Of a stretch of DNA of 60,357 nucleotides, positions 1-60,357 are shown piece after piece. Source of the stretch: Bacteroidales bacterium (GTDB taxonomy: Bacteria; Bacteroidota; Bacteroidia; Bacteroidales; UBA7960); assembly GCA_003559735.1 (NCBI GenBank), contig PWKN01000169.1:1-60357 (forward strand). Reading direction: 5' to 3'. The position numbers and the translations under genes are program-made. The stretch's first letter is position 1; each line of letters starts with the position of its first letter. Below the pieces are notes generated by a model. The model ran no database searches. It saw only the letters and a list, made by a program, of their open reading frames with translations, and had not been told where the DNA came from.

Positions 1-674
1 AGGTCGGCCAGAACCTGTCTTACCTCCAAACCTGTGGTGAACTCGATCAGATTGAATGCATGCACGCCTATATCGCCCATACAGCTGCTTACCCCTGCAT
101 GTTCGGGTTCGAGGCGCCAGATCCCCGTTATACGGCTGCCTGCACCGTGAATGATGGCGTTGATCCATCCCTGGTAGTATTGTGCATCAATGCGTTGTAT
201 GGTGCCCAACACTCCATCTGCAATGAGTGCCCGCATTTGTCGAACCATTGGGTATCCGGTATAGGTGTGTGTAAGTGAAAAGGTCATTTGTTTTGCGGCG
301 ACTGTCTTTTCAAGGTCAAGTGCTTCTTCGACCGTCATGGTCATGGGTTTCTCACATACGATGTGAAAATTATTGTCAAGCAGCTTCTTTGCGAACTGAT
401 AATGCAGGGCATTGGGCGTGACAATGGCCACCACCTCCATTCGTTCGTTATCCGGAAGCTTTAACTCCGTTTCAATAAGCTTGTCAACGGTCTCATAGCA
501 GCGGTCAAGGTCAAGGCCTTCCTGAGTGGCAAATTCCCTGCTTTTTTCATAGTCGGCATCAAAAACCCCTCCTACAAGTTCATAATCATTGCATATTCTC
601 GAAGCACGACGATGGGCATCACCGATAAATGCACCAAGTCCACCTCCAATCATTCCCAAACGTAATTTTTTCAT
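1..674 (-). CDS. Gfo/Idh/MocA family oxidoreductase (cytoplasmic), 3' end runs off the window
   Basis: Not in the ORF track; translated by hand from the ATG at 674: MKKLRLGMIGGGLGAFIGDAHRRA...IVTPNALHY...HIVCEKPMT...YTGYPMVRQ...MGDIGVHAF. Rossmann Gly-rich motif, EKP motif and DxGxH motif are present. Confidence 0.88.
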   Translation of the reverse strand, partial: MKKLRLGMIGGGLGAFIGDAHRRASRICNDYELVGGVFDADYEKSREFATQEGLDLDRCYETVDKLIETELKLPDNERMEVVAIVTPNALHYQFAKKLLDNNFHIVCEKPMTMTVEEALDLEKTVAAKQMTFSLTHTYTGYPMVRQMRALIADGVLGTIQRIDAQYYQGWINAIIHGAGSRITGIWRLEPEHAGVSSCMGDIGVHAFNLIEFTTGLEVRQVLAD

Positions 675-770
675 AACATTTCGTTTTTTTCTGGTTTATA
701 CATCAATTGACCTTCTCAGGCACTTATTATATATGTGTCGCACATGGCATAATCCGAACGGTTAGTGATC

Positions 771-800
771 CATAAGCCGGAAGCATTTGCCCGGGTTATG
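771..800 (-). terminator. Imperfect stem-loop just downstream of the GH2 stop
   Basis: CATAAGCCGG...CCGGGTTATG inverted repeat (9/10 pairs), no U-tract; may be a stabilising hairpin rather than a terminator. Confidence 0.3.
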
Positions 801-802
801 GT

Positions 803-2626
803 TTACTGCCTGTTTTGCTCAAAAAACCGTGATATACCCATGTTGATATCCCTTAGCTTTTCTTTGTCCATCTTGATCACTTTGCGGTCGTAAGTCATGA
901 TTCCGTTTACTTCGATCTCCACATCGGTTGTTTGTGTGTAGACAGCACCTGAAAAACCTGTCCTGATCATTTTCTTAAGCTCATTTGCATATTCAATATA
1001 TTGACGGGTCACTTCTTCAGGGGATGAAAACCTGATGTAGCCCCAGTTGCGGTCGGGCTCCCACAGGTGGCCTTCGAGTGCCAGTCCGATCCCCCCATAC
1101 TCGCCCTGCACCATAACCCGTTGTCCGTCAAAAAGAAACATATTCGGCTCGGGGTAGTTGTGCAGTGACATGATATCACCTGCCTGCAGATGGTTGCCGC
1201 CACTTGCCGGCAGCACAAGACGGGATGGGTCGTACGATTTTGTCCAGTCAGTGATCTCAGCAGTTTTGAACTGGCCCCAGGCTTCATTAAACGGGACCCA
1301 AACCACCACAGACGGATGTGAATAGAGAAGATCCATCACCGCTTTCCACTCGTTCCGGAAGATGGCTTCTGATTCCGGACTGCGTGACAGTTCCGTTCCG
1401 TCGAAAAACTCTGTTCGCTGCCATACGGGTGTGGCATCACCGTTGGGCATGTCCTGCCATACAAGGATACCTATCCTGTCGCAATGTGCATACCACCTTG
1501 CGGGTTCAACCTTCACATGCTTTCTGATCATATTGTATCCGAGGTCTTTGGTAACCTGGATGTCGTACTTCAGCGCCTCATCTGTCGGCGCAGTGTACAG
1601 TCCGTCAGGCCACCATCCCTGGTCGAGCAATCCGAAATGAAAAATGTCCCGGTTGTTTAACTGCAACCTCATGATGCCCTGTTCATCCCGTTTTGCAGAG
1701 ATCTTGCGCATGGCAAAATAGCTGTTGATCTCATCCATTATCTCACCATCTCTCAGCAGCATCACTGTCATGTCATACAAATGGGGTGATTCCGGACACC
1801 ATAATTCAGGGTTTTCGATGAATATTTCCACCGGTTCGGCCACTGATGAGCGGCTTGATGCAATAACCTGATCTTCAGACCATACATTGACTGCGATCAC
1901 ATCACCATATGCTTTGCCTGTTACTGAAGCCTTTACCGTTACCCTGCTGCGGTCAATATCGGGAACTGTTTTCAGATGTGAGATGTGCGCGGGTGCGACT
2001 GGCTCGAGCCAAACGGTTTGCCATATCCCTGTAACAGATGTGTACCAAATGCTTCCGGGATTTTTCACTTGTTTTCCGCGGGGTTGCGGACCCTGGTCTG
2101 TGGGGTCCCACACCTTAACGGTTAATGATTGCTGTCCGGATGGGTTTAAGAATGGCGTGATATCAAAACAAAATGGGGTATATCCTCCCCGGTGGGTGCC
2201 AATTTTGATGTCGTTGACCCATACATCGGTCTCCCAGTCAACAGCCCCGAAATGGAGGATGATGTTTCTGCCTGACCAGTCTGGCGGAACAGTAAACTCC
2301 CGGTAATACCAGAGGTTTTTTGTTTCGCCCACTTCCTTCTTTACACCGCTGAGACTTGACTCCACTGGAAACGGAACAAGTATTTGTCCGTCGTACCTCT
2401 CTGGCACAGACTGGCCAAGGTCTGTTATGGCATATTCCCACAGTCCGTTCAGGTTCTTCCATTCGGCGCGTTCGATCAATGGCCTGGGATATTCTCCCAG
2501 CACATTGTCCGGATCAACCTGGTCTGCCCATACGGTACGTATCCTGTCACCGGCCGGTTGCCACTGGGCAAGGCAAAAAAACGGGATTATGCTGAATAGT
2601 GCTGCAAAAAAGAATGATTTTTTCAT
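803..2626 (-). CDS. Glycoside hydrolase family 2 (secreted, about 600 aa, beta-galactosidase/galactofuranosidase-like)
   Basis: Signal peptide; GH2 motifs LHFGAVDW, HRGGYTPF, TGIWQTVWLE, RKHVKVEP, WVPFNEAWGQ (acid/base), GEYGG (nucleophile). Confidence 0.9.
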   Translation of the reverse strand: MKKSFFFAALFSIIPFFCLAQWQPAGDRIRTVWADQVDPDNVLGEYPRPLIERAEWKNLNGLWEYAITDLGQSVPERYDGQILVPFPVESSLSGVKKEVGETKNLWYYREFTVPPDWSGRNIILHFGAVDWETDVWVNDIKIGTHRGGYTPFCFDITPFLNPSGQQSLTVKVWDPTDQGPQPRGKQVKNPGSIWYTSVTGIWQTVWLEPVAPAHISHLKTVPDIDRSRVTVKASVTGKAYGDVIAVNVWSEDQVIASSRSSVAEPVEIFIENPELWCPESPHLYDMTVMLLRDGEIMDEINSYFAMRKISAKRDEQGIMRLQLNNRDIFHFGLLDQGWWPDGLYTAPTDEALKYDIQVTKDLGYNMIRKHVKVEPARWYAHCDRIGILVWQDMPNGDATPVWQRTEFFDGTELSRSPESEAIFRNEWKAVMDLLYSHPSVVVWVPFNEAWGQFKTAEITDWTKSYDPSRLVLPASGGNHLQAGDIMSLHNYPEPNMFLFDGQRVMVQGEYGGIGLALEGHLWEPDRNWGYIRFSSPEEVTRQYIEYANELKKMIRTGFSGAVYTQTTDVEIEVNGIMTYDRKVIKMDKEKLRDINMGISRFFEQNRQ

Positions 2627-2754
2627 TGTTGGATAATTTTGTTGTTGCCGGTAAATCTCCCGGAATACCCGTATTTGTTGTCCTTTATTTTTGAGAGGTA
2701 TCGTTGCTTTTTTCAGGGGCCAATATACTCATTTTAAACATAGGTTTTGCCGGT

Positions 2755-2818
2755 CAAAAGTAGAGATTCATATAATTCCAGGCAATGGATTATTTGGGGA
2801 TTTGCTATAACAATTTGG
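2755..2818 (-). promoter_or_regulatory. Bacteroidota sigma-A promoter of the GH2 gene with an upstream conserved box
   Basis: -7 box TACTTTTG (2755-2762, minus); + strand ATTCCAGGCAATGGATTATTTGG and a second ATTTGG 21 bp further; same layout upstream of the transaldolase. Confidence 0.55.
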
Positions 2819-2949
2819 TCTCTTTTATGAAAACAGGGTGAGGAAAAACGTCCCGCGAAAAGATTTTTTTTAAATATCTTTACACGTCAAAAAAAATGAC
2901 CCTTAAAAGTCTGGTTCATTTAACACAGAAGTAAAAATTAAACTACAAC

Positions 2950-4272
2950 ATGGGTAATCGGTTCTTCTTATACAAAAGCGCTATTGTAGCGTCACTGGCA
3001 GGTTTTTTATTTGGCTTTGACACGGTTGTGATATCCGGTGCGGAGCAGTCCATCCAATCATTATGGGGACTAAGCAGCACCCTGCATGGGCTGGCCATCA
3101 GCATGGCCCTGTGGGGTACAGTTGCGGGTGCAATGATCGGGGGGTGGCCTGCCCAGCACCTGGGTCGCAAAAAAACGCTGTTGTGGATTGGGGTGCTGTA
3201 TCTTGTATCTGCCATCGGGTCGGCGCTGGCCCCTGAGGTGATCTCTTTCATGGTTTCCCGTTTTATAGGCGGACTGGGTGTGGGGATATCGACCGTGGCT
3301 GCACCCATGTTCATCTCGGAAATAGCGCCTCCAAAATACCGTGGCCGGCTAACCGGGATGTTTCAGTTTAACATTGTGTTTGGGATCCTGGTGGCCTATT
3401 TCTCCAACTCACTGCTTGGGGGTTTTGGGGAACACGCATGGCGGTGGATGCTTGGTGTCGAGGCAATTCCTGCGCTTATCTTTGCGCTGTCGTGCATTGG
3501 CCTGCCCGAGAGTCCGCGATGGCTGATCATATACAAAAAAGACCGTGAACGTGGATTGGAAGTATTGAGAAAGACAAACAGCGATCTTTCCACAAATGAG
3601 CTGAACAGACTGGTTGGTGATATTGAAGCCACCGGGAAAGAGAAGAAGCAGGCCACGGCATTTTTTGGCAGGCATTTGCTCAAACCCATCATGCTTGCGT
3701 TTTTTATTGCTTTTTTTAATCAGCTTTCAGGCATAAACGCCGTTCTCTATTTTGCGCCCCGGATCTTTCAGATGACCGGACTGGAAGCCCAGGCGGCTTT
3801 ATTGCAATCGGTAGGCATAGGGATAACCAACCTGGTATTTACGTTTGTCGGACTGTGGCTGATTGACAAACTGGGCCGCCGTATCCTTTTGTTTGTCGGC
3901 TCCTTTGGGTATATTGCCTCACTTGGACTGACAGCATGGGCATTTTCTTCAGGCAACACAGGTATCGTGCCATTGACCATCTTCGCATTTATTGCTGCCC
4001 ATGCCGTCGGACAGGGGGCTGTGATCTGGGTCTTTATCAGTGAAATATTCCCTAACAGACAAAGGGCTTACGGACAGGCGTTTGGGAGCTTTACGCACTG
4101 GTTTTTTGCCGCCTCACTCACTTTGGTGTTCCCTTTGATGGCAGAAGCGATGAAGCCCCAGCATATTTTCGGGATTTTCTGTGCAATGATGGTGTTGCAG
4201 CTTATATGGGTTAAGTTGTTTGTTCCTGAAACAAAAGGCATTTCACTGGAGGAGCTGGAAGAACGAATGTAA
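2950..4272 (+). CDS. Sugar porter family MFS transporter (XylE/GalP-like)
   Basis: GFLFGFDTVVISG, GRKK, EIAPPKYRG, PESPRWL, QLSGINAVLYF, DKLGRR and PETKG motifs; about 12 hydrophobic segments. Confidence 0.95.
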   Translation: MGNRFFLYKSAIVASLAGFLFGFDTVVISGAEQSIQSLWGLSSTLHGLAISMALWGTVAGAMIGGWPAQHLGRKKTLLWIGVLYLVSAIGSALAPEVISFMVSRFIGGLGVGISTVAAPMFISEIAPPKYRGRLTGMFQFNIVFGILVAYFSNSLLGGFGEHAWRWMLGVEAIPALIFALSCIGLPESPRWLIIYKKDRERGLEVLRKTNSDLSTNELNRLVGDIEATGKEKKQATAFFGRHLLKPIMLAFFIAFFNQLSGINAVLYFAPRIFQMTGLEAQAALLQSVGIGITNLVFTFVGLWLIDKLGRRILLFVGSFGYIASLGLTAWAFSSGNTGIVPLTIFAFIAAHAVGQGAVIWVFISEIFPNRQRAYGQAFGSFTHWFFAASLTLVFPLMAEAMKPQHIFGIFCAMMVLQLIWVKLFVPETKGISLEELEERM

Positions 4273-4317
4273 GTTGCAAACCAGGCATTTGCATGTAAAA
4301 TGAAGGCAAATTATCGT

Positions 4318-4325
4318 TATATTTG
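4318..4325 (+). promoter_or_regulatory. -7 promoter box TATATTTG for the Tat oxidoreductase
   Basis: Exact TAnnTTTG about 100 nt upstream of ATG 4422; two short hairpins follow in the leader. Confidence 0.55.
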
Positions 4326-4421
4326 CAGGTTCCGTTTTTATGGATAAAGAGTCCCGCGAAAACGCGGATTTTCCCTTTCGGGGAAATACTAAATGTCGGT
4401 AGTCATATTAACACAAAAAAA

Positions 4422-5789
4422 ATGAGTCATAAAACAAAACAGAAAACAAGGCGTGAATTCTTTGGTGATGCTGCTGCCATGGGTGTGATGGGCGCCATGG
4501 GTGCCGGTTATCTGCTTTCATCATGCAGCAGTGACAGAAAAAATGTTCCTGCCCCGGTATTTTTTAATACTGCACCTGATGGTCCGCTGCTTAAAGCCGG
4601 ACTGATCGGTTGTGGTGAAAGGGGCACCGGTGCCGCGGTAAATTTTATTGATGCGGGTCCCAATCTGCAGATAACCGCGTTGGGGGATGTGTTTCAGAGC
4701 CGCATTGATAATTGCAGGGCACAGCTTAAACGTGCCAGGGACGTTGACATTCCCGACGAACATTGTTTCGTTGGTTTCGATGCCTATAAGAAAGTGATTG
4801 ACTCGGATGTGGATGTGATATTGCAGGTTACCCCCCAGCATTTTCGTCCCCTGCATTTTGATGCAGCCGTTCGGGCACGTAAGCATGTATTTGTGGAGAA
4901 GCCGGCCGCTGTTGATCCTGTGGGTGTCAGAACGGTTATGGCTGCAGGGAGAATGGCTGAAGCAGCCGGACTGAAGGTTGTTGCCGGTACAAACTTCAGG
5001 CACCAGCGCGATTATCTGACAACCAACCATATGGTACAAAGCGGGGCCATTGGCGACATTATTTCCGCAAGTGCATACGATGTCAGGGGAAAGATCTGGC
5101 ACGTAAACAGGCAGCCGGGGTGGAGTGATATGCATGCCATGCTTATGGACTGGATGAACTGGAACTGGCTCTCTGGTGGCGACAACGTTGATATTGCCGT
5201 GCACCAGATCGATATGGTCAGCCTGTTCTTTGGGAAACACCCTGTAAAAGCTTTTGGTTTTGGTGGAAGGCACCGCAGACATACGGGTAATCTTTATGAC
5301 TTTTACAGTGTTGAATATACATTTGATGACGGAAGGCTGTTTAACTGCTGGACCAGGTGTATTGACGGGTGCGACAACCGGCATGGGTTCATGATTTACG
5401 GAACGAAGGGATATACAAACTGTCAGAACAAGATCTGGGACAACAACAACAACCTGATCTGGGAATACGATTATCCGCCCGATGAAGAAGGGCGGCCGAC
5501 AAACCGGGTGGCCATTTCTTCATATGATGAAGAGCACATCAACTTTGTAACCGCCATACGAAAAGACACCCCTATGAACCAGGCAAATGACCTTGCGGCT
5601 GCAACACTGTGCGGGGTGATGGGCCGGGAGTCGGCCATCACCGGCAAAGTGGTTACCTGGGATGAGATGATGACATCCAGCCAGCGGCTGGGTCCGCAGG
5701 AATATGTCATGGGCCCCTTTGTGGGCAGTGATACCGGTATTCCGGTTCCAGGTGTTGCCCCGAATATTGAAGGGGTGCGTATCTTATAG
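4422..5789 (+). CDS. Tat-exported (lipo)protein, Gfo/Idh/MocA family oxidoreductase
   Basis: Start moved to ATG 4422 (MSHKTKQKTRREFF, twin-arginine; LSSC lipobox-like); GLIGCGERGTGA, HVFVEKP, DIAVHQID. Confidence 0.88.
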   Translation: MSHKTKQKTRREFFGDAAAMGVMGAMGAGYLLSSCSSDRKNVPAPVFFNTAPDGPLLKAGLIGCGERGTGAAVNFIDAGPNLQITALGDVFQSRIDNCRAQLKRARDVDIPDEHCFVGFDAYKKVIDSDVDVILQVTPQHFRPLHFDAAVRARKHVFVEKPAAVDPVGVRTVMAAGRMAEAAGLKVVAGTNFRHQRDYLTTNHMVQSGAIGDIISASAYDVRGKIWHVNRQPGWSDMHAMLMDWMNWNWLSGGDNVDIAVHQIDMVSLFFGKHPVKAFGFGGRHRRHTGNLYDFYSVEYTFDDGRLFNCWTRCIDGCDNRHGFMIYGTKGYTNCQNKIWDNNNNLIWEYDYPPDEEGRPTNRVAISSYDEEHINFVTAIRKDTPMNQANDLAAATLCGVMGRESAITGKVVTWDEMMTSSQRLGPQEYVMGPFVGSDTGIPVPGVAPNIEGVRIL

Positions 5790-5852
5790 ACTCCCTGGAA
5801 GTGTATTGGCTGCCGTGCCGGGAAGCCCATCATGCCTGTGAACAGGAGCGCC

Positions 5853-5890
5853 ACAGGAACGCTTTGAAGCAACAGGAATACTTTGAAGCA
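5853..5890. repeat. Two-copy 19-bp tandem repeat between convergent genes
   Basis: ACAGGAACGCTTTGAAGCA / ACAGGAATACTTTGAAGCA (17/19 identical). Confidence 0.6.
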
Positions 5891-5930
5891 AGACGAAGAC
5901 AACACGGCAAAGATCAAATGCGCATAAGCG

Positions 5931-7169
5931 CTATTGGATCAGCTTCCTGATCCTGTTGTCGAGCGCTTCCTGGTCTTCCGAAAAACTTGCGAGTCCCGCC
6001 GCATTGAGCAGTGCATCGACAGAAACAATCTTTGCTGCGATCCGTTTTGACCAATTTTTGTGAACGGGGATTTTTCCGTCACTGGCAATTTGCTTTTTGT
6101 CATCCTCTGAAAAGACCGGGAAAAGGTCAGTGATGCCTGCATCAAGCGCACGGCTCATAAACTCCTCGGCGGTTGCAGGAGGATCATTGTCAATGCTGTG
6201 TGCAAAATTATGTTCTGTTTCGCTGTACTGCCAGAGTTTTTCTATCCCAAGTCCGCCAACCGCATTGTCTCCGTTTAAATGGATGGCATAATCCTTGTCT
6301 CTGTTGCTGGTAAAAACAGGCGCCATTTCTGAAACAGCCTTTTTGGCTACCGCGGTGGGGATGGTAAACACATCCACGCCGGCCAGACTCCCTACCTGGG
6401 ATGCATCACGCATGCTCGCCGCAATCTGCTTTGTGGGTTCCGGGTTTTGCTTTGAATATTCTGTCACTACACGCTGGCTGGCGAGGGTGGATTTCTCACC
6501 AACCATCCTGCCATCGCCCAGCCCATTGTTCTCTACATAGGCATTTTGCCTGCCAAGGAACACATTTACATAAGAAGGTTTTGAGAATATTGCCGCAATC
6601 AGGTTATGCCGGGCACTGAAGTTAAGGGTGAAGTTGACGGGAATACCCTTTTCCCTGATTTTGCGGCATGCAATATAGCCCGCCGGGGTCAGGGGGATCT
6701 TAATAATGAAGTGTGTCGGACAAATGTCATAGAACCTTTCTGCATACCAGACCGAACGATCTATGTCATTTGCCATATCTGTGTGAAGCTCGACACTCAC
6801 TTTTCCGCCAAATCGTTCAACCAGCTTCAACCCGTGTTTTGCATTCAGGATAAAGGCAATTTCAATGATCCTCTGGTCTGCATCCATATCACTGAGCAAA
6901 TGGTTGGCATCAACGATCAGCTGGTCGTAAATCCCTTTTTGTATCTCTTTGTTGAGCAAGGTGTTATTTGTTGTAAGGGCCGTCATTTCAGCGCACCACA
7001 ATGATGATGCCTCATCCATATCACCTGTGTCGAGCCATATTTCCGTACCTGTTTTTCTTAACTCGTTCCAGAAGGGATTGGATGCTGGTTTTTGCGGCAT
7101 GCCGGTTTTGATTCCGTCCTTAATGAATCCAGCGATCAACTCAATTTGTTTCTTGTCCATATACGCCAT
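5931..7169 (-). CDS. Transaldolase family protein with C-terminal extension
   Basis: IWLDTGD, LTTNNTLL, VSVEL, IIKIPLTPAG (Schiff-base Lys), VNFTLNFS, FLGR, AASMR. Start probably ATG 7169 because a -7 box lies at 7224-7231. Confidence 0.85.
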   Translation of the reverse strand: MAYMDKKQIELIAGFIKDGIKTGMPQKPASNPFWNELRKTGTEIWLDTGDMDEASSLWCAEMTALTTNNTLLNKEIQKGIYDQLIVDANHLLSDMDADQRIIEIAFILNAKHGLKLVERFGGKVSVELHTDMANDIDRSVWYAERFYDICPTHFIIKIPLTPAGYIACRKIREKGIPVNFTLNFSARHNLIAAIFSKPSYVNVFLGRQNAYVENNGLGDGRMVGEKSTLASQRVVTEYSKQNPEPTKQIAASMRDASQVGSLAGVDVFTIPTAVAKKAVSEMAPVFTSNRDKDYAIHLNGDNAVGGLGIEKLWQYSETEHNFAHSIDNDPPATAEEFMSRALDAGITDLFPVFSEDDKKQIASDGKIPVHKNWSKRIAAKIVSVDALLNAAGLASFSEDQEALDNRIRKLIQ

Positions 7170-7223
7170 ATTTGTGGGTTTTTTGGGTTTGTCAGACACG
7201 CGGCTGACCCCCCTGTTGTGCTG

Positions 7224-7287
7224 CAAAAGTATACGAAAAAATGATTCCTGCCAATGGATGATTTGGCTTTTTTTTATGCATTATTGG
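7224..7287 (-). promoter_or_regulatory. Promoter of the transaldolase gene with conserved upstream box
   Basis: -7 TACTTTTG (7224-7231, minus); ATTCCTGCCAATGGATGATTTGG at the same offset as in the GH2 promoter. Confidence 0.55.
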
Positions 7288-7301
7288 GAATCGTTCTATG
7301 C

Positions 7302-10300
7302 TTAGTTCTCTTTAAACCCCGGAGAGACCGGCGACGGATCCTTTGTTTTTTCTCTCTGAAATTCGGTGGGTGTCTTCCCAAAGGTTTTACGGAAGCAGCG
7401 GTTGAAGTATGATATGTTGTTGAACCCAACCATATAGGCTATTTCCGACACGTTGTATCCTTCGTCATAGAGATATGTGGCGGCTTTTTTGAGCCGGATC
7501 ATCCTGATAAATTCCGTACATGACTGGTTTGTCAACGCTTTGAGCTTAACGTGCAACCGGCTTCTGCTCATGGCAATTTCACGGCAAAAATCCTCAATGG
7601 AAAAATCGTAGTTGTCTATGTTTTTCTCTACAATGTTGTTGGCCTTTGCCAAAAAGTCTTTGTCAATTGAATTGTTTCCGAGCTTTTCAATGTCAAGCCG
7701 GGGGTCCATCATAAACTTGCTGATCAGGGCCATTCTGTTTTTCAGGATGGAACGGATCTTTACTTCAAGAAGCCCCATATTGAATGGTTTGGTAATATAA
7801 TCATCGGCACCCGATTCGAATCCGTCGATCTGGTTTTCCAGCGAATTCAGGACCGTGATCAAAATGACGGGGATATGACATGTTTCAATGTTCGATTTAA
7901 TCCTGCGACATAGTTCAATCCCCGACATTTCCGGCATCATGATGTCGGAAATGATCAGGTTGGGAAAAACAGTGCCTGCCAGCTTGAGTGCTTCCTCTCC
8001 GTTTTTTGCTTCATACACTTCATACTCATCTTCCAGGTTGTCCAGGATAAAATCCTTGAGTTCAGCATTGTCTTCTGCCAGAAGAATTTTGGATCCTGTT
8101 GGTCCGGACTCTTTTTTCTGACCGGCAATTATTGGTTCATTATATTGGCTTATATGTTTGGAAATGAGTTTGTCATAATTTCTCCTCGGATTGATGTTGA
8201 CGAAATCCTCGTTTTTAAAGTGTTTGTGACCCAAGGGGATATAGATGGTAAAGGTGCTGCCCTTCTGAATGGTGCTTTCTGCCCGGATGATCCCTTTGTG
8301 CAGCTCAATGAACTCCCTGGCAATGGAAAGACCAATGCCTGAACTCGCACGGTTTGCTTTAGAGTGGTCTTTACCCTGGTAAAACCTGGTGAATATCCTG
8401 GAAAGTTCATCAGGGGCAATGCCACTGCCAGTGTCAGCTACAGAGATCTTTACATACTCGTCACACATCAGTTGTTTGTTGTTGCCGCCTGGAATAGCTC
8501 CCTTTTGAATCCTGTCGATCGTAATTGTGATCGAACCTGCGTCAGGGGTAAACTTAAAGGCATTGCCAAGAAGGTTGAATATTGTCTTTTCGATCTTGTC
8601 CTGGTCAATCCACACCTCGACCTTGTCAATGGCAGATTCCAGACGGTAATCGATGCAGTGGTTGACTGCATATTCCGAATAGTTCTCAGACACCTCCCTG
8701 ACAAGGTACACGATGTCGTATTTGCTGACCTGGAGGTTTATTATGCCTGAGTCAATTTTTTGAATATCCATGATTTGACTGATCAGCCTGGATAACCTCC
8801 CGGTGTTTCTGTAGACTACCTTCAGCGTTTTATGGAACAGCTCTGTGTTGTTGCGGTATTCCGGACTGTTAATCAGTCTTTCGATGGGGGAGAGGATCAA
8901 TGTCAGTGGCGTTTTGAACTCGTGGGCGACATTGGTAAAGAATTGAAACTTTGATTGGTTGAGTGCAATAATTTTCTCCTTTTCCAGCCGTTCAATCTGC
9001 AGGCTGTGCTTATACGCTGTTTTTGAATAAAAATAATTCCACAGAAAATAGATCAGTGCGGCCACCAAAAGGGTGTAAAGCGTGTAGGCAAACCTGGTTT
9101 TCCAGAACACGGGTAGAACCTGTATGACGATCGGGTCACTATAGCTTACGGCATCGTTGTTGTGTTTTACTTTGGTTACGAATTCGTATTTTCCCGGGGG
9201 GATGTTCGTATAGTTGGCATTGGTCTTGTCTCCAATATGAATCCACTGACTGTCAAAGCCCTTTAGTTTGTATGCATACAGGTCCTTTTCCGGACTTGTA
9301 TAATTCAGGGCGCTGAAGCTGAAGCCGAAAAATGACTGATTATGGTTTAGTTTCAGGTAGCTTGTTTTCCTTATGGGTTTCTTCAGTGGCGACTCTTCGG
9401 TGTCTATGGTTGCTGGCAGGTTGTTTACATAAAACTCTTCGATGATCACCGGATGGTTGGCTTCCGATATATGGTAATCGGCCGGATCAAACGTGATCAG
9501 TCCCCTGTTTCCCCCAAAGAACAATTCACCGTTTTTGTTTTTGTGAGATGCACCCTTGTGGAACTCAATAACATGGAGTCCGTCATTGAGGTCAAAATTG
9601 ATAAAGCTTCTGCTCCCGGGATCCATTCTTGACAGTCCGTTGTTGGTACTGATCCAGATATATCCTTCAGAGTCTTCCTGTATTCCGTTGATTGTATTAT
9701 TGGGCAATCCGTCGGTTGTTGTGAAGACATCAAAGCATCCTGCTGATGGGTTATAGAGATTCAAACCCATGGCAGTACCTACCCATATCCTGTTTTCCTT
9801 GTCTTCCAGGATGGCAAATACGGAGTTGTCGGAAAGGCCGTTTTGTGATTCGGAATATAAAAAATGTTGTATGATGCCTGTTGACGGATCCAGTTTGTTC
9901 AGTCCGTAATAGCTGCCGATCCAAAGTTTGCCTTTGCTGTCTTCCATTATAACTGTGGGGAAAACGCTGGTCAGGGCATAAGGCAAAGAGGAGTTGGTGT
10001 TATTATAAACTGTAAACGAATCATCCTGCCCGTTGTAAAGGTTCAGGCCGTTATTGGTAGCGATCCATATGTTGTCAGAGGAGTCCTGGTAAACATGGTT
10101 GATGATATTGCTGCTGATGGAAGTGCTGTCGGCGGCGTCGTTTAAGTAGGTTTTGTGTGTTTCACTGGCAGGATCATACCTTGTTAGTCCGCCGAGGTAG
10201 GTTCCGATCCAAAGGACACCGTCGTTGTCAAATGTTAAAGTGTTGATTGCATCCGACCGGATACCAATAACATCACTGTTTGGCAAGATATATGAGAAGC

Positions 10301-11513
10301 TGTTTTCCTTCCTGTTATAGACATTGATGCCGCCCCCATTGGTTCCTATCCAGAGGTTATTGTCATTATCTTCCGTAATGCTTAATACAAACGCATAATT
10401 TAGTCCGTACTCCTGACCTGGTATCCGGGTGATGTTTTTAAAAATATTGTTTTCCGACTGCAGGATGTTCAGGCCATTTTCGTAGGTCCCGATCCAGATA
10501 ATTCCGTTCCTGTCTTCATAAATGTATCTTGGAGCACTGCAACTCAGACTGAATGGGTCAAAATCAATGTTTGTATACGTATGAAATGTTTGCCGGTTTT
10601 TGTCGTATATGCATAATCCGGCGTTTGTCAGAATCCATATTCTTTGATGCTTGTCTTCAAACACCTGTGATACGGTGCGGTGAGGCAATACGATCTCTTT
10701 CCCGGTGTCAGTGGTATATCGTATTACCGATTGGTCGAACGGGTCGTGTTTATAAAGGCCCTGTTCCGATCCTATCCAAACGATACTGTTCCGGTCTTCA
10801 TAGATGTTGAACACCTTGTTGCCCTTCAGTGTATTGAGGCCATTCTCAATATGCTGTATTTCGGAAAGCCGTTGATTGTTTATATTGAACCTGAACACGC
10901 CATGATTGAGGGTGCCGACCCAGTGGTTCCCCTGGCGGTCGGAGGTTATATACGTAATTTCCTCCTCATTGATAACATGGTCGTCCAGCACGACTATTTT
11001 TTCAAACCGGTTCTCCTGCGGGTTATATTGATACAGTCCTGCAGCGGTACCGGCAAGGACCACGCCATTTGCATCCTTGTGGAGGGTTAGTGCCGGCCTG
11101 TTGTGGTGTTTTCCTGATTGTGTGGTCAGCGGGACGGGTGAAAAAACATCCAGGTCACTGTCATAGTAGTCTATGCCCTTTTTATGTCCCACCCAGAAGT
11201 TGTCTTCATTGTGGAGGCATATGGTGCTGATCTGGTTGTTCCTGAGGGTTTTTTTGTCTGAATAGGAGCTTTTGTAGTTCCTGATCGTCCGTCCGTTATA
11301 GCGATTCAAACCATCTTCTGTTCCGATCCAAATATAGCCGGTCGAATCCTGAAGAATACAACTTACGCTGCTGTTAGACAACCCATGGCTGACAGATACA
11401 TGCCTGAAACGCAGATCCTCCTGTCCGGCAAGGCACGTATGGATCAGCAGTGCCGCAATATGGAGTACCAGGACAGGAAATAGCAAACACCTGGGATTGT
11501 ATCTGTTGTTCAT
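7302..11513 (-). CDS. Hybrid two-component system (beta-propeller sensor, YYY, His kinase, receiver, AraC HTH)
   Basis: Repeated WIGT..GL propeller blades; YTNIPPGKYEF; TM helix; NVAHEFKTPLTLI (H-box); NLLGNAFKFT, DTGSGI, GIGLS; ISDIMMPEMSG; EIAYMVGFNNISYFNRCFRK. Start probably ATG 11513 (-7 box TAACTTTG at 11549-11556). Confidence 0.95.
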   Translation of the reverse strand: MNNRYNPRCLLFPVLVLHIAALLIHTCLAGQEDLRFRHVSVSHGLSNSSVSCILQDSTGYIWIGTEDGLNRYNGRTIRNYKSSYSDKKTLRNNQISTICLHNEDNFWVGHKKGIDYYDSDLDVFSPVPLTTQSGKHHNRPALTLHKDANGVVLAGTAAGLYQYNPQENRFEKIVVLDDHVINEEEITYITSDRQGNHWVGTLNHGVFRFNINNQRLSEIQHIENGLNTLKGNKVFNIYEDRNSIVWIGSEQGLYKHDPFDQSVIRYTTDTGKEIVLPHRTVSQVFEDKHQRIWILTNAGLCIYDKNRQTFHTYTNIDFDPFSLSCSAPRYIYEDRNGIIWIGTYENGLNILQSENNIFKNITRIPGQEYGLNYAFVLSITEDNDNNLWIGTNGGGINVYNRKENSFSYILPNSDVIGIRSDAINTLTFDNDGVLWIGTYLGGLTRYDPASETHKTYLNDAADSTSISSNIINHVYQDSSDNIWIATNNGLNLYNGQDDSFTVYNNTNSSLPYALTSVFPTVIMEDSKGKLWIGSYYGLNKLDPSTGIIQHFLYSESQNGLSDNSVFAILEDKENRIWVGTAMGLNLYNPSAGCFDVFTTTDGLPNNTINGIQEDSEGYIWISTNNGLSRMDPGSRSFINFDLNDGLHVIEFHKGASHKNKNGELFFGGNRGLITFDPADYHISEANHPVIIEEFYVNNLPATIDTEESPLKKPIRKTSYLKLNHNQSFFGFSFSALNYTSPEKDLYAYKLKGFDSQWIHIGDKTNANYTNIPPGKYEFVTKVKHNNDAVSYSDPIVIQVLPVFWKTRFAYTLYTLLVAALIYFLWNYFYSKTAYKHSLQIERLEKEKIIALNQSKFQFFTNVAHEFKTPLTLILSPIERLINSPEYRNNTELFHKTLKVVYRNTGRLSRLISQIMDIQKIDSGIINLQVSKYDIVYLVREVSENYSEYAVNHCIDYRLESAIDKVEVWIDQDKIEKTIFNLLGNAFKFTPDAGSITITIDRIQKGAIPGGNNKQLMCDEYVKISVADTGSGIAPDELSRIFTRFYQGKDHSKANRASSGIGLSIAREFIELHKGIIRAESTIQKGSTFTIYIPLGHKHFKNEDFVNINPRRNYDKLISKHISQYNEPIIAGQKKESGPTGSKILLAEDNAELKDFILDNLEDEYEVYEAKNGEEALKLAGTVFPNLIISDIMMPEMSGIELCRRIKSNIETCHIPVILITVLNSLENQIDGFESGADDYITKPFNMGLLEVKIRSILKNRMALISKFMMDPRLDIEKLGNNSIDKDFLAKANNIVEKNIDNYDFSIEDFCREIAMSRSRLHVKLKALTNQSCTEFIRMIRLKKAATYLYDEGYNVSEIAYMVGFNNISYFNRCFRKTFGKTPTEFQREKTKDPSPVSPGFKEN

Positions 11514-11601
11514 CGGGTTAAATGAAATGAGTTGAGCGCCATTGGTTACAAAGTTAACACCCCTTGCAGACAAAAGCAATAACTTTCGGGTCTCTCCTGT
11601 C

Positions 11602-14013
11602 TTATCGCTTTTCAAATTTTTGTGAAGCCGAAAACTGTGGCGTGTCCACTGTCAGGAGATACATACCCGGACGCAGATGCTGAATGTCGATGGCAACATT
11701 GTTGCCGGGCAACATGTTGTTGTATATGCCGGTTTTATGCAAGATGGTTTTGCCGCCAATATCAATTACCCGAATGGTATACTCAGATGGGCTGTTCAGC
11801 GACAATACGCAGGTGATCTTATGGCTGGCAGGGTTGGGGAACAGCACGAACCCTGTATTTTTTGCCCCGTGCTCATGGACGGATGTCGGGTCAAGAACAT
11901 GTATCATGAATGACTGTGTTGCTGATGCACCTGCGATGTCGGTAATCGTTACTTCCATGGTGTAATCACCAATATCGGAATAGGCCGGGGTGCCCGACAA
12001 TACCTTTGTTGATTCATTAAAGGTAAGCCATCCAGGGAGCGTACCTGTACCTTTTTCAACGACAGAAAAAAAAACCCTGTCGCCAGGGTCATCGTCGCCG
12101 GCAATGTTTGCAAGTGACAGAAGGAGGTCTGTTTCAGCACCAATGGTGATGTCGTCAATGGATTCAATAAAGTAAGGCGGTGTATTCTCGCCGGGTGTTG
12201 AAAATGCCTGGAATTGCCATAACGAAAAACCCCATTGGGTCCCCCTGCTGATACCCATCATGCGGATAAACCTTGTTTCAACCGGATCAAACAGAATCTT
12301 CTCCAGTCCGCCACGCCCATCGGCTTCTGTATACACATCGACCCATTCCTGGCCATCATCTGATACCTGAATGATGTATTCCTTTCCAAAAGCCACTTCC
12401 CAATCGAGCATTACCCGTTGGATGGTTTGTTTTTTTTCCAGTTCAACGGTGATCCATTGATTGTCGTTGTAGCTCGATGACCATCGGGTGTTGCTCAAGC
12501 CATCCACTGCATTTTGTGCCACTCGGTCTGGACTATCAAGTGATGATGCGCTTGCAAGCCTGTATAAAAGACGGTCCTCACTGCCGGGGTCCACAACAGA
12601 GACATAAAAACCGGTAGTTGCTGATTTACCCATGTTGTCGGTTGCACTGACAGTCACCTTTCCCATACCGGTTTGTCCCGGAATGACCGTTAACAAAAGC
12701 AGGCTGTCTGATTCGATGAAGGCGTGACAGATCTCTTCGTTCGTATTTCCTGTAACGGCATAGGATAGCTTTACGTCCTCGTGCGGACTTTCAAAAATGG
12801 TTGCCAGGTTTGTTACGGTCAATGGTTCTGTTTCTTCTTCTGACAAGCTGGTGATAAACCCTGGAATGTCTTCAATGACCGCGGGGGGGAAATGAAAAGT
12901 CTCGTCAGGGACAATGTCGATAATTGCCGGGTTCATATCTCTGATCATTTTCAATGCACTGGCACAGTCAGACAAGTCCCCATGCCCGTCGTGTCCTGAG
13001 TATGTCCACGACAATGCCCCGATATAGCCGTTTAAATAAGCATAAAGGTAGGCCTCTTCTGTGGTAAGGTCTTGTGCCGGTCTTCCGCTGAGGCCTTTGG
13101 CCGAGAATTCACCGATAAGGATGGGTTTGTCCAGTTCCCAGTGACCGGCAGGATTATGGAAGGGAGAGGTTGTTTCATCGAAATGTTCCGGATAAAAGTG
13201 TATCTGGTAAAAATCGAGCGTTCCCAGGCTGTCGCCTCCTGCGGCGATCAATTGTTGATCGCTGTAGTAGTTTGTCATCCCTCCGATATCGGTCATTACG
13301 CTAAAATTCCAGCTTCCGTTGGTCACCAGGGCATCGGGGGCTTCTCTGTGTATGGCTCCGGCTGTTAAATTGATGAACCGTTGCACATGTTTTATCTGTG
13401 TTCTTTCGGGAGTCCATCCAGCCCAGGGAATATCGTCGCACATCCCTTCAGGTTCATTAAAGATCTCCCATGCGAGAATGCCGGGGTGGTCTTTGAGTGC
13501 CCTGACCATTGGCACAAGGGCATAATCGATGTAGGCCCTTGTGTATTCGGGATTTTCGAGCAGCAATCTGTTCCTTGGCCAGTTGCTTTGCTGGGCATTG
13601 GGTTGAAGCATATCGAACGACCAAAGGCACAGGATGAGCAGCACCCCTCTTTCGTATGCTATATCCAATGCATGTTCAAGCATATGCAGATCGTCGGGGT
13701 GGAGGCCCGAAACCATATTGTCGGTAAATTCCGGACTATGACGGCCGTTTACGTGTATCCACCAGCGGAATGTGTTCCCCCCGGCTTCTGACAGTTCATC
13801 CATTGCGGTTGTAAACCTGCCTGTATCGAGGTTTCTCAGGTCATTTGCAAAGTCGATCCAGGCAAGGTTCATCCCGCTGACAAAGATCTCTTGTCCGCGA
13901 TGATTGATGGTTGCTGCTTCGGGTGGTTGTCCCAGCAGGGGATTAGCCAAAGGTGCAAACAGGATAAAGAACAAAAACTCAAAACGTACCCTGTATCTGG
14001 TGTTGATCGTCAT
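11602..14013 (-). CDS. GH5 (subfamily 10-like) endo-beta-1,4-mannanase + Ig-like + CBM32 + cadherin/Ig + T9SS CTD
   Basis: SGMNLAW, FRWWIH, WEIFNEPEG (acid/base), VTNGSWN, TLDFYQIHFY, KPILIGEF (nucleophile) match what I recall of mollusc-type GH5_10 mannanases; AVDG..TRWSS F5/8-type C module; FPNPA...GMYLL CTD. Confidence 0.85.
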   Translation of the reverse strand: MTINTRYRVRFEFLFFILFAPLANPLLGQPPEAATINHRGQEIFVSGMNLAWIDFANDLRNLDTGRFTTAMDELSEAGGNTFRWWIHVNGRHSPEFTDNMVSGLHPDDLHMLEHALDIAYERGVLLILCLWSFDMLQPNAQQSNWPRNRLLLENPEYTRAYIDYALVPMVRALKDHPGILAWEIFNEPEGMCDDIPWAGWTPERTQIKHVQRFINLTAGAIHREAPDALVTNGSWNFSVMTDIGGMTNYYSDQQLIAAGGDSLGTLDFYQIHFYPEHFDETTSPFHNPAGHWELDKPILIGEFSAKGLSGRPAQDLTTEEAYLYAYLNGYIGALSWTYSGHDGHGDLSDCASALKMIRDMNPAIIDIVPDETFHFPPAVIEDIPGFITSLSEEETEPLTVTNLATIFESPHEDVKLSYAVTGNTNEEICHAFIESDSLLLLTVIPGQTGMGKVTVSATDNMGKSATTGFYVSVVDPGSEDRLLYRLASASSLDSPDRVAQNAVDGLSNTRWSSSYNDNQWITVELEKKQTIQRVMLDWEVAFGKEYIIQVSDDGQEWVDVYTEADGRGGLEKILFDPVETRFIRMMGISRGTQWGFSLWQFQAFSTPGENTPPYFIESIDDITIGAETDLLLSLANIAGDDDPGDRVFFSVVEKGTGTLPGWLTFNESTKVLSGTPAYSDIGDYTMEVTITDIAGASATQSFMIHVLDPTSVHEHGAKNTGFVLFPNPASHKITCVLSLNSPSEYTIRVIDIGGKTILHKTGIYNNMLPGNNVAIDIQHLRPGMYLLTVDTPQFSASQKFEKR

Positions 14014-14055
14014 AATTTATTGTTTTTTATATTAATCATAATACATTCCGGCAAA

Positions 14056-14103
14056 TGAACCGGGCACGTGCGGGTTCACCGCAAGCAGCAGGTACCCGGT
14101 TCA
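14056..14103 (-). terminator. Strong stem-loop 3' of susD (stabiliser or partial terminator)
   Basis: Minus strand TGAACCGGGTAC...GTGCCCGGTTCA, 12-bp stem with one G-U pair, followed by TTT. Confidence 0.55.
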
Positions 14104-14117
14104 AAATGGTGCCTGGC

Positions 14118-15830
14118 TTATTGCCATGCGGGGTATTGTTCTAGGCCTCCGTTGCTTAGTTGTATTTCCCTGAGCGGGATTGGCCAGAATTCATGTTTTC
14201 CCCTGATAAAGCTGACTTCAAAGTCATCGCCCAGTGCAGCAAGGTTTATGCCGTTAATGAACTGGTGTGCCATATCAACCCTGACCAGGTCAAAGAAACG
14301 GTGTCCCTCGAGCGCAAGTTCGATTCTCCTTTCATGAATGATATCTTCCAGGGTAATGCTCGTAAGGTCGGCTGGATGTCCTGTGTCTCCCGACATCCGG
14401 GCCCTTTTTCTGACCATGTTCAGGTATTCCAGTGCTTTTCCTGTTTGTCCGGTTTGGTAAGCAGCCTCTGCAGCAAAAAGTACCACGTCGGCAAATCGTA
14501 TCAGTCTTATGTTCATTGGCCCTTCATTGTCGTTGGTCCGGACCGCCCAGTACTCATCGGTTGAACATTCATATTTTCTGCCGATCATTCCCGTTGGCAG
14601 ATTTATGAAGCTGATGGGGTACCAATTGTTGTCGACCATGATGGTGTCGCCTTCCTGTGCAATGGTTGTCTGGTAGCGTGGGTCCAGTTCAGGGTCAGCA
14701 GGGGCCGAGCTCAGGTTGGTGTAGCGGTTGTCGCGGTTTCCGAATGCATCTACGAGGTATTTTGTTGGGGCGTTAAAGCTCCATCCGCCAACATTGTCGG
14801 TGCCACCTCCCGGTAACTCATAGAACCTTGCTGTAGTATAGGTGGTAATATATGAACCCCGTGTCGCTGTCCACCCCCTGCCATCCATCACATTCTGGAT
14901 CTCAAACACCGATTCATCAGAATTGTCTGCCGAGAGGGTAAATATCCAGCGATAGCCACCTACATGGTTTATCGGGTCTCTCCATGAGTTAAAACGTTCG
15001 CCATTAATGCCCACCAGGTTGTATTCACCTGAGTTGATCACCTCTTCCGCATATTGAAGGGCAAGGTCCCAGTTTTCTTCACAGCCTGTAAAACGCTCAT
15101 CTCCCGGATAAAACCTGGCATAGGAAGATTCATAGATATAGGATTTTGCCAGTAAAGCCTGTGCTGCACCTTTGGATGCCCTGCCATAGTTTGGAGAGAG
15201 CTGGCTTTTATAGGGCAGGTGGGGTATTGCCTCAGTAAGGTCTTGTTGGATGAAATCATATACTTCCTTGACGGAGTTTCTTGGCGTTTCAAACATTTCC
15301 GGATCTACCAGTATGTCGGCTATCGGAACCCCGCCGTATATCTGGGCCAATATAAAATGAAAGAATGCCCGGAGGAATTTCATTTCGGCTTCCCGCTGGT
15401 CGAAAAGGGCAGGGCTGGTATGGGGGTCTAATTTTCTAACCTCATCTACCCTGTCAAGAAACTCGTTGGCCATGCGAATTCCTTTGTAGCAATAAGCCCA
15501 TATGGCATCAACCCCTGTTTCGTTCGCTGTATGGGTCATGCGGTCAAAACGTTGTATTTGCGGCCAGTCATTGATGTTTTCTCCCCCGGTTTCTGAGTCG
15601 TCGGCCGGAACACTGCCATAAGCGATCACATAGAATACGTCAAAAATGTCCCTGCTGCAAAGCATGGCATAGGCAGCCGTAGCTGTCATATCCAGGTCTG
15701 CGAAATTTTCATAAAAAGTTTCCTCTGTATCAAGGGCAATGGGAGAGAAATCAATGAATGAATCATCACAGCCATATCCTGCAATGAGGATCAATACAGT
15801 TGTGGTAAATATTTTGATTGTTGCTTTCAT
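14118..15830 (-). CDS. susD: SusD/RagB family surface glycan-binding lipoprotein
   Basis: Lipoprotein signal (GYGC), EMKFLRAFFHF, YGGVP, GRASKGAA, IRFADVVL, ERRIELALEGHRFFDLVR; directly downstream of susC. Confidence 0.95.
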   Translation of the reverse strand: MKATIKIFTTTVLILIAGYGCDDSFIDFSPIALDTEETFYENFADLDMTATAAYAMLCSRDIFDVFYVIAYGSVPADDSETGGENINDWPQIQRFDRMTHTANETGVDAIWAYCYKGIRMANEFLDRVDEVRKLDPHTSPALFDQREAEMKFLRAFFHFILAQIYGGVPIADILVDPEMFETPRNSVKEVYDFIQQDLTEAIPHLPYKSQLSPNYGRASKGAAQALLAKSYIYESSYARFYPGDERFTGCEENWDLALQYAEEVINSGEYNLVGINGERFNSWRDPINHVGGYRWIFTLSADNSDESVFEIQNVMDGRGWTATRGSYITTYTTARFYELPGGGTDNVGGWSFNAPTKYLVDAFGNRDNRYTNLSSAPADPELDPRYQTTIAQEGDTIMVDNNWYPISFINLPTGMIGRKYECSTDEYWAVRTNDNEGPMNIRLIRFADVVLFAAEAAYQTGQTGKALEYLNMVRKRARMSGDTGHPADLTSITLEDIIHERRIELALEGHRFFDLVRVDMAHQFINGINLAALGDDFEVSFIRGKHEFWPIPLREIQLSNGGLEQYPAWQ

Positions 15831-15849
15831 TTTTCCTGTTCTTTAAGTA

Positions 15850-18800
15850 TTAAAAATTAAGATTTACACCCATGGTATATACCCTGGCATTTGGATATGC
15901 AGCCTTGTCCAGACCCTGAACAAGAATATTGGTTGACCCGATATCAGGGTCATATCCTGAGTACCTTGTCAGGGTAAACAGGTTGGAAGCGCTGACATAG
16001 ATCCGTAGTCTTTGCAATCCGGCCCTGCTGGACCAGTTGTGTGGCAGGGTATATCCAACCTGCAGATTTCTCAGACGAAGATAGGAGCCATCTTCCATAT
16101 AAAAATCTGAGATCTTGGTGAAGTTTTCATTTGCGTTGCGCGGGTCGAGCCGCGGGTATTTCCCATCATGGTTTGCCTCAAACAACAGGTGGCCGTCCCT
16201 GTCGAAAATATCTTCACGGTAGTGGTTCTCAACATAATCGGCACTCCAGTTAAAACCGCCGTCGGTATTGAAGAGATAGAATTTGGAGGCATTGAAGATC
16301 TTATTTCCATATACTCCCTGCAGGAAGACAGAGAGGTCAAAGTTCCTGTACCTGGCCCCAAAGTTCAATCCGAAGATATATGGCGGATTGGGGTTTCCTA
16401 TCGGACCGATGTCGTCGCTGTCGATCCTTCCGTCGCCATTGATGTCGACAAACCGGAAATCGCCGGGTTGTGCGTTGGGTTGGGCATAGATCTTGTTTCC
16501 ATCTTCGTCAACGGTATACGGTTGGTTTGTTACAACCAGTCTTCCGTCAATGAGTTCTGCATCTTCGGGCTTGAAAATGCCGTTGGTGGCATATCCGTAA
16601 TATTCACCGATGGCTTGTCCCTGGATGGTCCAGGCAAGGAGTCCGCTCATCCCTTTTGAGCTTCCCTGGAAGATTGTGTCCGGACTGATCTCAACGGCCT
16701 TGGTTTGCACATAAGTAAAATTGAAGTTGATGTCATATGCAAACCGTCCCTGGGTATCTTTCCAGATTGCATTGAACTCGATCCCCCTGTTTTCTAGTTT
16801 TCCGATATTGGCTATCGGGTTGCTTGCTCCTCCTTCGTGGTAGGCGTCGCGTACCCTGAATCCAGCGTAACCTGGTGCTTCGACTGTCATCAGCATCCCG
16901 TCATTATATCTCTGGAAGAAATCGATGGTTGTAAGCAACCTGTTGTCAACGAACCCCAGGTCGAGTCCGATGTTGCTGGTCACCACCCCTTCCCATTTGA
17001 TGGCGGGATTGGACAGTACGTTTCGCGCTGCACCTACTGAGGCCGTCCTGTCATCAAAGTTGTACATATAGACATTGGCCAGTGCCACTGTTGAGAAATA
17101 GGCATAATCGGGAATGGCATTGTTGCCCACTTTACCCCAGCCATAACGTACTTTTCCAAACGACAGCCAAGGTACGATGTCGCGGACCAACTGAAAGTCG
17201 GTAAATTTTATTCCTGCCGAGAAAGAAGGAAATATCCCGGAACGGTTCCTGGGTCCGAATTTGGATGAGTAGTCTTTCCTGATGTTAAACTGACCGAGGA
17301 AGGTGGTACGATAGTCGTACGATACCCGGCCAAAGTATGAGTAACCCGCACTTTCACTGGCTGCGCCACTGGGCAGCTGAGCCAGCAGTGTGTCATTGGT
17401 GGAAGCATTAAAATACCACATTTCCGGGGTTGCATTGATCATGTCCCACCGGGTAGCACCCATCCACTCAGCTTTTCCGTACCCGGCTTCAAAACCGGCC
17501 ATCAAATGCACGTTGTGGTCATCAGCAATCGTCCTGTTGAAGTTACCGATGTGCTGCCATTGCCAGCCTTTGTAGTTGGATGAACTGCGGTGAATTTTCA
17601 GGTTGTCGTTCCTGTTGGAGGCAGTAATAAAATAAATGGGAGAAAAATCATATCCCTTTCCATAGTTCAGGTCGCCGGTAAAACGACTTTCGTAAGTGAG
17701 GCCTTCGAGCGGTTCTATGATGGCATAGGCTGTTGCTTTGATAGAAAGGTTTTCATTGCCCCTGTCAAGCAAGCTGTAATTGGCGACAGGGTTGCCGGTA
17801 TTGCCCAGTGGGGTGAATGTGAAGTTGTCGGAGCCGTCTGCCTTGAGCCTGGTAACGTAGGGGCCAATGCTGTCGGTAACCGGGACAAAGGGATGGTAGT
17901 TGATCGCTTCCATGATCGGTGTATGGTATTCGTTCAGCAATTGCCATTCCTCGTAGCCACTGTATTCGCGGTTGCTGACAGATAAATTCTGTCCCACCCT
18001 GAGCCAGTTATTGGCCTTATGATCTGAGTTCAGCCTGAGGTTGATGTTTTCATAGGCACTGTTGTACAGGATTCCCTCCTGTGCGGTGTATCCAACGCCT
18101 ACATAAAAGGTCGAGTTCTCATTCCCCCCCGAAATGCCAAGGTCATAGTTGTGCATCGGTGCCCTCCGGAAGATCTCTTTTTGGTAGTCATAGGTGGGGA
18201 CAGAAGCATAGTCGAAATAGGGTACGGAGTCATGAACGCCCGCCGGATCAGGTTTCCAGTGGAGGTAATCGTTAAAGTAATAGCGGCTGTAAGGCCTTCT
18301 CAGAATTGCCTGGTACTGGTTGTACATTTGCGCAAACTGTGGTCCGGAGGCAAGGTCAAGGTAGTTGCTGACTTCCTGGACACCAAAGCTGGCATTGAAT
18401 GACACCTCGGTAACTCCGGGCTTCCCCCTTTTTGTGGTGACCAGTATAACTCCGTTGGCTCCCTGGGCACCATATATGGCGGCTGTGGAGGCATCTTTAA
18501 GTATTTCGATCGACTCTACGTCGCTGGGGTTGACTGTTCGTGGATCGGCCGCGACCCCGTCAACGATCCACATCGGATCGGTCTGGTTAATGGAGGTGAT
18601 CCCCCTGATCCTCACATTTACGTTTGACCCGGGTGCACCTGTAACTGATTGTGCAAAGACTCCGGAAGCCCGTCCCTGCAGGGTTTGTTCAAGCCTGGAA
18701 ACAGGGATTGCTGTGATCTCTTCCTGGGAGATGCTGGCAACCGCACCGGTCAGATCGCTCTTTCGCTGAATGCCATAGCCGATCACGACTACTTCGTCGA

Positions 18801-19128
18801 GGGCGTGGACATCCTCGGCCAGCGATACGTTGATCACTGTTTCTTCGCCCACAGGTATTTGCTGCCTCTGGTATCCTACAAATGAAAAGACCAGCACCTC
18901 ACCTGGTGCAGCCTCTAAAAAGTATCTGCCTTCAAGATCGGTGATCGTCCCCCGGGTGGTTCCCGCTACCACCACATTAACACCAGGCAGTGTTATGTTG
19001 GTGCGGGAATCCGTTACCGTCCCCCTGATGGATCTTTCCTGGGCAAATGAGTAAAAACCACCCATAAAAAGAAAAAGCAGCGGCAAAATACTGCCTTTCA
19101 TGATGAATAGAATCTGATTTTTTTTCAT
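15850..19128 (-). CDS. susC: SusC/RagA family TonB-dependent transporter
   Basis: LDEVVVIGYG, DLTGAV, ILKDASTAAIYGAQGANGVILVTTKRG, EDGSYLRLRN, C-terminal Phe. Confidence 0.97.
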   Translation of the reverse strand: MKKNQILFIMKGSILPLLFLFMGGFYSFAQERSIRGTVTDSRTNITLPGVNVVVAGTTRGTITDLEGRYFLEAAPGEVLVFSFVGYQRQQIPVGEETVINVSLAEDVHALDEVVVIGYGIQRKSDLTGAVASISQEEITAIPVSRLEQTLQGRASGVFAQSVTGAPGSNVNVRIRGITSINQTDPMWIVDGVAADPRTVNPSDVESIEILKDASTAAIYGAQGANGVILVTTKRGKPGVTEVSFNASFGVQEVSNYLDLASGPQFAQMYNQYQAILRRPYSRYYFNDYLHWKPDPAGVHDSVPYFDYASVPTYDYQKEIFRRAPMHNYDLGISGGNENSTFYVGVGYTAQEGILYNSAYENINLRLNSDHKANNWLRVGQNLSVSNREYSGYEEWQLLNEYHTPIMEAINYHPFVPVTDSIGPYVTRLKADGSDNFTFTPLGNTGNPVANYSLLDRGNENLSIKATAYAIIEPLEGLTYESRFTGDLNYGKGYDFSPIYFITASNRNDNLKIHRSSSNYKGWQWQHIGNFNRTIADDHNVHLMAGFEAGYGKAEWMGATRWDMINATPEMWYFNASTNDTLLAQLPSGAASESAGYSYFGRVSYDYRTTFLGQFNIRKDYSSKFGPRNRSGIFPSFSAGIKFTDFQLVRDIVPWLSFGKVRYGWGKVGNNAIPDYAYFSTVALANVYMYNFDDRTASVGAARNVLSNPAIKWEGVVTSNIGLDLGFVDNRLLTTIDFFQRYNDGMLMTVEAPGYAGFRVRDAYHEGGASNPIANIGKLENRGIEFNAIWKDTQGRFAYDINFNFTYVQTKAVEISPDTIFQGSSKGMSGLLAWTIQGQAIGEYYGYATNGIFKPEDAELIDGRLVVTNQPYTVDEDGNKIYAQPNAQPGDFRFVDINGDGRIDSDDIGPIGNPNPPYIFGLNFGARYRNFDLSVFLQGVYGNKIFNASKFYLFNTDGGFNWSADYVENHYREDIFDRDGHLLFEANHDGKYPRLDPRNANENFTKISDFYMEDGSYLRLRNLQVGYTLPHNWSSRAGLQRLRIYVSASNLFTLTRYSGYDPDIGSTNILVQGLDKAAYPNARVYTMGVNLNF

Positions 19129-19288
19129 AATGTTACTGATTATTGATTTGGTTGATTAATTGCTGTTAACAGGAATAAGGCCGGAGTCCGCTTTTTTGTC
19201 TGGCTTTTTATTGCTGTGTTTCGTATGCTGTATAAAACAGGTGATGCCCATTCATGTTCCTGTTCATGCGTTCAGCTCAATTTTGGAA

Positions 19289-19350
19289 TAAAGCTAAGGC
19301 CTTCCGCTACAGCGTGGTTGCACAAATGTTTTAAAAGTTTATACAATTGT
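19289..19350 (-). promoter_or_regulatory. susC promoter with putative HTCS direct-repeat site
   Basis: -7 TAGCTTTA (19289-19296, minus); + strand ACAAATGT (19322) and ACAATTGT (19343), 21 bp apart. Confidence 0.6.
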
Positions 19351-19433
19351 TGTATGGTCTGTCTGGCCCGTGCAGGTAATAATTTCAAATATTTGCATTC
19401 AGCACATGTCGGGTTGTACGGTGCAGCGTGTGT

Positions 19434-21791
19434 TCATCTTTTGATAAACTGTCGTATGGCCAGAAAGTGGTCTGATACAACCATGAGCAAATAAATGCCA
19501 TTTTTCAGGGAGCTTATATCAATTGTATGATTGAAAGCGGTATTGTTTGTGCTGGTTGCAAGTGACGAAAGAACCGTCTGACCGGTAATGTTGTATATGA
19601 TAATTTCCGCATCTGTTGTTATTTCTTCTGTTTTGATGTTGAGGTATTGTTCTGCAGGGTTCGGATAGATCATTACGTTCTGTGATATTTGGCTGCTGGG
19701 CAGCATACCTGTGTCTTCACCAATGTCTGGGTATGCTTCAAAAGAATAGATGGAGAAACCCCATTGTGTTGCCCGTTTATTGCCCATCATTCTGACAAAC
19801 CTGGCTTCTGCCGGGTCAAAAATTATCCGGTCCCACCCGCCATTTCCCATTGGCTCGTGATATACAGTCGTCCATTCAAGTCCGTCATCCGATAACTGTA
19901 TCTCATAATCTTTGCCATAAGCCGTTTCCCATCGGATCATCACACGTTGTATTGTCTTTATTTCCTCCATCTCAACAGCAAGCCATTGGTTATCTGCATA
20001 GTCAGAGGACCACCGGGTAGAGAGATTTCCGTCAACGGCGTGGTGCACTACAGGGGCTGAACTATGCGATGAGGAAGCAGATGGTATCCTGTTGAGCAGC
20101 AGGTTTTCGGAGTCGGGATCATATACCGAAATGCGAAAAGGTGACACTGCGTATTTCCCCAAACTATCAGCAGCCTGGATCACAATCCTGTTAAATCCCT
20201 GTTTGTCTGGAAATACAATTACTTTCAGGTCGTTGTCACAGGAAATGAATGCTTCCGCCAAATCAGGGTTGTTGTTACTCATGACAGAAAAGTTCAGGAC
20301 CATGTTTTCTGCCGGTGTTTCAAACACTTCATGAAGGTTGATCACCGTAAAAGTGTCCGCTTCTTCTTTGATCATTTGGTTGAAGAAACCCGGAATGTCC
20401 TTTATTATTTTGGGCGGATAATGGAACCCCTCATACAGGTAGGGTACAATGTAATCGCGGTAATTGTTTGCCCTTGTGAAGTATGTTTCATAAGGCAGTT
20501 TTACAGATGGATCTGTCCAGTCTTTGCTTCCGTTAATTCTTATTACAGTGTGTCCAACTTCGAATGTGTGGAGGTTTTCAATAAAACGTTCACTGTATTC
20601 TTCGAGGTATGGAACGGCATCGTTCATTACATCCCTGGTAAAGGCCACCCGGTCGTATGCGGCTTCGCATGCTGAGGCAAAAAACAGGTAGGGGTCAAGG
20701 GCTTTAAGGAAATCCACTTCAATGCCGCCATGAAAATGATGATTGCCATGGTATATGTGTGTGCTGGCCACCTCTTCAGGGAATGCGTGAAGCATGGCCC
20801 GCTGGGCATGTTGATAAACATCGCCGCCAAAGTTAAAAACAAAATCATGGTATTTTAAATTGAATGCCAGCGAACGGTTGTTTCTGTTGTCCCAGCTTTC
20901 AAAATGCTCCGAATGATAGTACATGTACCTCTCGTCTATTTCGTTGAACAAGGGGGAGTTCAGGATTTTAATCTCTACGTCATCTCCGCCGATTCCTGTG
21001 ATGGTATTTCCAACGGCAAACTTGGGCCAGTGTTGTGGGGCGAAGCCGTATTCACCATATCCGTACGGGTCGTTGGGGTTGGGCCGGTTGTTATAATCGC
21101 CATATGCATTGGGGGGTTTGAATAAATTGTATCGAACCTGGCCGATTTCAAATTCATCCAGCAACGGCCCTAGGCCATGAAAATGATCATAATGCCAATG
21201 GCTTATGAACACGTAGTCAATTTTTTGCCTGCCGTTCTCGCCGACGGGCAGATGGGTTCTGAGAAATGGAACCGTATAATTTCTTGCCGCGCTTTCGGTC
21301 CCGGTATCAATCATGAGTGTCTCACCGTTTGGTAAAAAGATCAGCACAGCATCTCCATGCCCCACATTGAATGTAATGATTTTCATATCATGGATTACAC
21401 CTTCTCCGGCACCAATAACATCGAGTCCGACATCCAGTATACTTCCATTGTCAAAGGTAAACAGAAGCACATGATGGCCGCTTCCGAATTCAATGATCTC
21501 TTCTTTGGAAAAATGGATTTGAATGGCTGTTGGCATATGACTGTTTTGAAATACCTGTTGCCCATATTCCACCTGTTCACCATTTCTGGTCACAGAAACC
21601 AGCGTATGTTCGTTTTCATGAACGATAAAGTAGAGGTCGCGCGGTGTGTCTTTGTAAAATATATTGTTTCGCGGACTCAGCAATGGTCTTTCGGCGAGAC
21701 GATTCACTTTTTGATTGTTTGCATCCATGCCGGTTGCTGATAATATGCAAAAAAGCATAAACACAGCGGCTACAATGTTTTTTTTATCCAT
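19434..21791 (-). CDS. T9SS-secreted ComEC-like metallo-beta-lactamase-fold hydrolase with X2-like, Ig-like and CBM32 modules
   Basis: Signal peptide from ATG 21791; FNVGHGDAVLI, LMIDTG, SHWHYDHFHG (HxHxDH), NNRSL, FGGD, GNHHFHG; AVDGNLSTRWSS CBM32; YPNPA...GIYLL CTD. Confidence 0.8.
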   Translation of the reverse strand: MDKKNIVAAVFMLFCILSATGMDANNQKVNRLAERPLLSPRNNIFYKDTPRDLYFIVHENEHTLVSVTRNGEQVEYGQQVFQNSHMPTAIQIHFSKEEIIEFGSGHHVLLFTFDNGSILDVGLDVIGAGEGVIHDMKIITFNVGHGDAVLIFLPNGETLMIDTGTESAARNYTVPFLRTHLPVGENGRQKIDYVFISHWHYDHFHGLGPLLDEFEIGQVRYNLFKPPNAYGDYNNRPNPNDPYGYGEYGFAPQHWPKFAVGNTITGIGGDDVEIKILNSPLFNEIDERYMYYHSEHFESWDNRNNRSLAFNLKYHDFVFNFGGDVYQHAQRAMLHAFPEEVASTHIYHGNHHFHGGIEVDFLKALDPYLFFASACEAAYDRVAFTRDVMNDAVPYLEEYSERFIENLHTFEVGHTVIRINGSKDWTDPSVKLPYETYFTRANNYRDYIVPYLYEGFHYPPKIIKDIPGFFNQMIKEEADTFTVINLHEVFETPAENMVLNFSVMSNNNPDLAEAFISCDNDLKVIVFPDKQGFNRIVIQAADSLGKYAVSPFRISVYDPDSENLLLNRIPSASSSHSSAPVVHHAVDGNLSTRWSSDYADNQWLAVEMEEIKTIQRVMIRWETAYGKDYEIQLSDDGLEWTTVYHEPMGNGGWDRIIFDPAEARFVRMMGNKRATQWGFSIYSFEAYPDIGEDTGMLPSSQISQNVMIYPNPAEQYLNIKTEEITTDAEIIIYNITGQTVLSSLATSTNNTAFNHTIDISSLKNGIYLLMVVSDHFLAIRQFIKR

Positions 21792-21889
21792 ATAACAGAT
21801 CAATTGAAATGACTTATTACTATCTTCAGGCTAGGTGATGCTGGATGTAAAAACCTGGGAACACCTTATCAATCCCTCGTATCATTAAT

Positions 21890-21951
21890 CAAAAATATTC
21901 AATTCTGGTTGTTGTGCATGCAATAGATGTTTTATAATATGGTACATATGT
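21890..21951 (-). promoter_or_regulatory. Promoter of the MBL-fold gene with putative HTCS direct-repeat site
   Basis: -7 TATTTTTG (21890-21897, minus); ATAGATGT (21923) and ACATATGT (21944). Confidence 0.6.
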
Positions 21952-22022
21952 GTCATACCCTGTGGGGTTTTTGTTATTGAAGGAATATATAAATGGGCAC
22001 AAACACCATGGGTGTTAACGGG

Positions 22023-23045
22023 TCAACGCAGTTGTTTCCGGGCACATTCAATAAAGGCAAGCATATTCGCGAGCGGCACATCACCTTCTACTGCATGGGC
22101 AGGTGAAAAGATATAGCTTCCGTTCTTCCCCTTTTCAAGGAGCGCTTCCGACTCGGCGCGGACCTCTCCGGGGGTGGCGTATGGTAATGTTTTCTGTGTT
22201 GACAGCCCACCATGAAAGCTCAGGGTGCCCCGGTACCTGTCCATGAGTGCAAACACATCCATTACCTCTGGCTGGAATGGATTAAAGCAATCAACACCTG
22301 TTTCCACCAGGTCGTCAAAGAGTTCCTTTACATCGCCGCATGAGTGTATCATTACAAACTTTCCGGCATCACGGACTGTCTGGTACATGTTTTTTAAATG
22401 TGGCCTGATCATATCACGCCACGCACCGGGTCCCATGATCAGCCCTTTTTGCTGTCCCCAGTCGTCTCCGAAGTAGACGGCATCGATGTCATATTCGAGG
22501 GCTTTCCGGATCTGGGAAATGTTATAGCTGGCAATCGCTTCCATTAAATCATAGACAAACCCGGGGTGCAGCATGAAATCGATCATCAGGTTTTCCATTC
22601 CGCGCAGGGTCCATGCCCTTTCAAACAGGCTGAACCCGATCCGGAAGACCCTGAACATGCCGGGGTGCCTTTCACAAAGTGGCTTGATGTTTTCAAAAAA
22701 TACCGGATGGCAGGGATCAGGGAATGTATAGTCCGACAAGTCGGGTTCAGACAAAATGATCTCTTTGACGTTACCGATGTCTTTGTCAACAGACCGGTCC
22801 CACACCACACCAAAAACATCCTTGTAAAGGTCGTTTCCCAGAGGTTCAAAAAACCCAATGTCGCTCCCCAGGCCAAGGATATGATTATACAGGACGTCGT
22901 CAAGTTCTGTACTCTGGTAGTGCTGGCATAACGTTTCCTTCGCTTCAACGGTGAATGAAAAGGACCATGGTGTATACGGGGGTTTTTTGCCTTCAAGGAC
23001 CATGCGCACTACATCGCGACGTGATGGATAACCAGGTGTATTCAT
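22023..23045 (-). CDS. URO-D/MtaA-CmuA fold corrinoid methyltransferase
   Basis: LFERAWTLRGMENLM, FGDDWGQQ, IHSCGD, NPFQPE, FHGGLSTQ, SPAH; URO-D-like TIM barrel next to a corrinoid protein. Confidence 0.8.
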   Translation of the reverse strand: MNTPGYPSRRDVVRMVLEGKKPPYTPWSFSFTVEAKETLCQHYQSTELDDVLYNHILGLGSDIGFFEPLGNDLYKDVFGVVWDRSVDKDIGNVKEIILSEPDLSDYTFPDPCHPVFFENIKPLCERHPGMFRVFRIGFSLFERAWTLRGMENLMIDFMLHPGFVYDLMEAIASYNISQIRKALEYDIDAVYFGDDWGQQKGLIMGPGAWRDMIRPHLKNMYQTVRDAGKFVMIHSCGDVKELFDDLVETGVDCFNPFQPEVMDVFALMDRYRGTLSFHGGLSTQKTLPYATPGEVRAESEALLEKGKNGSYIFSPAHAVEGDVPLANMLAFIECARKQLR

Positions 23046-23063
23046 AAGAGAGGATTTGTGATG

Positions 23064-23762
23064 TTATACCGAATGCTTGATGTTTCTGTAATTGCAGTTT
23101 ACATTGCTGCAGGCATTGCACACATATTTGTCGAACCGTACCTTTGTGCCGATCCCTATGATCCCGCTGACAGATTTTACGGGCTGCATTAGGGCAGATC
23201 CGGATATGCGAATACCGCAAAAACCTTCAGGGAACAATTTGAACAGCTTGTGTTGTTCGTCGACATTCCAGTTGCAGTATCCCGGACTGTAACGGTTGGT
23301 GACTTTCAATCCTTGTTTTTTCATGTCGCCGGCCAGGTGCTGATGAACGACATCCATTGCTGCGTCGGCCAGTAAAGAGCCAATGTAGTCGGTCACATAT
23401 GCCTCAACCTGCAATGATGCATTCATCTTTTCTTTGATACGGTTGCTTATGGTCTCACCCGCCGTGCACATAAAAAATGCAAACATCTCGGCATCCTGGA
23501 GAAACCGCATGATCTGTTTGCCTGGGTTGAACACGATGCCGTTGGCTGCTATTGTTTTTGCCGAAAGGTTGGGTTTGGCATGCCGGAATATACGGTATCC
23601 ACCTTTAATGTCATCATAAGTAGCAATCAGTTCGAGCTCATTCCTGATCAGTTCATCGAATGGATCGGGGATGTCGCCGGGATCGAATCCCATGACCCTG
23701 GCAACCATCTTTATGTCGATATTTATCTCGCCTGGACGTATGGTATATTGCATGCAGTTCAT
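23064..23762 (-). CDS. Stand-alone B12-dependent methionine synthase activation (reactivation) domain
   Basis: FMCTAG, RYSPGYCNW, MQPVKSVSGIIG and a C-terminal CxxCxxxxC cluster. Confidence 0.85.
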   Translation of the reverse strand: MNCMQYTIRPGEINIDIKMVARVMGFDPGDIPDPFDELIRNELELIATYDDIKGGYRIFRHAKPNLSAKTIAANGIVFNPGKQIMRFLQDAEMFAFFMCTAGETISNRIKEKMNASLQVEAYVTDYIGSLLADAAMDVVHQHLAGDMKKQGLKVTNRYSPGYCNWNVDEQHKLFKLFPEGFCGIRISGSALMQPVKSVSGIIGIGTKVRFDKYVCNACSNVNCNYRNIKHSV

Positions 23763-24673
23763 GTTGACCTTGTTTTTTGGAACAGTTCACGAAGCATTGC
23801 CGGGGAGGTGTTCAGGCCGAAAGTTACCAGTTCAGTAGGTCCGGCATAGGAGCTGATCTCCTGATAGTCAGTTGTTTCAAATACTGAATGTATGCCCATA
23901 ACGCGTCCGTCGGTCATATTTACAAATCCCTTGATCCGGTAACAGTCTTTTTGTAATGCGCTCACCATGGCAGTCAGTCCGTTATGGGTCATTTTATCGT
24001 GGGTGCGCAACACGCTTACTTTAACAGGAGGGCGTCCCGCAGATCGTTTTCCTTTAAAACGTGCTGCAGCCTTGTGCGGATGATCTGCCGTTTTTAGCAG
24101 CAGGGAAGGGTCAACACGGCAATGGGTCGTTTCTGTGATCTCAGCAAAGGGATTCAGGTCTGTTAACTGTTTGCGCAGCCGACCCAAATCACCCCCGAAA
24201 AGATCGGTTTTATTCAGGAGCAGATGATCTGCGACCATAACCTGGTGTCTGAATCCCGGTAGCATGTTCAGCCCTTTTTCAAAATGAACGGCATCAACAA
24301 CTGTTATGATGTGTGCATGTGTGATCTTCCCGCTGATGCCCTGATCCTGTAGTAGTTCCATTACATTCACAGGATCGGCAAGTCCGGAGGCCTCCAGAAA
24401 GATCAGCTCCGGATTGTGTTTACTAATAATGGTGTGCAGTGCATTCAAAAAAACGGACATCAGGCAGACACAAAAAACGGACCCGTTGTTGAGTTCCACC
24501 AGGTGGAAATCTTTGCTTGTTTGCAACAGTTCTTTTTCGTCGATGCCGGTGGGAGCGAACTCGTTCTGGATAATTGCCGTTCTTCTCTCCTGTGCACCCG
24601 TTGTGAGCACATGTTTCAGGAAAGAGGTTTTTCCGCTTCCCAGGGAGCCAATTACCAGTACCAGTGAGGTCAT
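23759..24673 (-). CDS. CobW/COG0523 G3E-family GTPase metallochaperone
   Basis: GSLGSGKT Walker A, IQNEF, NGSVFCVC, EASGLADP, VVDA, LNKTD, YRIKGFV. Confidence 0.9.
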   Translation of the reverse strand: MTSLVLVIGSLGSGKTSFLKHVLTTGAQERRTAIIQNEFAPTGIDEKELLQTSKDFHLVELNNGSVFCVCLMSVFLNALHTIISKHNPELIFLEASGLADPVNVMELLQDQGISGKITHAHIITVVDAVHFEKGLNMLPGFRHQVMVADHLLLNKTDLFGGDLGRLRKQLTDLNPFAEITETTHCRVDPSLLLKTADHPHKAAARFKGKRSAGRPPVKVSVLRTHDKMTHNGLTAMVSALQKDCYRIKGFVNMTDGRVMGIHSVFETTDYQEISSYAGPTELVTFGLNTSPAMLRELFQKTRST

Positions 24674-26031
24674 GATGATTTTTTTCGGAGTCTTTGGTTG
24701 ATGACCTCCCTGATCCTTTCTACCGGCGGAATTTGTGATTCAAACTCTATGTTCCCGTCTATGACAACAGAAGGGATCTTTTTTACACCCAGGCTTGCCA
24801 TCATCTGTATCCCTTCTTTCGCGGTAATGCGGTGTTCTTTGGCAACCACGCTGTTGCCGAATGGTTCAGCGGCTCTTGCCACGGCATCCACCATGTACTG
24901 GCAAGGTGCACATGATGAAGAGTCGAGGGTGATGATGTCGATGACAACCTGTGTATCGCTCCAGTGACTGTCCAGGTCAAGGGTATCTATTGCTGAGGTT
25001 GTTGCGGCTGATGCCCGGAGTTCTCCCTGGCGCATTTCGTCGTGGACAAGTTCTGCCACAGCCATGAGGTTTTCCGGTGGGGTGTCAAAAGGAAGATCAC
25101 ATCCCGGGGCCAGAATAAAACCTTGTTTGCCTCCTGTATCCATGCATTGCAGGGCTTCCCGCTGTGCTTCTTCCGGTGTCCCCATCAGCAGGGCTACTGT
25201 AAGCTTCATGTTGCCGCCAAAACTGAGTTTGTGATCCAGTGCCGTATCCCTGACAAAGTCAAGGGCGATGTTTTCATCAATAGAAATGTTGTCGGGTTTG
25301 CTCTGGCACATCAGTTCAATGTTCTGGGTGGCATTGCCACATACGAAAAATGAACCCAGTCCCTGCTGTGCGCGGATGTCGCTGAAAATTTCACTGACAT
25401 AAGGGGAAACAAAAGTTTCGAACGACATGGGGTCGATCTGGCTTGTCATGGGGTCAACCATGGCAATAATATCGCAGCCTGACTGTATGTATTCGCCGGC
25501 CATCATTTTGGCTGCCTTCGTGGAAAACCCCATCAGGTCGTGGACCATTGCGGGATCTTCGAACATCTTCATAAAAATATCCGTTCCCAGCAGGTGCAGT
25601 GAAAGGGTAAACGGACCGGTGATCAGTCCGTACAAGGCAATGCCGGGGTGTGCATCGCGCAGCTTCCTGGCCGCCTCTGTCACAACAGGGATTCGTCCAC
25701 GGCAGGTGCAGGGCACTTTCAGTTCTTCTACTCCCATTCCGTTTTGCAGCGGATGGGATATTACCGATGGCGGACTGTTATCGGACCATTTCAGCTGGCA
25801 ACCAAGGGCCTCAGCTTCAATTTGCAGGTCAAACACCACAGGAATGCCATCCGGGTTATACATGTTGATGGCCCTGGATACGCCGTTTACTATATGATCT
25901 GTTGATTTAAGGTATTGTTCGGCACCGACACCCAGCAGTTTTGCTGCATGCACGCCTACAAAGGGGACCCACGGGATCCGATCGACGGTTTCAAGGCGGA
26001 AGGCCTTTTTGATCAGGTCAATTTGCTGCAT
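24670..26031 (-). CDS. MtaA/CmuA-like methyltransferase fused to a C-terminal thioredoxin-like domain
   Basis: FDLQIEAEALG, TGPFTL, VDP, FVCGN, FGGN, ILAPGCDLP..TPPEN; C-terminal SCAPCQYM and GVKKIPSVVIDG. Confidence 0.85.
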   Translation of the reverse strand: MQQIDLIKKAFRLETVDRIPWVPFVGVHAAKLLGVGAEQYLKSTDHIVNGVSRAINMYNPDGIPVVFDLQIEAEALGCQLKWSDNSPPSVISHPLQNGMGVEELKVPCTCRGRIPVVTEAARKLRDAHPGIALYGLITGPFTLSLHLLGTDIFMKMFEDPAMVHDLMGFSTKAAKMMAGEYIQSGCDIIAMVDPMTSQIDPMSFETFVSPYVSEIFSDIRAQQGLGSFFVCGNATQNIELMCQSKPDNISIDENIALDFVRDTALDHKLSFGGNMKLTVALLMGTPEEAQREALQCMDTGGKQGFILAPGCDLPFDTPPENLMAVAELVHDEMRQGELRASAATTSAIDTLDLDSHWSDTQVVIDIITLDSSSCAPCQYMVDAVARAAEPFGNSVVAKEHRITAKEGIQMMASLGVKKIPSVVIDGNIEFESQIPPVERIREVINQRLRKKSS

Positions 26032-26701
26032 TGGTTGTATGTAGTTGGTTTAAATATTCGACCAATCCCTGGGGGTCCGGACTGTAAAGGTCGGCGCTGA
26101 TCCGGTCACAAAAGTCCTGCGTAACGGGTGCACCCCCGATGCAGACTTTTACACCGGGGTTTTTGTCTTTTAGTGTTTTGACGATCGTTTCCATGTTTAC
26201 CATGGTTGTAGTGAGCAGTGCGGATAATGCAACGACCGCTTCAGGATATTTTTCTGATTCTTCAAGGAAGCGATCGGCACCCACATCGGTTCCCAGGTTG
26301 ATCACCTCATAGCCATTGCCTTCAACCATCATTGCAACCAGGTTTTTCCCTATGTCGTGCAGGTCTCCCTGCACTGTACCGATTATGCAGGTACCTTTTC
26401 GTTTTACATCGCCACTGCTGAAAAAAGGTTTCAAATGAGCCATGGCAGCTCCCATTGCTTTTGCCGACATCAGCACCTGGGGAACAAAGATCTTGTTTTT
26501 ACGAAATTTGTCTCCAACCTGTTCCATCCCTTTAATGAGGGCCATGTTGAGGATATCACCTGCATTCAGTCCCTCGTTCAGTGCTTTCAGTGTAAGCTCA
26601 TCGGCCCCGTCTTTCCCCTTCATGTCAGGAGGATAAGGCGATTGATTGTTGATCTTTCCAAATTCAATGCAACAGGAAATCTGGTCCAGTAATTCTTTCA
26701 T
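26018..26701 (-). CDS. Corrinoid (cobalamin-binding) protein, MtbC/MttC-like
   Basis: Cap domain GMEQVGDKF...FVPQVLMSA; B12 motif GDLHDIGKNLV...LSALLTTT...IGGAP. Start probably ATG 26701. Confidence 0.93.
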   Translation of the reverse strand: MKELLDQISCCIEFGKINNQSPYPPDMKGKDGADELTLKALNEGLNAGDILNMALIKGMEQVGDKFRKNKIFVPQVLMSAKAMGAAMAHLKPFFSSGDVKRKGTCIIGTVQGDLHDIGKNLVAMMVEGNGYEVINLGTDVGADRFLEESEKYPEAVVALSALLTTTMVNMETIVKTLKDKNPGVKVCIGGAPVTQDFCDRISADLYSPDPQGLVEYLNQLHTTNAAN

Positions 26702-26722
26702 TGTTATCTTATTTGCATTCAA

Positions 26723-27970
26723 CTATAATTCTCTGACGGCTTCAACCATCGCTGCCACATTTTCTATGGGCACATTTGCCTGAATATTATGTACTGTGTT
26801 AAATACAAAGCCCCCGTTTTTATTAAATACCTCACATTGCCGTTTCACATGATCCCTGACCTGACCGGGATCGCCAAAAGGGAGTACTTTTTGTGTATCA
26901 GCCCCTCCGCCCCAAAAAACGAGGTGGTTGCCGTATTTTTCTTTCAGCGCAATGGGATCCATCCCTTTTGCGTTGATTTGCAGCGGGTTGATGATGTCAA
27001 AACCAGAATCGATAAAGGCCTGCATGAAAGGCTCCACTGCACCGCATGAATGTTTAAAGGTTTTCCAACCGGTATGCTGGTGGATCCAGTCATTCATCTT
27101 TTTATAGTAGGGGGCATACAGCTCGTTGTATGTTTCCAGACTACAAAAGGTTGAATCCTGTGTTCCGAAATCGGTACCGCAAATAAACACCACGTCCACA
27201 TTGCTGCCTGTTGCCTGATGAGCTTTTTCCAGGTTGCGCAATGCGATGTCTGTTTGTCTTTCAAATACCTGGTGCAGGTAGTCGGGTCGCATTAGCGCAG
27301 ACATATACCAGTCGGCCACCGCGCGTATCCCTTTGGGGTCATTCAGGTTCAAGCCGGGAACAAGGGCAATGTCGCCTATGGCCGTACCTCCAAAGTTGGC
27401 AACGACACCTCTCCCTTTTTTGGCGGCTGCTGAACTTTGTGCTGCCCAATAATTATAATCATTTTCAGTCCAGACACCAAACTCTTCCAGGTTGTCGTCG
27501 GGGTTCAGCCTGCTTTCGTCAACCGGATGTTGTCTTTCAATGGCATCAAAAAAGTAGCCCCTGACGGGCATTTTGGCACTGGGCGGTACCGACAGGTCCC
27601 CCCCGGGGTGAATCAGCAGGTTCCCTTCCTTGTCGGAAGATGTGTTGAATTGTTGGGGGACAAGGACATCCTGGCCCCAGAATGTTTTAAAGGGTTTCCA
27701 ATTCTCCTGTGGATGTCCGAACATATTGTTTGGCGGACCGATGCCAACGACGTCAACACCAAGTATTTCGATCAGTTCATCATCTATTTCTCCCAGCATC
27801 TGGTATGGCTCAATTACTTTTACGGACTTTTGCTCCAGTCCGTAGTGCCTTCTCAGTTTTTCGACTACAAGGACATGGATGCCCGTAACAGAGGTAGAAC
27901 CGTAGTCAACAACCACACGGTCTGTTTCTTCGTGTTGAATGGTTTTAATGAACAGCTCTTTTGAACGCAT
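26723..27970 (-). CDS. URO-D/MtaA-CmuA fold corrinoid methyltransferase
   Basis: GTDFGTQ, FKHSCGA, DIINPLQ, FWGGGADTQ, GGFVFNTVHNIQ. Confidence 0.8.
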   Translation of the reverse strand: MRSKELFIKTIQHEETDRVVVDYGSTSVTGIHVLVVEKLRRHYGLEQKSVKVIEPYQMLGEIDDELIEILGVDVVGIGPPNNMFGHPQENWKPFKTFWGQDVLVPQQFNTSSDKEGNLLIHPGGDLSVPPSAKMPVRGYFFDAIERQHPVDESRLNPDDNLEEFGVWTENDYNYWAAQSSAAAKKGRGVVANFGGTAIGDIALVPGLNLNDPKGIRAVADWYMSALMRPDYLHQVFERQTDIALRNLEKAHQATGSNVDVVFICGTDFGTQDSTFCSLETYNELYAPYYKKMNDWIHQHTGWKTFKHSCGAVEPFMQAFIDSGFDIINPLQINAKGMDPIALKEKYGNHLVFWGGGADTQKVLPFGDPGQVRDHVKRQCEVFNKNGGFVFNTVHNIQANVPIENVAAMVEAVREL

Positions 27971-27995
27971 AACCCGATTATTTCAAAACCCAAAA

Positions 27996-28027
27996 CAAAA
28001 GTACATGATTTTTTTTACCGGCGGTAA
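27996..28027 (-). promoter_or_regulatory. Internal promoter of the methyltransferase operon with adjacent palindrome
   Basis: -7 TACTTTTG (27996-28003, minus); TTACCG-G-CGGTAA at 28015-28027. Confidence 0.45.
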
Positions 28028-28095
28028 GAAAAACCTGCTGTTTGAATTACCATGAAATGGCCGCACATAAAGTCATACACAATACATTGCCAGGG

Positions 28096-29505
28096 TTATT
28101 TCCCTGGTTTGGATTTTATTCTGTACATGAAGTCATCACTTAGATGGTAAAAATAGATGAGTATGGCTGACAGCAGTGCACCTATAGCCGGAAAGAAGCT
28201 GAGCATCATCCGGATGCCGGTGATGGTAGTGGGTGTTTGTTCTATATTGGCCTGGAAACCGAAAATCGCCAGCAGCCATCCTGTAAGTGCACCCCCTAGT
28301 TTCCACCCAAACTTTTGCGACATGGACGACGAGGAAAAGATCAGTCCGGTTGCCCGCCGGCCGTTTTTTATTTCCGAGTAATCAGCAATGTCGCCAAACA
28401 TACTCCAGAGCAGAGGGAAAATGATGCCGGCCGAGATGCTGATAAAGAATTGGAATACAAATATGAGCCAAAGCTGGTCGGCTGTAAGCCAGAAGAATAT
28501 AACGCTAAGGATTGCGGCGGTCATCATTGCATAGAAAAATGTTTGTTTTTTGCCCAGCAGGCTGGAAACAGGTTTTGCCAGGGTGACACCGATCATATTG
28601 GCAGCCTGACCCGTGACAAGGTACAACGCACTGTATGTCATGGTGAGGTTCAGCATACCCGATGTAAATGCATTTTGTTCCAGGATATAGTACCTGAAAT
28701 AGTAGATGGTGGAGCCATCTCTGATCGAGTTGAAGATCAGGGTGGAAATCCCTGCCCCCAGCAAGATAAACCATGGTTTGTTTCCAATGAGGTCTTTCAG
28801 GTCGTCTTTAAGCTTGCTTTTTTTCTGTATGGGCTTGATCCGTTCCCTTGTCCAGCTGAAGTTAAACATAAAGAAGACCACGGCAAGGATACCGAAAACG
28901 GCAACGGATGCCTGCCATGCTCTTTGTGTTGCGTCGGCCCCTGTGAACACATTTTCAAACAAACCCACAAGTGGTTCGAAGCTCCCCAAAACCAGGAGGC
29001 TTCCAGCAAAGCCAAAGAGCATGCGGAATGTTGCCAGTGTGGTCCGTTCACCTGAGTCGGCGGTCATCACCCCCAGCAATGAAGCATAAGGGACATTAAT
29101 TGCGGTATACACCATCATCATAAGGGTATAGCTCAGGTAAGCATAAATGATCTTCCCTTGCATATCCAGGTCTGGTGTGGTAAAGGTAAGCACCCCTGCA
29201 ATGGCGAAAGGGCCTGCCACCCAGAGGATATAGGGTCTGAACTTGCCCCAGCGCGAATTGGTACGGTCGGCTATGATCCCCATAATGGTATCGTTGGAAG
29301 CATCCCATATGCGTGTAACAAGGAACATGGTGCCTACTGCGGCTGCCGGGATCCCGAACACATCTGTGTAGAAGAAGAGCAGGTACATGGAGAAAAGCTT
29401 CCAGAACATAGAGGCTGCAGCGTCACCAAATCCGAAGCCTATCCTCTCTCTGATGGGCAGCTTATGGCTGACAGAAGCTGCAGGGGTGGTTACAGGGGTT
29501 TTCAT
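28096..29505 (-). CDS. GPH-family (MelB/UidB-like) cation:oligosaccharide symporter, probable manno-oligosaccharide importer
   Basis: GFGFGDAA, RIWDASND, DRTNSRWGKFRPY, YTAINVPY, DIADYSE..NGRRATG; directly downstream of GH26. Confidence 0.9.
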   Translation of the reverse strand: MKTPVTTPAASVSHKLPIRERIGFGFGDAAASMFWKLFSMYLLFFYTDVFGIPAAAVGTMFLVTRIWDASNDTIMGIIADRTNSRWGKFRPYILWVAGPFAIAGVLTFTTPDLDMQGKIIYAYLSYTLMMMVYTAINVPYASLLGVMTADSGERTTLATFRMLFGFAGSLLVLGSFEPLVGLFENVFTGADATQRAWQASVAVFGILAVVFFMFNFSWTRERIKPIQKKSKLKDDLKDLIGNKPWFILLGAGISTLIFNSIRDGSTIYYFRYYILEQNAFTSGMLNLTMTYSALYLVTGQAANMIGVTLAKPVSSLLGKKQTFFYAMMTAAILSVIFFWLTADQLWLIFVFQFFISISAGIIFPLLWSMFGDIADYSEIKNGRRATGLIFSSSSMSQKFGWKLGGALTGWLLAIFGFQANIEQTPTTITGIRMMLSFFPAIGALLSAILIYFYHLSDDFMYRIKSKPGK

Positions 29506-29599
29506 ATGTAAATGATTATATTATTATCTTTTTTTGATCATATGAACCGGGGTCTGTTTGTTTGCCGAAGGCTGCCGGTAAGGTTATTTGTTGTTGTTA

Positions 29600-30787
29600 T
29601 TATTTTTGATACATCGGTGGAAGGTCATCTTCAAAAAGGATCAGTTCATCTTCACGGAACCTGACAAAGTCGGCTGCGGAATCATGCCCTGGGTAGGGTG
29701 CGAAAAAATGGGTTTTCCAGGCGTTTCGCCACACCAGCAGGTATGCTATCTTACTTGCTTGCGGATCTTCCTTTATGGGCCGGAGGAGTCTTTTGGTAAA
29801 CCAGTCGTTTTCCGAAACGCAGTCATTGCCTGTCTCGGTCAGTGCAGGTATTTTGTTTCGTTCTTCCGCTATTTCGACCAGTGTCCTGAGACTAAGCAGG
29901 AACAGGCTGTCTTGCACCTTTCTTGGCACACTGTCCAGATGGCTTTGCGATCTGCCTACATCCCAGTAATTGTCGAGGCCTATGATATCTACATATTCGT
30001 CGCCCGGATAGGCGTAAAGGAAGTCATTATGACAGTGTGCTGTTGCCATGCGGCTTCTGTCGGGGGAGATGGCGTACAACAAGTGGTTCACACTCAGTGT
30101 ATCTCTCAGGTAATGCACGGTGTATTGCCAGAGGGACACAAATTCCTCTTCCGTTGTATTGTGGTTGCCCCACCAGAACCAGTCGCCGTTGTGCTCGTGC
30201 CATGGCCTGAATATAACAGGGATTGGCCTTCCATTGTTGTCGCGAAGGGCGGAAAAGAAGTCGCCGACCATATCGAGCCTTTCCCTGAATTCTTCGTGCA
30301 TTTCTCCACCCGGCAGCATCAGTGCCGGAACAGGGTCCCGGCTCCAGACCTGTTTGTCGGGACCGTTGTGCATCTCGTGCCAGCTTATGGTGATCACGCC
30401 CCCCCTGGTATGACCTTCTTTGATGAACCTGATCATCTGGCTGAAAGGGATACTGTCGATATTGTTATCGAATGCTATGTGGCCAATATCCCAGCCATAT
30501 AGGGCCGGATGTGAACCAGAAACATCGCGGACATCAGAAAAGCTGTTCATGTTGTCACGCCTTCCCACACCGTAAGCCAGCGCATCCTGGTGTCCGAACA
30601 GGACGTGGGTTTCAGCGACATTCTTCAGGTTTCTGTATAACGCCCTGGTCTCTGCAGTTGCGTTGGGGTCGACAAGCTGATGGCCGCAGGAGTCTGAAGG
30701 GACTGCCTGTTGGCTGCACGACAGAATAATGTGCGCCAGTCCTGTAAAAAGTACTGCTGCCAGCAGGGGAGGTATCAATTTCTTCAT
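29600..30787 (-). CDS. GH26 beta-mannanase, lipoprotein
   Basis: Start ATG 30787 with lipobox ILSC; LFGHQD, TISWH, FRPWHEHNGDWFWWG (acid/base), YPGDEYVDIIGLDNY, ALTETG (nucleophile), LVWRN. Confidence 0.93.
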   Translation of the reverse strand: MKKLIPPLLAAVLFTGLAHIILSCSQQAVPSDSCGHQLVDPNATAETRALYRNLKNVAETHVLFGHQDALAYGVGRRDNMNSFSDVRDVSGSHPALYGWDIGHIAFDNNIDSIPFSQMIRFIKEGHTRGGVITISWHEMHNGPDKQVWSRDPVPALMLPGGEMHEEFRERLDMVGDFFSALRDNNGRPIPVIFRPWHEHNGDWFWWGNHNTTEEEFVSLWQYTVHYLRDTLSVNHLLYAISPDRSRMATAHCHNDFLYAYPGDEYVDIIGLDNYWDVGRSQSHLDSVPRKVQDSLFLLSLRTLVEIAEERNKIPALTETGNDCVSENDWFTKRLLRPIKEDPQASKIAYLLVWRNAWKTHFFAPYPGHDSAADFVRFREDELILFEDDLPPMYQK

Positions 30788-30845
30788 ATCTTCACTGGAG
30801 TTTATGTTATACCATACGGTCAAATTCAATACCCAGGTTTGGAAG

Positions 30846-30907
30846 CAAATATATTACAGTGATCGGTTTCCGGGTTTTATGTATGTTTCGAATACTGACA
30901 CATATGT
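30846..30907 (-). promoter_or_regulatory. GH26 operon promoter with putative HTCS direct-repeat site
   Basis: -7 TATATTTG (30846-30853, minus); ATGTATGT (30879) and ACATATGT (30900). Confidence 0.6.
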
Positions 30908-31151
30908 ATGTTTTGATTACTGCCGTGAACCAAAATGGTGGAAACCTTGCAAAAATCATGTCACCCGTTGTTTCTGTCATCTGGTTTTTCTCCCAATATT
31001 TTTTTAATTCCTTATTCTGACGTAATTTCGCAGCACAGGAAATGCACCTGAATGCCATCTCCTTAGTAAAGATTGTCTGATGGCACGGTGTTGTCAAAAC
31101 AGTTTGCCGTTGAACAATTCTGTCTCAGGCCAGAAAAGATGTTTTTGATAA

Positions 31152-34100
31152 ATGCGGATCCGCTTTATGCATACATCCCAAAACAAAAAAACTGTGAATT
31201 ACACCCTTTTAATGAACTTGTGGCTATTGACCATCAGCTTGCTGGTCTCATCGTTTTCGACTGCACAGGAAATAGCCATCAATGAGATCATGGCGTCAAA
31301 TTCCAAGACCATCTCCGATAATTATGGCGACCATGAAGACTGGATAGAGATATTTAATTACGGAAGCGAACCGGTAAATCTTGAAAACTATGGTTTGTCA
31401 GACGATCCCGGCAATCTGTTCCGGTGGGTGTTCCCGCCGGTAGTTGTGGAACCTGGCGATTACCTCCTGGTATGGGCGTCGGGCAAAGACATCAAACCTC
31501 AGAACGGAATGGTACATGGGGTGATGAGAGAGGTTTACAGTGGCATTACCGGACATAGTGTTCATCATCTGACCAATCATCCAAATTATCCCGACAATCC
31601 TTGCAGCAGGCATCTTGTTTCTGGTGGATTTGATGCTCCCGTTGATGTTGCAGACCACTACGGGCAACGGATGCATGCCTACCTGGAGGCGCCTGAAACA
31701 GGATATTATGTCTTCTGGATCGCCAGCGACGACAACGGCATCCTTTACCTGAGCACCGATGACAATCCGGATAATGCAGAGGAGATCGCCCGTGTTCCCG
31801 GCTGGACTCATCATATGGAATGGGATAAATATGCTGCACAGCAATCTGATGCAGTCTGGCTTAAAGAAGGGGATCTTTACTATATAAAAGCACTGATGAA
31901 AGAACACGAGGGGGGTGACAACCTGAGTGTTCGATGGAAACGTCCATCCGGAGAAACAGAAGCACCCATACCAAATGATTATTTGTTCTGGGATGAAATC
32001 GAACTCCACACCAATTTCCGGATTGACAGGGAAGGGGAAGAAATGGTGCTGACACACCATAACGGAACGGTCATTGACAGTTGCCTGCCCGTGCCTGTTC
32101 CGACCGACATATCCTATGGGAGGAAACCCGATGGTACAGGCAACTGGTACTACTTCAATCACCCAACACCAGGGGCTCCAAATGATACAGAAGCATATGA
32201 CGGGATAATGGACCCCCCGTATTTTTCGTCACCCGGCGGATTTTACAGGGAAGGTTTTGACCTGACCCTGCATCACCGTGACGAAGGGGTCTCTATAGTT
32301 TATACACTAGACGGATCAGAACCAGACAGGGGGAACCTTGAAGGAAGTGTTTACCGGTACAGGAACCGTTACCGTGAATACCAGCACCAGTCTGCCGGAG
32401 CTTTGACAGCACGTGCATACATTTCCCGCAGCTATAACGGTGCGATCGCTGTGAAAAACAGGACCGGGACAGGGGACAGTCAGGCCGGGATCAATACCAG
32501 GTGGACACAAAACCCAATTACCCCATCTGCCAGTCCGACAAGAGGCACCGTGGTCAGGGCAAGAGCTTATAAAGAGGGATACATTCCGAGCGACATTGTT
32601 TCGGGGACCTATATCATCCGTGATGACCCATACCCCATCCCGGTGGTATCACTGGTTTTGCCTGAAGCCTCCTTTTTTGATTATGATACGGGTATTTATG
32701 TTGCAGGAAGAACATTTGATCAATGGCGGGCACAGAACTGGCACGCAGGGATTGGTGGCGCATCACCTGCCAATTTCAATATGCGTGGCAGCGACTGGGA
32801 GCGGGAAATGAATTTTGAATTTTTTGACAATACCGGTAAAAACATACTGAACCATAGGGCCGGCGTACGTATCCATGGGGGATGGAGCAGGTCTTTTCCC
32901 CAAAAGTCTCTGCGTCTGTATGCCAGGGGCGGCTATGGAACAAATGAGTTTGAACATCAGTTGTTTCCGTCAAAATCTGCAGACCGGTTCAAGCGGTTTA
33001 TGATGAGGGCCTCAGGGAATGATCACGATCTTACTTTTTTTCGTGACGCACTGATCCAGCAAATGGTTATCAACAGGCCAATAGACATGCAACACTGGGA
33101 GCCTGTAATGACATTCTTAAATGGGGAGTTCTGGGGTATCCTGAATATGAGGGACCGGTTCGACAAATACTACCTGCATTACAAATATGGTGTTGACCCT
33201 GAACAAGTCGATTTGCTGACAAACAATGCAGCGGTCAAGGAGGGTGACAACCAGCACTACAACGCAATGATGCGTTATGCCGAAGACCATGACCTGAGTG
33301 ACCCCGACCATTACCGGCACATGAACACCCTTATGGATGTTGACAATTTTGCTGAGTATTATGCCATCCAGATCTATGCCCGCAACACAGACTGGCCGGG
33401 AAATAATATTGATTTTTGGAGGCACCGCACCGACGGTTATGTGCCGGATGCTCCCTGCGGACATGATGGGCGGTGGCGCTGGATGCTTTTTGACCTGGAT
33501 TTTGGTTTCGGAATATGGAATCACGGGCCCTGGCATAATACGCTGGAATTTGCGGCTGAAGCACATGGCCCCGGATGGCCTAACCCCCCCTGGTCGACCA
33601 GCCTGTTCAGGAACCTGCTCGGGAATCAGGACTTCAGGAATAAGATGGCAAACAGGTTGGCAGACATGATGAATGGCCCGTTTTACCCTGACTCGGTGCG
33701 CTCAAAAATTGATCAGATGCAGGAAAGGTATGCACCTGTGATTGCTGAGCAGATTGACAGGTGGACATTGATTGAGTCAGTGAACAGCTGGAATAACCAT
33801 GTCAATGTAATGAGGAATTTTGCAGAGAGAAGACCGGACTATGTAAAAGAGCATGTGCAAAGTTTCTTTGACCTGGCAGGCAATTACAACCTGACCGTCG
33901 GTGTGGGATCGGGCAAGGGATCCATCCGGGTAAGCACATTGAATATAGACAATCCATCCTCGTGGAGCGGTACCTATTTCCATGATGTTCCTGTTGAAGT
34001 GGAGGCCATCGCAGATAATAATTACCGTTTCAGTCACTGGGAAGGGGGATCAGATTCAACATCCGAACGCATCACTGTCAATACAAATGATGACATTGTC

Positions 34101-35930
34101 CTTAAAGCGCATTTTGTAAAAGCTGCTGACCCCATCCTTATTGCTTTCTGGGTGTTCGACACTTCGATGCCCAACAACACACCGCTCGAGGCAATATCTG
34201 ACACCCATCATGCGCTGAACCCGGCAACAATTTATTTTCATTCTGCACTTGACGGATATCCCTTTTCTTCCGGGCATCCTGACTGGCGAAAAGCATCAAT
34301 GGAAAGACGTAACCAGCCCACAAGTATTAATTACCGGGAAGAAGGCAACAACGGTGTTGAATACGCCGATGCTGCCTTGCGCGGAATGCAGGTAAGGCAA
34401 CCCTTTACCGGCAACAATGGCGAAAATACGCTCGTATTCCATATACCCACCAGCGGTTTCACCGATGTAGTTTTCCGCTTTGCCGCAAAAGATGAAGGTG
34501 CTGCTGAAGCTTTGGTGGCGGACTATAGTGTGGTAGAGGACATTGGAAACTGGGTAACCGAGGGGATGAAGGCCTCCATCCTGGAGCTCGCTGATGATTA
34601 TGTGGGTTATGAAATAGACTTTACGGATGTTGAAGATGCCGGCAACAACCCATGGTTCAGGATCCGTATCCGGTTTGCCGGCGACGACATGGAGGCTGAT
34701 GATGGCAACAGGGTTACATTCAATAATGTCAGCCTGGAAGGGATCCCGGTCGGTGATGTTGTCTGTCCACCAGAGGTGGTTTCTGATGTGACGCTGAAAA
34801 AGGCCGTTGAGCATGGTGAACCGCTGATTATTGATATGAACAGCATCTTTGAGGTACCTTCCGGAAATTCGCTTGCATTCTCGGCAAAAAGCACCCGTCC
34901 GGAAGTCCTCGCAACAGCATTGAATGATGAACAGCTTGAACTGACCCCACTTAAAAGGGGCGATGCACAGGTTGCCGTTTCGGCCCATGCCAGCAATCAT
35001 CCTGCTGCAGAGCATACCTTCCGGGTGCTGGTGTACCCGGAAGCCCACCGGTTGCACGGCAAAGACTTTGTTTTCAGCAGCTGGGATGCAAACCAACAGG
35101 AACTGCAATACCCGGAAAACATGTTGTTCCTTCAGTCCGGCACCGATGATCCGGGCATTGATGATCCATTGCTGTACCCCTATTTTATTGCCCACAATGA
35201 CTACCACAGCAATGACCTGGAAACAATCGGGTTTCCCTATAACAACACCGGACGCAGCCGTATAAACGGACTGGGAGATGATGGCATTTCGTTCATCAAC
35301 ACTGGAAGGGGCAGGGATTTGGGGGGCGCATTGCTGGCGCTGAATACCAAGGGGACAGATAACGCTGCAGTTCAGTGGAAGGCCGGGACCCTCATTCAGA
35401 ACAGCAGGGTTTATGCCCTCCGTTTACAATACAGGGTAGGTACGTCTGGAAGGTTTCATGATGTAATCTTCAATGGCAAGGTGTCGCAATACCTTGCCGG
35501 TGATCCGGGACATACAGAGGAGATGCCTGCAGTAAGGCTTCCTGCTGAGGTGATGGGACAGGAATATGTGCAATTGCTGTGGCGGTATTACCATATATAC
35601 GGCGACAGCGGGCCAAGAGCGCAGCTGCGGCTGGATGACATTGTTGTGCGTGAGCTTGCAGACGATGATGACCTGGATATACCCGGGTTGCCGGGCGGAA
35701 ATGAGATCAGGGTGTTCCCCAATCCTGCAGTCAGCATGGTCCATATTTCTTCGGTACGTCCCGTTGAGTCTGTGGAGGTGTATACCATATCCGGACAACT
35801 CGTTGACCGTCTTTCAGGCGGCAAAGAGATAACCTCCATTCCGGTGGGTCATTTGGACACGGGAATGTATTTTCTGCGAATTGTCACCCATGATGCGATA
35901 CAGGTATTTAAAATCCAGATCCATCAATAA
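31152..35930 (+). CDS. CotH kinase family multidomain protein (lamin-tail, PA14, Fn3-associated, CotH, Ig-like, T9SS CTD)
   Basis: INEIMASN...DWIEIFN (LTD); FWIASDDNG, MKEHEGGDNL (PA14); YTLDGSEP; RIHGGWSR..PQKSLRLY, NGEFWG, NTDWPGNN, WRWMLFDLDFG (CotH); FPNPA CTD. True start may be a downstream Met (31167 or 31212). Confidence 0.85.
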   Translation: MRIRFMHTSQNKKTVNYTLLMNLWLLTISLLVSSFSTAQEIAINEIMASNSKTISDNYGDHEDWIEIFNYGSEPVNLENYGLSDDPGNLFRWVFPPVVVEPGDYLLVWASGKDIKPQNGMVHGVMREVYSGITGHSVHHLTNHPNYPDNPCSRHLVSGGFDAPVDVADHYGQRMHAYLEAPETGYYVFWIASDDNGILYLSTDDNPDNAEEIARVPGWTHHMEWDKYAAQQSDAVWLKEGDLYYIKALMKEHEGGDNLSVRWKRPSGETEAPIPNDYLFWDEIELHTNFRIDREGEEMVLTHHNGTVIDSCLPVPVPTDISYGRKPDGTGNWYYFNHPTPGAPNDTEAYDGIMDPPYFSSPGGFYREGFDLTLHHRDEGVSIVYTLDGSEPDRGNLEGSVYRYRNRYREYQHQSAGALTARAYISRSYNGAIAVKNRTGTGDSQAGINTRWTQNPITPSASPTRGTVVRARAYKEGYIPSDIVSGTYIIRDDPYPIPVVSLVLPEASFFDYDTGIYVAGRTFDQWRAQNWHAGIGGASPANFNMRGSDWEREMNFEFFDNTGKNILNHRAGVRIHGGWSRSFPQKSLRLYARGGYGTNEFEHQLFPSKSADRFKRFMMRASGNDHDLTFFRDALIQQMVINRPIDMQHWEPVMTFLNGEFWGILNMRDRFDKYYLHYKYGVDPEQVDLLTNNAAVKEGDNQHYNAMMRYAEDHDLSDPDHYRHMNTLMDVDNFAEYYAIQIYARNTDWPGNNIDFWRHRTDGYVPDAPCGHDGRWRWMLFDLDFGFGIWNHGPWHNTLEFAAEAHGPGWPNPPWSTSLFRNLLGNQDFRNKMANRLADMMNGPFYPDSVRSKIDQMQERYAPVIAEQIDRWTLIESVNSWNNHVNVMRNFAERRPDYVKEHVQSFFDLAGNYNLTVGVGSGKGSIRVSTLNIDNPSSWSGTYFHDVPVEVEAIADNNYRFSHWEGGSDSTSERITVNTNDDIVLKAHFVKAADPILIAFWVFDTSMPNNTPLEAISDTHHALNPATIYFHSALDGYPFSSGHPDWRKASMERRNQPTSINYREEGNNGVEYADAALRGMQVRQPFTGNNGENTLVFHIPTSGFTDVVFRFAAKDEGAAEALVADYSVVEDIGNWVTEGMKASILELADDYVGYEIDFTDVEDAGNNPWFRIRIRFAGDDMEADDGNRVTFNNVSLEGIPVGDVVCPPEVVSDVTLKKAVEHGEPLIIDMNSIFEVPSGNSLAFSAKSTRPEVLATALNDEQLELTPLKRGDAQVAVSAHASNHPAAEHTFRVLVYPEAHRLHGKDFVFSSWDANQQELQYPENMLFLQSGTDDPGIDDPLLYPYFIAHNDYHSNDLETIGFPYNNTGRSRINGLGDDGISFINTGRGRDLGGALLALNTKGTDNAAVQWKAGTLIQNSRVYALRLQYRVGTSGRFHDVIFNGKVSQYLAGDPGHTEEMPAVRLPAEVMGQEYVQLLWRYYHIYGDSGPRAQLRLDDIVVRELADDDDLDIPGLPGGNEIRVFPNPAVSMVHISSVRPVESVEVYTISGQLVDRLSGGKEITSIPVGHLDTGMYFLRIVTHDAIQVFKIQIHQ

Positions 35931-35963
35931 GGGACGGTTGATACAGTTGACCTCCTGCCAGGC

Positions 35964-37304
35964 TTATGCGCCAGGTGCTGTGCCAGGCACAGGGATGCTT
36001 GTCGGGATGTTGACCGGTCCCATTGCAATTTTATCCGGACCAAGCCGAAGGCTCGAATTCATCATTTCCTCCCAGGTAACTTCCCTGCCTGTATAGGCTG
36101 ATATCCTCCCCATAATGGCTGTCATGGTTGAAATGGCACACGCCTCCGCCTCGCTGAAGGGGGTGTCGTTACGTATGGCAGTTATCAGGTGGATGATCTC
36201 CTGTTCGTACGGATTGATGTTGATCCGCTCGTTTTCTCCGTCAGCCGTGTGCATATAATCAAATTCCCATATGGGATTTCCCTTATGGTCTTCAATGCGG
36301 TTGACACAATTAGAGCGTCCCTTTATTCCCACAATGTGCTCTGAAATATTATTTGCACAATTGTCAATCTGCCTGCACATGGCGTGCATATGCATTCCGT
36401 CTTCATAGACAAAATCGACGCTGAAATTGTCATACTGGTCACCTGAGGGCCGTCTGTGACTGCTTCCGAAACCAACGGCCTTTACCGGGTGACCCCCTTT
36501 AAACCAGTTAATGACATCGATGTTGTGTATGTTTTGATCGAGTATATGGTCGCCCTGCAGCCATATCCAGTTATTCCAGTCCCTGAGCATAAACTCCATA
36601 TCTGTCCACGAAGGATCTCTTCTGGCAAACCATGAATGTCCCTGATTCCAGTAGCAATTGGCAGCAATGATGTCACCGATGATCCCACTCTCAATGTATG
36701 CCTTTGTTGTCACATAATCGAGCTGGTGGCGGCGTTGGGTACCGGTACCTACTTTTAATCCTATAGAGTCGGCCTGGCGGGCAGATGCAATGATTGCCCT
36801 TGTGCCGACGGGATCAACGGCAACGGGTTTTTCCATAAACACATGCTTGCGTGCCCGAACGGCGGCATCAAAATGCTGCGGACGGAAAAAGGGGGGTGTG
36901 GCAAGTGCCACGATATCAACATCTGAGGCGATAAGGTGCTGATACCCGTCAAAGCCAATAAAACATTTTTCATCCGCTACTTCAACACCTTTTTTCTCTT
37001 TGAGTTCTCTTCTGCACCATGCCATACGGTCGCTAAAGACGTCTGCCAAAGCAGTGATCTCTATATCCGGATCAGCATCCAGGAAATTGAACAATGCTCC
37101 GGTACCACGTCCCCCGCATCCCACCAGTCCGACTTTCAGGGTGCGGCCACCCGGCGCTTTTTCAGGAAACACAGGCACCTGGGGTTTGCTTGTCCTGCTG
37201 CACGATTGCAGCAAAGCACCTGCACCCAATATGCCGACAGCTGCTGCTGCTGATGCATCTTTAATAAATTTCCTTCTTCCTGGTAATTCACTTTTGCTGT
37301 TCAT
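35964..37304 (-). CDS. Tat-exported (lipo)protein, Gfo/Idh/MocA family oxidoreductase (paralogue of 4422-5789)
   Basis: GRRKFIK twin-arginine, LQSC, GLVGCGGRGTGA, HFDAAVRARKHVFMEKPVAVDPVG, DQNIHNID. Confidence 0.9.
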   Translation of the reverse strand: MNSKSELPGRRKFIKDASAAAAVGILGAGALLQSCSRTSKPQVPVFPEKAPGGRTLKVGLVGCGGRGTGALFNFLDADPDIEITALADVFSDRMAWCRRELKEKKGVEVADEKCFIGFDGYQHLIASDVDIVALATPPFFRPQHFDAAVRARKHVFMEKPVAVDPVGTRAIIASARQADSIGLKVGTGTQRRHQLDYVTTKAYIESGIIGDIIAANCYWNQGHSWFARRDPSWTDMEFMLRDWNNWIWLQGDHILDQNIHNIDVINWFKGGHPVKAVGFGSSHRRPSGDQYDNFSVDFVYEDGMHMHAMCRQIDNCANNISEHIVGIKGRSNCVNRIEDHKGNPIWEFDYMHTADGENERININPYEQEIIHLITAIRNDTPFSEAEACAISTMTAIMGRISAYTGREVTWEEMMNSSLRLGPDKIAMGPVNIPTSIPVPGTAPGA

Positions 37305-37356
37305 TGTTGTTTTTTTTAAGGGTAAATGGATAGAACCAATAGTTTGTTTTTTGTAT

Positions 37357-39198
37357 TTATTGTGATTTTAACTTGTTCCATGATCTGTAAAGCAACAGCG
37401 ACGATGCAACGACAATTACTGCAAACACCAGGGCTTGTGGTATATTCCCGTAAAGGAGGTTTCCTATGGTGAACAAAATACTGTATATCGACATACATCC
37501 AAATATCATACACAGTATTCCTGTGGGTACATCCCATTTAAGGTCAGTCTCCTTGACCAGTTCAACATCGTCTTTTCTGGCGTTGTTAACAACCTTTTCC
37601 CATCCTGGTCCACCTGGTCTGATCTTCCTGTAAAAATTGCGAAGCGTTGTTTCATCTACCGGTGAGGTTAGAAAAGTGACGATAATCCATGTTGCGGAGG
37701 TAAGGAAGACAACTCCTGTAAACTTAACGATGTTCCAGTAGCCAACCGTGGTGGTTATACCAAACACTTCGACCATGCCGGTCCCGGTTCTTGTCATGGC
37801 AAAGTTTTCGATTATGATGAACAACAGGGAGAAGGAGCCTGCGGCAACCATGGCCGATACTTCAGACCAGGCATTGATCCTCCACCAGAACCAACGAAGA
37901 ATGTAGATCAGTCCTGTTCCTGCCCCGATCATCAGCAGGTACTGGAATGCCTGCAGCGCATTTTGCAGTACCAGTGCCAGCAATACTGAGAAGAACATGA
38001 GGGTAATGGTGCTGATCCTGCCAAATGTAACCTTTTGTTTTTCCGTTGCCCTGGGGTTATAAAACCGCCCGTAGAAATCATTTACCAGGTAGGATGAACC
38101 CCAGTTAAGCTGTGATGCTGTGGTGGACATGTATGCAGCGATGAGTGAAGCAACAACCAGTCCGAGTAGTCCCGAAGGCAAAAACTCCCTGAGCATGGCG
38201 GGATATGCAAAGTCGTGCTGTATGTATTGCCTGGAAACTTCGGGAAACTTATCGACCATTGACTGGATGTCAGGAAAAACGATCAGTGACGCCAATCCTA
38301 CAACAATCCAGGGCCAGGGCCGCAGGGCATAATGGAAAAAGTTAAACAGGAGTGTAGCTCCAACGGCGTGGTCTTCGCTTTTGGCAGAAAGCATTCGTTG
38401 CGCCACATAGCCACCACCACCAGGTTCGGCTCCCGGATACCAGGCTGCCCACCATTGAACGGCGAGGGGGATCAGAAATATGCTTAAAAAGATCTCTGGC
38501 TGTGAAGTGCTGGGTACAAAGCTTAGTTTGCCGGCCACGTTTGGATGGGAGAACAATGCAGACAATCCGCCAATTTCTGGTGAACCTGCCACATAAACGG
38601 CGGCAATTACTGCTCCAAACATGGCAAAACTAAACTGGAACAAATCTGTCCACAGAATGGATTTCAATCCACCCAGTCCGCTGTAAAAAACAACAATTAC
38701 CGCAGCGATGATCAGTGCGGGGGCAGGCTGCAGTCCAAGCATAACCCCTGCTATCTTTATAAAGGCAAGCGACACGCTGGCAATAACCATCACGTTGAAA
38801 AAGAAGCCCAGGTAAATGGCCCTGAACCCCCTCAGAAATGCCGCCGTCTTTCCGCTATAGCGTAATTCGTAGAATTCCAGATCCGTCATTACCCTTGAAC
38901 GGTTCCACAGTTTGGCATAAATAAAAACGGTGAGCATGCCTGTCAGGAGAAAGGCCCACCATAACCAGTTGCTTGCCACACCACCGGTACGTACCATGTC
39001 GGTCACCAGGTTGGGTGTATCAGCCGAAAAGGTGGTTGCCACCATCGAAACACCGAGTAACCACCAGGGCATATTGCGTCCGGACAAAAAGAAGTTTGCT
39101 GTACTTTTTCCGGCTTGCCGCGATGCGACATAACCAATAGACAGCAGAACGGCAAAAAAGATGACCAGTATTACCCAGTCAATTGTTTGTAATATCAT
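37357..39198 (-). CDS. Sodium:solute symporter (SSS) family transporter
   Basis: FFLSGRNMPWWLLGVSMVATTFSADTP, ELRYSG, GGLKSILWTD, QRMLSAKSE, AAYMST. Confidence 0.92.
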   Translation of the reverse strand: MILQTIDWVILVIFFAVLLSIGYVASRQAGKSTANFFLSGRNMPWWLLGVSMVATTFSADTPNLVTDMVRTGGVASNWLWWAFLLTGMLTVFIYAKLWNRSRVMTDLEFYELRYSGKTAAFLRGFRAIYLGFFFNVMVIASVSLAFIKIAGVMLGLQPAPALIIAAVIVVFYSGLGGLKSILWTDLFQFSFAMFGAVIAAVYVAGSPEIGGLSALFSHPNVAGKLSFVPSTSQPEIFLSIFLIPLAVQWWAAWYPGAEPGGGGYVAQRMLSAKSEDHAVGATLLFNFFHYALRPWPWIVVGLASLIVFPDIQSMVDKFPEVSRQYIQHDFAYPAMLREFLPSGLLGLVVASLIAAYMSTTASQLNWGSSYLVNDFYGRFYNPRATEKQKVTFGRISTITLMFFSVLLALVLQNALQAFQYLLMIGAGTGLIYILRWFWWRINAWSEVSAMVAAGSFSLLFIIIENFAMTRTGTGMVEVFGITTTVGYWNIVKFTGVVFLTSATWIIVTFLTSPVDETTLRNFYRKIRPGGPGWEKVVNNARKDDVELVKETDLKWDVPTGILCMIFGCMSIYSILFTIGNLLYGNIPQALVFAVIVVASSLLLYRSWNKLKSQ

Positions 39199-39365
39199 GT
39201 CAGTGAGTTGTATTTATTAATAACATCGGTTGCCGCAGGGTGTCAGTCAGAAACCGGACAAAAATACAAATTAACTCAAATCCTGTTAAAATAATTATTG
39301 TACTGCTTTATAATGACATCCGGCAGCGGACCGGTGTTTTGCTGTTGGCGCGTCGGACTTATTGA

Positions 39366-39401
39366 GTAAAGGTGATACCTGCGGCAGGTACCACCTTTTA
39401 C
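39366..39401 (-). terminator. Long near-perfect hairpin, probable terminator
   Basis: GTAAAGGTGATACCTGC-G-GCAGGTACCACCTTTTAC. Confidence 0.6.
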
Positions 39402-39520
39402 CAACCAAAACCAAACTACTACCAAACCAACCCAGGATGAACCGAAGAATGGTTCAAACATTCTTAAACCCGAACATTATAGTTCAGACACCTGACTTTG
39501 TGGACAGGCACTAATAAAAT

Positions 39521-42500
39521 TCAACGCTTTAACAATTTGTGCATATGTACTATTTGATTCTTTTCATTTCTTATTGTAACGATATAGAAACCGCTCCTTA
39601 GTTCCCGTGGCAGGGGAAAAACTACAGACGCACCGGATTTCAGTCCGCCTAGTCTTTCTGACCATACGGTGTGTCCCGTTACATCTGTTAATGTTACAGT
39701 GCAGGCATCAGAAAGATTGACGGCTGACTCCACAACAAAATGGTCCTTTGCCGGGTTCGGATAAATAGTGATCTCTATCCCGTGCTCTGTCTCAAAAATA
39801 TTCGTTGGCGACACGGCAGTGATGGCAAGGGTGTCGGGCTCACTATCCTGTAACTGATCATTCACTACCAGGGTGAGCTTGTATTCTCCGGGCAGGTCTG
39901 CTCTGAATATGGGGTTGGCCGACAGATAACTCCACAAGCGGGGATTGCTGTTTTCGGGGTATTCAATGATGGACCACCCGTACGTGAGCTCTTCTCCGCA
40001 GTGGCCATAACTTTCTGATCCGTCAAGGGTTACTGTCTCTCCCGTATTGACGGTCATGTCTGCTCCCGCAATGGCCACTGGTGGTAAAGCAAACAGCACG
40101 TTCAGGGTGTCGGGCATGGAGGCCTCCTCTTCATCACTCACCACGAGGGTAAATGTATATTCTCCGGCCTTGTCGGCCAGAAATTCAAAGCTTTCTGCTG
40201 TCGGATCTTCGATCTCCATTTCGCTTCCTGGTGGCTCACTTACCAGGTTCCAATAAAACGACAGTGGCAATCTCCTGGGGTTCACGCTTTCAACTCCGCT
40301 TATTAAGGCGGCATCGCCGTATGGAACCTTCTGGTCCCTGCCGGTCACGGCCACCGGGTACTCATAGCCTTCGAGAAAGATCAGCTTGGCAGCCAGGTCT
40401 TTGGAAAAAGCAGGAACAGTAAGGTCAATATACTTGTTTGCCAGCACAATGGTGTCTGTTGCCGAAATATCTCCTGAAACGGGATCGTACCATGTTAGTG
40501 CATAATGTCCGAATGGAATACCGTCGAGATCCAGTGTCGTATTGACTATATCAGCGGCAAAGCTTCTGCTGTATACGTACATATAGTAATTTCCTGCATC
40601 GGTTCTCATCCCCTCCGTTCTGACTGAAGGGTCGGACGAGGTGGTTTTAATGCTGAAGCTTGTCGGATTTCCCTCTGCCACCCAGTCGAGATCACCAAAA
40701 TAGTCTGCCATTGGTTTAAAGATCTGGTAGAACCCCATGTTCAATGCTCTGTCCCAATACCAGTGCATATTGGGCAGATGTCTGAAGTATCCCACCCAGC
40801 AGGCATTTCTGACCTCATCCTTCGATTCTGTCAGTCCGCTTTTGCCAAACTCCCCGCAGATAATCGGGTGGTCTGTTTTTGTCTTGAACGTCTCATATTT
40901 TGACAGGATTGCCCCGGTAACATCGTGCCCGTATGAGTGAAACTGGTATATTTCGAGCTCTTTAACCTGTCCCAGCGGTTCGACCAGTGGATGATCGAGC
41001 CAACCGCTCACACTGGTGGTGCGTATGTGGTCATAGGGGTCAATGCTTCTTATATAGGCTCCCATTTCTTCATGCCAGTCAACTACATCGGTGAGCCAGT
41101 AGTCGGGGTTTGACATGTGCATGCCGGTTAGATCCACTTCATTAAAGAACTCCCAGGAGAACAGATGTGTAGAATAGCCCCACCTGGCTACATAATAGCG
41201 CAAAAGGTTCCTGGTATGTTTTTTTGCCAGTTCATTGCCAAAAAAGTCGGCAGGTTTTTCCAGATACCCACCATAGTCAATGTTGTATGGGTTCAGGTTC
41301 CAATTGGGGTTGACGTTCTCTGACAGTATGCCGTGCTGAAAAATGGTCAGCATGACCTGTATGTCATGTTGCCTGCACAGTGCGAATACAGAGTCGAGTA
41401 AGCCGGCAGCCTGCTGACTGTAAATTCCAATCCCATCATAATAGGAGTGCCCCTTTCTTGCTTCGAGCGACTGGGAGGCAAATGTTACGGTCCAATAGCG
41501 CAACATGTTGGCATTGTTCTCTCCAAGGGTGCTTATGTGTTCGTGGTAGTCTGCAATTTTGTCTGTTTTGGTACTCCAGGCTACATTGACCCCCATCGGG
41601 AGATACGGTTCGCCTGTTGAATGCCGGTAATACTGTTTATGTCCGGTATCTGGATATACAAAGCCTTTGTTGTCAGATTCAGAAACAGACAAGGTGTGTT
41701 CTGCTGATACAAAATGCCCTTCCTCATCATGCATATGCAGCACGATGGTATGTTCCCCTGCCTGGTCGGATGTAAACCTTACCATCCAGCATTGGTAGGT
41801 AGAGTCGTTTTGCCAGTTGCCGTTATCGTCAGGGTAGCTTCTGATGTAGTAGAAAGCAGGCATCGTATCCGTTGATGCGTCGGGTTTGGTAATCAGTGCG
41901 TCAACCGCCACGATGCCGGGATCGTAGGGGTTGGCGTATGATCTGCTTATCTGGAAGACCCCTTCGATCTTTCCGTACACTACCGGGGTAACATCCGGGA
42001 AGCTCAGCTTACTGAACAGCTCACCGGGTGCGAACACAAACAGCCTTGTGCCGGTTGATGCGGATTTTCCATCGGTGTTTGTTATCTTAAGGGATACATC
42101 AAAGAGTCCGCCTTCGGCATATGTATGTGTAACAACCGGACCATCTTCAAGGGTGGTGCCGTCACCAAAATCCCATTCATAGGTGAGTTCAAGGTCATTC
42201 CAATCGAACGACTCCGATGCGTCGAACGTCACCTGACTGCCGGCGTAGACAGGTGGCGGACTGACGGAGAGGTTGAGGACAGGATAGCCTTCATCAGCGA
42301 GCGGATTGGAAAACCTGAAGTCGTCGAAATAGACCACGGCCGGGTTGTTGTTGTCCACCCCGGCAGCTATCTCAAGCCTGGTGAATGACCGTCCCATGGC
42401 ATCACTTACGTCAACGGTGAATTCCAACCATTGGTTTGCCGGTGGGATATCATTCCAGTTGTGAGCCCAGCTTTCGATAACCACATCGTCGCCATCCCAG

Positions 42501-42820
42501 AATTTGTAATACACCCTGCCTGCCGTAGAAGAGTGTACCTTGAACGACATTTTTGTGCTGTTCCCAAAGGAACGGGATCCGGGAAAAACCATTGCGACGT
42601 AGTGCCAGTTGCCCTCATCTTTTTCGTACCTTCCGCAGCGGGCACTTGGGTTGACTTCGTCCTGGTATGGATTGTCAACCACTGAAGCATTGCCACCCTC
42701 CAGCAGAGGGGTGGTTGCTTCGGTTTCAAAGTCGGCAAACACCTGGGCTGCTGTCTGGAAGGGGGAAAAGCACAGCATCAGGATAATTATATGCAGGTTG
42801 ATTTTGTACATGGCAATCAT
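39521..42820 (-). CDS. T9SS-secreted clan GH-A (GH5-like) glycosidase: CBM-like, PKD, DUF5060-like, catalytic barrel, 2 PKD, CTD
   Basis: YEWDFGDG (PKD); YANPYDP, WMVRFT (DUF5060-like); YYVARWGYS, WEFFNEVD (acid/base), QFHSY, ICGEFG (nucleophile); YPNPA CTD. Confidence 0.75.
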   Translation of the reverse strand: MIAMYKINLHIIILMLCFSPFQTAAQVFADFETEATTPLLEGGNASVVDNPYQDEVNPSARCGRYEKDEGNWHYVAMVFPGSRSFGNSTKMSFKVHSSTAGRVYYKFWDGDDVVIESWAHNWNDIPPANQWLEFTVDVSDAMGRSFTRLEIAAGVDNNNPAVVYFDDFRFSNPLADEGYPVLNLSVSPPPVYAGSQVTFDASESFDWNDLELTYEWDFGDGTTLEDGPVVTHTYAEGGLFDVSLKITNTDGKSASTGTRLFVFAPGELFSKLSFPDVTPVVYGKIEGVFQISRSYANPYDPGIVAVDALITKPDASTDTMPAFYYIRSYPDDNGNWQNDSTYQCWMVRFTSDQAGEHTIVLHMHDEEGHFVSAEHTLSVSESDNKGFVYPDTGHKQYYRHSTGEPYLPMGVNVAWSTKTDKIADYHEHISTLGENNANMLRYWTVTFASQSLEARKGHSYYDGIGIYSQQAAGLLDSVFALCRQHDIQVMLTIFQHGILSENVNPNWNLNPYNIDYGGYLEKPADFFGNELAKKHTRNLLRYYVARWGYSTHLFSWEFFNEVDLTGMHMSNPDYWLTDVVDWHEEMGAYIRSIDPYDHIRTTSVSGWLDHPLVEPLGQVKELEIYQFHSYGHDVTGAILSKYETFKTKTDHPIICGEFGKSGLTESKDEVRNACWVGYFRHLPNMHWYWDRALNMGFYQIFKPMADYFGDLDWVAEGNPTSFSIKTTSSDPSVRTEGMRTDAGNYYMYVYSRSFAADIVNTTLDLDGIPFGHYALTWYDPVSGDISATDTIVLANKYIDLTVPAFSKDLAAKLIFLEGYEYPVAVTGRDQKVPYGDAALISGVESVNPRRLPLSFYWNLVSEPPGSEMEIEDPTAESFEFLADKAGEYTFTLVVSDEEEASMPDTLNVLFALPPVAIAGADMTVNTGETVTLDGSESYGHCGEELTYGWSIIEYPENSNPRLWSYLSANPIFRADLPGEYKLTLVVNDQLQDSEPDTLAITAVSPTNIFETEHGIEITIYPNPAKDHFVVESAVNLSDACTVTLTDVTGHTVWSERLGGLKSGASVVFPLPRELRSGFYIVTIRNEKNQIVHMHKLLKR

Positions 42821-42860
42821 TGTTTGGGTTGTTCTTTAGTCTGCCGCCAATTTGCATTGA

Positions 42861-43850
42861 TCAGAATTCCTCGTGGTGTTTTTTAACATAGCCGATGACC
42901 TCGTCGACATGGCAAAAGGCGATGGCCGTGTAGGTGTCGGCTGCACCGTAGTAGATCGCAATACGACCTGTCGGTGCGTCATACAGGTTCTGGCAGGGGA
43001 ATGCCACGTTCGGAACAAATCCTGATACCTCATAGTCTCTTTGGGGCGTAAGCAGGTAGTTGCCACACCGGTATAGTACCCTGGATGGTTCATCTATGTC
43101 AAGGATTGCTGCTCCGATGCTGTATACATAACCGTTGCATGTGTTTACAACTCCGTGGTAGAAAAGGAGCCATCCTTCGGTGGTCTCAATGGGTGGTGGA
43201 CCTGCTCCGATCTTTAATGACTGCCACCAGCCTTTTCCCCCGCTTCCCATCACCCATTTGTGGTTGCCCCAGTACCTGAGGTCAGGACTGTCGGAGATGA
43301 ATATGTCGCCAAAGGGTGTATGTCCGCTATCGCTTGGTCTGCTGAGCATCTTATACATTCCGTTGACTTTTCTGGGAAACAAAACCCCGTTGCGGTTAAA
43401 TGGCATCAGCGGATTGGGAAGGCGTATCCAGTTTTTGAGGTCTTTTGTGTAACCAAGCCCTATTGATGGTCCGTGCATGTCATCGCACCAGATCACATAG
43501 AATGTGCCGTCGATCTTAAGAAAACGCGGATCGTATGCATAGTTTGAAGGTGCCGGGTTGCCCTGCTCGTCCACCCAGGGGATCACATTGTCGTCGAATT
43601 CAAAATTGAAGCCGTCTTTGCTGCGGCCAAAATGAAGGTTGGCTGTGATGATCTTGTGGTCTGCCCTGAAAACACCCACAAACTCACCTTCATGCGGGAG
43701 AACGGCACTGTTAAACACCCTTGCTGTTGATGGCGTAGGGTCCCATCCGGTAACTGGGTTATTGCTGTAACGCCACATTGGCTCAATACACCCTTTTGGC
43801 TTGTCTTCCCACGGAAGATTTGAAAGTGAAGATCCGATAATTGTACTCAT
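42861..43850 (-). CDS. GH130 beta-1,4-mannooligosaccharide/mannoside phosphorylase (subfamily 2-like)
   Basis: Start ATG 43850; FNSAV, YAYDPR, PFNRNGVLFPRK, SRPSDSGHTPFGDIF, KIGAG, YHGV, VPNVAFP, YYGAADT; no signal peptide. Confidence 0.93.
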   Translation of the reverse strand: MSTIIGSSLSNLPWEDKPKGCIEPMWRYSNNPVTGWDPTPSTARVFNSAVLPHEGEFVGVFRADHKIITANLHFGRSKDGFNFEFDDNVIPWVDEQGNPAPSNYAYDPRFLKIDGTFYVIWCDDMHGPSIGLGYTKDLKNWIRLPNPLMPFNRNGVLFPRKVNGMYKMLSRPSDSGHTPFGDIFISDSPDLRYWGNHKWVMGSGGKGWWQSLKIGAGPPPIETTEGWLLFYHGVVNTCNGYVYSIGAAILDIDEPSRVLYRCGNYLLTPQRDYEVSGFVPNVAFPCQNLYDAPTGRIAIYYGAADTYTAIAFCHVDEVIGYVKKHHEEF

Positions 43851-43891
43851 ATTATTTATATTTGGAATGATATGGTTTGTAAAAAGTTTCT

Positions 43892-43953
43892 CAAAAATAC
43901 AAATGGTTGTCTTTGCGGTATAACAGATATGTTGATAATACTTGCACAAATAC
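43892..43953 (-). promoter_or_regulatory. GH130 operon promoter with putative HTCS direct-repeat site
   Basis: -7 TATTTTTG (43892-43899, minus); AGATATGT (43925) and degenerate ACAAATAC (43946). Confidence 0.5.
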
Positions 43954-43985
43954 CTAATGTGGGTCAGATATGCATAAAAAAGATC

Positions 43986-44047
43986 AAAAAAAGTCCGCTG
44001 CTGAACAATCAATATGGATGCATTGACCTTGTCTGACAGCGGACTTT
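43986..44047 (-). terminator. Rho-independent terminator after the CBM9-like gene
   Basis: Minus strand AAAGTCCGCTG...CAGCGGAC followed by T7; a second hairpin GGTCTTTGATG...CATCAAAAGACC lies at about 44075-44116. Confidence 0.65.
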
Positions 44048-44136
44048 CTGCTATGGCAAAAATAATGATCTATGGGTCTTTGATGTCCATAAAGTGATGC
44101 AAGGCATCAAAAGACCGGCAACAGTCAAACACCAGA

Positions 44137-45618
44137 TTAATGTTTGATAATCTTCTGGATCCGGACATCTCCCGAGGTGTCGATTGCCCTGAACAGGTAT
44201 ATTCCCGGATTCAAAGAACTGGTATTGATGTCAACCTGGTCGGCATGCGTGCTGCCTTCCATGATCAATGCCCCTGTAATGCTGATGATCTGGTAGGATG
44301 CCATGTTCTGCATCTGAGCAGTTAGTCTGTCTGTAACCGGCATGGGATAAACTACCAGTGCGGACGATTCTGTGGTTGTTTCCTCTATGGCCACAAAACC
44401 TTCCGATTTAATGGCGCCCCAGTACTGGCTTGATTCGTAGGGGTGATGTTCGCCATCGACCCCCGCCCAAATCACGTTACAATACCTTTCATCCGCAATG
44501 GCCGGATCGTGGTCAGCCAGAGCGAGGTCGAAGGTGATGAAGAATCCGTCTCCTGCAGCTGCAGCGGCTTCCTCATCCCCACCGTAAATCGATATCCACG
44601 GAATAGCAGCTTCGATGGTATAGCCACCGGTCATTGATCCCTGCCCCCAATGCATTCCATTGTCCATAAAGAGGTCAACGGTTGCACCGTCCTGTCCGGA
44701 AAGGGTTTCGGTATCATAATTGATCCTGATCTGATACTGGCCACTGAGGCGGCCACCTGCTGCGTTACGTCCCTCTCCATCCATAAAGATCTCCACACCG
44801 TCATGGTTCCACCAGTCTGTCGTTGTTGGCGCTGTCGGCGAATTATCCATGATCTCGATGAACAGATACAGGAAGTCATCATCAAACAATGCCCTGAAGT
44901 TGCTTCCCTGGGCAGGAACGGCAGTCTCACCCTCCATAACAAAGTTTACATTCTCAATGTTTGAAGGATCGACATCGAACCATGCATCTTCAATGTCGAA
45001 GCCATCTATTTCCATTTCCTCTGTGGTCCTGGCAGCAATGTAAATTCTGTCGGGCTCAAACATTGGAACAACGGCCTTGCTGATCTCAATATCATCAAAA
45101 TAGGCAACTGTGTTGGCATCCTCTGGTGTGTCACCCCACGATGTGCTGAACTCCATACGCACACCATAAAACTCTGTTAAAGCGCTGACATCGAGTGCCC
45201 CGTATGACCATTCACCACCAGGTGCCGGTCTTGCAGCCCAATCTTCACCCAATGGTTCTCCTTCGCTGTCGAGCGGCCGCATGTAAACATATACATCGGT
45301 TTCAGCGTAGAATTTGACACGCAGCGTATTTCTGTCGCCCAAAACAACAGCTTCGTCAAACATAATGTCCGCCGCACTGTTCCAGTTGCCGGGTTCCCTA
45401 TTCTGCATCACGACCTTTGCAGATTCGTTGATCCCTTCAGGAAGCGGGTTGTCAACGATTTCCAGCTCTTCGTACCCCCAGCCTCCAAGGGTATACCCGT
45501 GGTCTTCGGGATCACCCTCAAAATCGGCGACAATGAGAATGTCTTCATAGATGATATCCTGACCCTGAACCAGAGATATCGCCGAAATAAGAAATAAAAA
45601 TGTAAAGAATTTTTTCAT
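44137..45618 (-). CDS. Non-catalytic T9SS-secreted glycan-binding protein (CBM-like + CBM9-like + CTD)
   Basis: Signal peptide; IDG..EDAW, FRALFDDDFLYLFIEIMD, DGVEIFMD, GYTIEAAIPW (CBM9-like); YPMPV...GIYLF CTD; no catalytic domain recognised. Confidence 0.75.
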   Translation of the reverse strand: MKKFFTFLFLISAISLVQGQDIIYEDILIVADFEGDPEDHGYTLGGWGYEELEIVDNPLPEGINESAKVVMQNREPGNWNSAADIMFDEAVVLGDRNTLRVKFYAETDVYVYMRPLDSEGEPLGEDWAARPAPGGEWSYGALDVSALTEFYGVRMEFSTSWGDTPEDANTVAYFDDIEISKAVVPMFEPDRIYIAARTTEEMEIDGFDIEDAWFDVDPSNIENVNFVMEGETAVPAQGSNFRALFDDDFLYLFIEIMDNSPTAPTTTDWWNHDGVEIFMDGEGRNAAGGRLSGQYQIRINYDTETLSGQDGATVDLFMDNGMHWGQGSMTGGYTIEAAIPWISIYGGDEEAAAAAGDGFFITFDLALADHDPAIADERYCNVIWAGVDGEHHPYESSQYWGAIKSEGFVAIEETTTESSALVVYPMPVTDRLTAQMQNMASYQIISITGALIMEGSTHADQVDINTSSLNPGIYLFRAIDTSGDVRIQKIIKH

Positions 45619-45662
45619 AATTTGATGGATTTTGGTTAATAGTTAGGAATAATATGCGATGA

Positions 45663-45724
45663 TAAAAGTACCACAAGCCGGAGAGAAGGGCTTGTATTTA
45701 TGTTCTATGTATTGATAGGTATGT
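45663..45724 (-). promoter_or_regulatory. CBM9-like gene promoter with putative HTCS direct-repeat site
   Basis: -7 TACTTTTA (45663-45670, minus); ATTTATGTTCT (45696) and AGGTATGTTCT (45717). Confidence 0.55.
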
Positions 45725-45795
45725 TCTGTTCTTGCACCCCCTTTGCTGCGCTGTTGAACCAATTGGATGGTAAGGTGTCCGGCCGGGGACAGCGA

Positions 45796-46911
45796 TCACC
45801 TGGTGTTGTCGACAGAGAAGCGATAGATGGTTGCCGATTCGTACTTGCTGCCGGGTGAAAGCATTGCAGATGGAAAAGAAGGTTGATTTGGGGAATCCGG
45901 GAAATGCTGTGTTTCAAGACATAAAGAAGTCCTGCGGTGATAGGCTTCACCCCGTTTGCCGGTATCAGACCCATCCAGGAAGTTGCCGGTATAAAACTGG
46001 ATACCCGGCTCTGTTGTCAGGACATCCATTTTTCTCCCTTTTTCAGGATGGAATACACTTGCTGCAGGTTCAGGCAGGCGGCTGTCCGGACTGGTTTTAT
46101 CCAGCACGAAATTATGGTCATATCCTCTTCCATAAACCATTTGCCGGTGGGTTGAACCGATCCTGTCGCCGATCCTGGTATACTCATTAAAGTCGAATGG
46201 GGTGCCGGCAACCGGTGCAATCTCCCCGGTGGGGATCTGGTTGTCGTCAGTCGGGGTATAATGGCTGGCCAGGATCTTCAGACGGTGATCATTGATCGTC
46301 CGGTTACCCTCTCCGGCAAGGTTAAAAAAGGGATGTCCGGTGAGGTTGACAACGGTTTTTTTATCGGTGGTGGCAAAGTAATCAATGCGCAGTTCATTTT
46401 CGTTGTTCAGCGAATACTGAACGGTCACCTGCAGGTTGCCGGGATACCCTTCCTCCATGTGTGGTGACAGGTAACGCAGGGTCAGCATCTGGCTGCTGTT
46501 TTGTTCTCCATCCCAGACCACATTGTGAAAACCGCCGCTGCCACCATGCAGGTGGTTTGGCCCATTGTTGGTGTCCAGTGCGTATTCCCTGCCATCCAGC
46601 GAAAACCTGCCGTTTGCAATGCGGTTGCCAAAACGGCCGATAAGGGCACCGTAATACACTTCATTTGAGTCAAGGTATTGTCTTATGGTATGATAGCCGG
46701 TTACTATGTCGTCACAGACACCATCCCTGTCAGGAACGATCAGCGATACGATACGGCCACCATAATTGGTAATGTCAACACGGAGTCCGTTCTCATTTTT
46801 CAGGGTATACAGATGGGTCTTTTTCCCGTTGAGCATAATAGAAAAGTCCTCCTCACAAGGAAATACCAGTCCGCCGGCCAATTGCACCCTTGATGTTTTA
46901 TGATGTGTCAT
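45796..46911 (-). CDS. galM: Aldose 1-epimerase (galactose mutarotase)
   Basis: GRFGNRIA, NHLHGG, EEGYPG, NLTGHPFFNL, GYDHNF, QFYTGN, CLETQHFPD. Confidence 0.93.
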   Translation of the reverse strand: MTHHKTSRVQLAGGLVFPCEEDFSIMLNGKKTHLYTLKNENGLRVDITNYGGRIVSLIVPDRDGVCDDIVTGYHTIRQYLDSNEVYYGALIGRFGNRIANGRFSLDGREYALDTNNGPNHLHGGSGGFHNVVWDGEQNSSQMLTLRYLSPHMEEGYPGNLQVTVQYSLNNENELRIDYFATTDKKTVVNLTGHPFFNLAGEGNRTINDHRLKILASHYTPTDDNQIPTGEIAPVAGTPFDFNEYTRIGDRIGSTHRQMVYGRGYDHNFVLDKTSPDSRLPEPAASVFHPEKGRKMDVLTTEPGIQFYTGNFLDGSDTGKRGEAYHRRTSLCLETQHFPDSPNQPSFPSAMLSPGSKYESATIYRFSVDNTR

Positions 46912-47014
46912 AAGAATAAATATTCAAAAAAAATTAAATATTGGATAAAATCAAATGCATTCCTGCCTGGTGTCGCAGCAAAGATCGCATTTTTTCCGGA
47001 AAAACAAAAAAATC

Positions 47015-47035
47015 TTAGCGTACATATTACGCTAA
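47015..47035. promoter_or_regulatory. NrtR-family operator (XylR site)
   Basis: Perfect 21-bp palindrome TTAGCGTA-CATAT-TACGCTAA with the GT-N7-AC core, just upstream of a -7-like box TAGCTTTA (47048-47055). Confidence 0.85.
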
Positions 47036-47188
47036 CTATTTTTTTTGTAGCTTTACACCCTGTATTATTCATGCTGTTCATCCAGTCCGGATGCAAGGCG
47101 TTGAAAGACGCCGGCTCTGATTTGCCGTTTTCTGTTTATGCTCTATGGGTAATGCAGAATACAATCATTAAGACAAAGCACAGGCAAG

Positions 47189-47920
47189 ATGACCGGGAGG
47201 CTTAATCCTAATATATCAGTAGATTGCGTGGTTTTTGGTTTTGACAGGGATTGTTTGCGCGTACTTCTGGTGGAAAGGGAAATTGTTTTTCACGGGGATA
47301 CGGAGAAGACGGTCCGTGATTACAAGCTTCCCGGGAGTCTTGTTTACAACGAAGAGTTATTGAAAGATGCGGCCCGCAGGGTGCTGCATGACCTGACAGG
47401 CATCGGTGGCATCTGCCTTGAACGATATGATGTTCTCGATTCGCTGGAGCGGATGGACAACCGTGTGGACAGGCAGTGGCTTGAGCAGACCACCGGATTA
47501 TCGATTGAACGGGTTGTTTCGGTGGCTTTTTTTGGCCTGGTCAATTTGAACGACCCGCTGGTATCGAAAGTAAAGGATGGTGCCCGGTGGATGAACCTGG
47601 ATGAGACGAAGCAGTTGCCTTTTGACCATAGTGCCATCATAGAACGTGCACTTGCAGTGCTTCAGCAGCGACTGAGGGTGGATGCGACTGCCTTTGGACT
47701 GTTGCCTGAGAAGTTTACCATTGCCGGGCTGCAACAGGTTTTTGAGGTGATTGGCGGGGAGAAACTGGACAGCCGGAATTTCCGGAAAAAACTAAAAAAC
47801 TTTCACTTCATTGTCCCACTAAGGGAAAAACAACGCAATGTAGCCCATAAACCGGCCCGGTTGTACAGCTTTGACCACAAACGTTTTTTACAGTCCCGCA
47901 AGTCAATCAGTTTTTTTTAA
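47189..47920 (+). CDS. xylR: NrtR family (Nudix + winged helix) transcriptional regulator, XylR-like
   Basis: ISVDCVVFGF, LPGSLV...AARRVL, RVVSVA, LPFDH, LLPEKFTI, DSRNFRKK, HKPARLYSF; heads xylB-xylA. Confidence 0.85.
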   Translation: MTGRLNPNISVDCVVFGFDRDCLRVLLVEREIVFHGDTEKTVRDYKLPGSLVYNEELLKDAARRVLHDLTGIGGICLERYDVLDSLERMDNRVDRQWLEQTTGLSIERVVSVAFFGLVNLNDPLVSKVKDGARWMNLDETKQLPFDHSAIIERALAVLQQRLRVDATAFGLLPEKFTIAGLQQVFEVIGGEKLDSRNFRKKLKNFHFIVPLREKQRNVAHKPARLYSFDHKRFLQSRKSISFF

Positions 47921-47938
47921 CATAAAGCAGATATTCTT

Positions 47939-49435
47939 ATGGTATTACTCGGATATGATATTGGCAGTTCATCTGTCAAAGCGAGCCTGGTGGATAGTTC
48001 ATCGGGACAGTGTATTGCTTCCTCCTTTTATCCGAAAAAGGAGATGGAGATATCTTCTCCGCAGCCCGGTTGGGCTGAACAACATCCTAATGTATGGTGG
48101 GATAGCATCGTGGCTGTGACAAGCGAGCTGATGCAGCAGCAGAAAATTGACAAAGAATCTGTTGGTGCCATTGGGTTGTCGTACCAGATGCACGGACTGG
48201 TCATTACTGACCGGGACGGCAAGCCGCTCAGACCTTCTATTATCTGGTGCGACAGTCGCTCTGTGGCTTATGGGGAAAAGGCTTTCAGGGAGATCGGTGA
48301 AACGCAATGCCTGTCGGCTGTGCTCAATTCGCCCGGTAACTTTACCGCCTCAAAACTGGCATGGGTAAAAGAGAACGAGCCTGCATTGTATTAAAAAATT
48401 GACAGGGTGATGCTGCCTGGTGACTATATTGCCTTGAAGCTGACTGGAGAAGCGCTGACAACACCCTCAGGATTGTCTGAAGGGATATTCTGGGACTTTC
48501 AAAAGCATGGTTTGGCTGAATTGATACTGGACTACTATGGTTTTGACCGGGATCTCTTCCCTGGGGTGGTTCCCAATTTTTCCGTACAGGGTAATTTAAC
48601 AAAACAGGCTGCAGGTGAACTTGGTCTCAAGGCTGGTATTCCCCTTGCATACAGGGCAGGGGATCAGCCCAACAACGCATTTTCGCTGAATGTGCTCAAT
48701 CCCGGGGAAATTGCGGCAAATGCAGGAACCTCCGGAGTGGTTTACGGGGTTAGTGACCAGGTGACGTACGACCCGCAGTCAAGGGTGAATACCTTTGCCC
48801 ATGTTAATCATACCAGCGAAGATGCACGCCTTGGCGTGCTGTTGTGTGTAAATGGTACCGGGATCCTCAATTCGTGGTTGAAGAAAAATGTGGTTTCAGC
48901 AGATTGGGATTATGAAGAAATGAACCGTCAGAGCGCATCGGTCCCTGCAGGATCTGACGGCCTCATCGTACTGCCTTTCGGCAATGGGGCAGAACGGATG
49001 ATCGGGAACAAAAATCCCGGCTGTATCATTGAGCGGCTGGATTTTAACAGGCACAACAATGCCTGTCTTGTCAGGGCAGCCCACGAAGGGATTGCATTTG
49101 CTTTTGCGTATGGGATCGATATCATGGAGACTACCGGTATCAGGGCATCCGTGATCCGGGCAGGCAACGCCAACATGTTCCTGAGTCCGGTTTTCAGAGA
49201 AACCCTTGCCGCACTGACCAATGCCACCATAGAGCTTTATAATACCGATGGTTCGCAGGGAGCTGCCAGGGCTGCCGGAGTGGGTGCCGGAATATTCGCG
49301 TCGGCAAGTGACGCTTTCGGCGGACTAAAGATCGTAGAAACCGTCAGTCCGGATAAAACATTGCAGAAGCCGGTCAGTGAGGCGTTTAATAACTGGAAAA
49401 ACATCCTCCGCAAACAGTTGCAGCCGGCCAAATAA
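47939..49435 (+). pseudogene. xylB: Xylulokinase (FGGY family) interrupted by an in-frame TAA at 48392-48394
   Basis: GYDIGSSSVK, YQMHGLV, IIWCDSR, KLAWVKENEPALY*KIDRVMLPGDY, AGDQ, AGTSG, PFGNGAER; both halves are in the same frame. Confidence 0.85.
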
Positions 49436-49494
49436 ACAGGCAGATCATTAATAAATCATTAATCTATACACCATTCTACAAAAAATCATTTGCT

Positions 49495-50826
49495 ATGAGT
49501 TACTTAACAGGAGACAAAGAATTTTTTAAAGGCATTGGCAAAATTGCCTTCGAAGGGCGCGATTCGGACAATCCGCTTGCGTTTAAATTTTATGACGAAA
49601 ACAAGGTGGTTGCAGGGAAAACCATGAAGGAGCACCTCAGGTTTGCCGTGGCCTACTGGCACACGTTCTGTGATACCGGTGGCGATCCGTTCGGACCGGG
49701 AACACGGGTTTTTCCATGGGATGCGGCCAGTGATCCCATCAGCCGCGCCAAGGACAAAATGGATGCCGCATTCGAGTTCATCACAAAGCTGGGCGCACCA
49801 TTTTATTGTTTTCATGATATCGATGTGGTGGATGAAGCGGACACCATCAGCGAAACGGAAAGCAGACTGCAGACCATGGTTGGTTATGCCAGGGAAAAGC
49901 AGGATGCATCGGGCGTGAAACTGCTGTGGGGTACCGCCAATTTGTTCTCTCACCCGAGATATATGAACGGGGCAGCCACCAATCCAGACTTCAATGTGAT
50001 CACCCATGCCGCCACACAGGTCAGGAATGCCCTGGATGCCACCATTGCACTGGGCGGACAAAATTATGTTTTTTGGGGCGGACGTGAGGGATATTTCTCT
50101 TTGCTCAACACCAATACAAAACGTGAGGTGGAACATATGGCCCGTTTTCTGCATATGGCTAAGGATTATGCAAGAAAGAACGGTTTTAAGGGGACATTCC
50201 TGATCGAACCCAAACCCATGGAGCCAACAAAACACCAGTATGATTATGATGCGGCTACAATCATTGGTTTTCTGAATAAATACGGACTTGCGGAGGACTT
50301 TAAACTGAATATTGAGGTAAACCATGCCACGCTTGCCGGACATACGTTTCAGCACGAATTGCAGGTGTCTGCTGATGCCGGACTCTTTGGAAGCATTGAT
50401 GCAAACAGGGGTGATTACCAGAACGGATGGGATACCGACCAGTTTCCGATCAACATATATGAAGTGGTGGAAGCCATGCTTGTGATCCAGGAAGCCGGTG
50501 GATTTACAACGGGCGGTATAAACTTTGATGCAAAACTTCGCCGGAACTCAACCGACAGTGAAGATCTCTTTATTGCCCATATCTCTGGCATGGATGTGTT
50601 TGCCAGGGCGCTGATGATCGTTGATGACATTCTTGCAAAATCCCCGTACCCCGAGATGAGGAAGGAGCGCTACAGCTCATTCGATTCTGGCTATGGAAAG
50701 GCTTTCGAGAAGGGAGAAATGACCCTGGAGGATATGCGGACACTGGCCATAAAAAATGGTGAACCCGCACAGATCAGCGGGAAGCAGGAGCTTTATGAAT
50801 CAATACTGAATCAATACATCAGGTAG
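49495..50826 (+). CDS. xylA: Xylose isomerase (class II)
   Basis: [53 protein letters not shown]. Confidence 0.97.
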
Positions 50827-50963
50827 TCTGCTGGCCATAAACGGGGAAAGACAGAAGGTGTCGGTACCGTATGATTATTCATCAAACTGCATCTGCGAAT
50901 AATCTTTCATAAAATGGAAGAAAATTACCAGTTTATTCCTTTTTTGGTCGTTATTTTCGCAGT

Positions 50964-53900
50964 ATGCAAAATCAATTGTATGCCAGCAGCAAGATTTTAA
51001 TAACCGGATCTGTGGTGACCGGATTGATGACACGGTTAGTACGGCTGCATATGCGTATGGTCATCATGGTGCCAGTGCTTTTCTTATGTATTGCGGCCGG
51101 AGCACAGGTTGTGGTTGTCGATGATGATTTTGATGATGGTGTGTTTCCATTTGAGGGCTGGAAGGAGATCAATTCCTCCGGACAGGTGACTGTTGTGAAC
51201 GGCGAACTGCAATTTGATTATACGGACCAGCGCCCTGGTGCTGTCAGGGAGTTTGAACCGGCTGAAGGTATTATCAGCATAGAATTCAATGCCCGGTCAA
51301 CCCGTAACTGGATACACTTTTTTGTATACATACGAAACCATGAGTCAGATACGGTAAGTGCCCTCACACTGGGAAGTGCTGGCAACAGGGGGATACTGGC
51401 GATAACTGCTATGGATGACAACGGCAGGATGGCAGAAGGGGTGAATGCCCTGCCTGAACAGTTTGGCGTGAACCGCAACTACCATATTGCATTCTCAATA
51501 AACACCTTTACACAGGAAGCGACACTTTATGTGGACGGACGACAGACAGAGGAGGCCCGGTCTGTTCCATTACTGCGACATGCAGAAAATGTTGCCTCGG
51601 TGGTCTTTCTGAATGATTATATGTTTAGCAATGAGGGAAGGGTTTATATTGATGACCTGCGTGTTGTATACTATCAGCGCGACAAGACCTTGCTGCGACT
51701 GCGAATAGAAGAGGCACAGGCACTCCTTGATGATGCGGAACCAGGTGATGCCCCCGGACAATATCCGGTGGCGTCAATCAATATGCTTGGCGATGCCCTC
51801 GGGATGGCGCTTGAAATATATGATGACACAGATTCAACACAGGAAGAGGTTGACAATGCTGCAGAACATCTTGGTCAGGCTATGGCGGACTTTATTCACA
51901 GTGAAAATGCAGCGGTTGCTGTTTTAAATATCAATACAGATGATGGACATCCTATCAATGAGGGGTTTAGCGGATTCAATGTCAGGATCTCAGATGGCCC
52001 CTGGAACTATAACCATCCCGATTTCAGAGAGGCCGTACAAACCTTGAAACCGGGATTTTTGCGCTACTTTTCGGGAACTACCGGAAACTATCTCAATATG
52101 AACACCGGTATGATGGAGTATGCATGGTTTGAACAGCTGCTGAACCATGGCAGCTCATATGATGATTATCCTGCTCTGTATAAATGGGTGGAGGTAAAAG
52201 GGCCTCACCGGCTTATTGATCTGTACGACATGCTTGGGGAGAACAGTGCAAAATTGGTGATCACCTTTAACAGCTTTATGAACACACCTGAAAATGCTGC
52301 CCGGCTGGCTCGTTTTTGTAAAAACAACAACATCATCGTTGACTATTGGCAGTTTATAAACGAACCCAATTTCTATACACCCCCAAGAAGGTATCTTTTC
52401 AATGATGGCAAAGATTATGCGGTAAAGCAGAAAGAGGTTGCTGATTCGATCCTGTCTGTTGATCCTGATGCCCGACTTGCCCTGAGCTATGGATGGGATG
52501 GATTGGGTTCGTTTGCCCGCAGCATAAGCGATTATGAACCCGTATACTGGAATGCGGTATCTTTTCATGCTTATCCGCTGCGGGCTGCAGATACCGATTT
52601 TGACTATGCCATGCGCAGGGCCAACAGCAGGGTCATGGACCGGACAAATGCAGCTTTCTACAATAAGGTACAGTCGGTCAGTTGGCCTGATGCGCCATTT
52701 ATTGTTACCGAATATGGTGTGTGGAACGATATGCTTAGCAATACACTCTACGGGGCCATCTTCCTCTCTGAATACGTTATGCGGATGTCGGCCAACCCGA
52801 GGGCAAAACTGATTGGCAACCATGTCGTGAACCATGCAGCCAGACCAAACAATACCCATCACGATCTGTTCATGGATGCATTTGATGCCGGACAGACGAT
52901 CGATCCGGACACGGTGCCTACCGGCTTTAATCTGCGTATTGACGGAAAAACCTTTACCGTTGTGAATAAAGCCCTGAACAGGGCTGATTTTGTTTACCAG
53001 TCAACCATCGATGGCGGCTCGCGGGTGCAATTGCTGGGTGGATCCTATATCTCTGCATTGTATGCCCGGGCATATCGTGGACTGAACGGAAAAGAATATG
53101 TCTTGATCACCAATAAATCAGACCTGTTTAATGAAATGGATATCCTGTTGGATGGCAGTTCACCGGATTTGGAGATGACCATGACCTATGCATGGTCATC
53201 CGACCCTGCCGTGAGTAATGTTTTGGTGCAGAGCAAAACCACAGCGGCTCCTGTAAGGATACCCCCATACTCGGTTGTCCGGCTTGAATGGGACTCGGAA
53301 ACAATGCCGGCTCCTCCCGCTCCACGGATCTATGCGGTGGAGCATGGAGAAGGTTCTGCGCTGATAAAATGGTGGGAGCGTGAAACAGCCGAAAAATATA
53401 CCTTGCTCCGAGGGGTCACATCTGGTGTATATAACCATCATGTAACTATCGGACAGGATGTCAGCGAATATGAAACTGGTGAACTCGCCAACGGACAGAC
53501 ATATTACTTTGCTGTGCAGGCATCCAATGCCAGCGGGACCAGTGTGCTGTCAAATGAAGTAGCCTATCATGTTGATGTTCCCGATACACCGTTGTTTGAT
53601 ATAGCCAGACCCAACTCCCGGAGGGTTACCCTTGAATGGGAAAGCGTACCTTATGCCAACGGGTATAAGGTACGGTATGGCACACAACCTGGTGTATATG
53701 ATAAGATTATCGATGCAAATAACACTACCGGGTATGTGCTTCGGAATCTGCAGAACGGGGTCACATATTATTTCAGTGTGTCTGCCTACAACGGAATGGG
53801 AGAAAGTGCACTTTCTGATGAATTGCAGGCAACACCCCAGACACACATTCCGCAAGCACCCTGGTACCTGCATGGACATGAAGATCCTGTTACAGGTGTG

Positions 53901-54434
53901 GTCCACCTGAATTGGATCCCCTCTGACAGTACCCACCAGGCATCATTTAATGTGTACCGCAGTAAGAATGCCTGGTCTGGTTATGAACTCGTAGATTCAG
54001 GAATAAACCAGACGAGTTATGCTGACTCCACTTTTCTTTCGGCTGGAAAATATTTCTACCGCATTGGCGCTCAAAATGAGCGTGGAAAGGGTTTTTTCCG
54101 GTCCAATATTTTTACTATGGATAAAAAGGCAGACACTGAAGATTTTTTTACAAACACTCCTGATATGATGTACAAAGGACTATTGTTCCCCGGTTTTATC
54201 AATCCTGTAAAAGGAGCGCGTTTTGGTCCCATTGATCCGGCTGTATCCATTCGTTACCGTATACGCCTCACCGATGTGACAGGCAGACATATCTTCACTG
54301 GTGACTGGGGTGAACACTGGGACGGTCATGCCAATGGAACCATGGTGCCAAGGGGAGCATATATGTGGCAGGTGCAGGGATATGCAGATTCTGATCCTTT
54401 TTACAAAACCGGAAAGGTGCTGGTTATTTATTGA
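50964..54434 (+). CDS. Secreted multidomain clan GH-A-like glycosidase (lectin-like N-terminus, FIVAR, barrel, 3 Fn3, T9SS type-B-like CTD)
   Basis: PGQYP FIVAR-like helix bundle; LKPGFLRYFSGT, WQFINEP, VSFHAYP, IVTEYG; TYYFAVQASN-type Fn3 repeats; WDG..NG..VP.GAY C-terminus. Start probably downstream (51027 or 51051). Confidence 0.7.
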   Translation: MQNQLYASSKILITGSVVTGLMTRLVRLHMRMVIMVPVLFLCIAAGAQVVVVDDDFDDGVFPFEGWKEINSSGQVTVVNGELQFDYTDQRPGAVREFEPAEGIISIEFNARSTRNWIHFFVYIRNHESDTVSALTLGSAGNRGILAITAMDDNGRMAEGVNALPEQFGVNRNYHIAFSINTFTQEATLYVDGRQTEEARSVPLLRHAENVASVVFLNDYMFSNEGRVYIDDLRVVYYQRDKTLLRLRIEEAQALLDDAEPGDAPGQYPVASINMLGDALGMALEIYDDTDSTQEEVDNAAEHLGQAMADFIHSENAAVAVLNINTDDGHPINEGFSGFNVRISDGPWNYNHPDFREAVQTLKPGFLRYFSGTTGNYLNMNTGMMEYAWFEQLLNHGSSYDDYPALYKWVEVKGPHRLIDLYDMLGENSAKLVITFNSFMNTPENAARLARFCKNNNIIVDYWQFINEPNFYTPPRRYLFNDGKDYAVKQKEVADSILSVDPDARLALSYGWDGLGSFARSISDYEPVYWNAVSFHAYPLRAADTDFDYAMRRANSRVMDRTNAAFYNKVQSVSWPDAPFIVTEYGVWNDMLSNTLYGAIFLSEYVMRMSANPRAKLIGNHVVNHAARPNNTHHDLFMDAFDAGQTIDPDTVPTGFNLRIDGKTFTVVNKALNRADFVYQSTIDGGSRVQLLGGSYISALYARAYRGLNGKEYVLITNKSDLFNEMDILLDGSSPDLEMTMTYAWSSDPAVSNVLVQSKTTAAPVRIPPYSVVRLEWDSETMPAPPAPRIYAVEHGEGSALIKWWERETAEKYTLLRGVTSGVYNHHVTIGQDVSEYETGELANGQTYYFAVQASNASGTSVLSNEVAYHVDVPDTPLFDIARPNSRRVTLEWESVPYANGYKVRYGTQPGVYDKIIDANNTTGYVLRNLQNGVTYYFSVSAYNGMGESALSDELQATPQTHIPQAPWYLHGHEDPVTGVVHLNWIPSDSTHQASFNVYRSKNAWSGYELVDSGINQTSYADSTFLSAGKYFYRIGAQNERGKGFFRSNIFTMDKKADTEDFFTNTPDMMYKGLLFPGFINPVKGARFGPIDPAVSIRYRIRLTDVTGRHIFTGDWGEHWDGHANGTMVPRGAYMWQVQGYADSDPFYKTGKVLVIY

Positions 54435-54437
54435 TGA

Positions 54438-56489
54438 TTGCAACAATGGCATTTGTTATTCAGGAAGAAAGAAAACCGGAGGATGATGCAGTATAAGAAG
54501 AACAAAACTTTTCGGGCAAAGGCACATTTGACATTGGTTGGTGGTCTGGCCCTGATACCGGGACCTGCCCCGGTGGCAAATGAAACGCCCAATGAGGAGG
54601 TGCGGCCCAATATCCTGTTTCTTGTGGTTGAAGATGCTTCTCCCTATTTGTATCCGGCATATGGCAATCCACATATCGTGACACCTCATCTTGACCGTTT
54701 GGCAAGCTCCGGGGTGGTATTTACCAGTGCACTGGCCAACGCCCCTTATTCTTCTCCTGCACGTTCCTCGCTGATCAGTGGCAGCTATGCCACAACATAT
54801 GGTAACGACTGGCACCGGAACAACCACATTGTACCGGGCCATTATTTCTTTCCACAATACTTGCGCGAAGCTGGCTACTTTACAGTTAACGCCGGGAAAA
54901 CGGACTACAATGTAACACAGGAGGTCCAGCAACAATGGTATGATGTGGCATGGGACAGGATGAGCGGTCTGAAAGCGCCTGGACGCCCCAACGCGTCATA
55001 CAACGATGAGGCAAGAGGTGAGCGTCCGTTTTTTGCCCAGTTCAACAACAATACATCCCATATGAGCCGTATGAACAGTGTTTATATGCATCTGAGGGAA
55101 CCTCCCAGGCTTGATCCGGAAGGAGTTATTCTGCCTGATTATGTCCCGGATCTGCCTGAAACCCGATCTGATTATGCCCTGCATCTTGATGCGATCGAAG
55201 ACACCGACAGATGGACGGGCTTGTTTATAAGTGATCTGGAAGAGCGGGGACTTCTGGAAAACACCATCATTTTTTATTTTTCTGACCATGGGGGCTGCTT
55301 GCCGCGGGGTAAAGCATTTCCTTACGAGACTGGATTTACCGCCGCACTCATCATATATGCTCCTCCAAAATGGCAGCACCTCCTGCCTGCCCCACCGGGA
55401 AGTGTCAGTGACCGCCTGGTTGAATTTGCCGACTTTGGCCCCACTTTGCTGAGCATCGCCGGAGTTCAGTCTCCCGGGCATATGCAGGGAAAGGCCTTTA
55501 TGGGCAGGTATGCTGAAGATCCCAGGGAGTATTCATTTAACTTCAGAACCAATACAACCGATCACTTTGATCCTTCACGTTCTGTATTTACCAGTAAATT
55601 CCAATACATTAGAAATTATACCCCATACAAGATTCACGGTCTGCGTCAGTCTTACCAGTGGGCCATGCCGGCGCAAATGGCGTGGGACAGCCTTTTTCAT
55701 TTTGCAGAAACAAAACCGGAACACCGGCAATATTATTTGCCAAAACCATCTGAAATGCTTTTTGACAGGAAGCATGACCCATTTGGGATGAATAACCTGG
55801 CAGGGGAGCCTGAATATGAAGAGGTGCTCACGGAGTTGAGAAAGGCGGCATCAACCCATATCCGCGAGAGCAAAGATATTGGTTTCTGGCCAAGGGATGT
55901 AAGGATCTCATTTGTTGAAAAAGGGATTGCCATGTATGATTGGGTAAGGGAAAATGATTATCCCTTCGAGCTCCTGTACCGTGCAGTTGAAAGTGCCTCA
56001 GCCGGTGAGCCCGATGAAAGATATTTCCTGGAGGATCTTCTGGCTCATGAAAGACCTGAGTTTCGTTTTTGGGGTGCTTCCGGACTGGCATATCTGGCTT
56101 TCCTGGATCAACTGCCTGAGGTACCGGTTGCTTTGTTTGGATTGCTCGATGACCCCTTTGGCAGCGTGGCCTCGATGGCTGCAGAAGCACTGGTTTATGC
56201 GGGGTATACAGAAAAAGGTCTTCATGCCCTGGTTGAGCAGGCATGGGATGGAAACACCAATGCGATCTCCTCACTTGAACAGCTGGGGGATGAAGTGGAG
56301 TCTGTCCTTCCCGGAATCAGACAGTTGGCAGAAAACAACAACAGCAACCGCATCCGGTTTCATGCCAGGAGTATCCTGATCAATTTTGGAGAAATGCCTA
56401 TGGCGAAACTTTTCGAACCCGCTGCGGTAGAAAGCTTTCGGCGAAACCAGCGCAGCAGGGTGGAAAGGTGGGCGCCGACGCGCCCATGA
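54438..56489 (+). CDS. Sulfatase (S1, Ser-type) with C-terminal HEAT-like repeats
   Basis: RPNILFLVVED, TPHLDRLA, SSPARS (S-x-P-x-R), GKTDY, FSDHGG; start probably about 54483. Confidence 0.88.
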   Translation: MQQWHLLFRKKENRRMMQYKKNKTFRAKAHLTLVGGLALIPGPAPVANETPNEEVRPNILFLVVEDASPYLYPAYGNPHIVTPHLDRLASSGVVFTSALANAPYSSPARSSLISGSYATTYGNDWHRNNHIVPGHYFFPQYLREAGYFTVNAGKTDYNVTQEVQQQWYDVAWDRMSGLKAPGRPNASYNDEARGERPFFAQFNNNTSHMSRMNSVYMHLREPPRLDPEGVILPDYVPDLPETRSDYALHLDAIEDTDRWTGLFISDLEERGLLENTIIFYFSDHGGCLPRGKAFPYETGFTAALIIYAPPKWQHLLPAPPGSVSDRLVEFADFGPTLLSIAGVQSPGHMQGKAFMGRYAEDPREYSFNFRTNTTDHFDPSRSVFTSKFQYIRNYTPYKIHGLRQSYQWAMPAQMAWDSLFHFAETKPEHRQYYLPKPSEMLFDRKHDPFGMNNLAGEPEYEEVLTELRKAASTHIRESKDIGFWPRDVRISFVEKGIAMYDWVRENDYPFELLYRAVESASAGEPDERYFLEDLLAHERPEFRFWGASGLAYLAFLDQLPEVPVALFGLLDDPFGSVASMAAEALVYAGYTEKGLHALVEQAWDGNTNAISSLEQLGDEVESVLPGIRQLAENNNSNRIRFHARSILINFGEMPMAKLFEPAAVESFRRNQRSRVERWAPTRP

Positions 56490-56613
56490 CCGTATTGCTG
56501 CAAAACCTGGCAACACACCCCCATATCATTTATACAGAGTCTGGCATACATTATAACCACCTGACAGGATGGCTTCTGTTTTGAACAGATGATGGAATAG
56601 CCGCATCAATCCA

Positions 56614-58221
56614 TTAATCCACCTGACTACCCCACCAGTTGTTGTCCGGATCGAAGTCGGGCGACAGAAAAAGGAGGCGTTGTTCTTCCAGTTGCCGCAT
56701 CCTGTTCCGTTCGATGTCTTGAAGTCTTGCGCGCTCAGCTGCTGCATCATATAATGGGTCTCTTTGCGGATACCTGGCGCCTGCCTCCTCCAGGTAGTCG
56801 AACAGGAGGGTGGTAAGGGATTCTGCTTTGGCAGGGTACATGGCTGACAGGTCCCGTTCTTCACTGATATCAGTTCTCAGGTTATACAACACCTGGCTGT
56901 CGGTTTCATAAAAGTGGATCAGCTTCCAGTCGCCATGGCGGACCACTGATGACGGACTGCCTTCCTGGTTGCTGTAATGGGGATAGTGCCAGAATAGCGG
57001 CCGGTCTGGCATCTTTGCACCCTGGATGGCCGGCAGCAGGCTTACGCCGTCTTTGTGCTCATTGGGCCTGAGCTCCACGCCGGCAAGGTCGAGGATTGTC
57101 GGGTAGAGATCTGCGCCCGTTGCAGGGACATCACTGAAGGTGTTCTGTTGTGTTATCCCGGGTGCTTTGATAAATATGGGTACACGCAATCCCCCTTCCA
57201 GTGTTGACCCTTTGCCTTGTCTGAAAGGCAGATTGGAGGTTGCAAAGCCGTCGCCGGAAGAGACGCCTCCTTGATCGGATGTAAAAATGACAATGGTATT
57301 TTCATTCAATCCAAGATCATCAAGTGCCTGAAGTACGTGACCCACTGCATCATCCATGGCTTCTACAAGTCCGGCGTATACCGGATTGTCCTGTACCATG
57401 CGTATGGGCAGGTATTGCCCCATTTCATATCCATATTCAGCCAGACCAGCCTCTTCGGCTTTGTCCCTGTATCTTTGCCATTTTTCCTGGGTGGTTTGCA
57501 GCGGACCGTGAACGGCATAAAAAGAAAGATAGGCAAAGAATGGCTGTCCGGTTTGCTGTGGATTGTATTTGCGGAAAAACTCAGCCGTTTCATCGGCAAG
57601 TCTCCAGGAGAGGTTTTCTCCCGGGTTCCTGTTATCCAGATTGGGATTTTCATAAGGGTCAAAATAACCACCTATTGGACTCCCGCTGTCCCATCCGCCA
57701 ACATTGATATCAAATCCATGGTCCGTTGGCCACGACCCTTCGCTTCCCAGGTGCCATTTCCCTGAAAAAAAGGTTTTGTACCCTGCTTCCTGCATGGCTT
57801 CTGCCAGGGTAACATGATCGAACGACAGGTGGCGGTCATAGTCAGCGGGTATGAGCTGATTGTGACGACCCAAATCGCGCCAGGCTTCTCCTGAGCGTGA
57901 TCCGATCCACTGGGTGATCCCATGCCGGGGGGCAAACTGACCGGTCATCAGGCTGGCACGCGACGGACTGCTTACCGGAGATGTTGCGTACCCATGGGTA
58001 AAAGAAATACCTTCACGGGCGATACGGTCAGTGTGTGGCGTTTCATAAAACGGACTGCCCGTGAAGCTCAGGTCAAAATAACCCAGGTCGTCGGCAATGA
58101 TAAACAACACATTGGGCGGTTGTTTATCTGCCTGCTGACAGGAGGAGGCTGACAGGAGGGCTGCGCCTGAAAAGAGCAACAGGGAAGAATTGAATTTCAT
58201 TTTTGTTGGCAGGACTTTCAT
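56614..58221 (-). CDS. Sulfatase (S1, Ser-type), lipoprotein
   Basis: SSC lipobox, PNVLFIIADDLG, SSPSRAS, GKWHLG, YAVHGP, FTSDQGG, GKG..EGG.RVP, WHYPHY. Confidence 0.92.
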   Translation of the reverse strand: MKVLPTKMKFNSSLLLFSGAALLSASSCQQADKQPPNVLFIIADDLGYFDLSFTGSPFYETPHTDRIAREGISFTHGYATSPVSSPSRASLMTGQFAPRHGITQWIGSRSGEAWRDLGRHNQLIPADYDRHLSFDHVTLAEAMQEAGYKTFFSGKWHLGSEGSWPTDHGFDINVGGWDSGSPIGGYFDPYENPNLDNRNPGENLSWRLADETAEFFRKYNPQQTGQPFFAYLSFYAVHGPLQTTQEKWQRYRDKAEEAGLAEYGYEMGQYLPIRMVQDNPVYAGLVEAMDDAVGHVLQALDDLGLNENTIVIFTSDQGGVSSGDGFATSNLPFRQGKGSTLEGGLRVPIFIKAPGITQQNTFSDVPATGADLYPTILDLAGVELRPNEHKDGVSLLPAIQGAKMPDRPLFWHYPHYSNQEGSPSSVVRHGDWKLIHFYETDSQVLYNLRTDISEERDLSAMYPAKAESLTTLLFDYLEEAGARYPQRDPLYDAAAERARLQDIERNRMRQLEEQRLLFLSPDFDPDNNWWGSQVD

Positions 58222-58284
58222 AACTGATCTTTTTTTTGAATAAATGTGATGATCTGGCTTGCTATACAGAAAGGAGCTTTTATT

Positions 58285-60357
<2,073 letters not shown>

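What the first reader, a model, noticed from the sequence alone, without database searches (positions are those of the whole stretch)
22023..27970. Six-gene cobalamin-dependent methyl-transfer operon inside a beta-mannan PUL: candidate anaerobic sugar O-demethylation system
Seen: three URO-D/MtaA-fold proteins, a DxHxxG corrinoid protein, a CobW GTPase and a stand-alone MetH reactivation domain. They are tightly coupled (ATGA overlaps at 23759-62 and 24670-73, a further overlap at 26018-31) and lie directly downstream of GH26 and a GPH sugar symporter, with no clear terminator between. Known: methyltransferase + corrinoid protein systems cleave methyl ethers in acetogens and methanogens, and aerobic marine Bacteroidota demethylate 6-O-methyl-galactose with a P450. 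Inference: this is an oxygen-independent counterpart that removes methyl groups from imported O-methyl sugars (O-methyl-mannose, or 4-O-methylglucuronate given the nearby xylose genes). I recall related uncharacterised corrinoid/methyltransferase genes near gut Bacteroides PULs, so the novelty is likely functional rather than first occurrence.
Basis: partly seen in the sequence, partly recalled or inferred. Interest (0 to 1): 0.88.

Follow-up and report, generated by a model that had tools for sequence, protein, structure and literature searches.

The report
Vitamin B12 methyl-transfer operon in glycan locus
A salt-lake Bacteroidota genome carries a vitamin-B12-dependent methyl-transfer operon inside a plant-glycan digestion locus, and comparison with other genomes suggests it strips methyl groups from imported sugars without oxygen, a reaction for which no enzyme is yet known.

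Summary
Six tightly coupled minus-strand genes (22023-27970) encode:
- two divergent URO-D-fold proteins (g1, g6) with an invariant His-Cys-His triad;
- a DxHxxG corrinoid protein (g2);
- a full-length MtaA-like protein fused to a CxxC thioredoxin-like domain (g3);
- a CobW GTPase (g4);
- a stand-alone MetH activation domain (g5).

The six-gene set is not a conserved unit. The conserved unit is the four-gene core g2-g3-g4-g5, and the URO-D genes around it vary.

The g1 family depends on this corrinoid protein family:
- 32 of 34 g1-positive genomes carry the corrinoid protein, against 61 of 301 genomes overall.
- The two genes are often adjacent.
- The predicted complex scored 0.81, against 0.00 for the best control.

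The g1 family also sits beside sugar genes. Of 45 loci, 37 have a sugar transporter or glycoside hydrolase within 6 kb, against 8.5% of random places. Single records show g1 fused to GH3 or to an MFS sugar transporter.

In other genomes the same corrinoid protein sits with a homocysteine methyltransferase, or with a pterin methyltransferase plus MTHFR. This makes it a split-MetH-like hub.

The best reading is O2-independent demethylation of an imported O-methyl sugar (about 0.55). The identity of the sugar and the methyl acceptor in this genome are unknown, and the link to mannan is not conserved. Six literature searches found no description of such a system. It is a new variant of a known kind, and interest is high.

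The parts
26723..27970 (-). g1: 415-aa divergent URO-D-fold protein, the candidate substrate:corrinoid methyltransferase (MT1). It has a putative Zn triad H307/C309/H394 and no signal peptide.
   Evidence: Pfam URO-D, C-terminal half only. No PDB sequence match at E 0.01. The model has pLDDT 89.3, and its nearest folds are URO-D and MtaA 4AY7 at TM 0.56-0.68. H307, C309 and H394 are invariant in 35 aligned relatives. Predicted complex with g2: 0.81 against 0.00 for the best control. Orthologues lie beside sugar transporters and GHs.
26018..26722 (-). g2: corrinoid protein (B12-binding_2 cap plus Rossmann B12-binding domain, DxHxxG). The likely true start is the ATG at 26701.
   Evidence: It is the only B12-binding domain found in the assembled genome. 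Orthologues at 54-73% identity occur in 57 loci of other genomes.
24670..26031 (-). g3: full-length MtaA-like URO-D domain fused to a C-terminal CxxC thioredoxin-like domain. It is the candidate methyl-corrinoid:acceptor methyltransferase (MT2), with the acceptor unknown.
   Evidence: URO-D at 205 bits plus Thioredoxin_3. Best PDB match is MtaA 4AY7, E 1.8e-25. Both Cys aligned with 4AY7's HxC motif and its later Cys are kept, and the His is Phe. FVCG...PGCD is conserved in 19 of 19 orthologues aligned. It is never found in one locus with the pterin MT plus MTHFR (0 of 15).
23759..24673 (-). g4: CobW/COG0523-type G3E GTPase, a presumed metallochaperone.
   Evidence: cobW at 124.7 bits plus CobW_C. 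It accompanies g3 in 13 of 15 g3 loci. The sequence shows CVCL where I recall CxCC for the family.
23064..23762 (-). g5: stand-alone MetH-type activation (SAM-binding reactivation) domain.
   Evidence: Met_synt_B12 at 29 bits against a cut-off of 25. It is the only such domain in the genome. Orthologues lie near the corrinoid protein in 33 of 57 loci.
22023..23045 (-). g6: 340-aa URO-D-fold protein of the same His-Cys-His class as g1, probably a second MT1. Relatives of 340-360 aa often lie next to the corrinoid protein.
   Evidence: URO-D at 79 bits. No PDB sequence match. Motifs HSCG...SPAH. Orthologues lie adjacent to the corrinoid protein in L117 (62%) and L128 (49%).
28096..29505 (-). GPH (MFS_2) glycoside/cation symporter directly upstream. 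It is the likely importer for the operon's substrate in this genome.
   Evidence: MFS_2 at 310.8 bits. The GPH-g1 adjacency is repeated in L015, at 72% identity for each protein.
29600..30829 (-). GH26 glycoside hydrolase, upstream of GPH.
   Evidence: Glyco_hydro_26 at 153.8 bits. Not found near g1 in 0 of 80 other loci.

Best explanation
The locus encodes a cytoplasmic, oxygen-independent, corrinoid-dependent methyl-transfer system that serves glycan catabolism.

Proposed mechanism:
1. A methylated sugar or small glycoside released by the PUL enzymes is imported. In this genome the importer is the GPH symporter. In most other genomes it is a XylE-like MFS transporter.
2. g1, and probably g6 for a second substrate, binds the ether oxygen at a His-Cys-His zinc site. 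It presents the methyl group to the Co(I) form of the corrinoid protein g2. This yields the free sugar and CH3-Co(III).
3. g3 (MtaA-like, two Cys, fused thioredoxin-like domain) passes the methyl group to an acceptor. In this genome the acceptor is unknown, and a thiol is the most likely. In related genomes the same corrinoid protein hands the methyl group to homocysteine through a stand-alone Hcy methyltransferase, or to tetrahydrofolate through a pterin methyltransferase followed by MTHFR.
4. g5 rescues oxidised Co(II) by SAM-dependent reductive methylation, as the activation domain of MetH does.
5. g4 is a GTPase metallochaperone, presumably loading zinc.

Shown here: the domain content, the conserved motifs, the genomic co-occurrence and neighbourhoods, and a supportive predicted g1-g2 complex.

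Inferred only: the direction of transfer, a sugar methyl ether as donor, the role of g3 as MT2, and the roles of g4 and of the thioredoxin-like domain.
For: 1. Parts list of a corrinoid methyltransferase system.

2. The g1 family is tied to this corrinoid protein family.
- In an even sample of 301 genomes of the order, 34 have a g1-family hit and 61 have a corrinoid-protein hit.
- 32 of the 34 are corrinoid-protein-positive. The two exceptions are 79% and 89% complete.
- 5 of 5 further genomes with g1 carry a corrinoid-protein orthologue at 60-66% identity elsewhere in the genome.
- g1 or a g1-like gene is adjacent to the corrinoid protein in G275, G070, G096, G117, G123 and G198.

3. Predicted g1-g2 complex.
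- ipSAE 0.81, against 0.00 for the best of 3 controls.
- The mark was reached by 58 of 80 solved complexes and 2 of 110 mismatched pairs.
- The three runs share at least 84% of their contacts, and the partner's pLDDT is at least 85.
- The interface includes g1 H394 and residues 270-277, and the corrinoid protein's DxHxxG, SxL and GG loops.

4. Sugar link of g1.
- Among the best 80 of 547 genome loci, an MFS Sugar_tr homologue lies near g1 in 38 of 80 and a GH2 in 35 of 80.
- Among the 45 loci with at least 6 kb on both sides, 37 have a sugar transporter or GH within 6 kb.
- The same measure gives 8 of 38 for loci centred on the corrinoid protein and 8.5% for 5000 random places in this genome.
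- At least five different arrangements occur: g1-Sugar_tr-GH2; Sugar_tr-GH120-like-g1-GH29-hexokinase; GH94-SSF-GH63-like-beta-helix/g1; SusCD-GH51-like-Sugar_tr-g1; and mutarotase-GH88-like-g1.
- The partner transporter is most like the E. coli xylose:H+ symporter XylE, E 1e-100.
- Three longer proteins fuse a g1-like domain to GH3, to a Sugar_tr transporter or to a beta-helix.
- The genome's fourth URO-D paralogue lies in a second PUL, between a GH2 and GH95-like plus SusCD genes.

5. Hub architecture. Next to the corrinoid protein in 57 loci: activation domain in 33, stand-alone Hcy methyltransferase in 18, pterin MT plus MTHFR in 12, g3 in 15, of which 13 also have CobW.

6. Chemistry (established knowledge, recalled). 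Co(I) plus a zinc Lewis acid cleaves aryl methyl ethers in acetogen O-demethylases, and even methanol in MtaBC. An alkoxide leaving group of a sugar lies between these two in difficulty.
Against: - No biochemical or expression evidence exists. No RNA run holds the sequence.
- The substrate is inferred from neighbours only.
- 8 of the 45 full-flank g1 loci have no recognised transporter or GH nearby. Some of these lie among housekeeping genes.
- SusCD is near g1 in only 3 of 45 loci.
- Several exemplar GHs used for the count were picked from g1 neighbourhoods. Many loci are one syntenic block of related genomes. The enrichment is therefore overstated.
- Only 2-3 of the 80 g1 loci hold corrinoid genes nearby.
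- The window has neither a pterin methyltransferase nor a stand-alone Hcy methyltransferase. The methyl acceptor is therefore open.
- g3 lacks the His aligned with the HxC His of MtaA 4AY7.
- g3 coexists with an Hcy methyltransferase in many genomes, so its role as MT2 is a guess.
- The fusion proteins are single records and could be gene-calling read-through.
- A His-Cys-His site has not been described for any characterised corrinoid methyltransferase that I could find.
Confidence: 0.55

Rival explanations
1. The same machinery acts on methoxylated aromatic compounds, such as lignin- or ferulate-derived phenolics or methoxylated phenolic glycosides imported by glycoside transporters. This would be the Bacteroidota version of the acetogen O-demethylases.
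For: - Characterised URO-D-fold MT1 enzymes that cleave ethers act on aryl methyl ethers (Kountz & Balskus, sections read).
- Relatives have the acetogen-like set of corrinoid protein, pterin MT and MTHFR.
- Hemicellulose PULs meet feruloylated and lignin-bound material.
- Some loci near the corrinoid protein carry a His-x-Asp class of URO-D protein, the pattern that paper gives for O-methyltransferases.
Against: - g1 and g6 have His-Cys-His, not the carboxylate-substituted pattern.
- The partners of g1 are a XylE-like monosaccharide symporter, mutarotase, hexokinase and exo-glycosidases.
- Fusions are to GH3 and to a sugar transporter.
- No aromatic-ring catabolic genes were seen in the neighbourhoods annotated.
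Confidence: 0.15
2. The cluster is mainly a methionine-synthesis or methyl-scavenging hub (a split MetH). Its URO-D proteins would draw methyl groups from small non-sugar donors such as methanol, methylamines or S-methyl compounds, and its place in the PUL would be incidental.
For: - The same corrinoid protein sits beside a stand-alone Hcy methyltransferase in 18 of 57 loci, and beside both Hcy MT and pterin MT plus MTHFR in L144 and L152.
- The best NCBIfam hit of g2 is the MtgC model, below its cut-off.
- In G161 the g1 orthologue is directly followed by an Hcy MT.
Against: - Full-length MetH is present as well in all 5 genomes checked, and as a contig-cut fragment in this genome.
- The neighbourhoods of g1 are dominated by sugar genes.
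- MT1 enzymes for methanol and methylamines belong to other folds (MtaB, MttB; recalled).
- This rival differs from the best explanation only in the donor. A sugar donor feeding methionine is compatible with both.
Confidence: 0.15
3. [quoted passage not shown]
For: - It has three URO-D-family genes plus a corrinoid protein, like mlp clusters.
- g3 is the closest of the three to MtaA.
- There are weak, sub-threshold NCBIfam hits to a HUIPC thioredoxin-like (seleno)protein and to a CobW-related selenoprotein model.
Against: - The paper states that the His-Cys-Cys triad is almost invariant in type 1 Mlps. None of the three proteins here has it: g1 and g6 have His-Cys-His, and g3 has Phe-Cys-Cys.
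- There is no Ram/RACE activase in the cluster.
- The hosts are Bacteroidota, not the mainly Firmicutes carriers described.
- The neighbours are sugar genes.
Confidence: 0.05
4. g1 and g6 are not methyltransferases. They would be cofactor-independent decarboxylases or other TIM-barrel enzymes acting on sugar acids, and only g2-g5 would form the corrinoid module.
For: - URO-D itself is a decarboxylase.
- g1 and g6 match the family weakly, and g1 only over its C-terminal half.
- Most g1 orthologues are not next to corrinoid genes.
Against: - 32 of 34 g1-positive genomes carry the corrinoid protein, against 61 of 301 overall.
- g1 and the corrinoid protein are repeatedly adjacent.
- The predicted complex places H394 against the cobalamin-binding face.
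- The His, Cys and His are invariant at the positions aligned with the HxC motif and the later Cys of MtaA-like relatives.
Confidence: 0.04

Closest known systems
Corrinoid-dependent aryl methyl ether O-demethylases of acetogens, Desulfitobacterium and methoxydotrophic archaea (Odm, Vdm, Mtv, Mto systems)
   Same: The logic is the same: a URO-D-fold MT1 cleaves a methyl ether with Co(I), a small corrinoid protein carries the methyl group, and a second methyltransferase unloads it. Related Bacteroidota genomes even have the pterin MT plus MTHFR next to the same corrinoid protein.
   Different: - The metal triad is His-Cys-His, not the carboxylate-substituted pattern (pattern as given in PMC10418091).
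- The activator is a MetH-type SAM domain rather than an ATP-dependent RACE/RamA enzyme.
- The window has an MtaA-like/thioredoxin fusion and CobW in place of the pterin MT.
- The MT1 genes are dispersed in PULs beside sugar transporters, and the likely substrate is an aliphatic (sugar) ether.
MtgBCDE split methionine synthase / glycine betaine demethylase of marine Proteobacteria (PMC12478193), and the split MetH of Phaeobacter (Price et al. 2018; seen in the search listing only)
   Same: One stand-alone corrinoid protein is a hub for several substrate-specific MT1s, a pterin MT and a homocysteine MT. In Bacteroidota the same three acceptor-side parts are found around g2 orthologues.
   Different: - The MT1s here are URO-D fold, not the MttB/MtgB fold.
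- The donors are probably sugars rather than quaternary amines.
- The hosts are anaerobic or facultative glycan degraders.
- This window lacks both the pterin MT and the Hcy MT.
Type 1 mlp gene clusters (Kountz & Balskus, PMC10418091)
   Same: They have several URO-D-family paralogues plus a corrinoid protein and lack a pterin methyltransferase. They are widespread and uncharacterised.
   Different: The His-Cys-Cys triad and the Ram/RACE activase are both absent here. The context is sugar genes rather than sulfur or selenium genes.
MtaABC methanol:coenzyme M methyltransferase of Methanosarcina (MtaA structure 4AY7)
   Same: g3 aligns with MtaA over 269 residues at E 1.8e-25 and keeps both aligned Cys. 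g2 resembles MtaC-type corrinoid proteins.
   Different: - Coenzyme M is not known in this group (recalled).
- The His aligned with MtaA's HxC His is replaced by Phe.
- A thioredoxin-like domain is fused.
- No MtaB was seen among the cluster's six proteins.
Cytochrome P450 6-O-methyl-D-galactose demethylase of aerobic marine bacteria (Reisky et al. 2018; abstracts of follow-up papers seen)
   Same: The physiological role would be the same: removing a methyl ether that blocks sugar catabolism, with the gene encoded in a glycan-utilisation locus.
   Different: The chemistry is unrelated. The P450 route is an O2-dependent oxidation that yields formaldehyde, while this system would perform a nucleophilic methyl transfer to Co(I). 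The two share no homology.

Membership tests
Corrinoid-dependent methyltransferase system (MT1 / corrinoid protein / MT2 / activator) | Small corrinoid protein with a cap domain, a Rossmann B12-binding domain and DxHxxG | tested here: met
   Pfam B12-binding_2 plus B12-binding. TIGR02370 at 181 bits, below the cut-off of 215. DxHxxG, SxL and GG are invariant in 28 of 28 aligned sequences.
Corrinoid-dependent methyltransferase system (MT1 / corrinoid protein / MT2 / activator) | A substrate-specific MT1 that binds the corrinoid protein | tested here: inconclusive
   g1 has the URO-D/MtaA fold. It co-occurs with the corrinoid protein in 32 of 34 genomes. The model supports binding: 0.81 against 0.00 for the best control. 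Activity was not tested.
Corrinoid-dependent methyltransferase system (MT1 / corrinoid protein / MT2 / activator) | An MT2 of a known type (pterin-binding MeTr-like, or MtaA-type with a His-Cys-Cys zinc site) | tested here: not met
   The genome has no stand-alone pterin MT. g3 is MtaA-like but has Phe at the His position. Relatives do have a pterin MT or an Hcy MT.
Corrinoid-dependent methyltransferase system (MT1 / corrinoid protein / MT2 / activator) | A reductive activator | tested here: met
   A stand-alone Met_synt_B12 activation domain, 29 bits against a cut-off of 25. It is the MetH type, not the RamA/RACE type.
Type 1 mlp gene cluster | His-Cys-Cys zinc triad in the Mlp proteins | tested here: not met
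   g1 and g6 have His-Cys-His, and g3 has Phe-Cys-Cys. The criterion is from PMC10418091.
Type 1 mlp gene cluster | Ram/RACE corrinoid reductive activase in the cluster | tested here: not met
   None of the six proteins has such a domain.
Type 1 mlp gene cluster | Mlp2 and Mlp3 clade membership in a phylogeny or sequence-similarity network (SSN) | not tested
   No reference Mlp sequences could be obtained. The paper's supplements are closed.
Aryl methyl ether O-demethylase MT1 (OdmB/VdmB type) | URO-D fold with one or both Cys ligands replaced by a carboxylate or a non-ligand | tested here: not met
   g1 and g6 keep the Cys and have His at the third position. A separate His-x-Asp class exists in other loci, not in the window.
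Split MetH / MtgBCDE-type hub | Stand-alone homocysteine S-methyltransferase (PF02574) and stand-alone pterin methyltransferase (PF00809) working with the stand-alone corrinoid protein | tested here: not met
   In this genome the only PF02574 hit is the contig-cut MetH N-terminus, and the only PF00809 hit is one full-length stand-alone match at 257.6 bits, which I take to be FolP-like (a judgement, not a tool result). Relatives meet the feature: Hcy MT in 18 of 57 loci and pterin MT in 12 of 57.
COG0523 / CobW G3E GTPase | P-loop cobW domain plus CobW_C, and a CxCC metal motif | tested here: inconclusive
   Both domains are over their cut-offs. The sequence reads CVCL where CxCC is expected. 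The motif is recalled, not taken from a call.
Cobalamin-dependent methionine synthase MetH | Hcy, pterin, cap, B12 and activation domains in a single chain | tested here: not met
   Here the cap plus B12 domains and the activation domain lie on separate small proteins, and the cluster has no Hcy or pterin domain.

The most novel reading that the evidence does not exclude
The His-Cys-His URO-D proteins (g1, g6 and their many paralogues) would be a previously unrecognised, widespread family of cobalamin-dependent sugar methyl-ether demethylases. Anaerobic Bacteroidota, and apparently Planctomycetota, would scatter them through their polysaccharide utilisation loci, one per methylated sugar. All would feed one shared split-MetH-like corrinoid hub. 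In hubs of the g3/CobW type, as in this window, the methyl group would go neither to folate nor to homocysteine. The MtaA-thioredoxin fusion would discharge it onto a thiol or sulfide (giving methanethiol) or onto another new acceptor. This would fill the acknowledged gap of how methylated sugars are demethylated without oxygen.
Probability: 0.45. Interest if true: 0.9.

Novelty: new variant of a known kind. Interest (0 to 1): 0.8.

Why it matters
**The open problem.** Methyl ethers on sugars block glycolytic processing. Examples are 6-O-methyl-galactose in porphyran, 2-O-methyl-xylose and 2-O-methyl-fucose in rhamnogalacturonan II, 3-O-methyl sugars of algae, mosses and cyanobacteria, and 4-O-methyl-glucuronate in xylan. 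The only known enzymatic removal needs O2 (a P450). A 2025 paper on gut porphyran degradation states that demethylation in anaerobes has not been elucidated and probably occurs by a mechanism still to be discovered (PMC12316285; passages read).

**What it would mean if true:**
- It supplies that mechanism.
- It links vitamin B12 supply to glycan digestion in sediments, soda lakes, peat and possibly guts.
- It adds an aliphatic-ether substrate class and a new metal-site class to corrinoid methyltransferases.
- It identifies a new route from glycan methyl groups into methionine, folate C1 units or volatile methyl-sulfur compounds.

**Testability.** The hypothesis can be tested directly, because cultured carriers exist: Puteibacter, Mariniphaga and Sunxiuqinia for g1, and Saccharicrinis, Labilibaculum, Carboxylicivirga and Marinifilum for g3.

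Tried and rejected
**"This operon is the cell's only methionine synthase."** The genome showed a single B12-binding domain and no MetE. I rejected the idea because a MetH N-terminus runs off the end of contig C68, and MTHFR lies at the end of C78. The missing MetH is therefore an assembly break. Five of five other carriers have a full MetH.

**"The six genes are a conserved set."** Rejected. None of the 80 g1 loci or the 57 loci centred on the corrinoid protein shows the same six-gene order.

**"The system belongs with beta-mannan."** Rejected as a general rule. Near g1, GH26 occurs in 0 of 80 loci, GH130 in 1 and GPH in 1.

**The 79 of 80 hits of g6.** These were cross-matches to the g1 orthologues, resolved by place.

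**Expression.** No RNA holder was listed for 22023-30829. Twelve DNA runs, from salt, soda or lake-water metagenomes, hold it or part of it.

**Riboswitch.** No Rfam family reaches its gathering score anywhere in the window.

**Sequence and feature searches that gave no functional name:**
- PDB sequence searches for g1 and g6 gave no match at E 0.01.
- The ESM Atlas gave only "URO-D family" clusters.
- The PDB search for the GH2 partner gave one close but uncharacterised entry, 8U01.

**Literature.** Six searches found no paper linking corrinoid proteins to O-methyl sugars or PULs. This holds only for the library searched.

**Supplements.** Supplements of PMC10418091 (its list of 367 organisms and non-type-1 clusters) and of PMC12478193 could not be seen. 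They might list Bacteroidota clusters of this kind.

**Not attempted:**
- A phylogeny with reference OdmB, VdmB, MtvB, MtoB and Mlp sequences, because no such sequences could be brought in under the rules.

**Xylose link.** The adjacency of xylose genes to the corrinoid protein (L098, L100) is seen in only 2 of 57 loci, so I did not build on it.

Full report
**The observation**

Pfam and NCBIfam confirm the domains.

| Gene | Coordinates | Length | Content |
|---|---|---|---|
| g1 | 26723-27970 | 415 aa | Matches URO-D only over its C-terminal half |
| g2 | 26018-26722 | 234 aa | Corrinoid protein: B12-binding_2 cap plus B12-binding domain |
| g3 | 24670-26031 | 453 aa | Full-length URO-D/MtaA-like domain (205 bits) fused to a thioredoxin-like domain with a CAPC motif |
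| g4 | 23759-24673 | 304 aa | CobW-type GTPase with CobW_C |
| g5 | 23064-23762 | 232 aa | Stand-alone MetH activation domain |
| g6 | 22023-23045 | 340 aa | Another weak URO-D match |

- The DxHxxG motif of g2 (GDLHDIGK) and its SxL and GG motifs are invariant in 28 aligned orthologues.
- The two ATGA overlaps and the 14-nt overlap were read directly.
- g2 probably starts at the ATG at 26701, because its orthologues are about 222 aa long.
- GH26 and a GPH symporter lie directly upstream. SusC/SusD, GH5, GH130, a hybrid two-component regulator and T9SS-tagged enzymes fill the rest of the window.
- No minus-strand terminator-like site lies between GPH and g1.
- The 125-nt spacer contains a TACTTTTG resembling the Bacteroidota -7 promoter box as I recall it. 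Co-transcription with GPH therefore remains open.
- No Rfam family, and so no riboswitch, is detected in the window.

**Two kinds of URO-D proteins**

These were all 54 that are not close g1 orthologues, plus every sixth of the 85 close g1 orthologues of at least 300 aa. The alignment shows distinct metal-site classes.

- **g1, g6 and their relatives:** H-x-C-G, and a His where MtaA-like relatives have their second Cys. H307, C309 and H394 of g1 are invariant across 35 orthologues and paralogues, together with D267.
- **g3:** aligns with MtaA (PDB 4AY7, E 1.8e-25). It keeps both aligned Cys but has Phe in place of the His. FVCG...PGCD is present in all 19 orthologues aligned.
- **Other loci, not the window:** a canonical His-Cys-Cys class, and a His-x-Asp class.

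Kountz & Balskus (PMC10418091; results and discussion read) state that His-Cys-Cys marks S-/Se-methyltransferases of this superfamily, and that O-methyltransferases replace Cys by carboxylates or non-ligands. The His-Cys-His class fits neither description.

g1 and g6 have no PDB match by sequence. A confident model of g1 (pLDDT 89.3) is nearest to URO-D and MtaA at TM 0.56-0.68 and 12-15% identity.

**Where g1 lives elsewhere**

g1 belongs to a large family without a functional name:
- In the word-index search, 8000 of 8000 scored candidates passed E<=1e-5, and the best 120 are 64-100% identical.
- In the exhaustive search of representatives, there are 673 clusters at E<=1e-30 and 7806 at E<=1e-3.

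A scan of one genome per species found 547 loci, of which the best 80 were kept. Only 2-3 of these 80 contain the corrinoid genes (g2 in 2, g3 in 3, g4 in 2, g5 in 3). By contrast, 38 contain a homologue of the window's MFS sugar transporter and 35 a GH2.

Annotation of the neighbours shows several independent arrangements:
- g1-Sugar_tr-GH2 (949 aa), often with GH95, GH27, a sulfatase and a second, 387-aa His-Cys-His paralogue;
- Sugar_tr-GH120-like-g1-GH29 fucosidase-hexokinase in Prolixibacteraceae and Mariniphaga;
- Sugar_tr-GH94-SSF-GH63-like-beta-helix, divergent from g1;
- SusC/D-GH51-like-Sugar_tr-g1-GH51-like;
- DUF4432-Sugar_tr...mutarotase-GH88-like-g1 in the closest relative (L006, 72% identity);
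- GPH-g1 in the window and in L015.

Counts of sugar genes near g1:
- Of the 45 loci with at least 6 kb on each side, 37 have a sugar transporter or a GH within 6 kb. SusCD is near in only 3.
- The same count gives 8 of 38 for loci centred on the corrinoid protein.
- It gives 8.5% for 5000 random places in the window's own genome.

Caveats on these counts:
- Part of the exemplar set was taken from g1 neighbourhoods.
- Many loci are one syntenic block of related genomes.
- Eight loci have no such neighbour; four of them (L014, L037, L051, L074) lie beside a signal peptidase II gene and other genes I did not annotate.

Further links to sugars:
- The usual partner transporter is most similar to the E. 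coli xylose:H+ symporter (E 1e-100).
- Three longer proteins fuse a g1-like domain to GH3 (P0271), to a Sugar_tr transporter (P0272) or to a beta-helix domain (P0273). Each is a single cluster, and read-through cannot be excluded.
- The genome's fourth URO-D paralogue (contig C239) lies in a second PUL, between a GH2 and GH95-like plus SusC/SusD genes.

**g1 needs the corrinoid protein**

- In an even sample of 301 genomes of the order, 34 have a g1-family hit at E<=1e-30 and 61 have a hit to g2 at E<=1e-40.
- 32 of the 34 are g2-positive. The exceptions are genomes of 79% and 89% completeness.
- A few of the 61 g2 hits are MetH-like long ORFs, so the background rate is if anything lower.
- Five of five further g1 carriers have a g2 orthologue (60-66% identity) elsewhere in the genome, besides a full MetH.
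- g1 or a g1-like gene is adjacent to the corrinoid protein in at least six sampled genomes.
- The predicted g1-g2 complex scored ipSAE 0.81, against 0.00 for the best of three controls. That mark was reached by 58 of 80 solved complexes and 2 of 110 mismatched pairs. The runs agree in at least 84% of contacts, and the partner's pLDDT is at least 85.
- The interface joins g1 H394 and residues 270-277 to the DxHxxG, SxL and GG loops of g2, that is, the cobalamin face. This supports binding but does not show it.

**The corrinoid protein is a hub**

I examined 57 loci centred on g2 orthologues: 52 from the order sample and 5 from g1 carriers.

| Found next to the corrinoid protein | Loci (of 57) |
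|---|---|
| Activation domain | 33 |
| Stand-alone homocysteine S-methyltransferase (PF02574, about 300 aa) | 18 |
| Pterin-binding methyltransferase followed by an MTHFR | 12 |
| g3 | 15 (13 of these with CobW) |

- g3 and the pterin MT plus MTHFR never share a locus.
- Four of four g3-type genomes tested have no stand-alone pterin MT, only the MetH domain.
- The Hcy methyltransferase occurs with either type. In G161 it directly follows the g1 orthologue.
- The family is therefore a split-MetH-like hub whose donor side is served by URO-D proteins.
- The closest described analogue is MtgBCDE of marine Proteobacteria. There one corrinoid protein serves glycine betaine demethylation, a bidirectional pterin methyltransferase and a homocysteine methyltransferase (PMC12478193; abstract and discussion read).

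The window's version (g2-g3-g4-g5 with no Hcy MT and no pterin MT) recurs in six other loci: L105, L106, L115, L123, L128 and L096. In this genome and in G004 no stand-alone Hcy MT was found either. The acceptor here is therefore unknown.

**Mechanism proposed**

1. A methylated sugar is imported.
2. g1, or g6, activates the ether oxygen at zinc and transfers the methyl group to Co(I)-g2.
3. g3 unloads CH3-Co(III) onto an acceptor.
4. g5 repairs Co(II) with SAM.
5. g4 serves as metallochaperone.

Steps 1 to 3 and the roles of g4 and the thioredoxin-like domain are inferred. The chemistry is plausible on established knowledge (recalled, not from a call). Corrinoid enzymes cleave aryl methyl ethers and, with a zinc Lewis acid, even methanol. 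A sugar alkoxide is an intermediate leaving group.

**Which sugar**

This cannot be said. The partners point to a neutral monosaccharide rather than a uronate: a XylE-like transporter, mutarotase, hexokinase, and fucosidase, xylosidase-like and galactosidase enzymes. The mannan context is not conserved. O-methyl-xylose, -fucose, -galactose and -glucose are all open.

**Rivals**

- **Methoxylated aromatics or phenolic glycosides (0.15):** favoured by precedent, disfavoured by the neighbours and the metal site.
- **A methionine-synthesis hub with non-sugar donors (0.15):** favoured by the Hcy MT neighbours. However, MetH is present in all five other carriers checked, and in this genome as a fragment cut by a contig end.
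- **An mlp-type S/Se system (0.05):** fails two defining features.
- **A non-methyltransferase role for g1 (0.04):** contradicted by the co-occurrence.

**Literature**

Six searches found nothing that links corrinoid proteins with O-methyl sugars or PULs. A 2025 paper states that anaerobic demethylation of 6-O-methyl-galactose has not been elucidated (PMC12316285; passages read). Supplements were closed.

**Habitat and expression**

DNA runs that hold the stretch are labelled salt-lake, soda-lake and lake-water metagenomes.

**Verdict**

The operon is real. It is a new variant of the corrinoid methyltransferase systems, and its sugar-demethylase reading is well supported by context but unproven. 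It addresses an acknowledged gap, and cultured relatives make it directly testable.

Noticed in passing
window 47939-49435 (+): The xylulokinase (FGGY) gene next to xylose isomerase is full length by similarity (60% to the L098 orthologue over residues 1-489). It carries an in-frame TAA at 48392-48394. This is a nonsense mutation, a pseudogene or an assembly error.
   Followed up: partly
G000 contig C239:1-12000 (L157): A fourth URO-D paralogue (414 aa, His-Cys-His class, 39% identical to the C-terminal half of g1) lies in a second PUL, in the order GH2 - URO-D - unknown 529 aa - GH95/GH65-like - SusC - SusD.
   Followed up: partly
G000 contig C68:1-1428 (L158) and C78:2100-2693: MetH is cut after its homocysteine domain by a contig end, and MTHFR also lies at a contig end. 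The apparent absence of MetH from this 96%-complete MAG is therefore an assembly artefact.
   Followed up: yes
window 31152-35930 (+): A 1592-aa secreted protein combines a CotH kinase-like domain with lamin-tail, PA14, Fn3-associated and T9SS sorting domains. It is divergent from GH26. Its function in a PUL is unclear.
   Followed up: no
window 19434-21803 (-): A metallo-beta-lactamase-fold domain is fused to an F5/8 type C (galactose-binding-like) domain and a T9SS tail. It lies directly downstream of g6 after a 219-nt gap, between the operon and SusC.
   Followed up: no
L059:17850-18761, L030, L109, L120, L122, L143, L145, L146, L097: In these loci a stand-alone homocysteine S-methyltransferase is inserted between g3 and CobW. 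In them g3 is about 540-550 aa long, with a second, weakly similar thioredoxin-like repeat.
   Followed up: partly
L080:17912-19075, also L049, L052, L038, L073: A 387-aa His-Cys-His URO-D subfamily (IYHGCGN...FQSDHSVS) lies beside a GH95 in L080; there the GH95 follows a GH27 and the URO-D gene is followed by an SDR and a dienelactone-hydrolase-like esterase, about 7 kb from the g1 orthologue. This suggests several methylated sugars handled in one locus.
   Followed up: partly
L096:15138-19032 (Puteibacter caeruleilacunae): Downstream of the g2-g3-g4-g5 core lie a sulfatase, a creatininase-family protein, a His-x-Asp-class URO-D protein and a GDSL/SASA carbohydrate esterase.
   Followed up: no
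L098:3466-10222 and L100: In two Bacteroidales genomes the core (corrinoid protein - pterin MT - MTHFR - activation domain) lies beside xylose genes. In L098 xylulokinase and xylose isomerase follow directly. In L100 only xylulokinase was seen, about 5 kb away. The window has both genes 20 kb away.
   Followed up: partly
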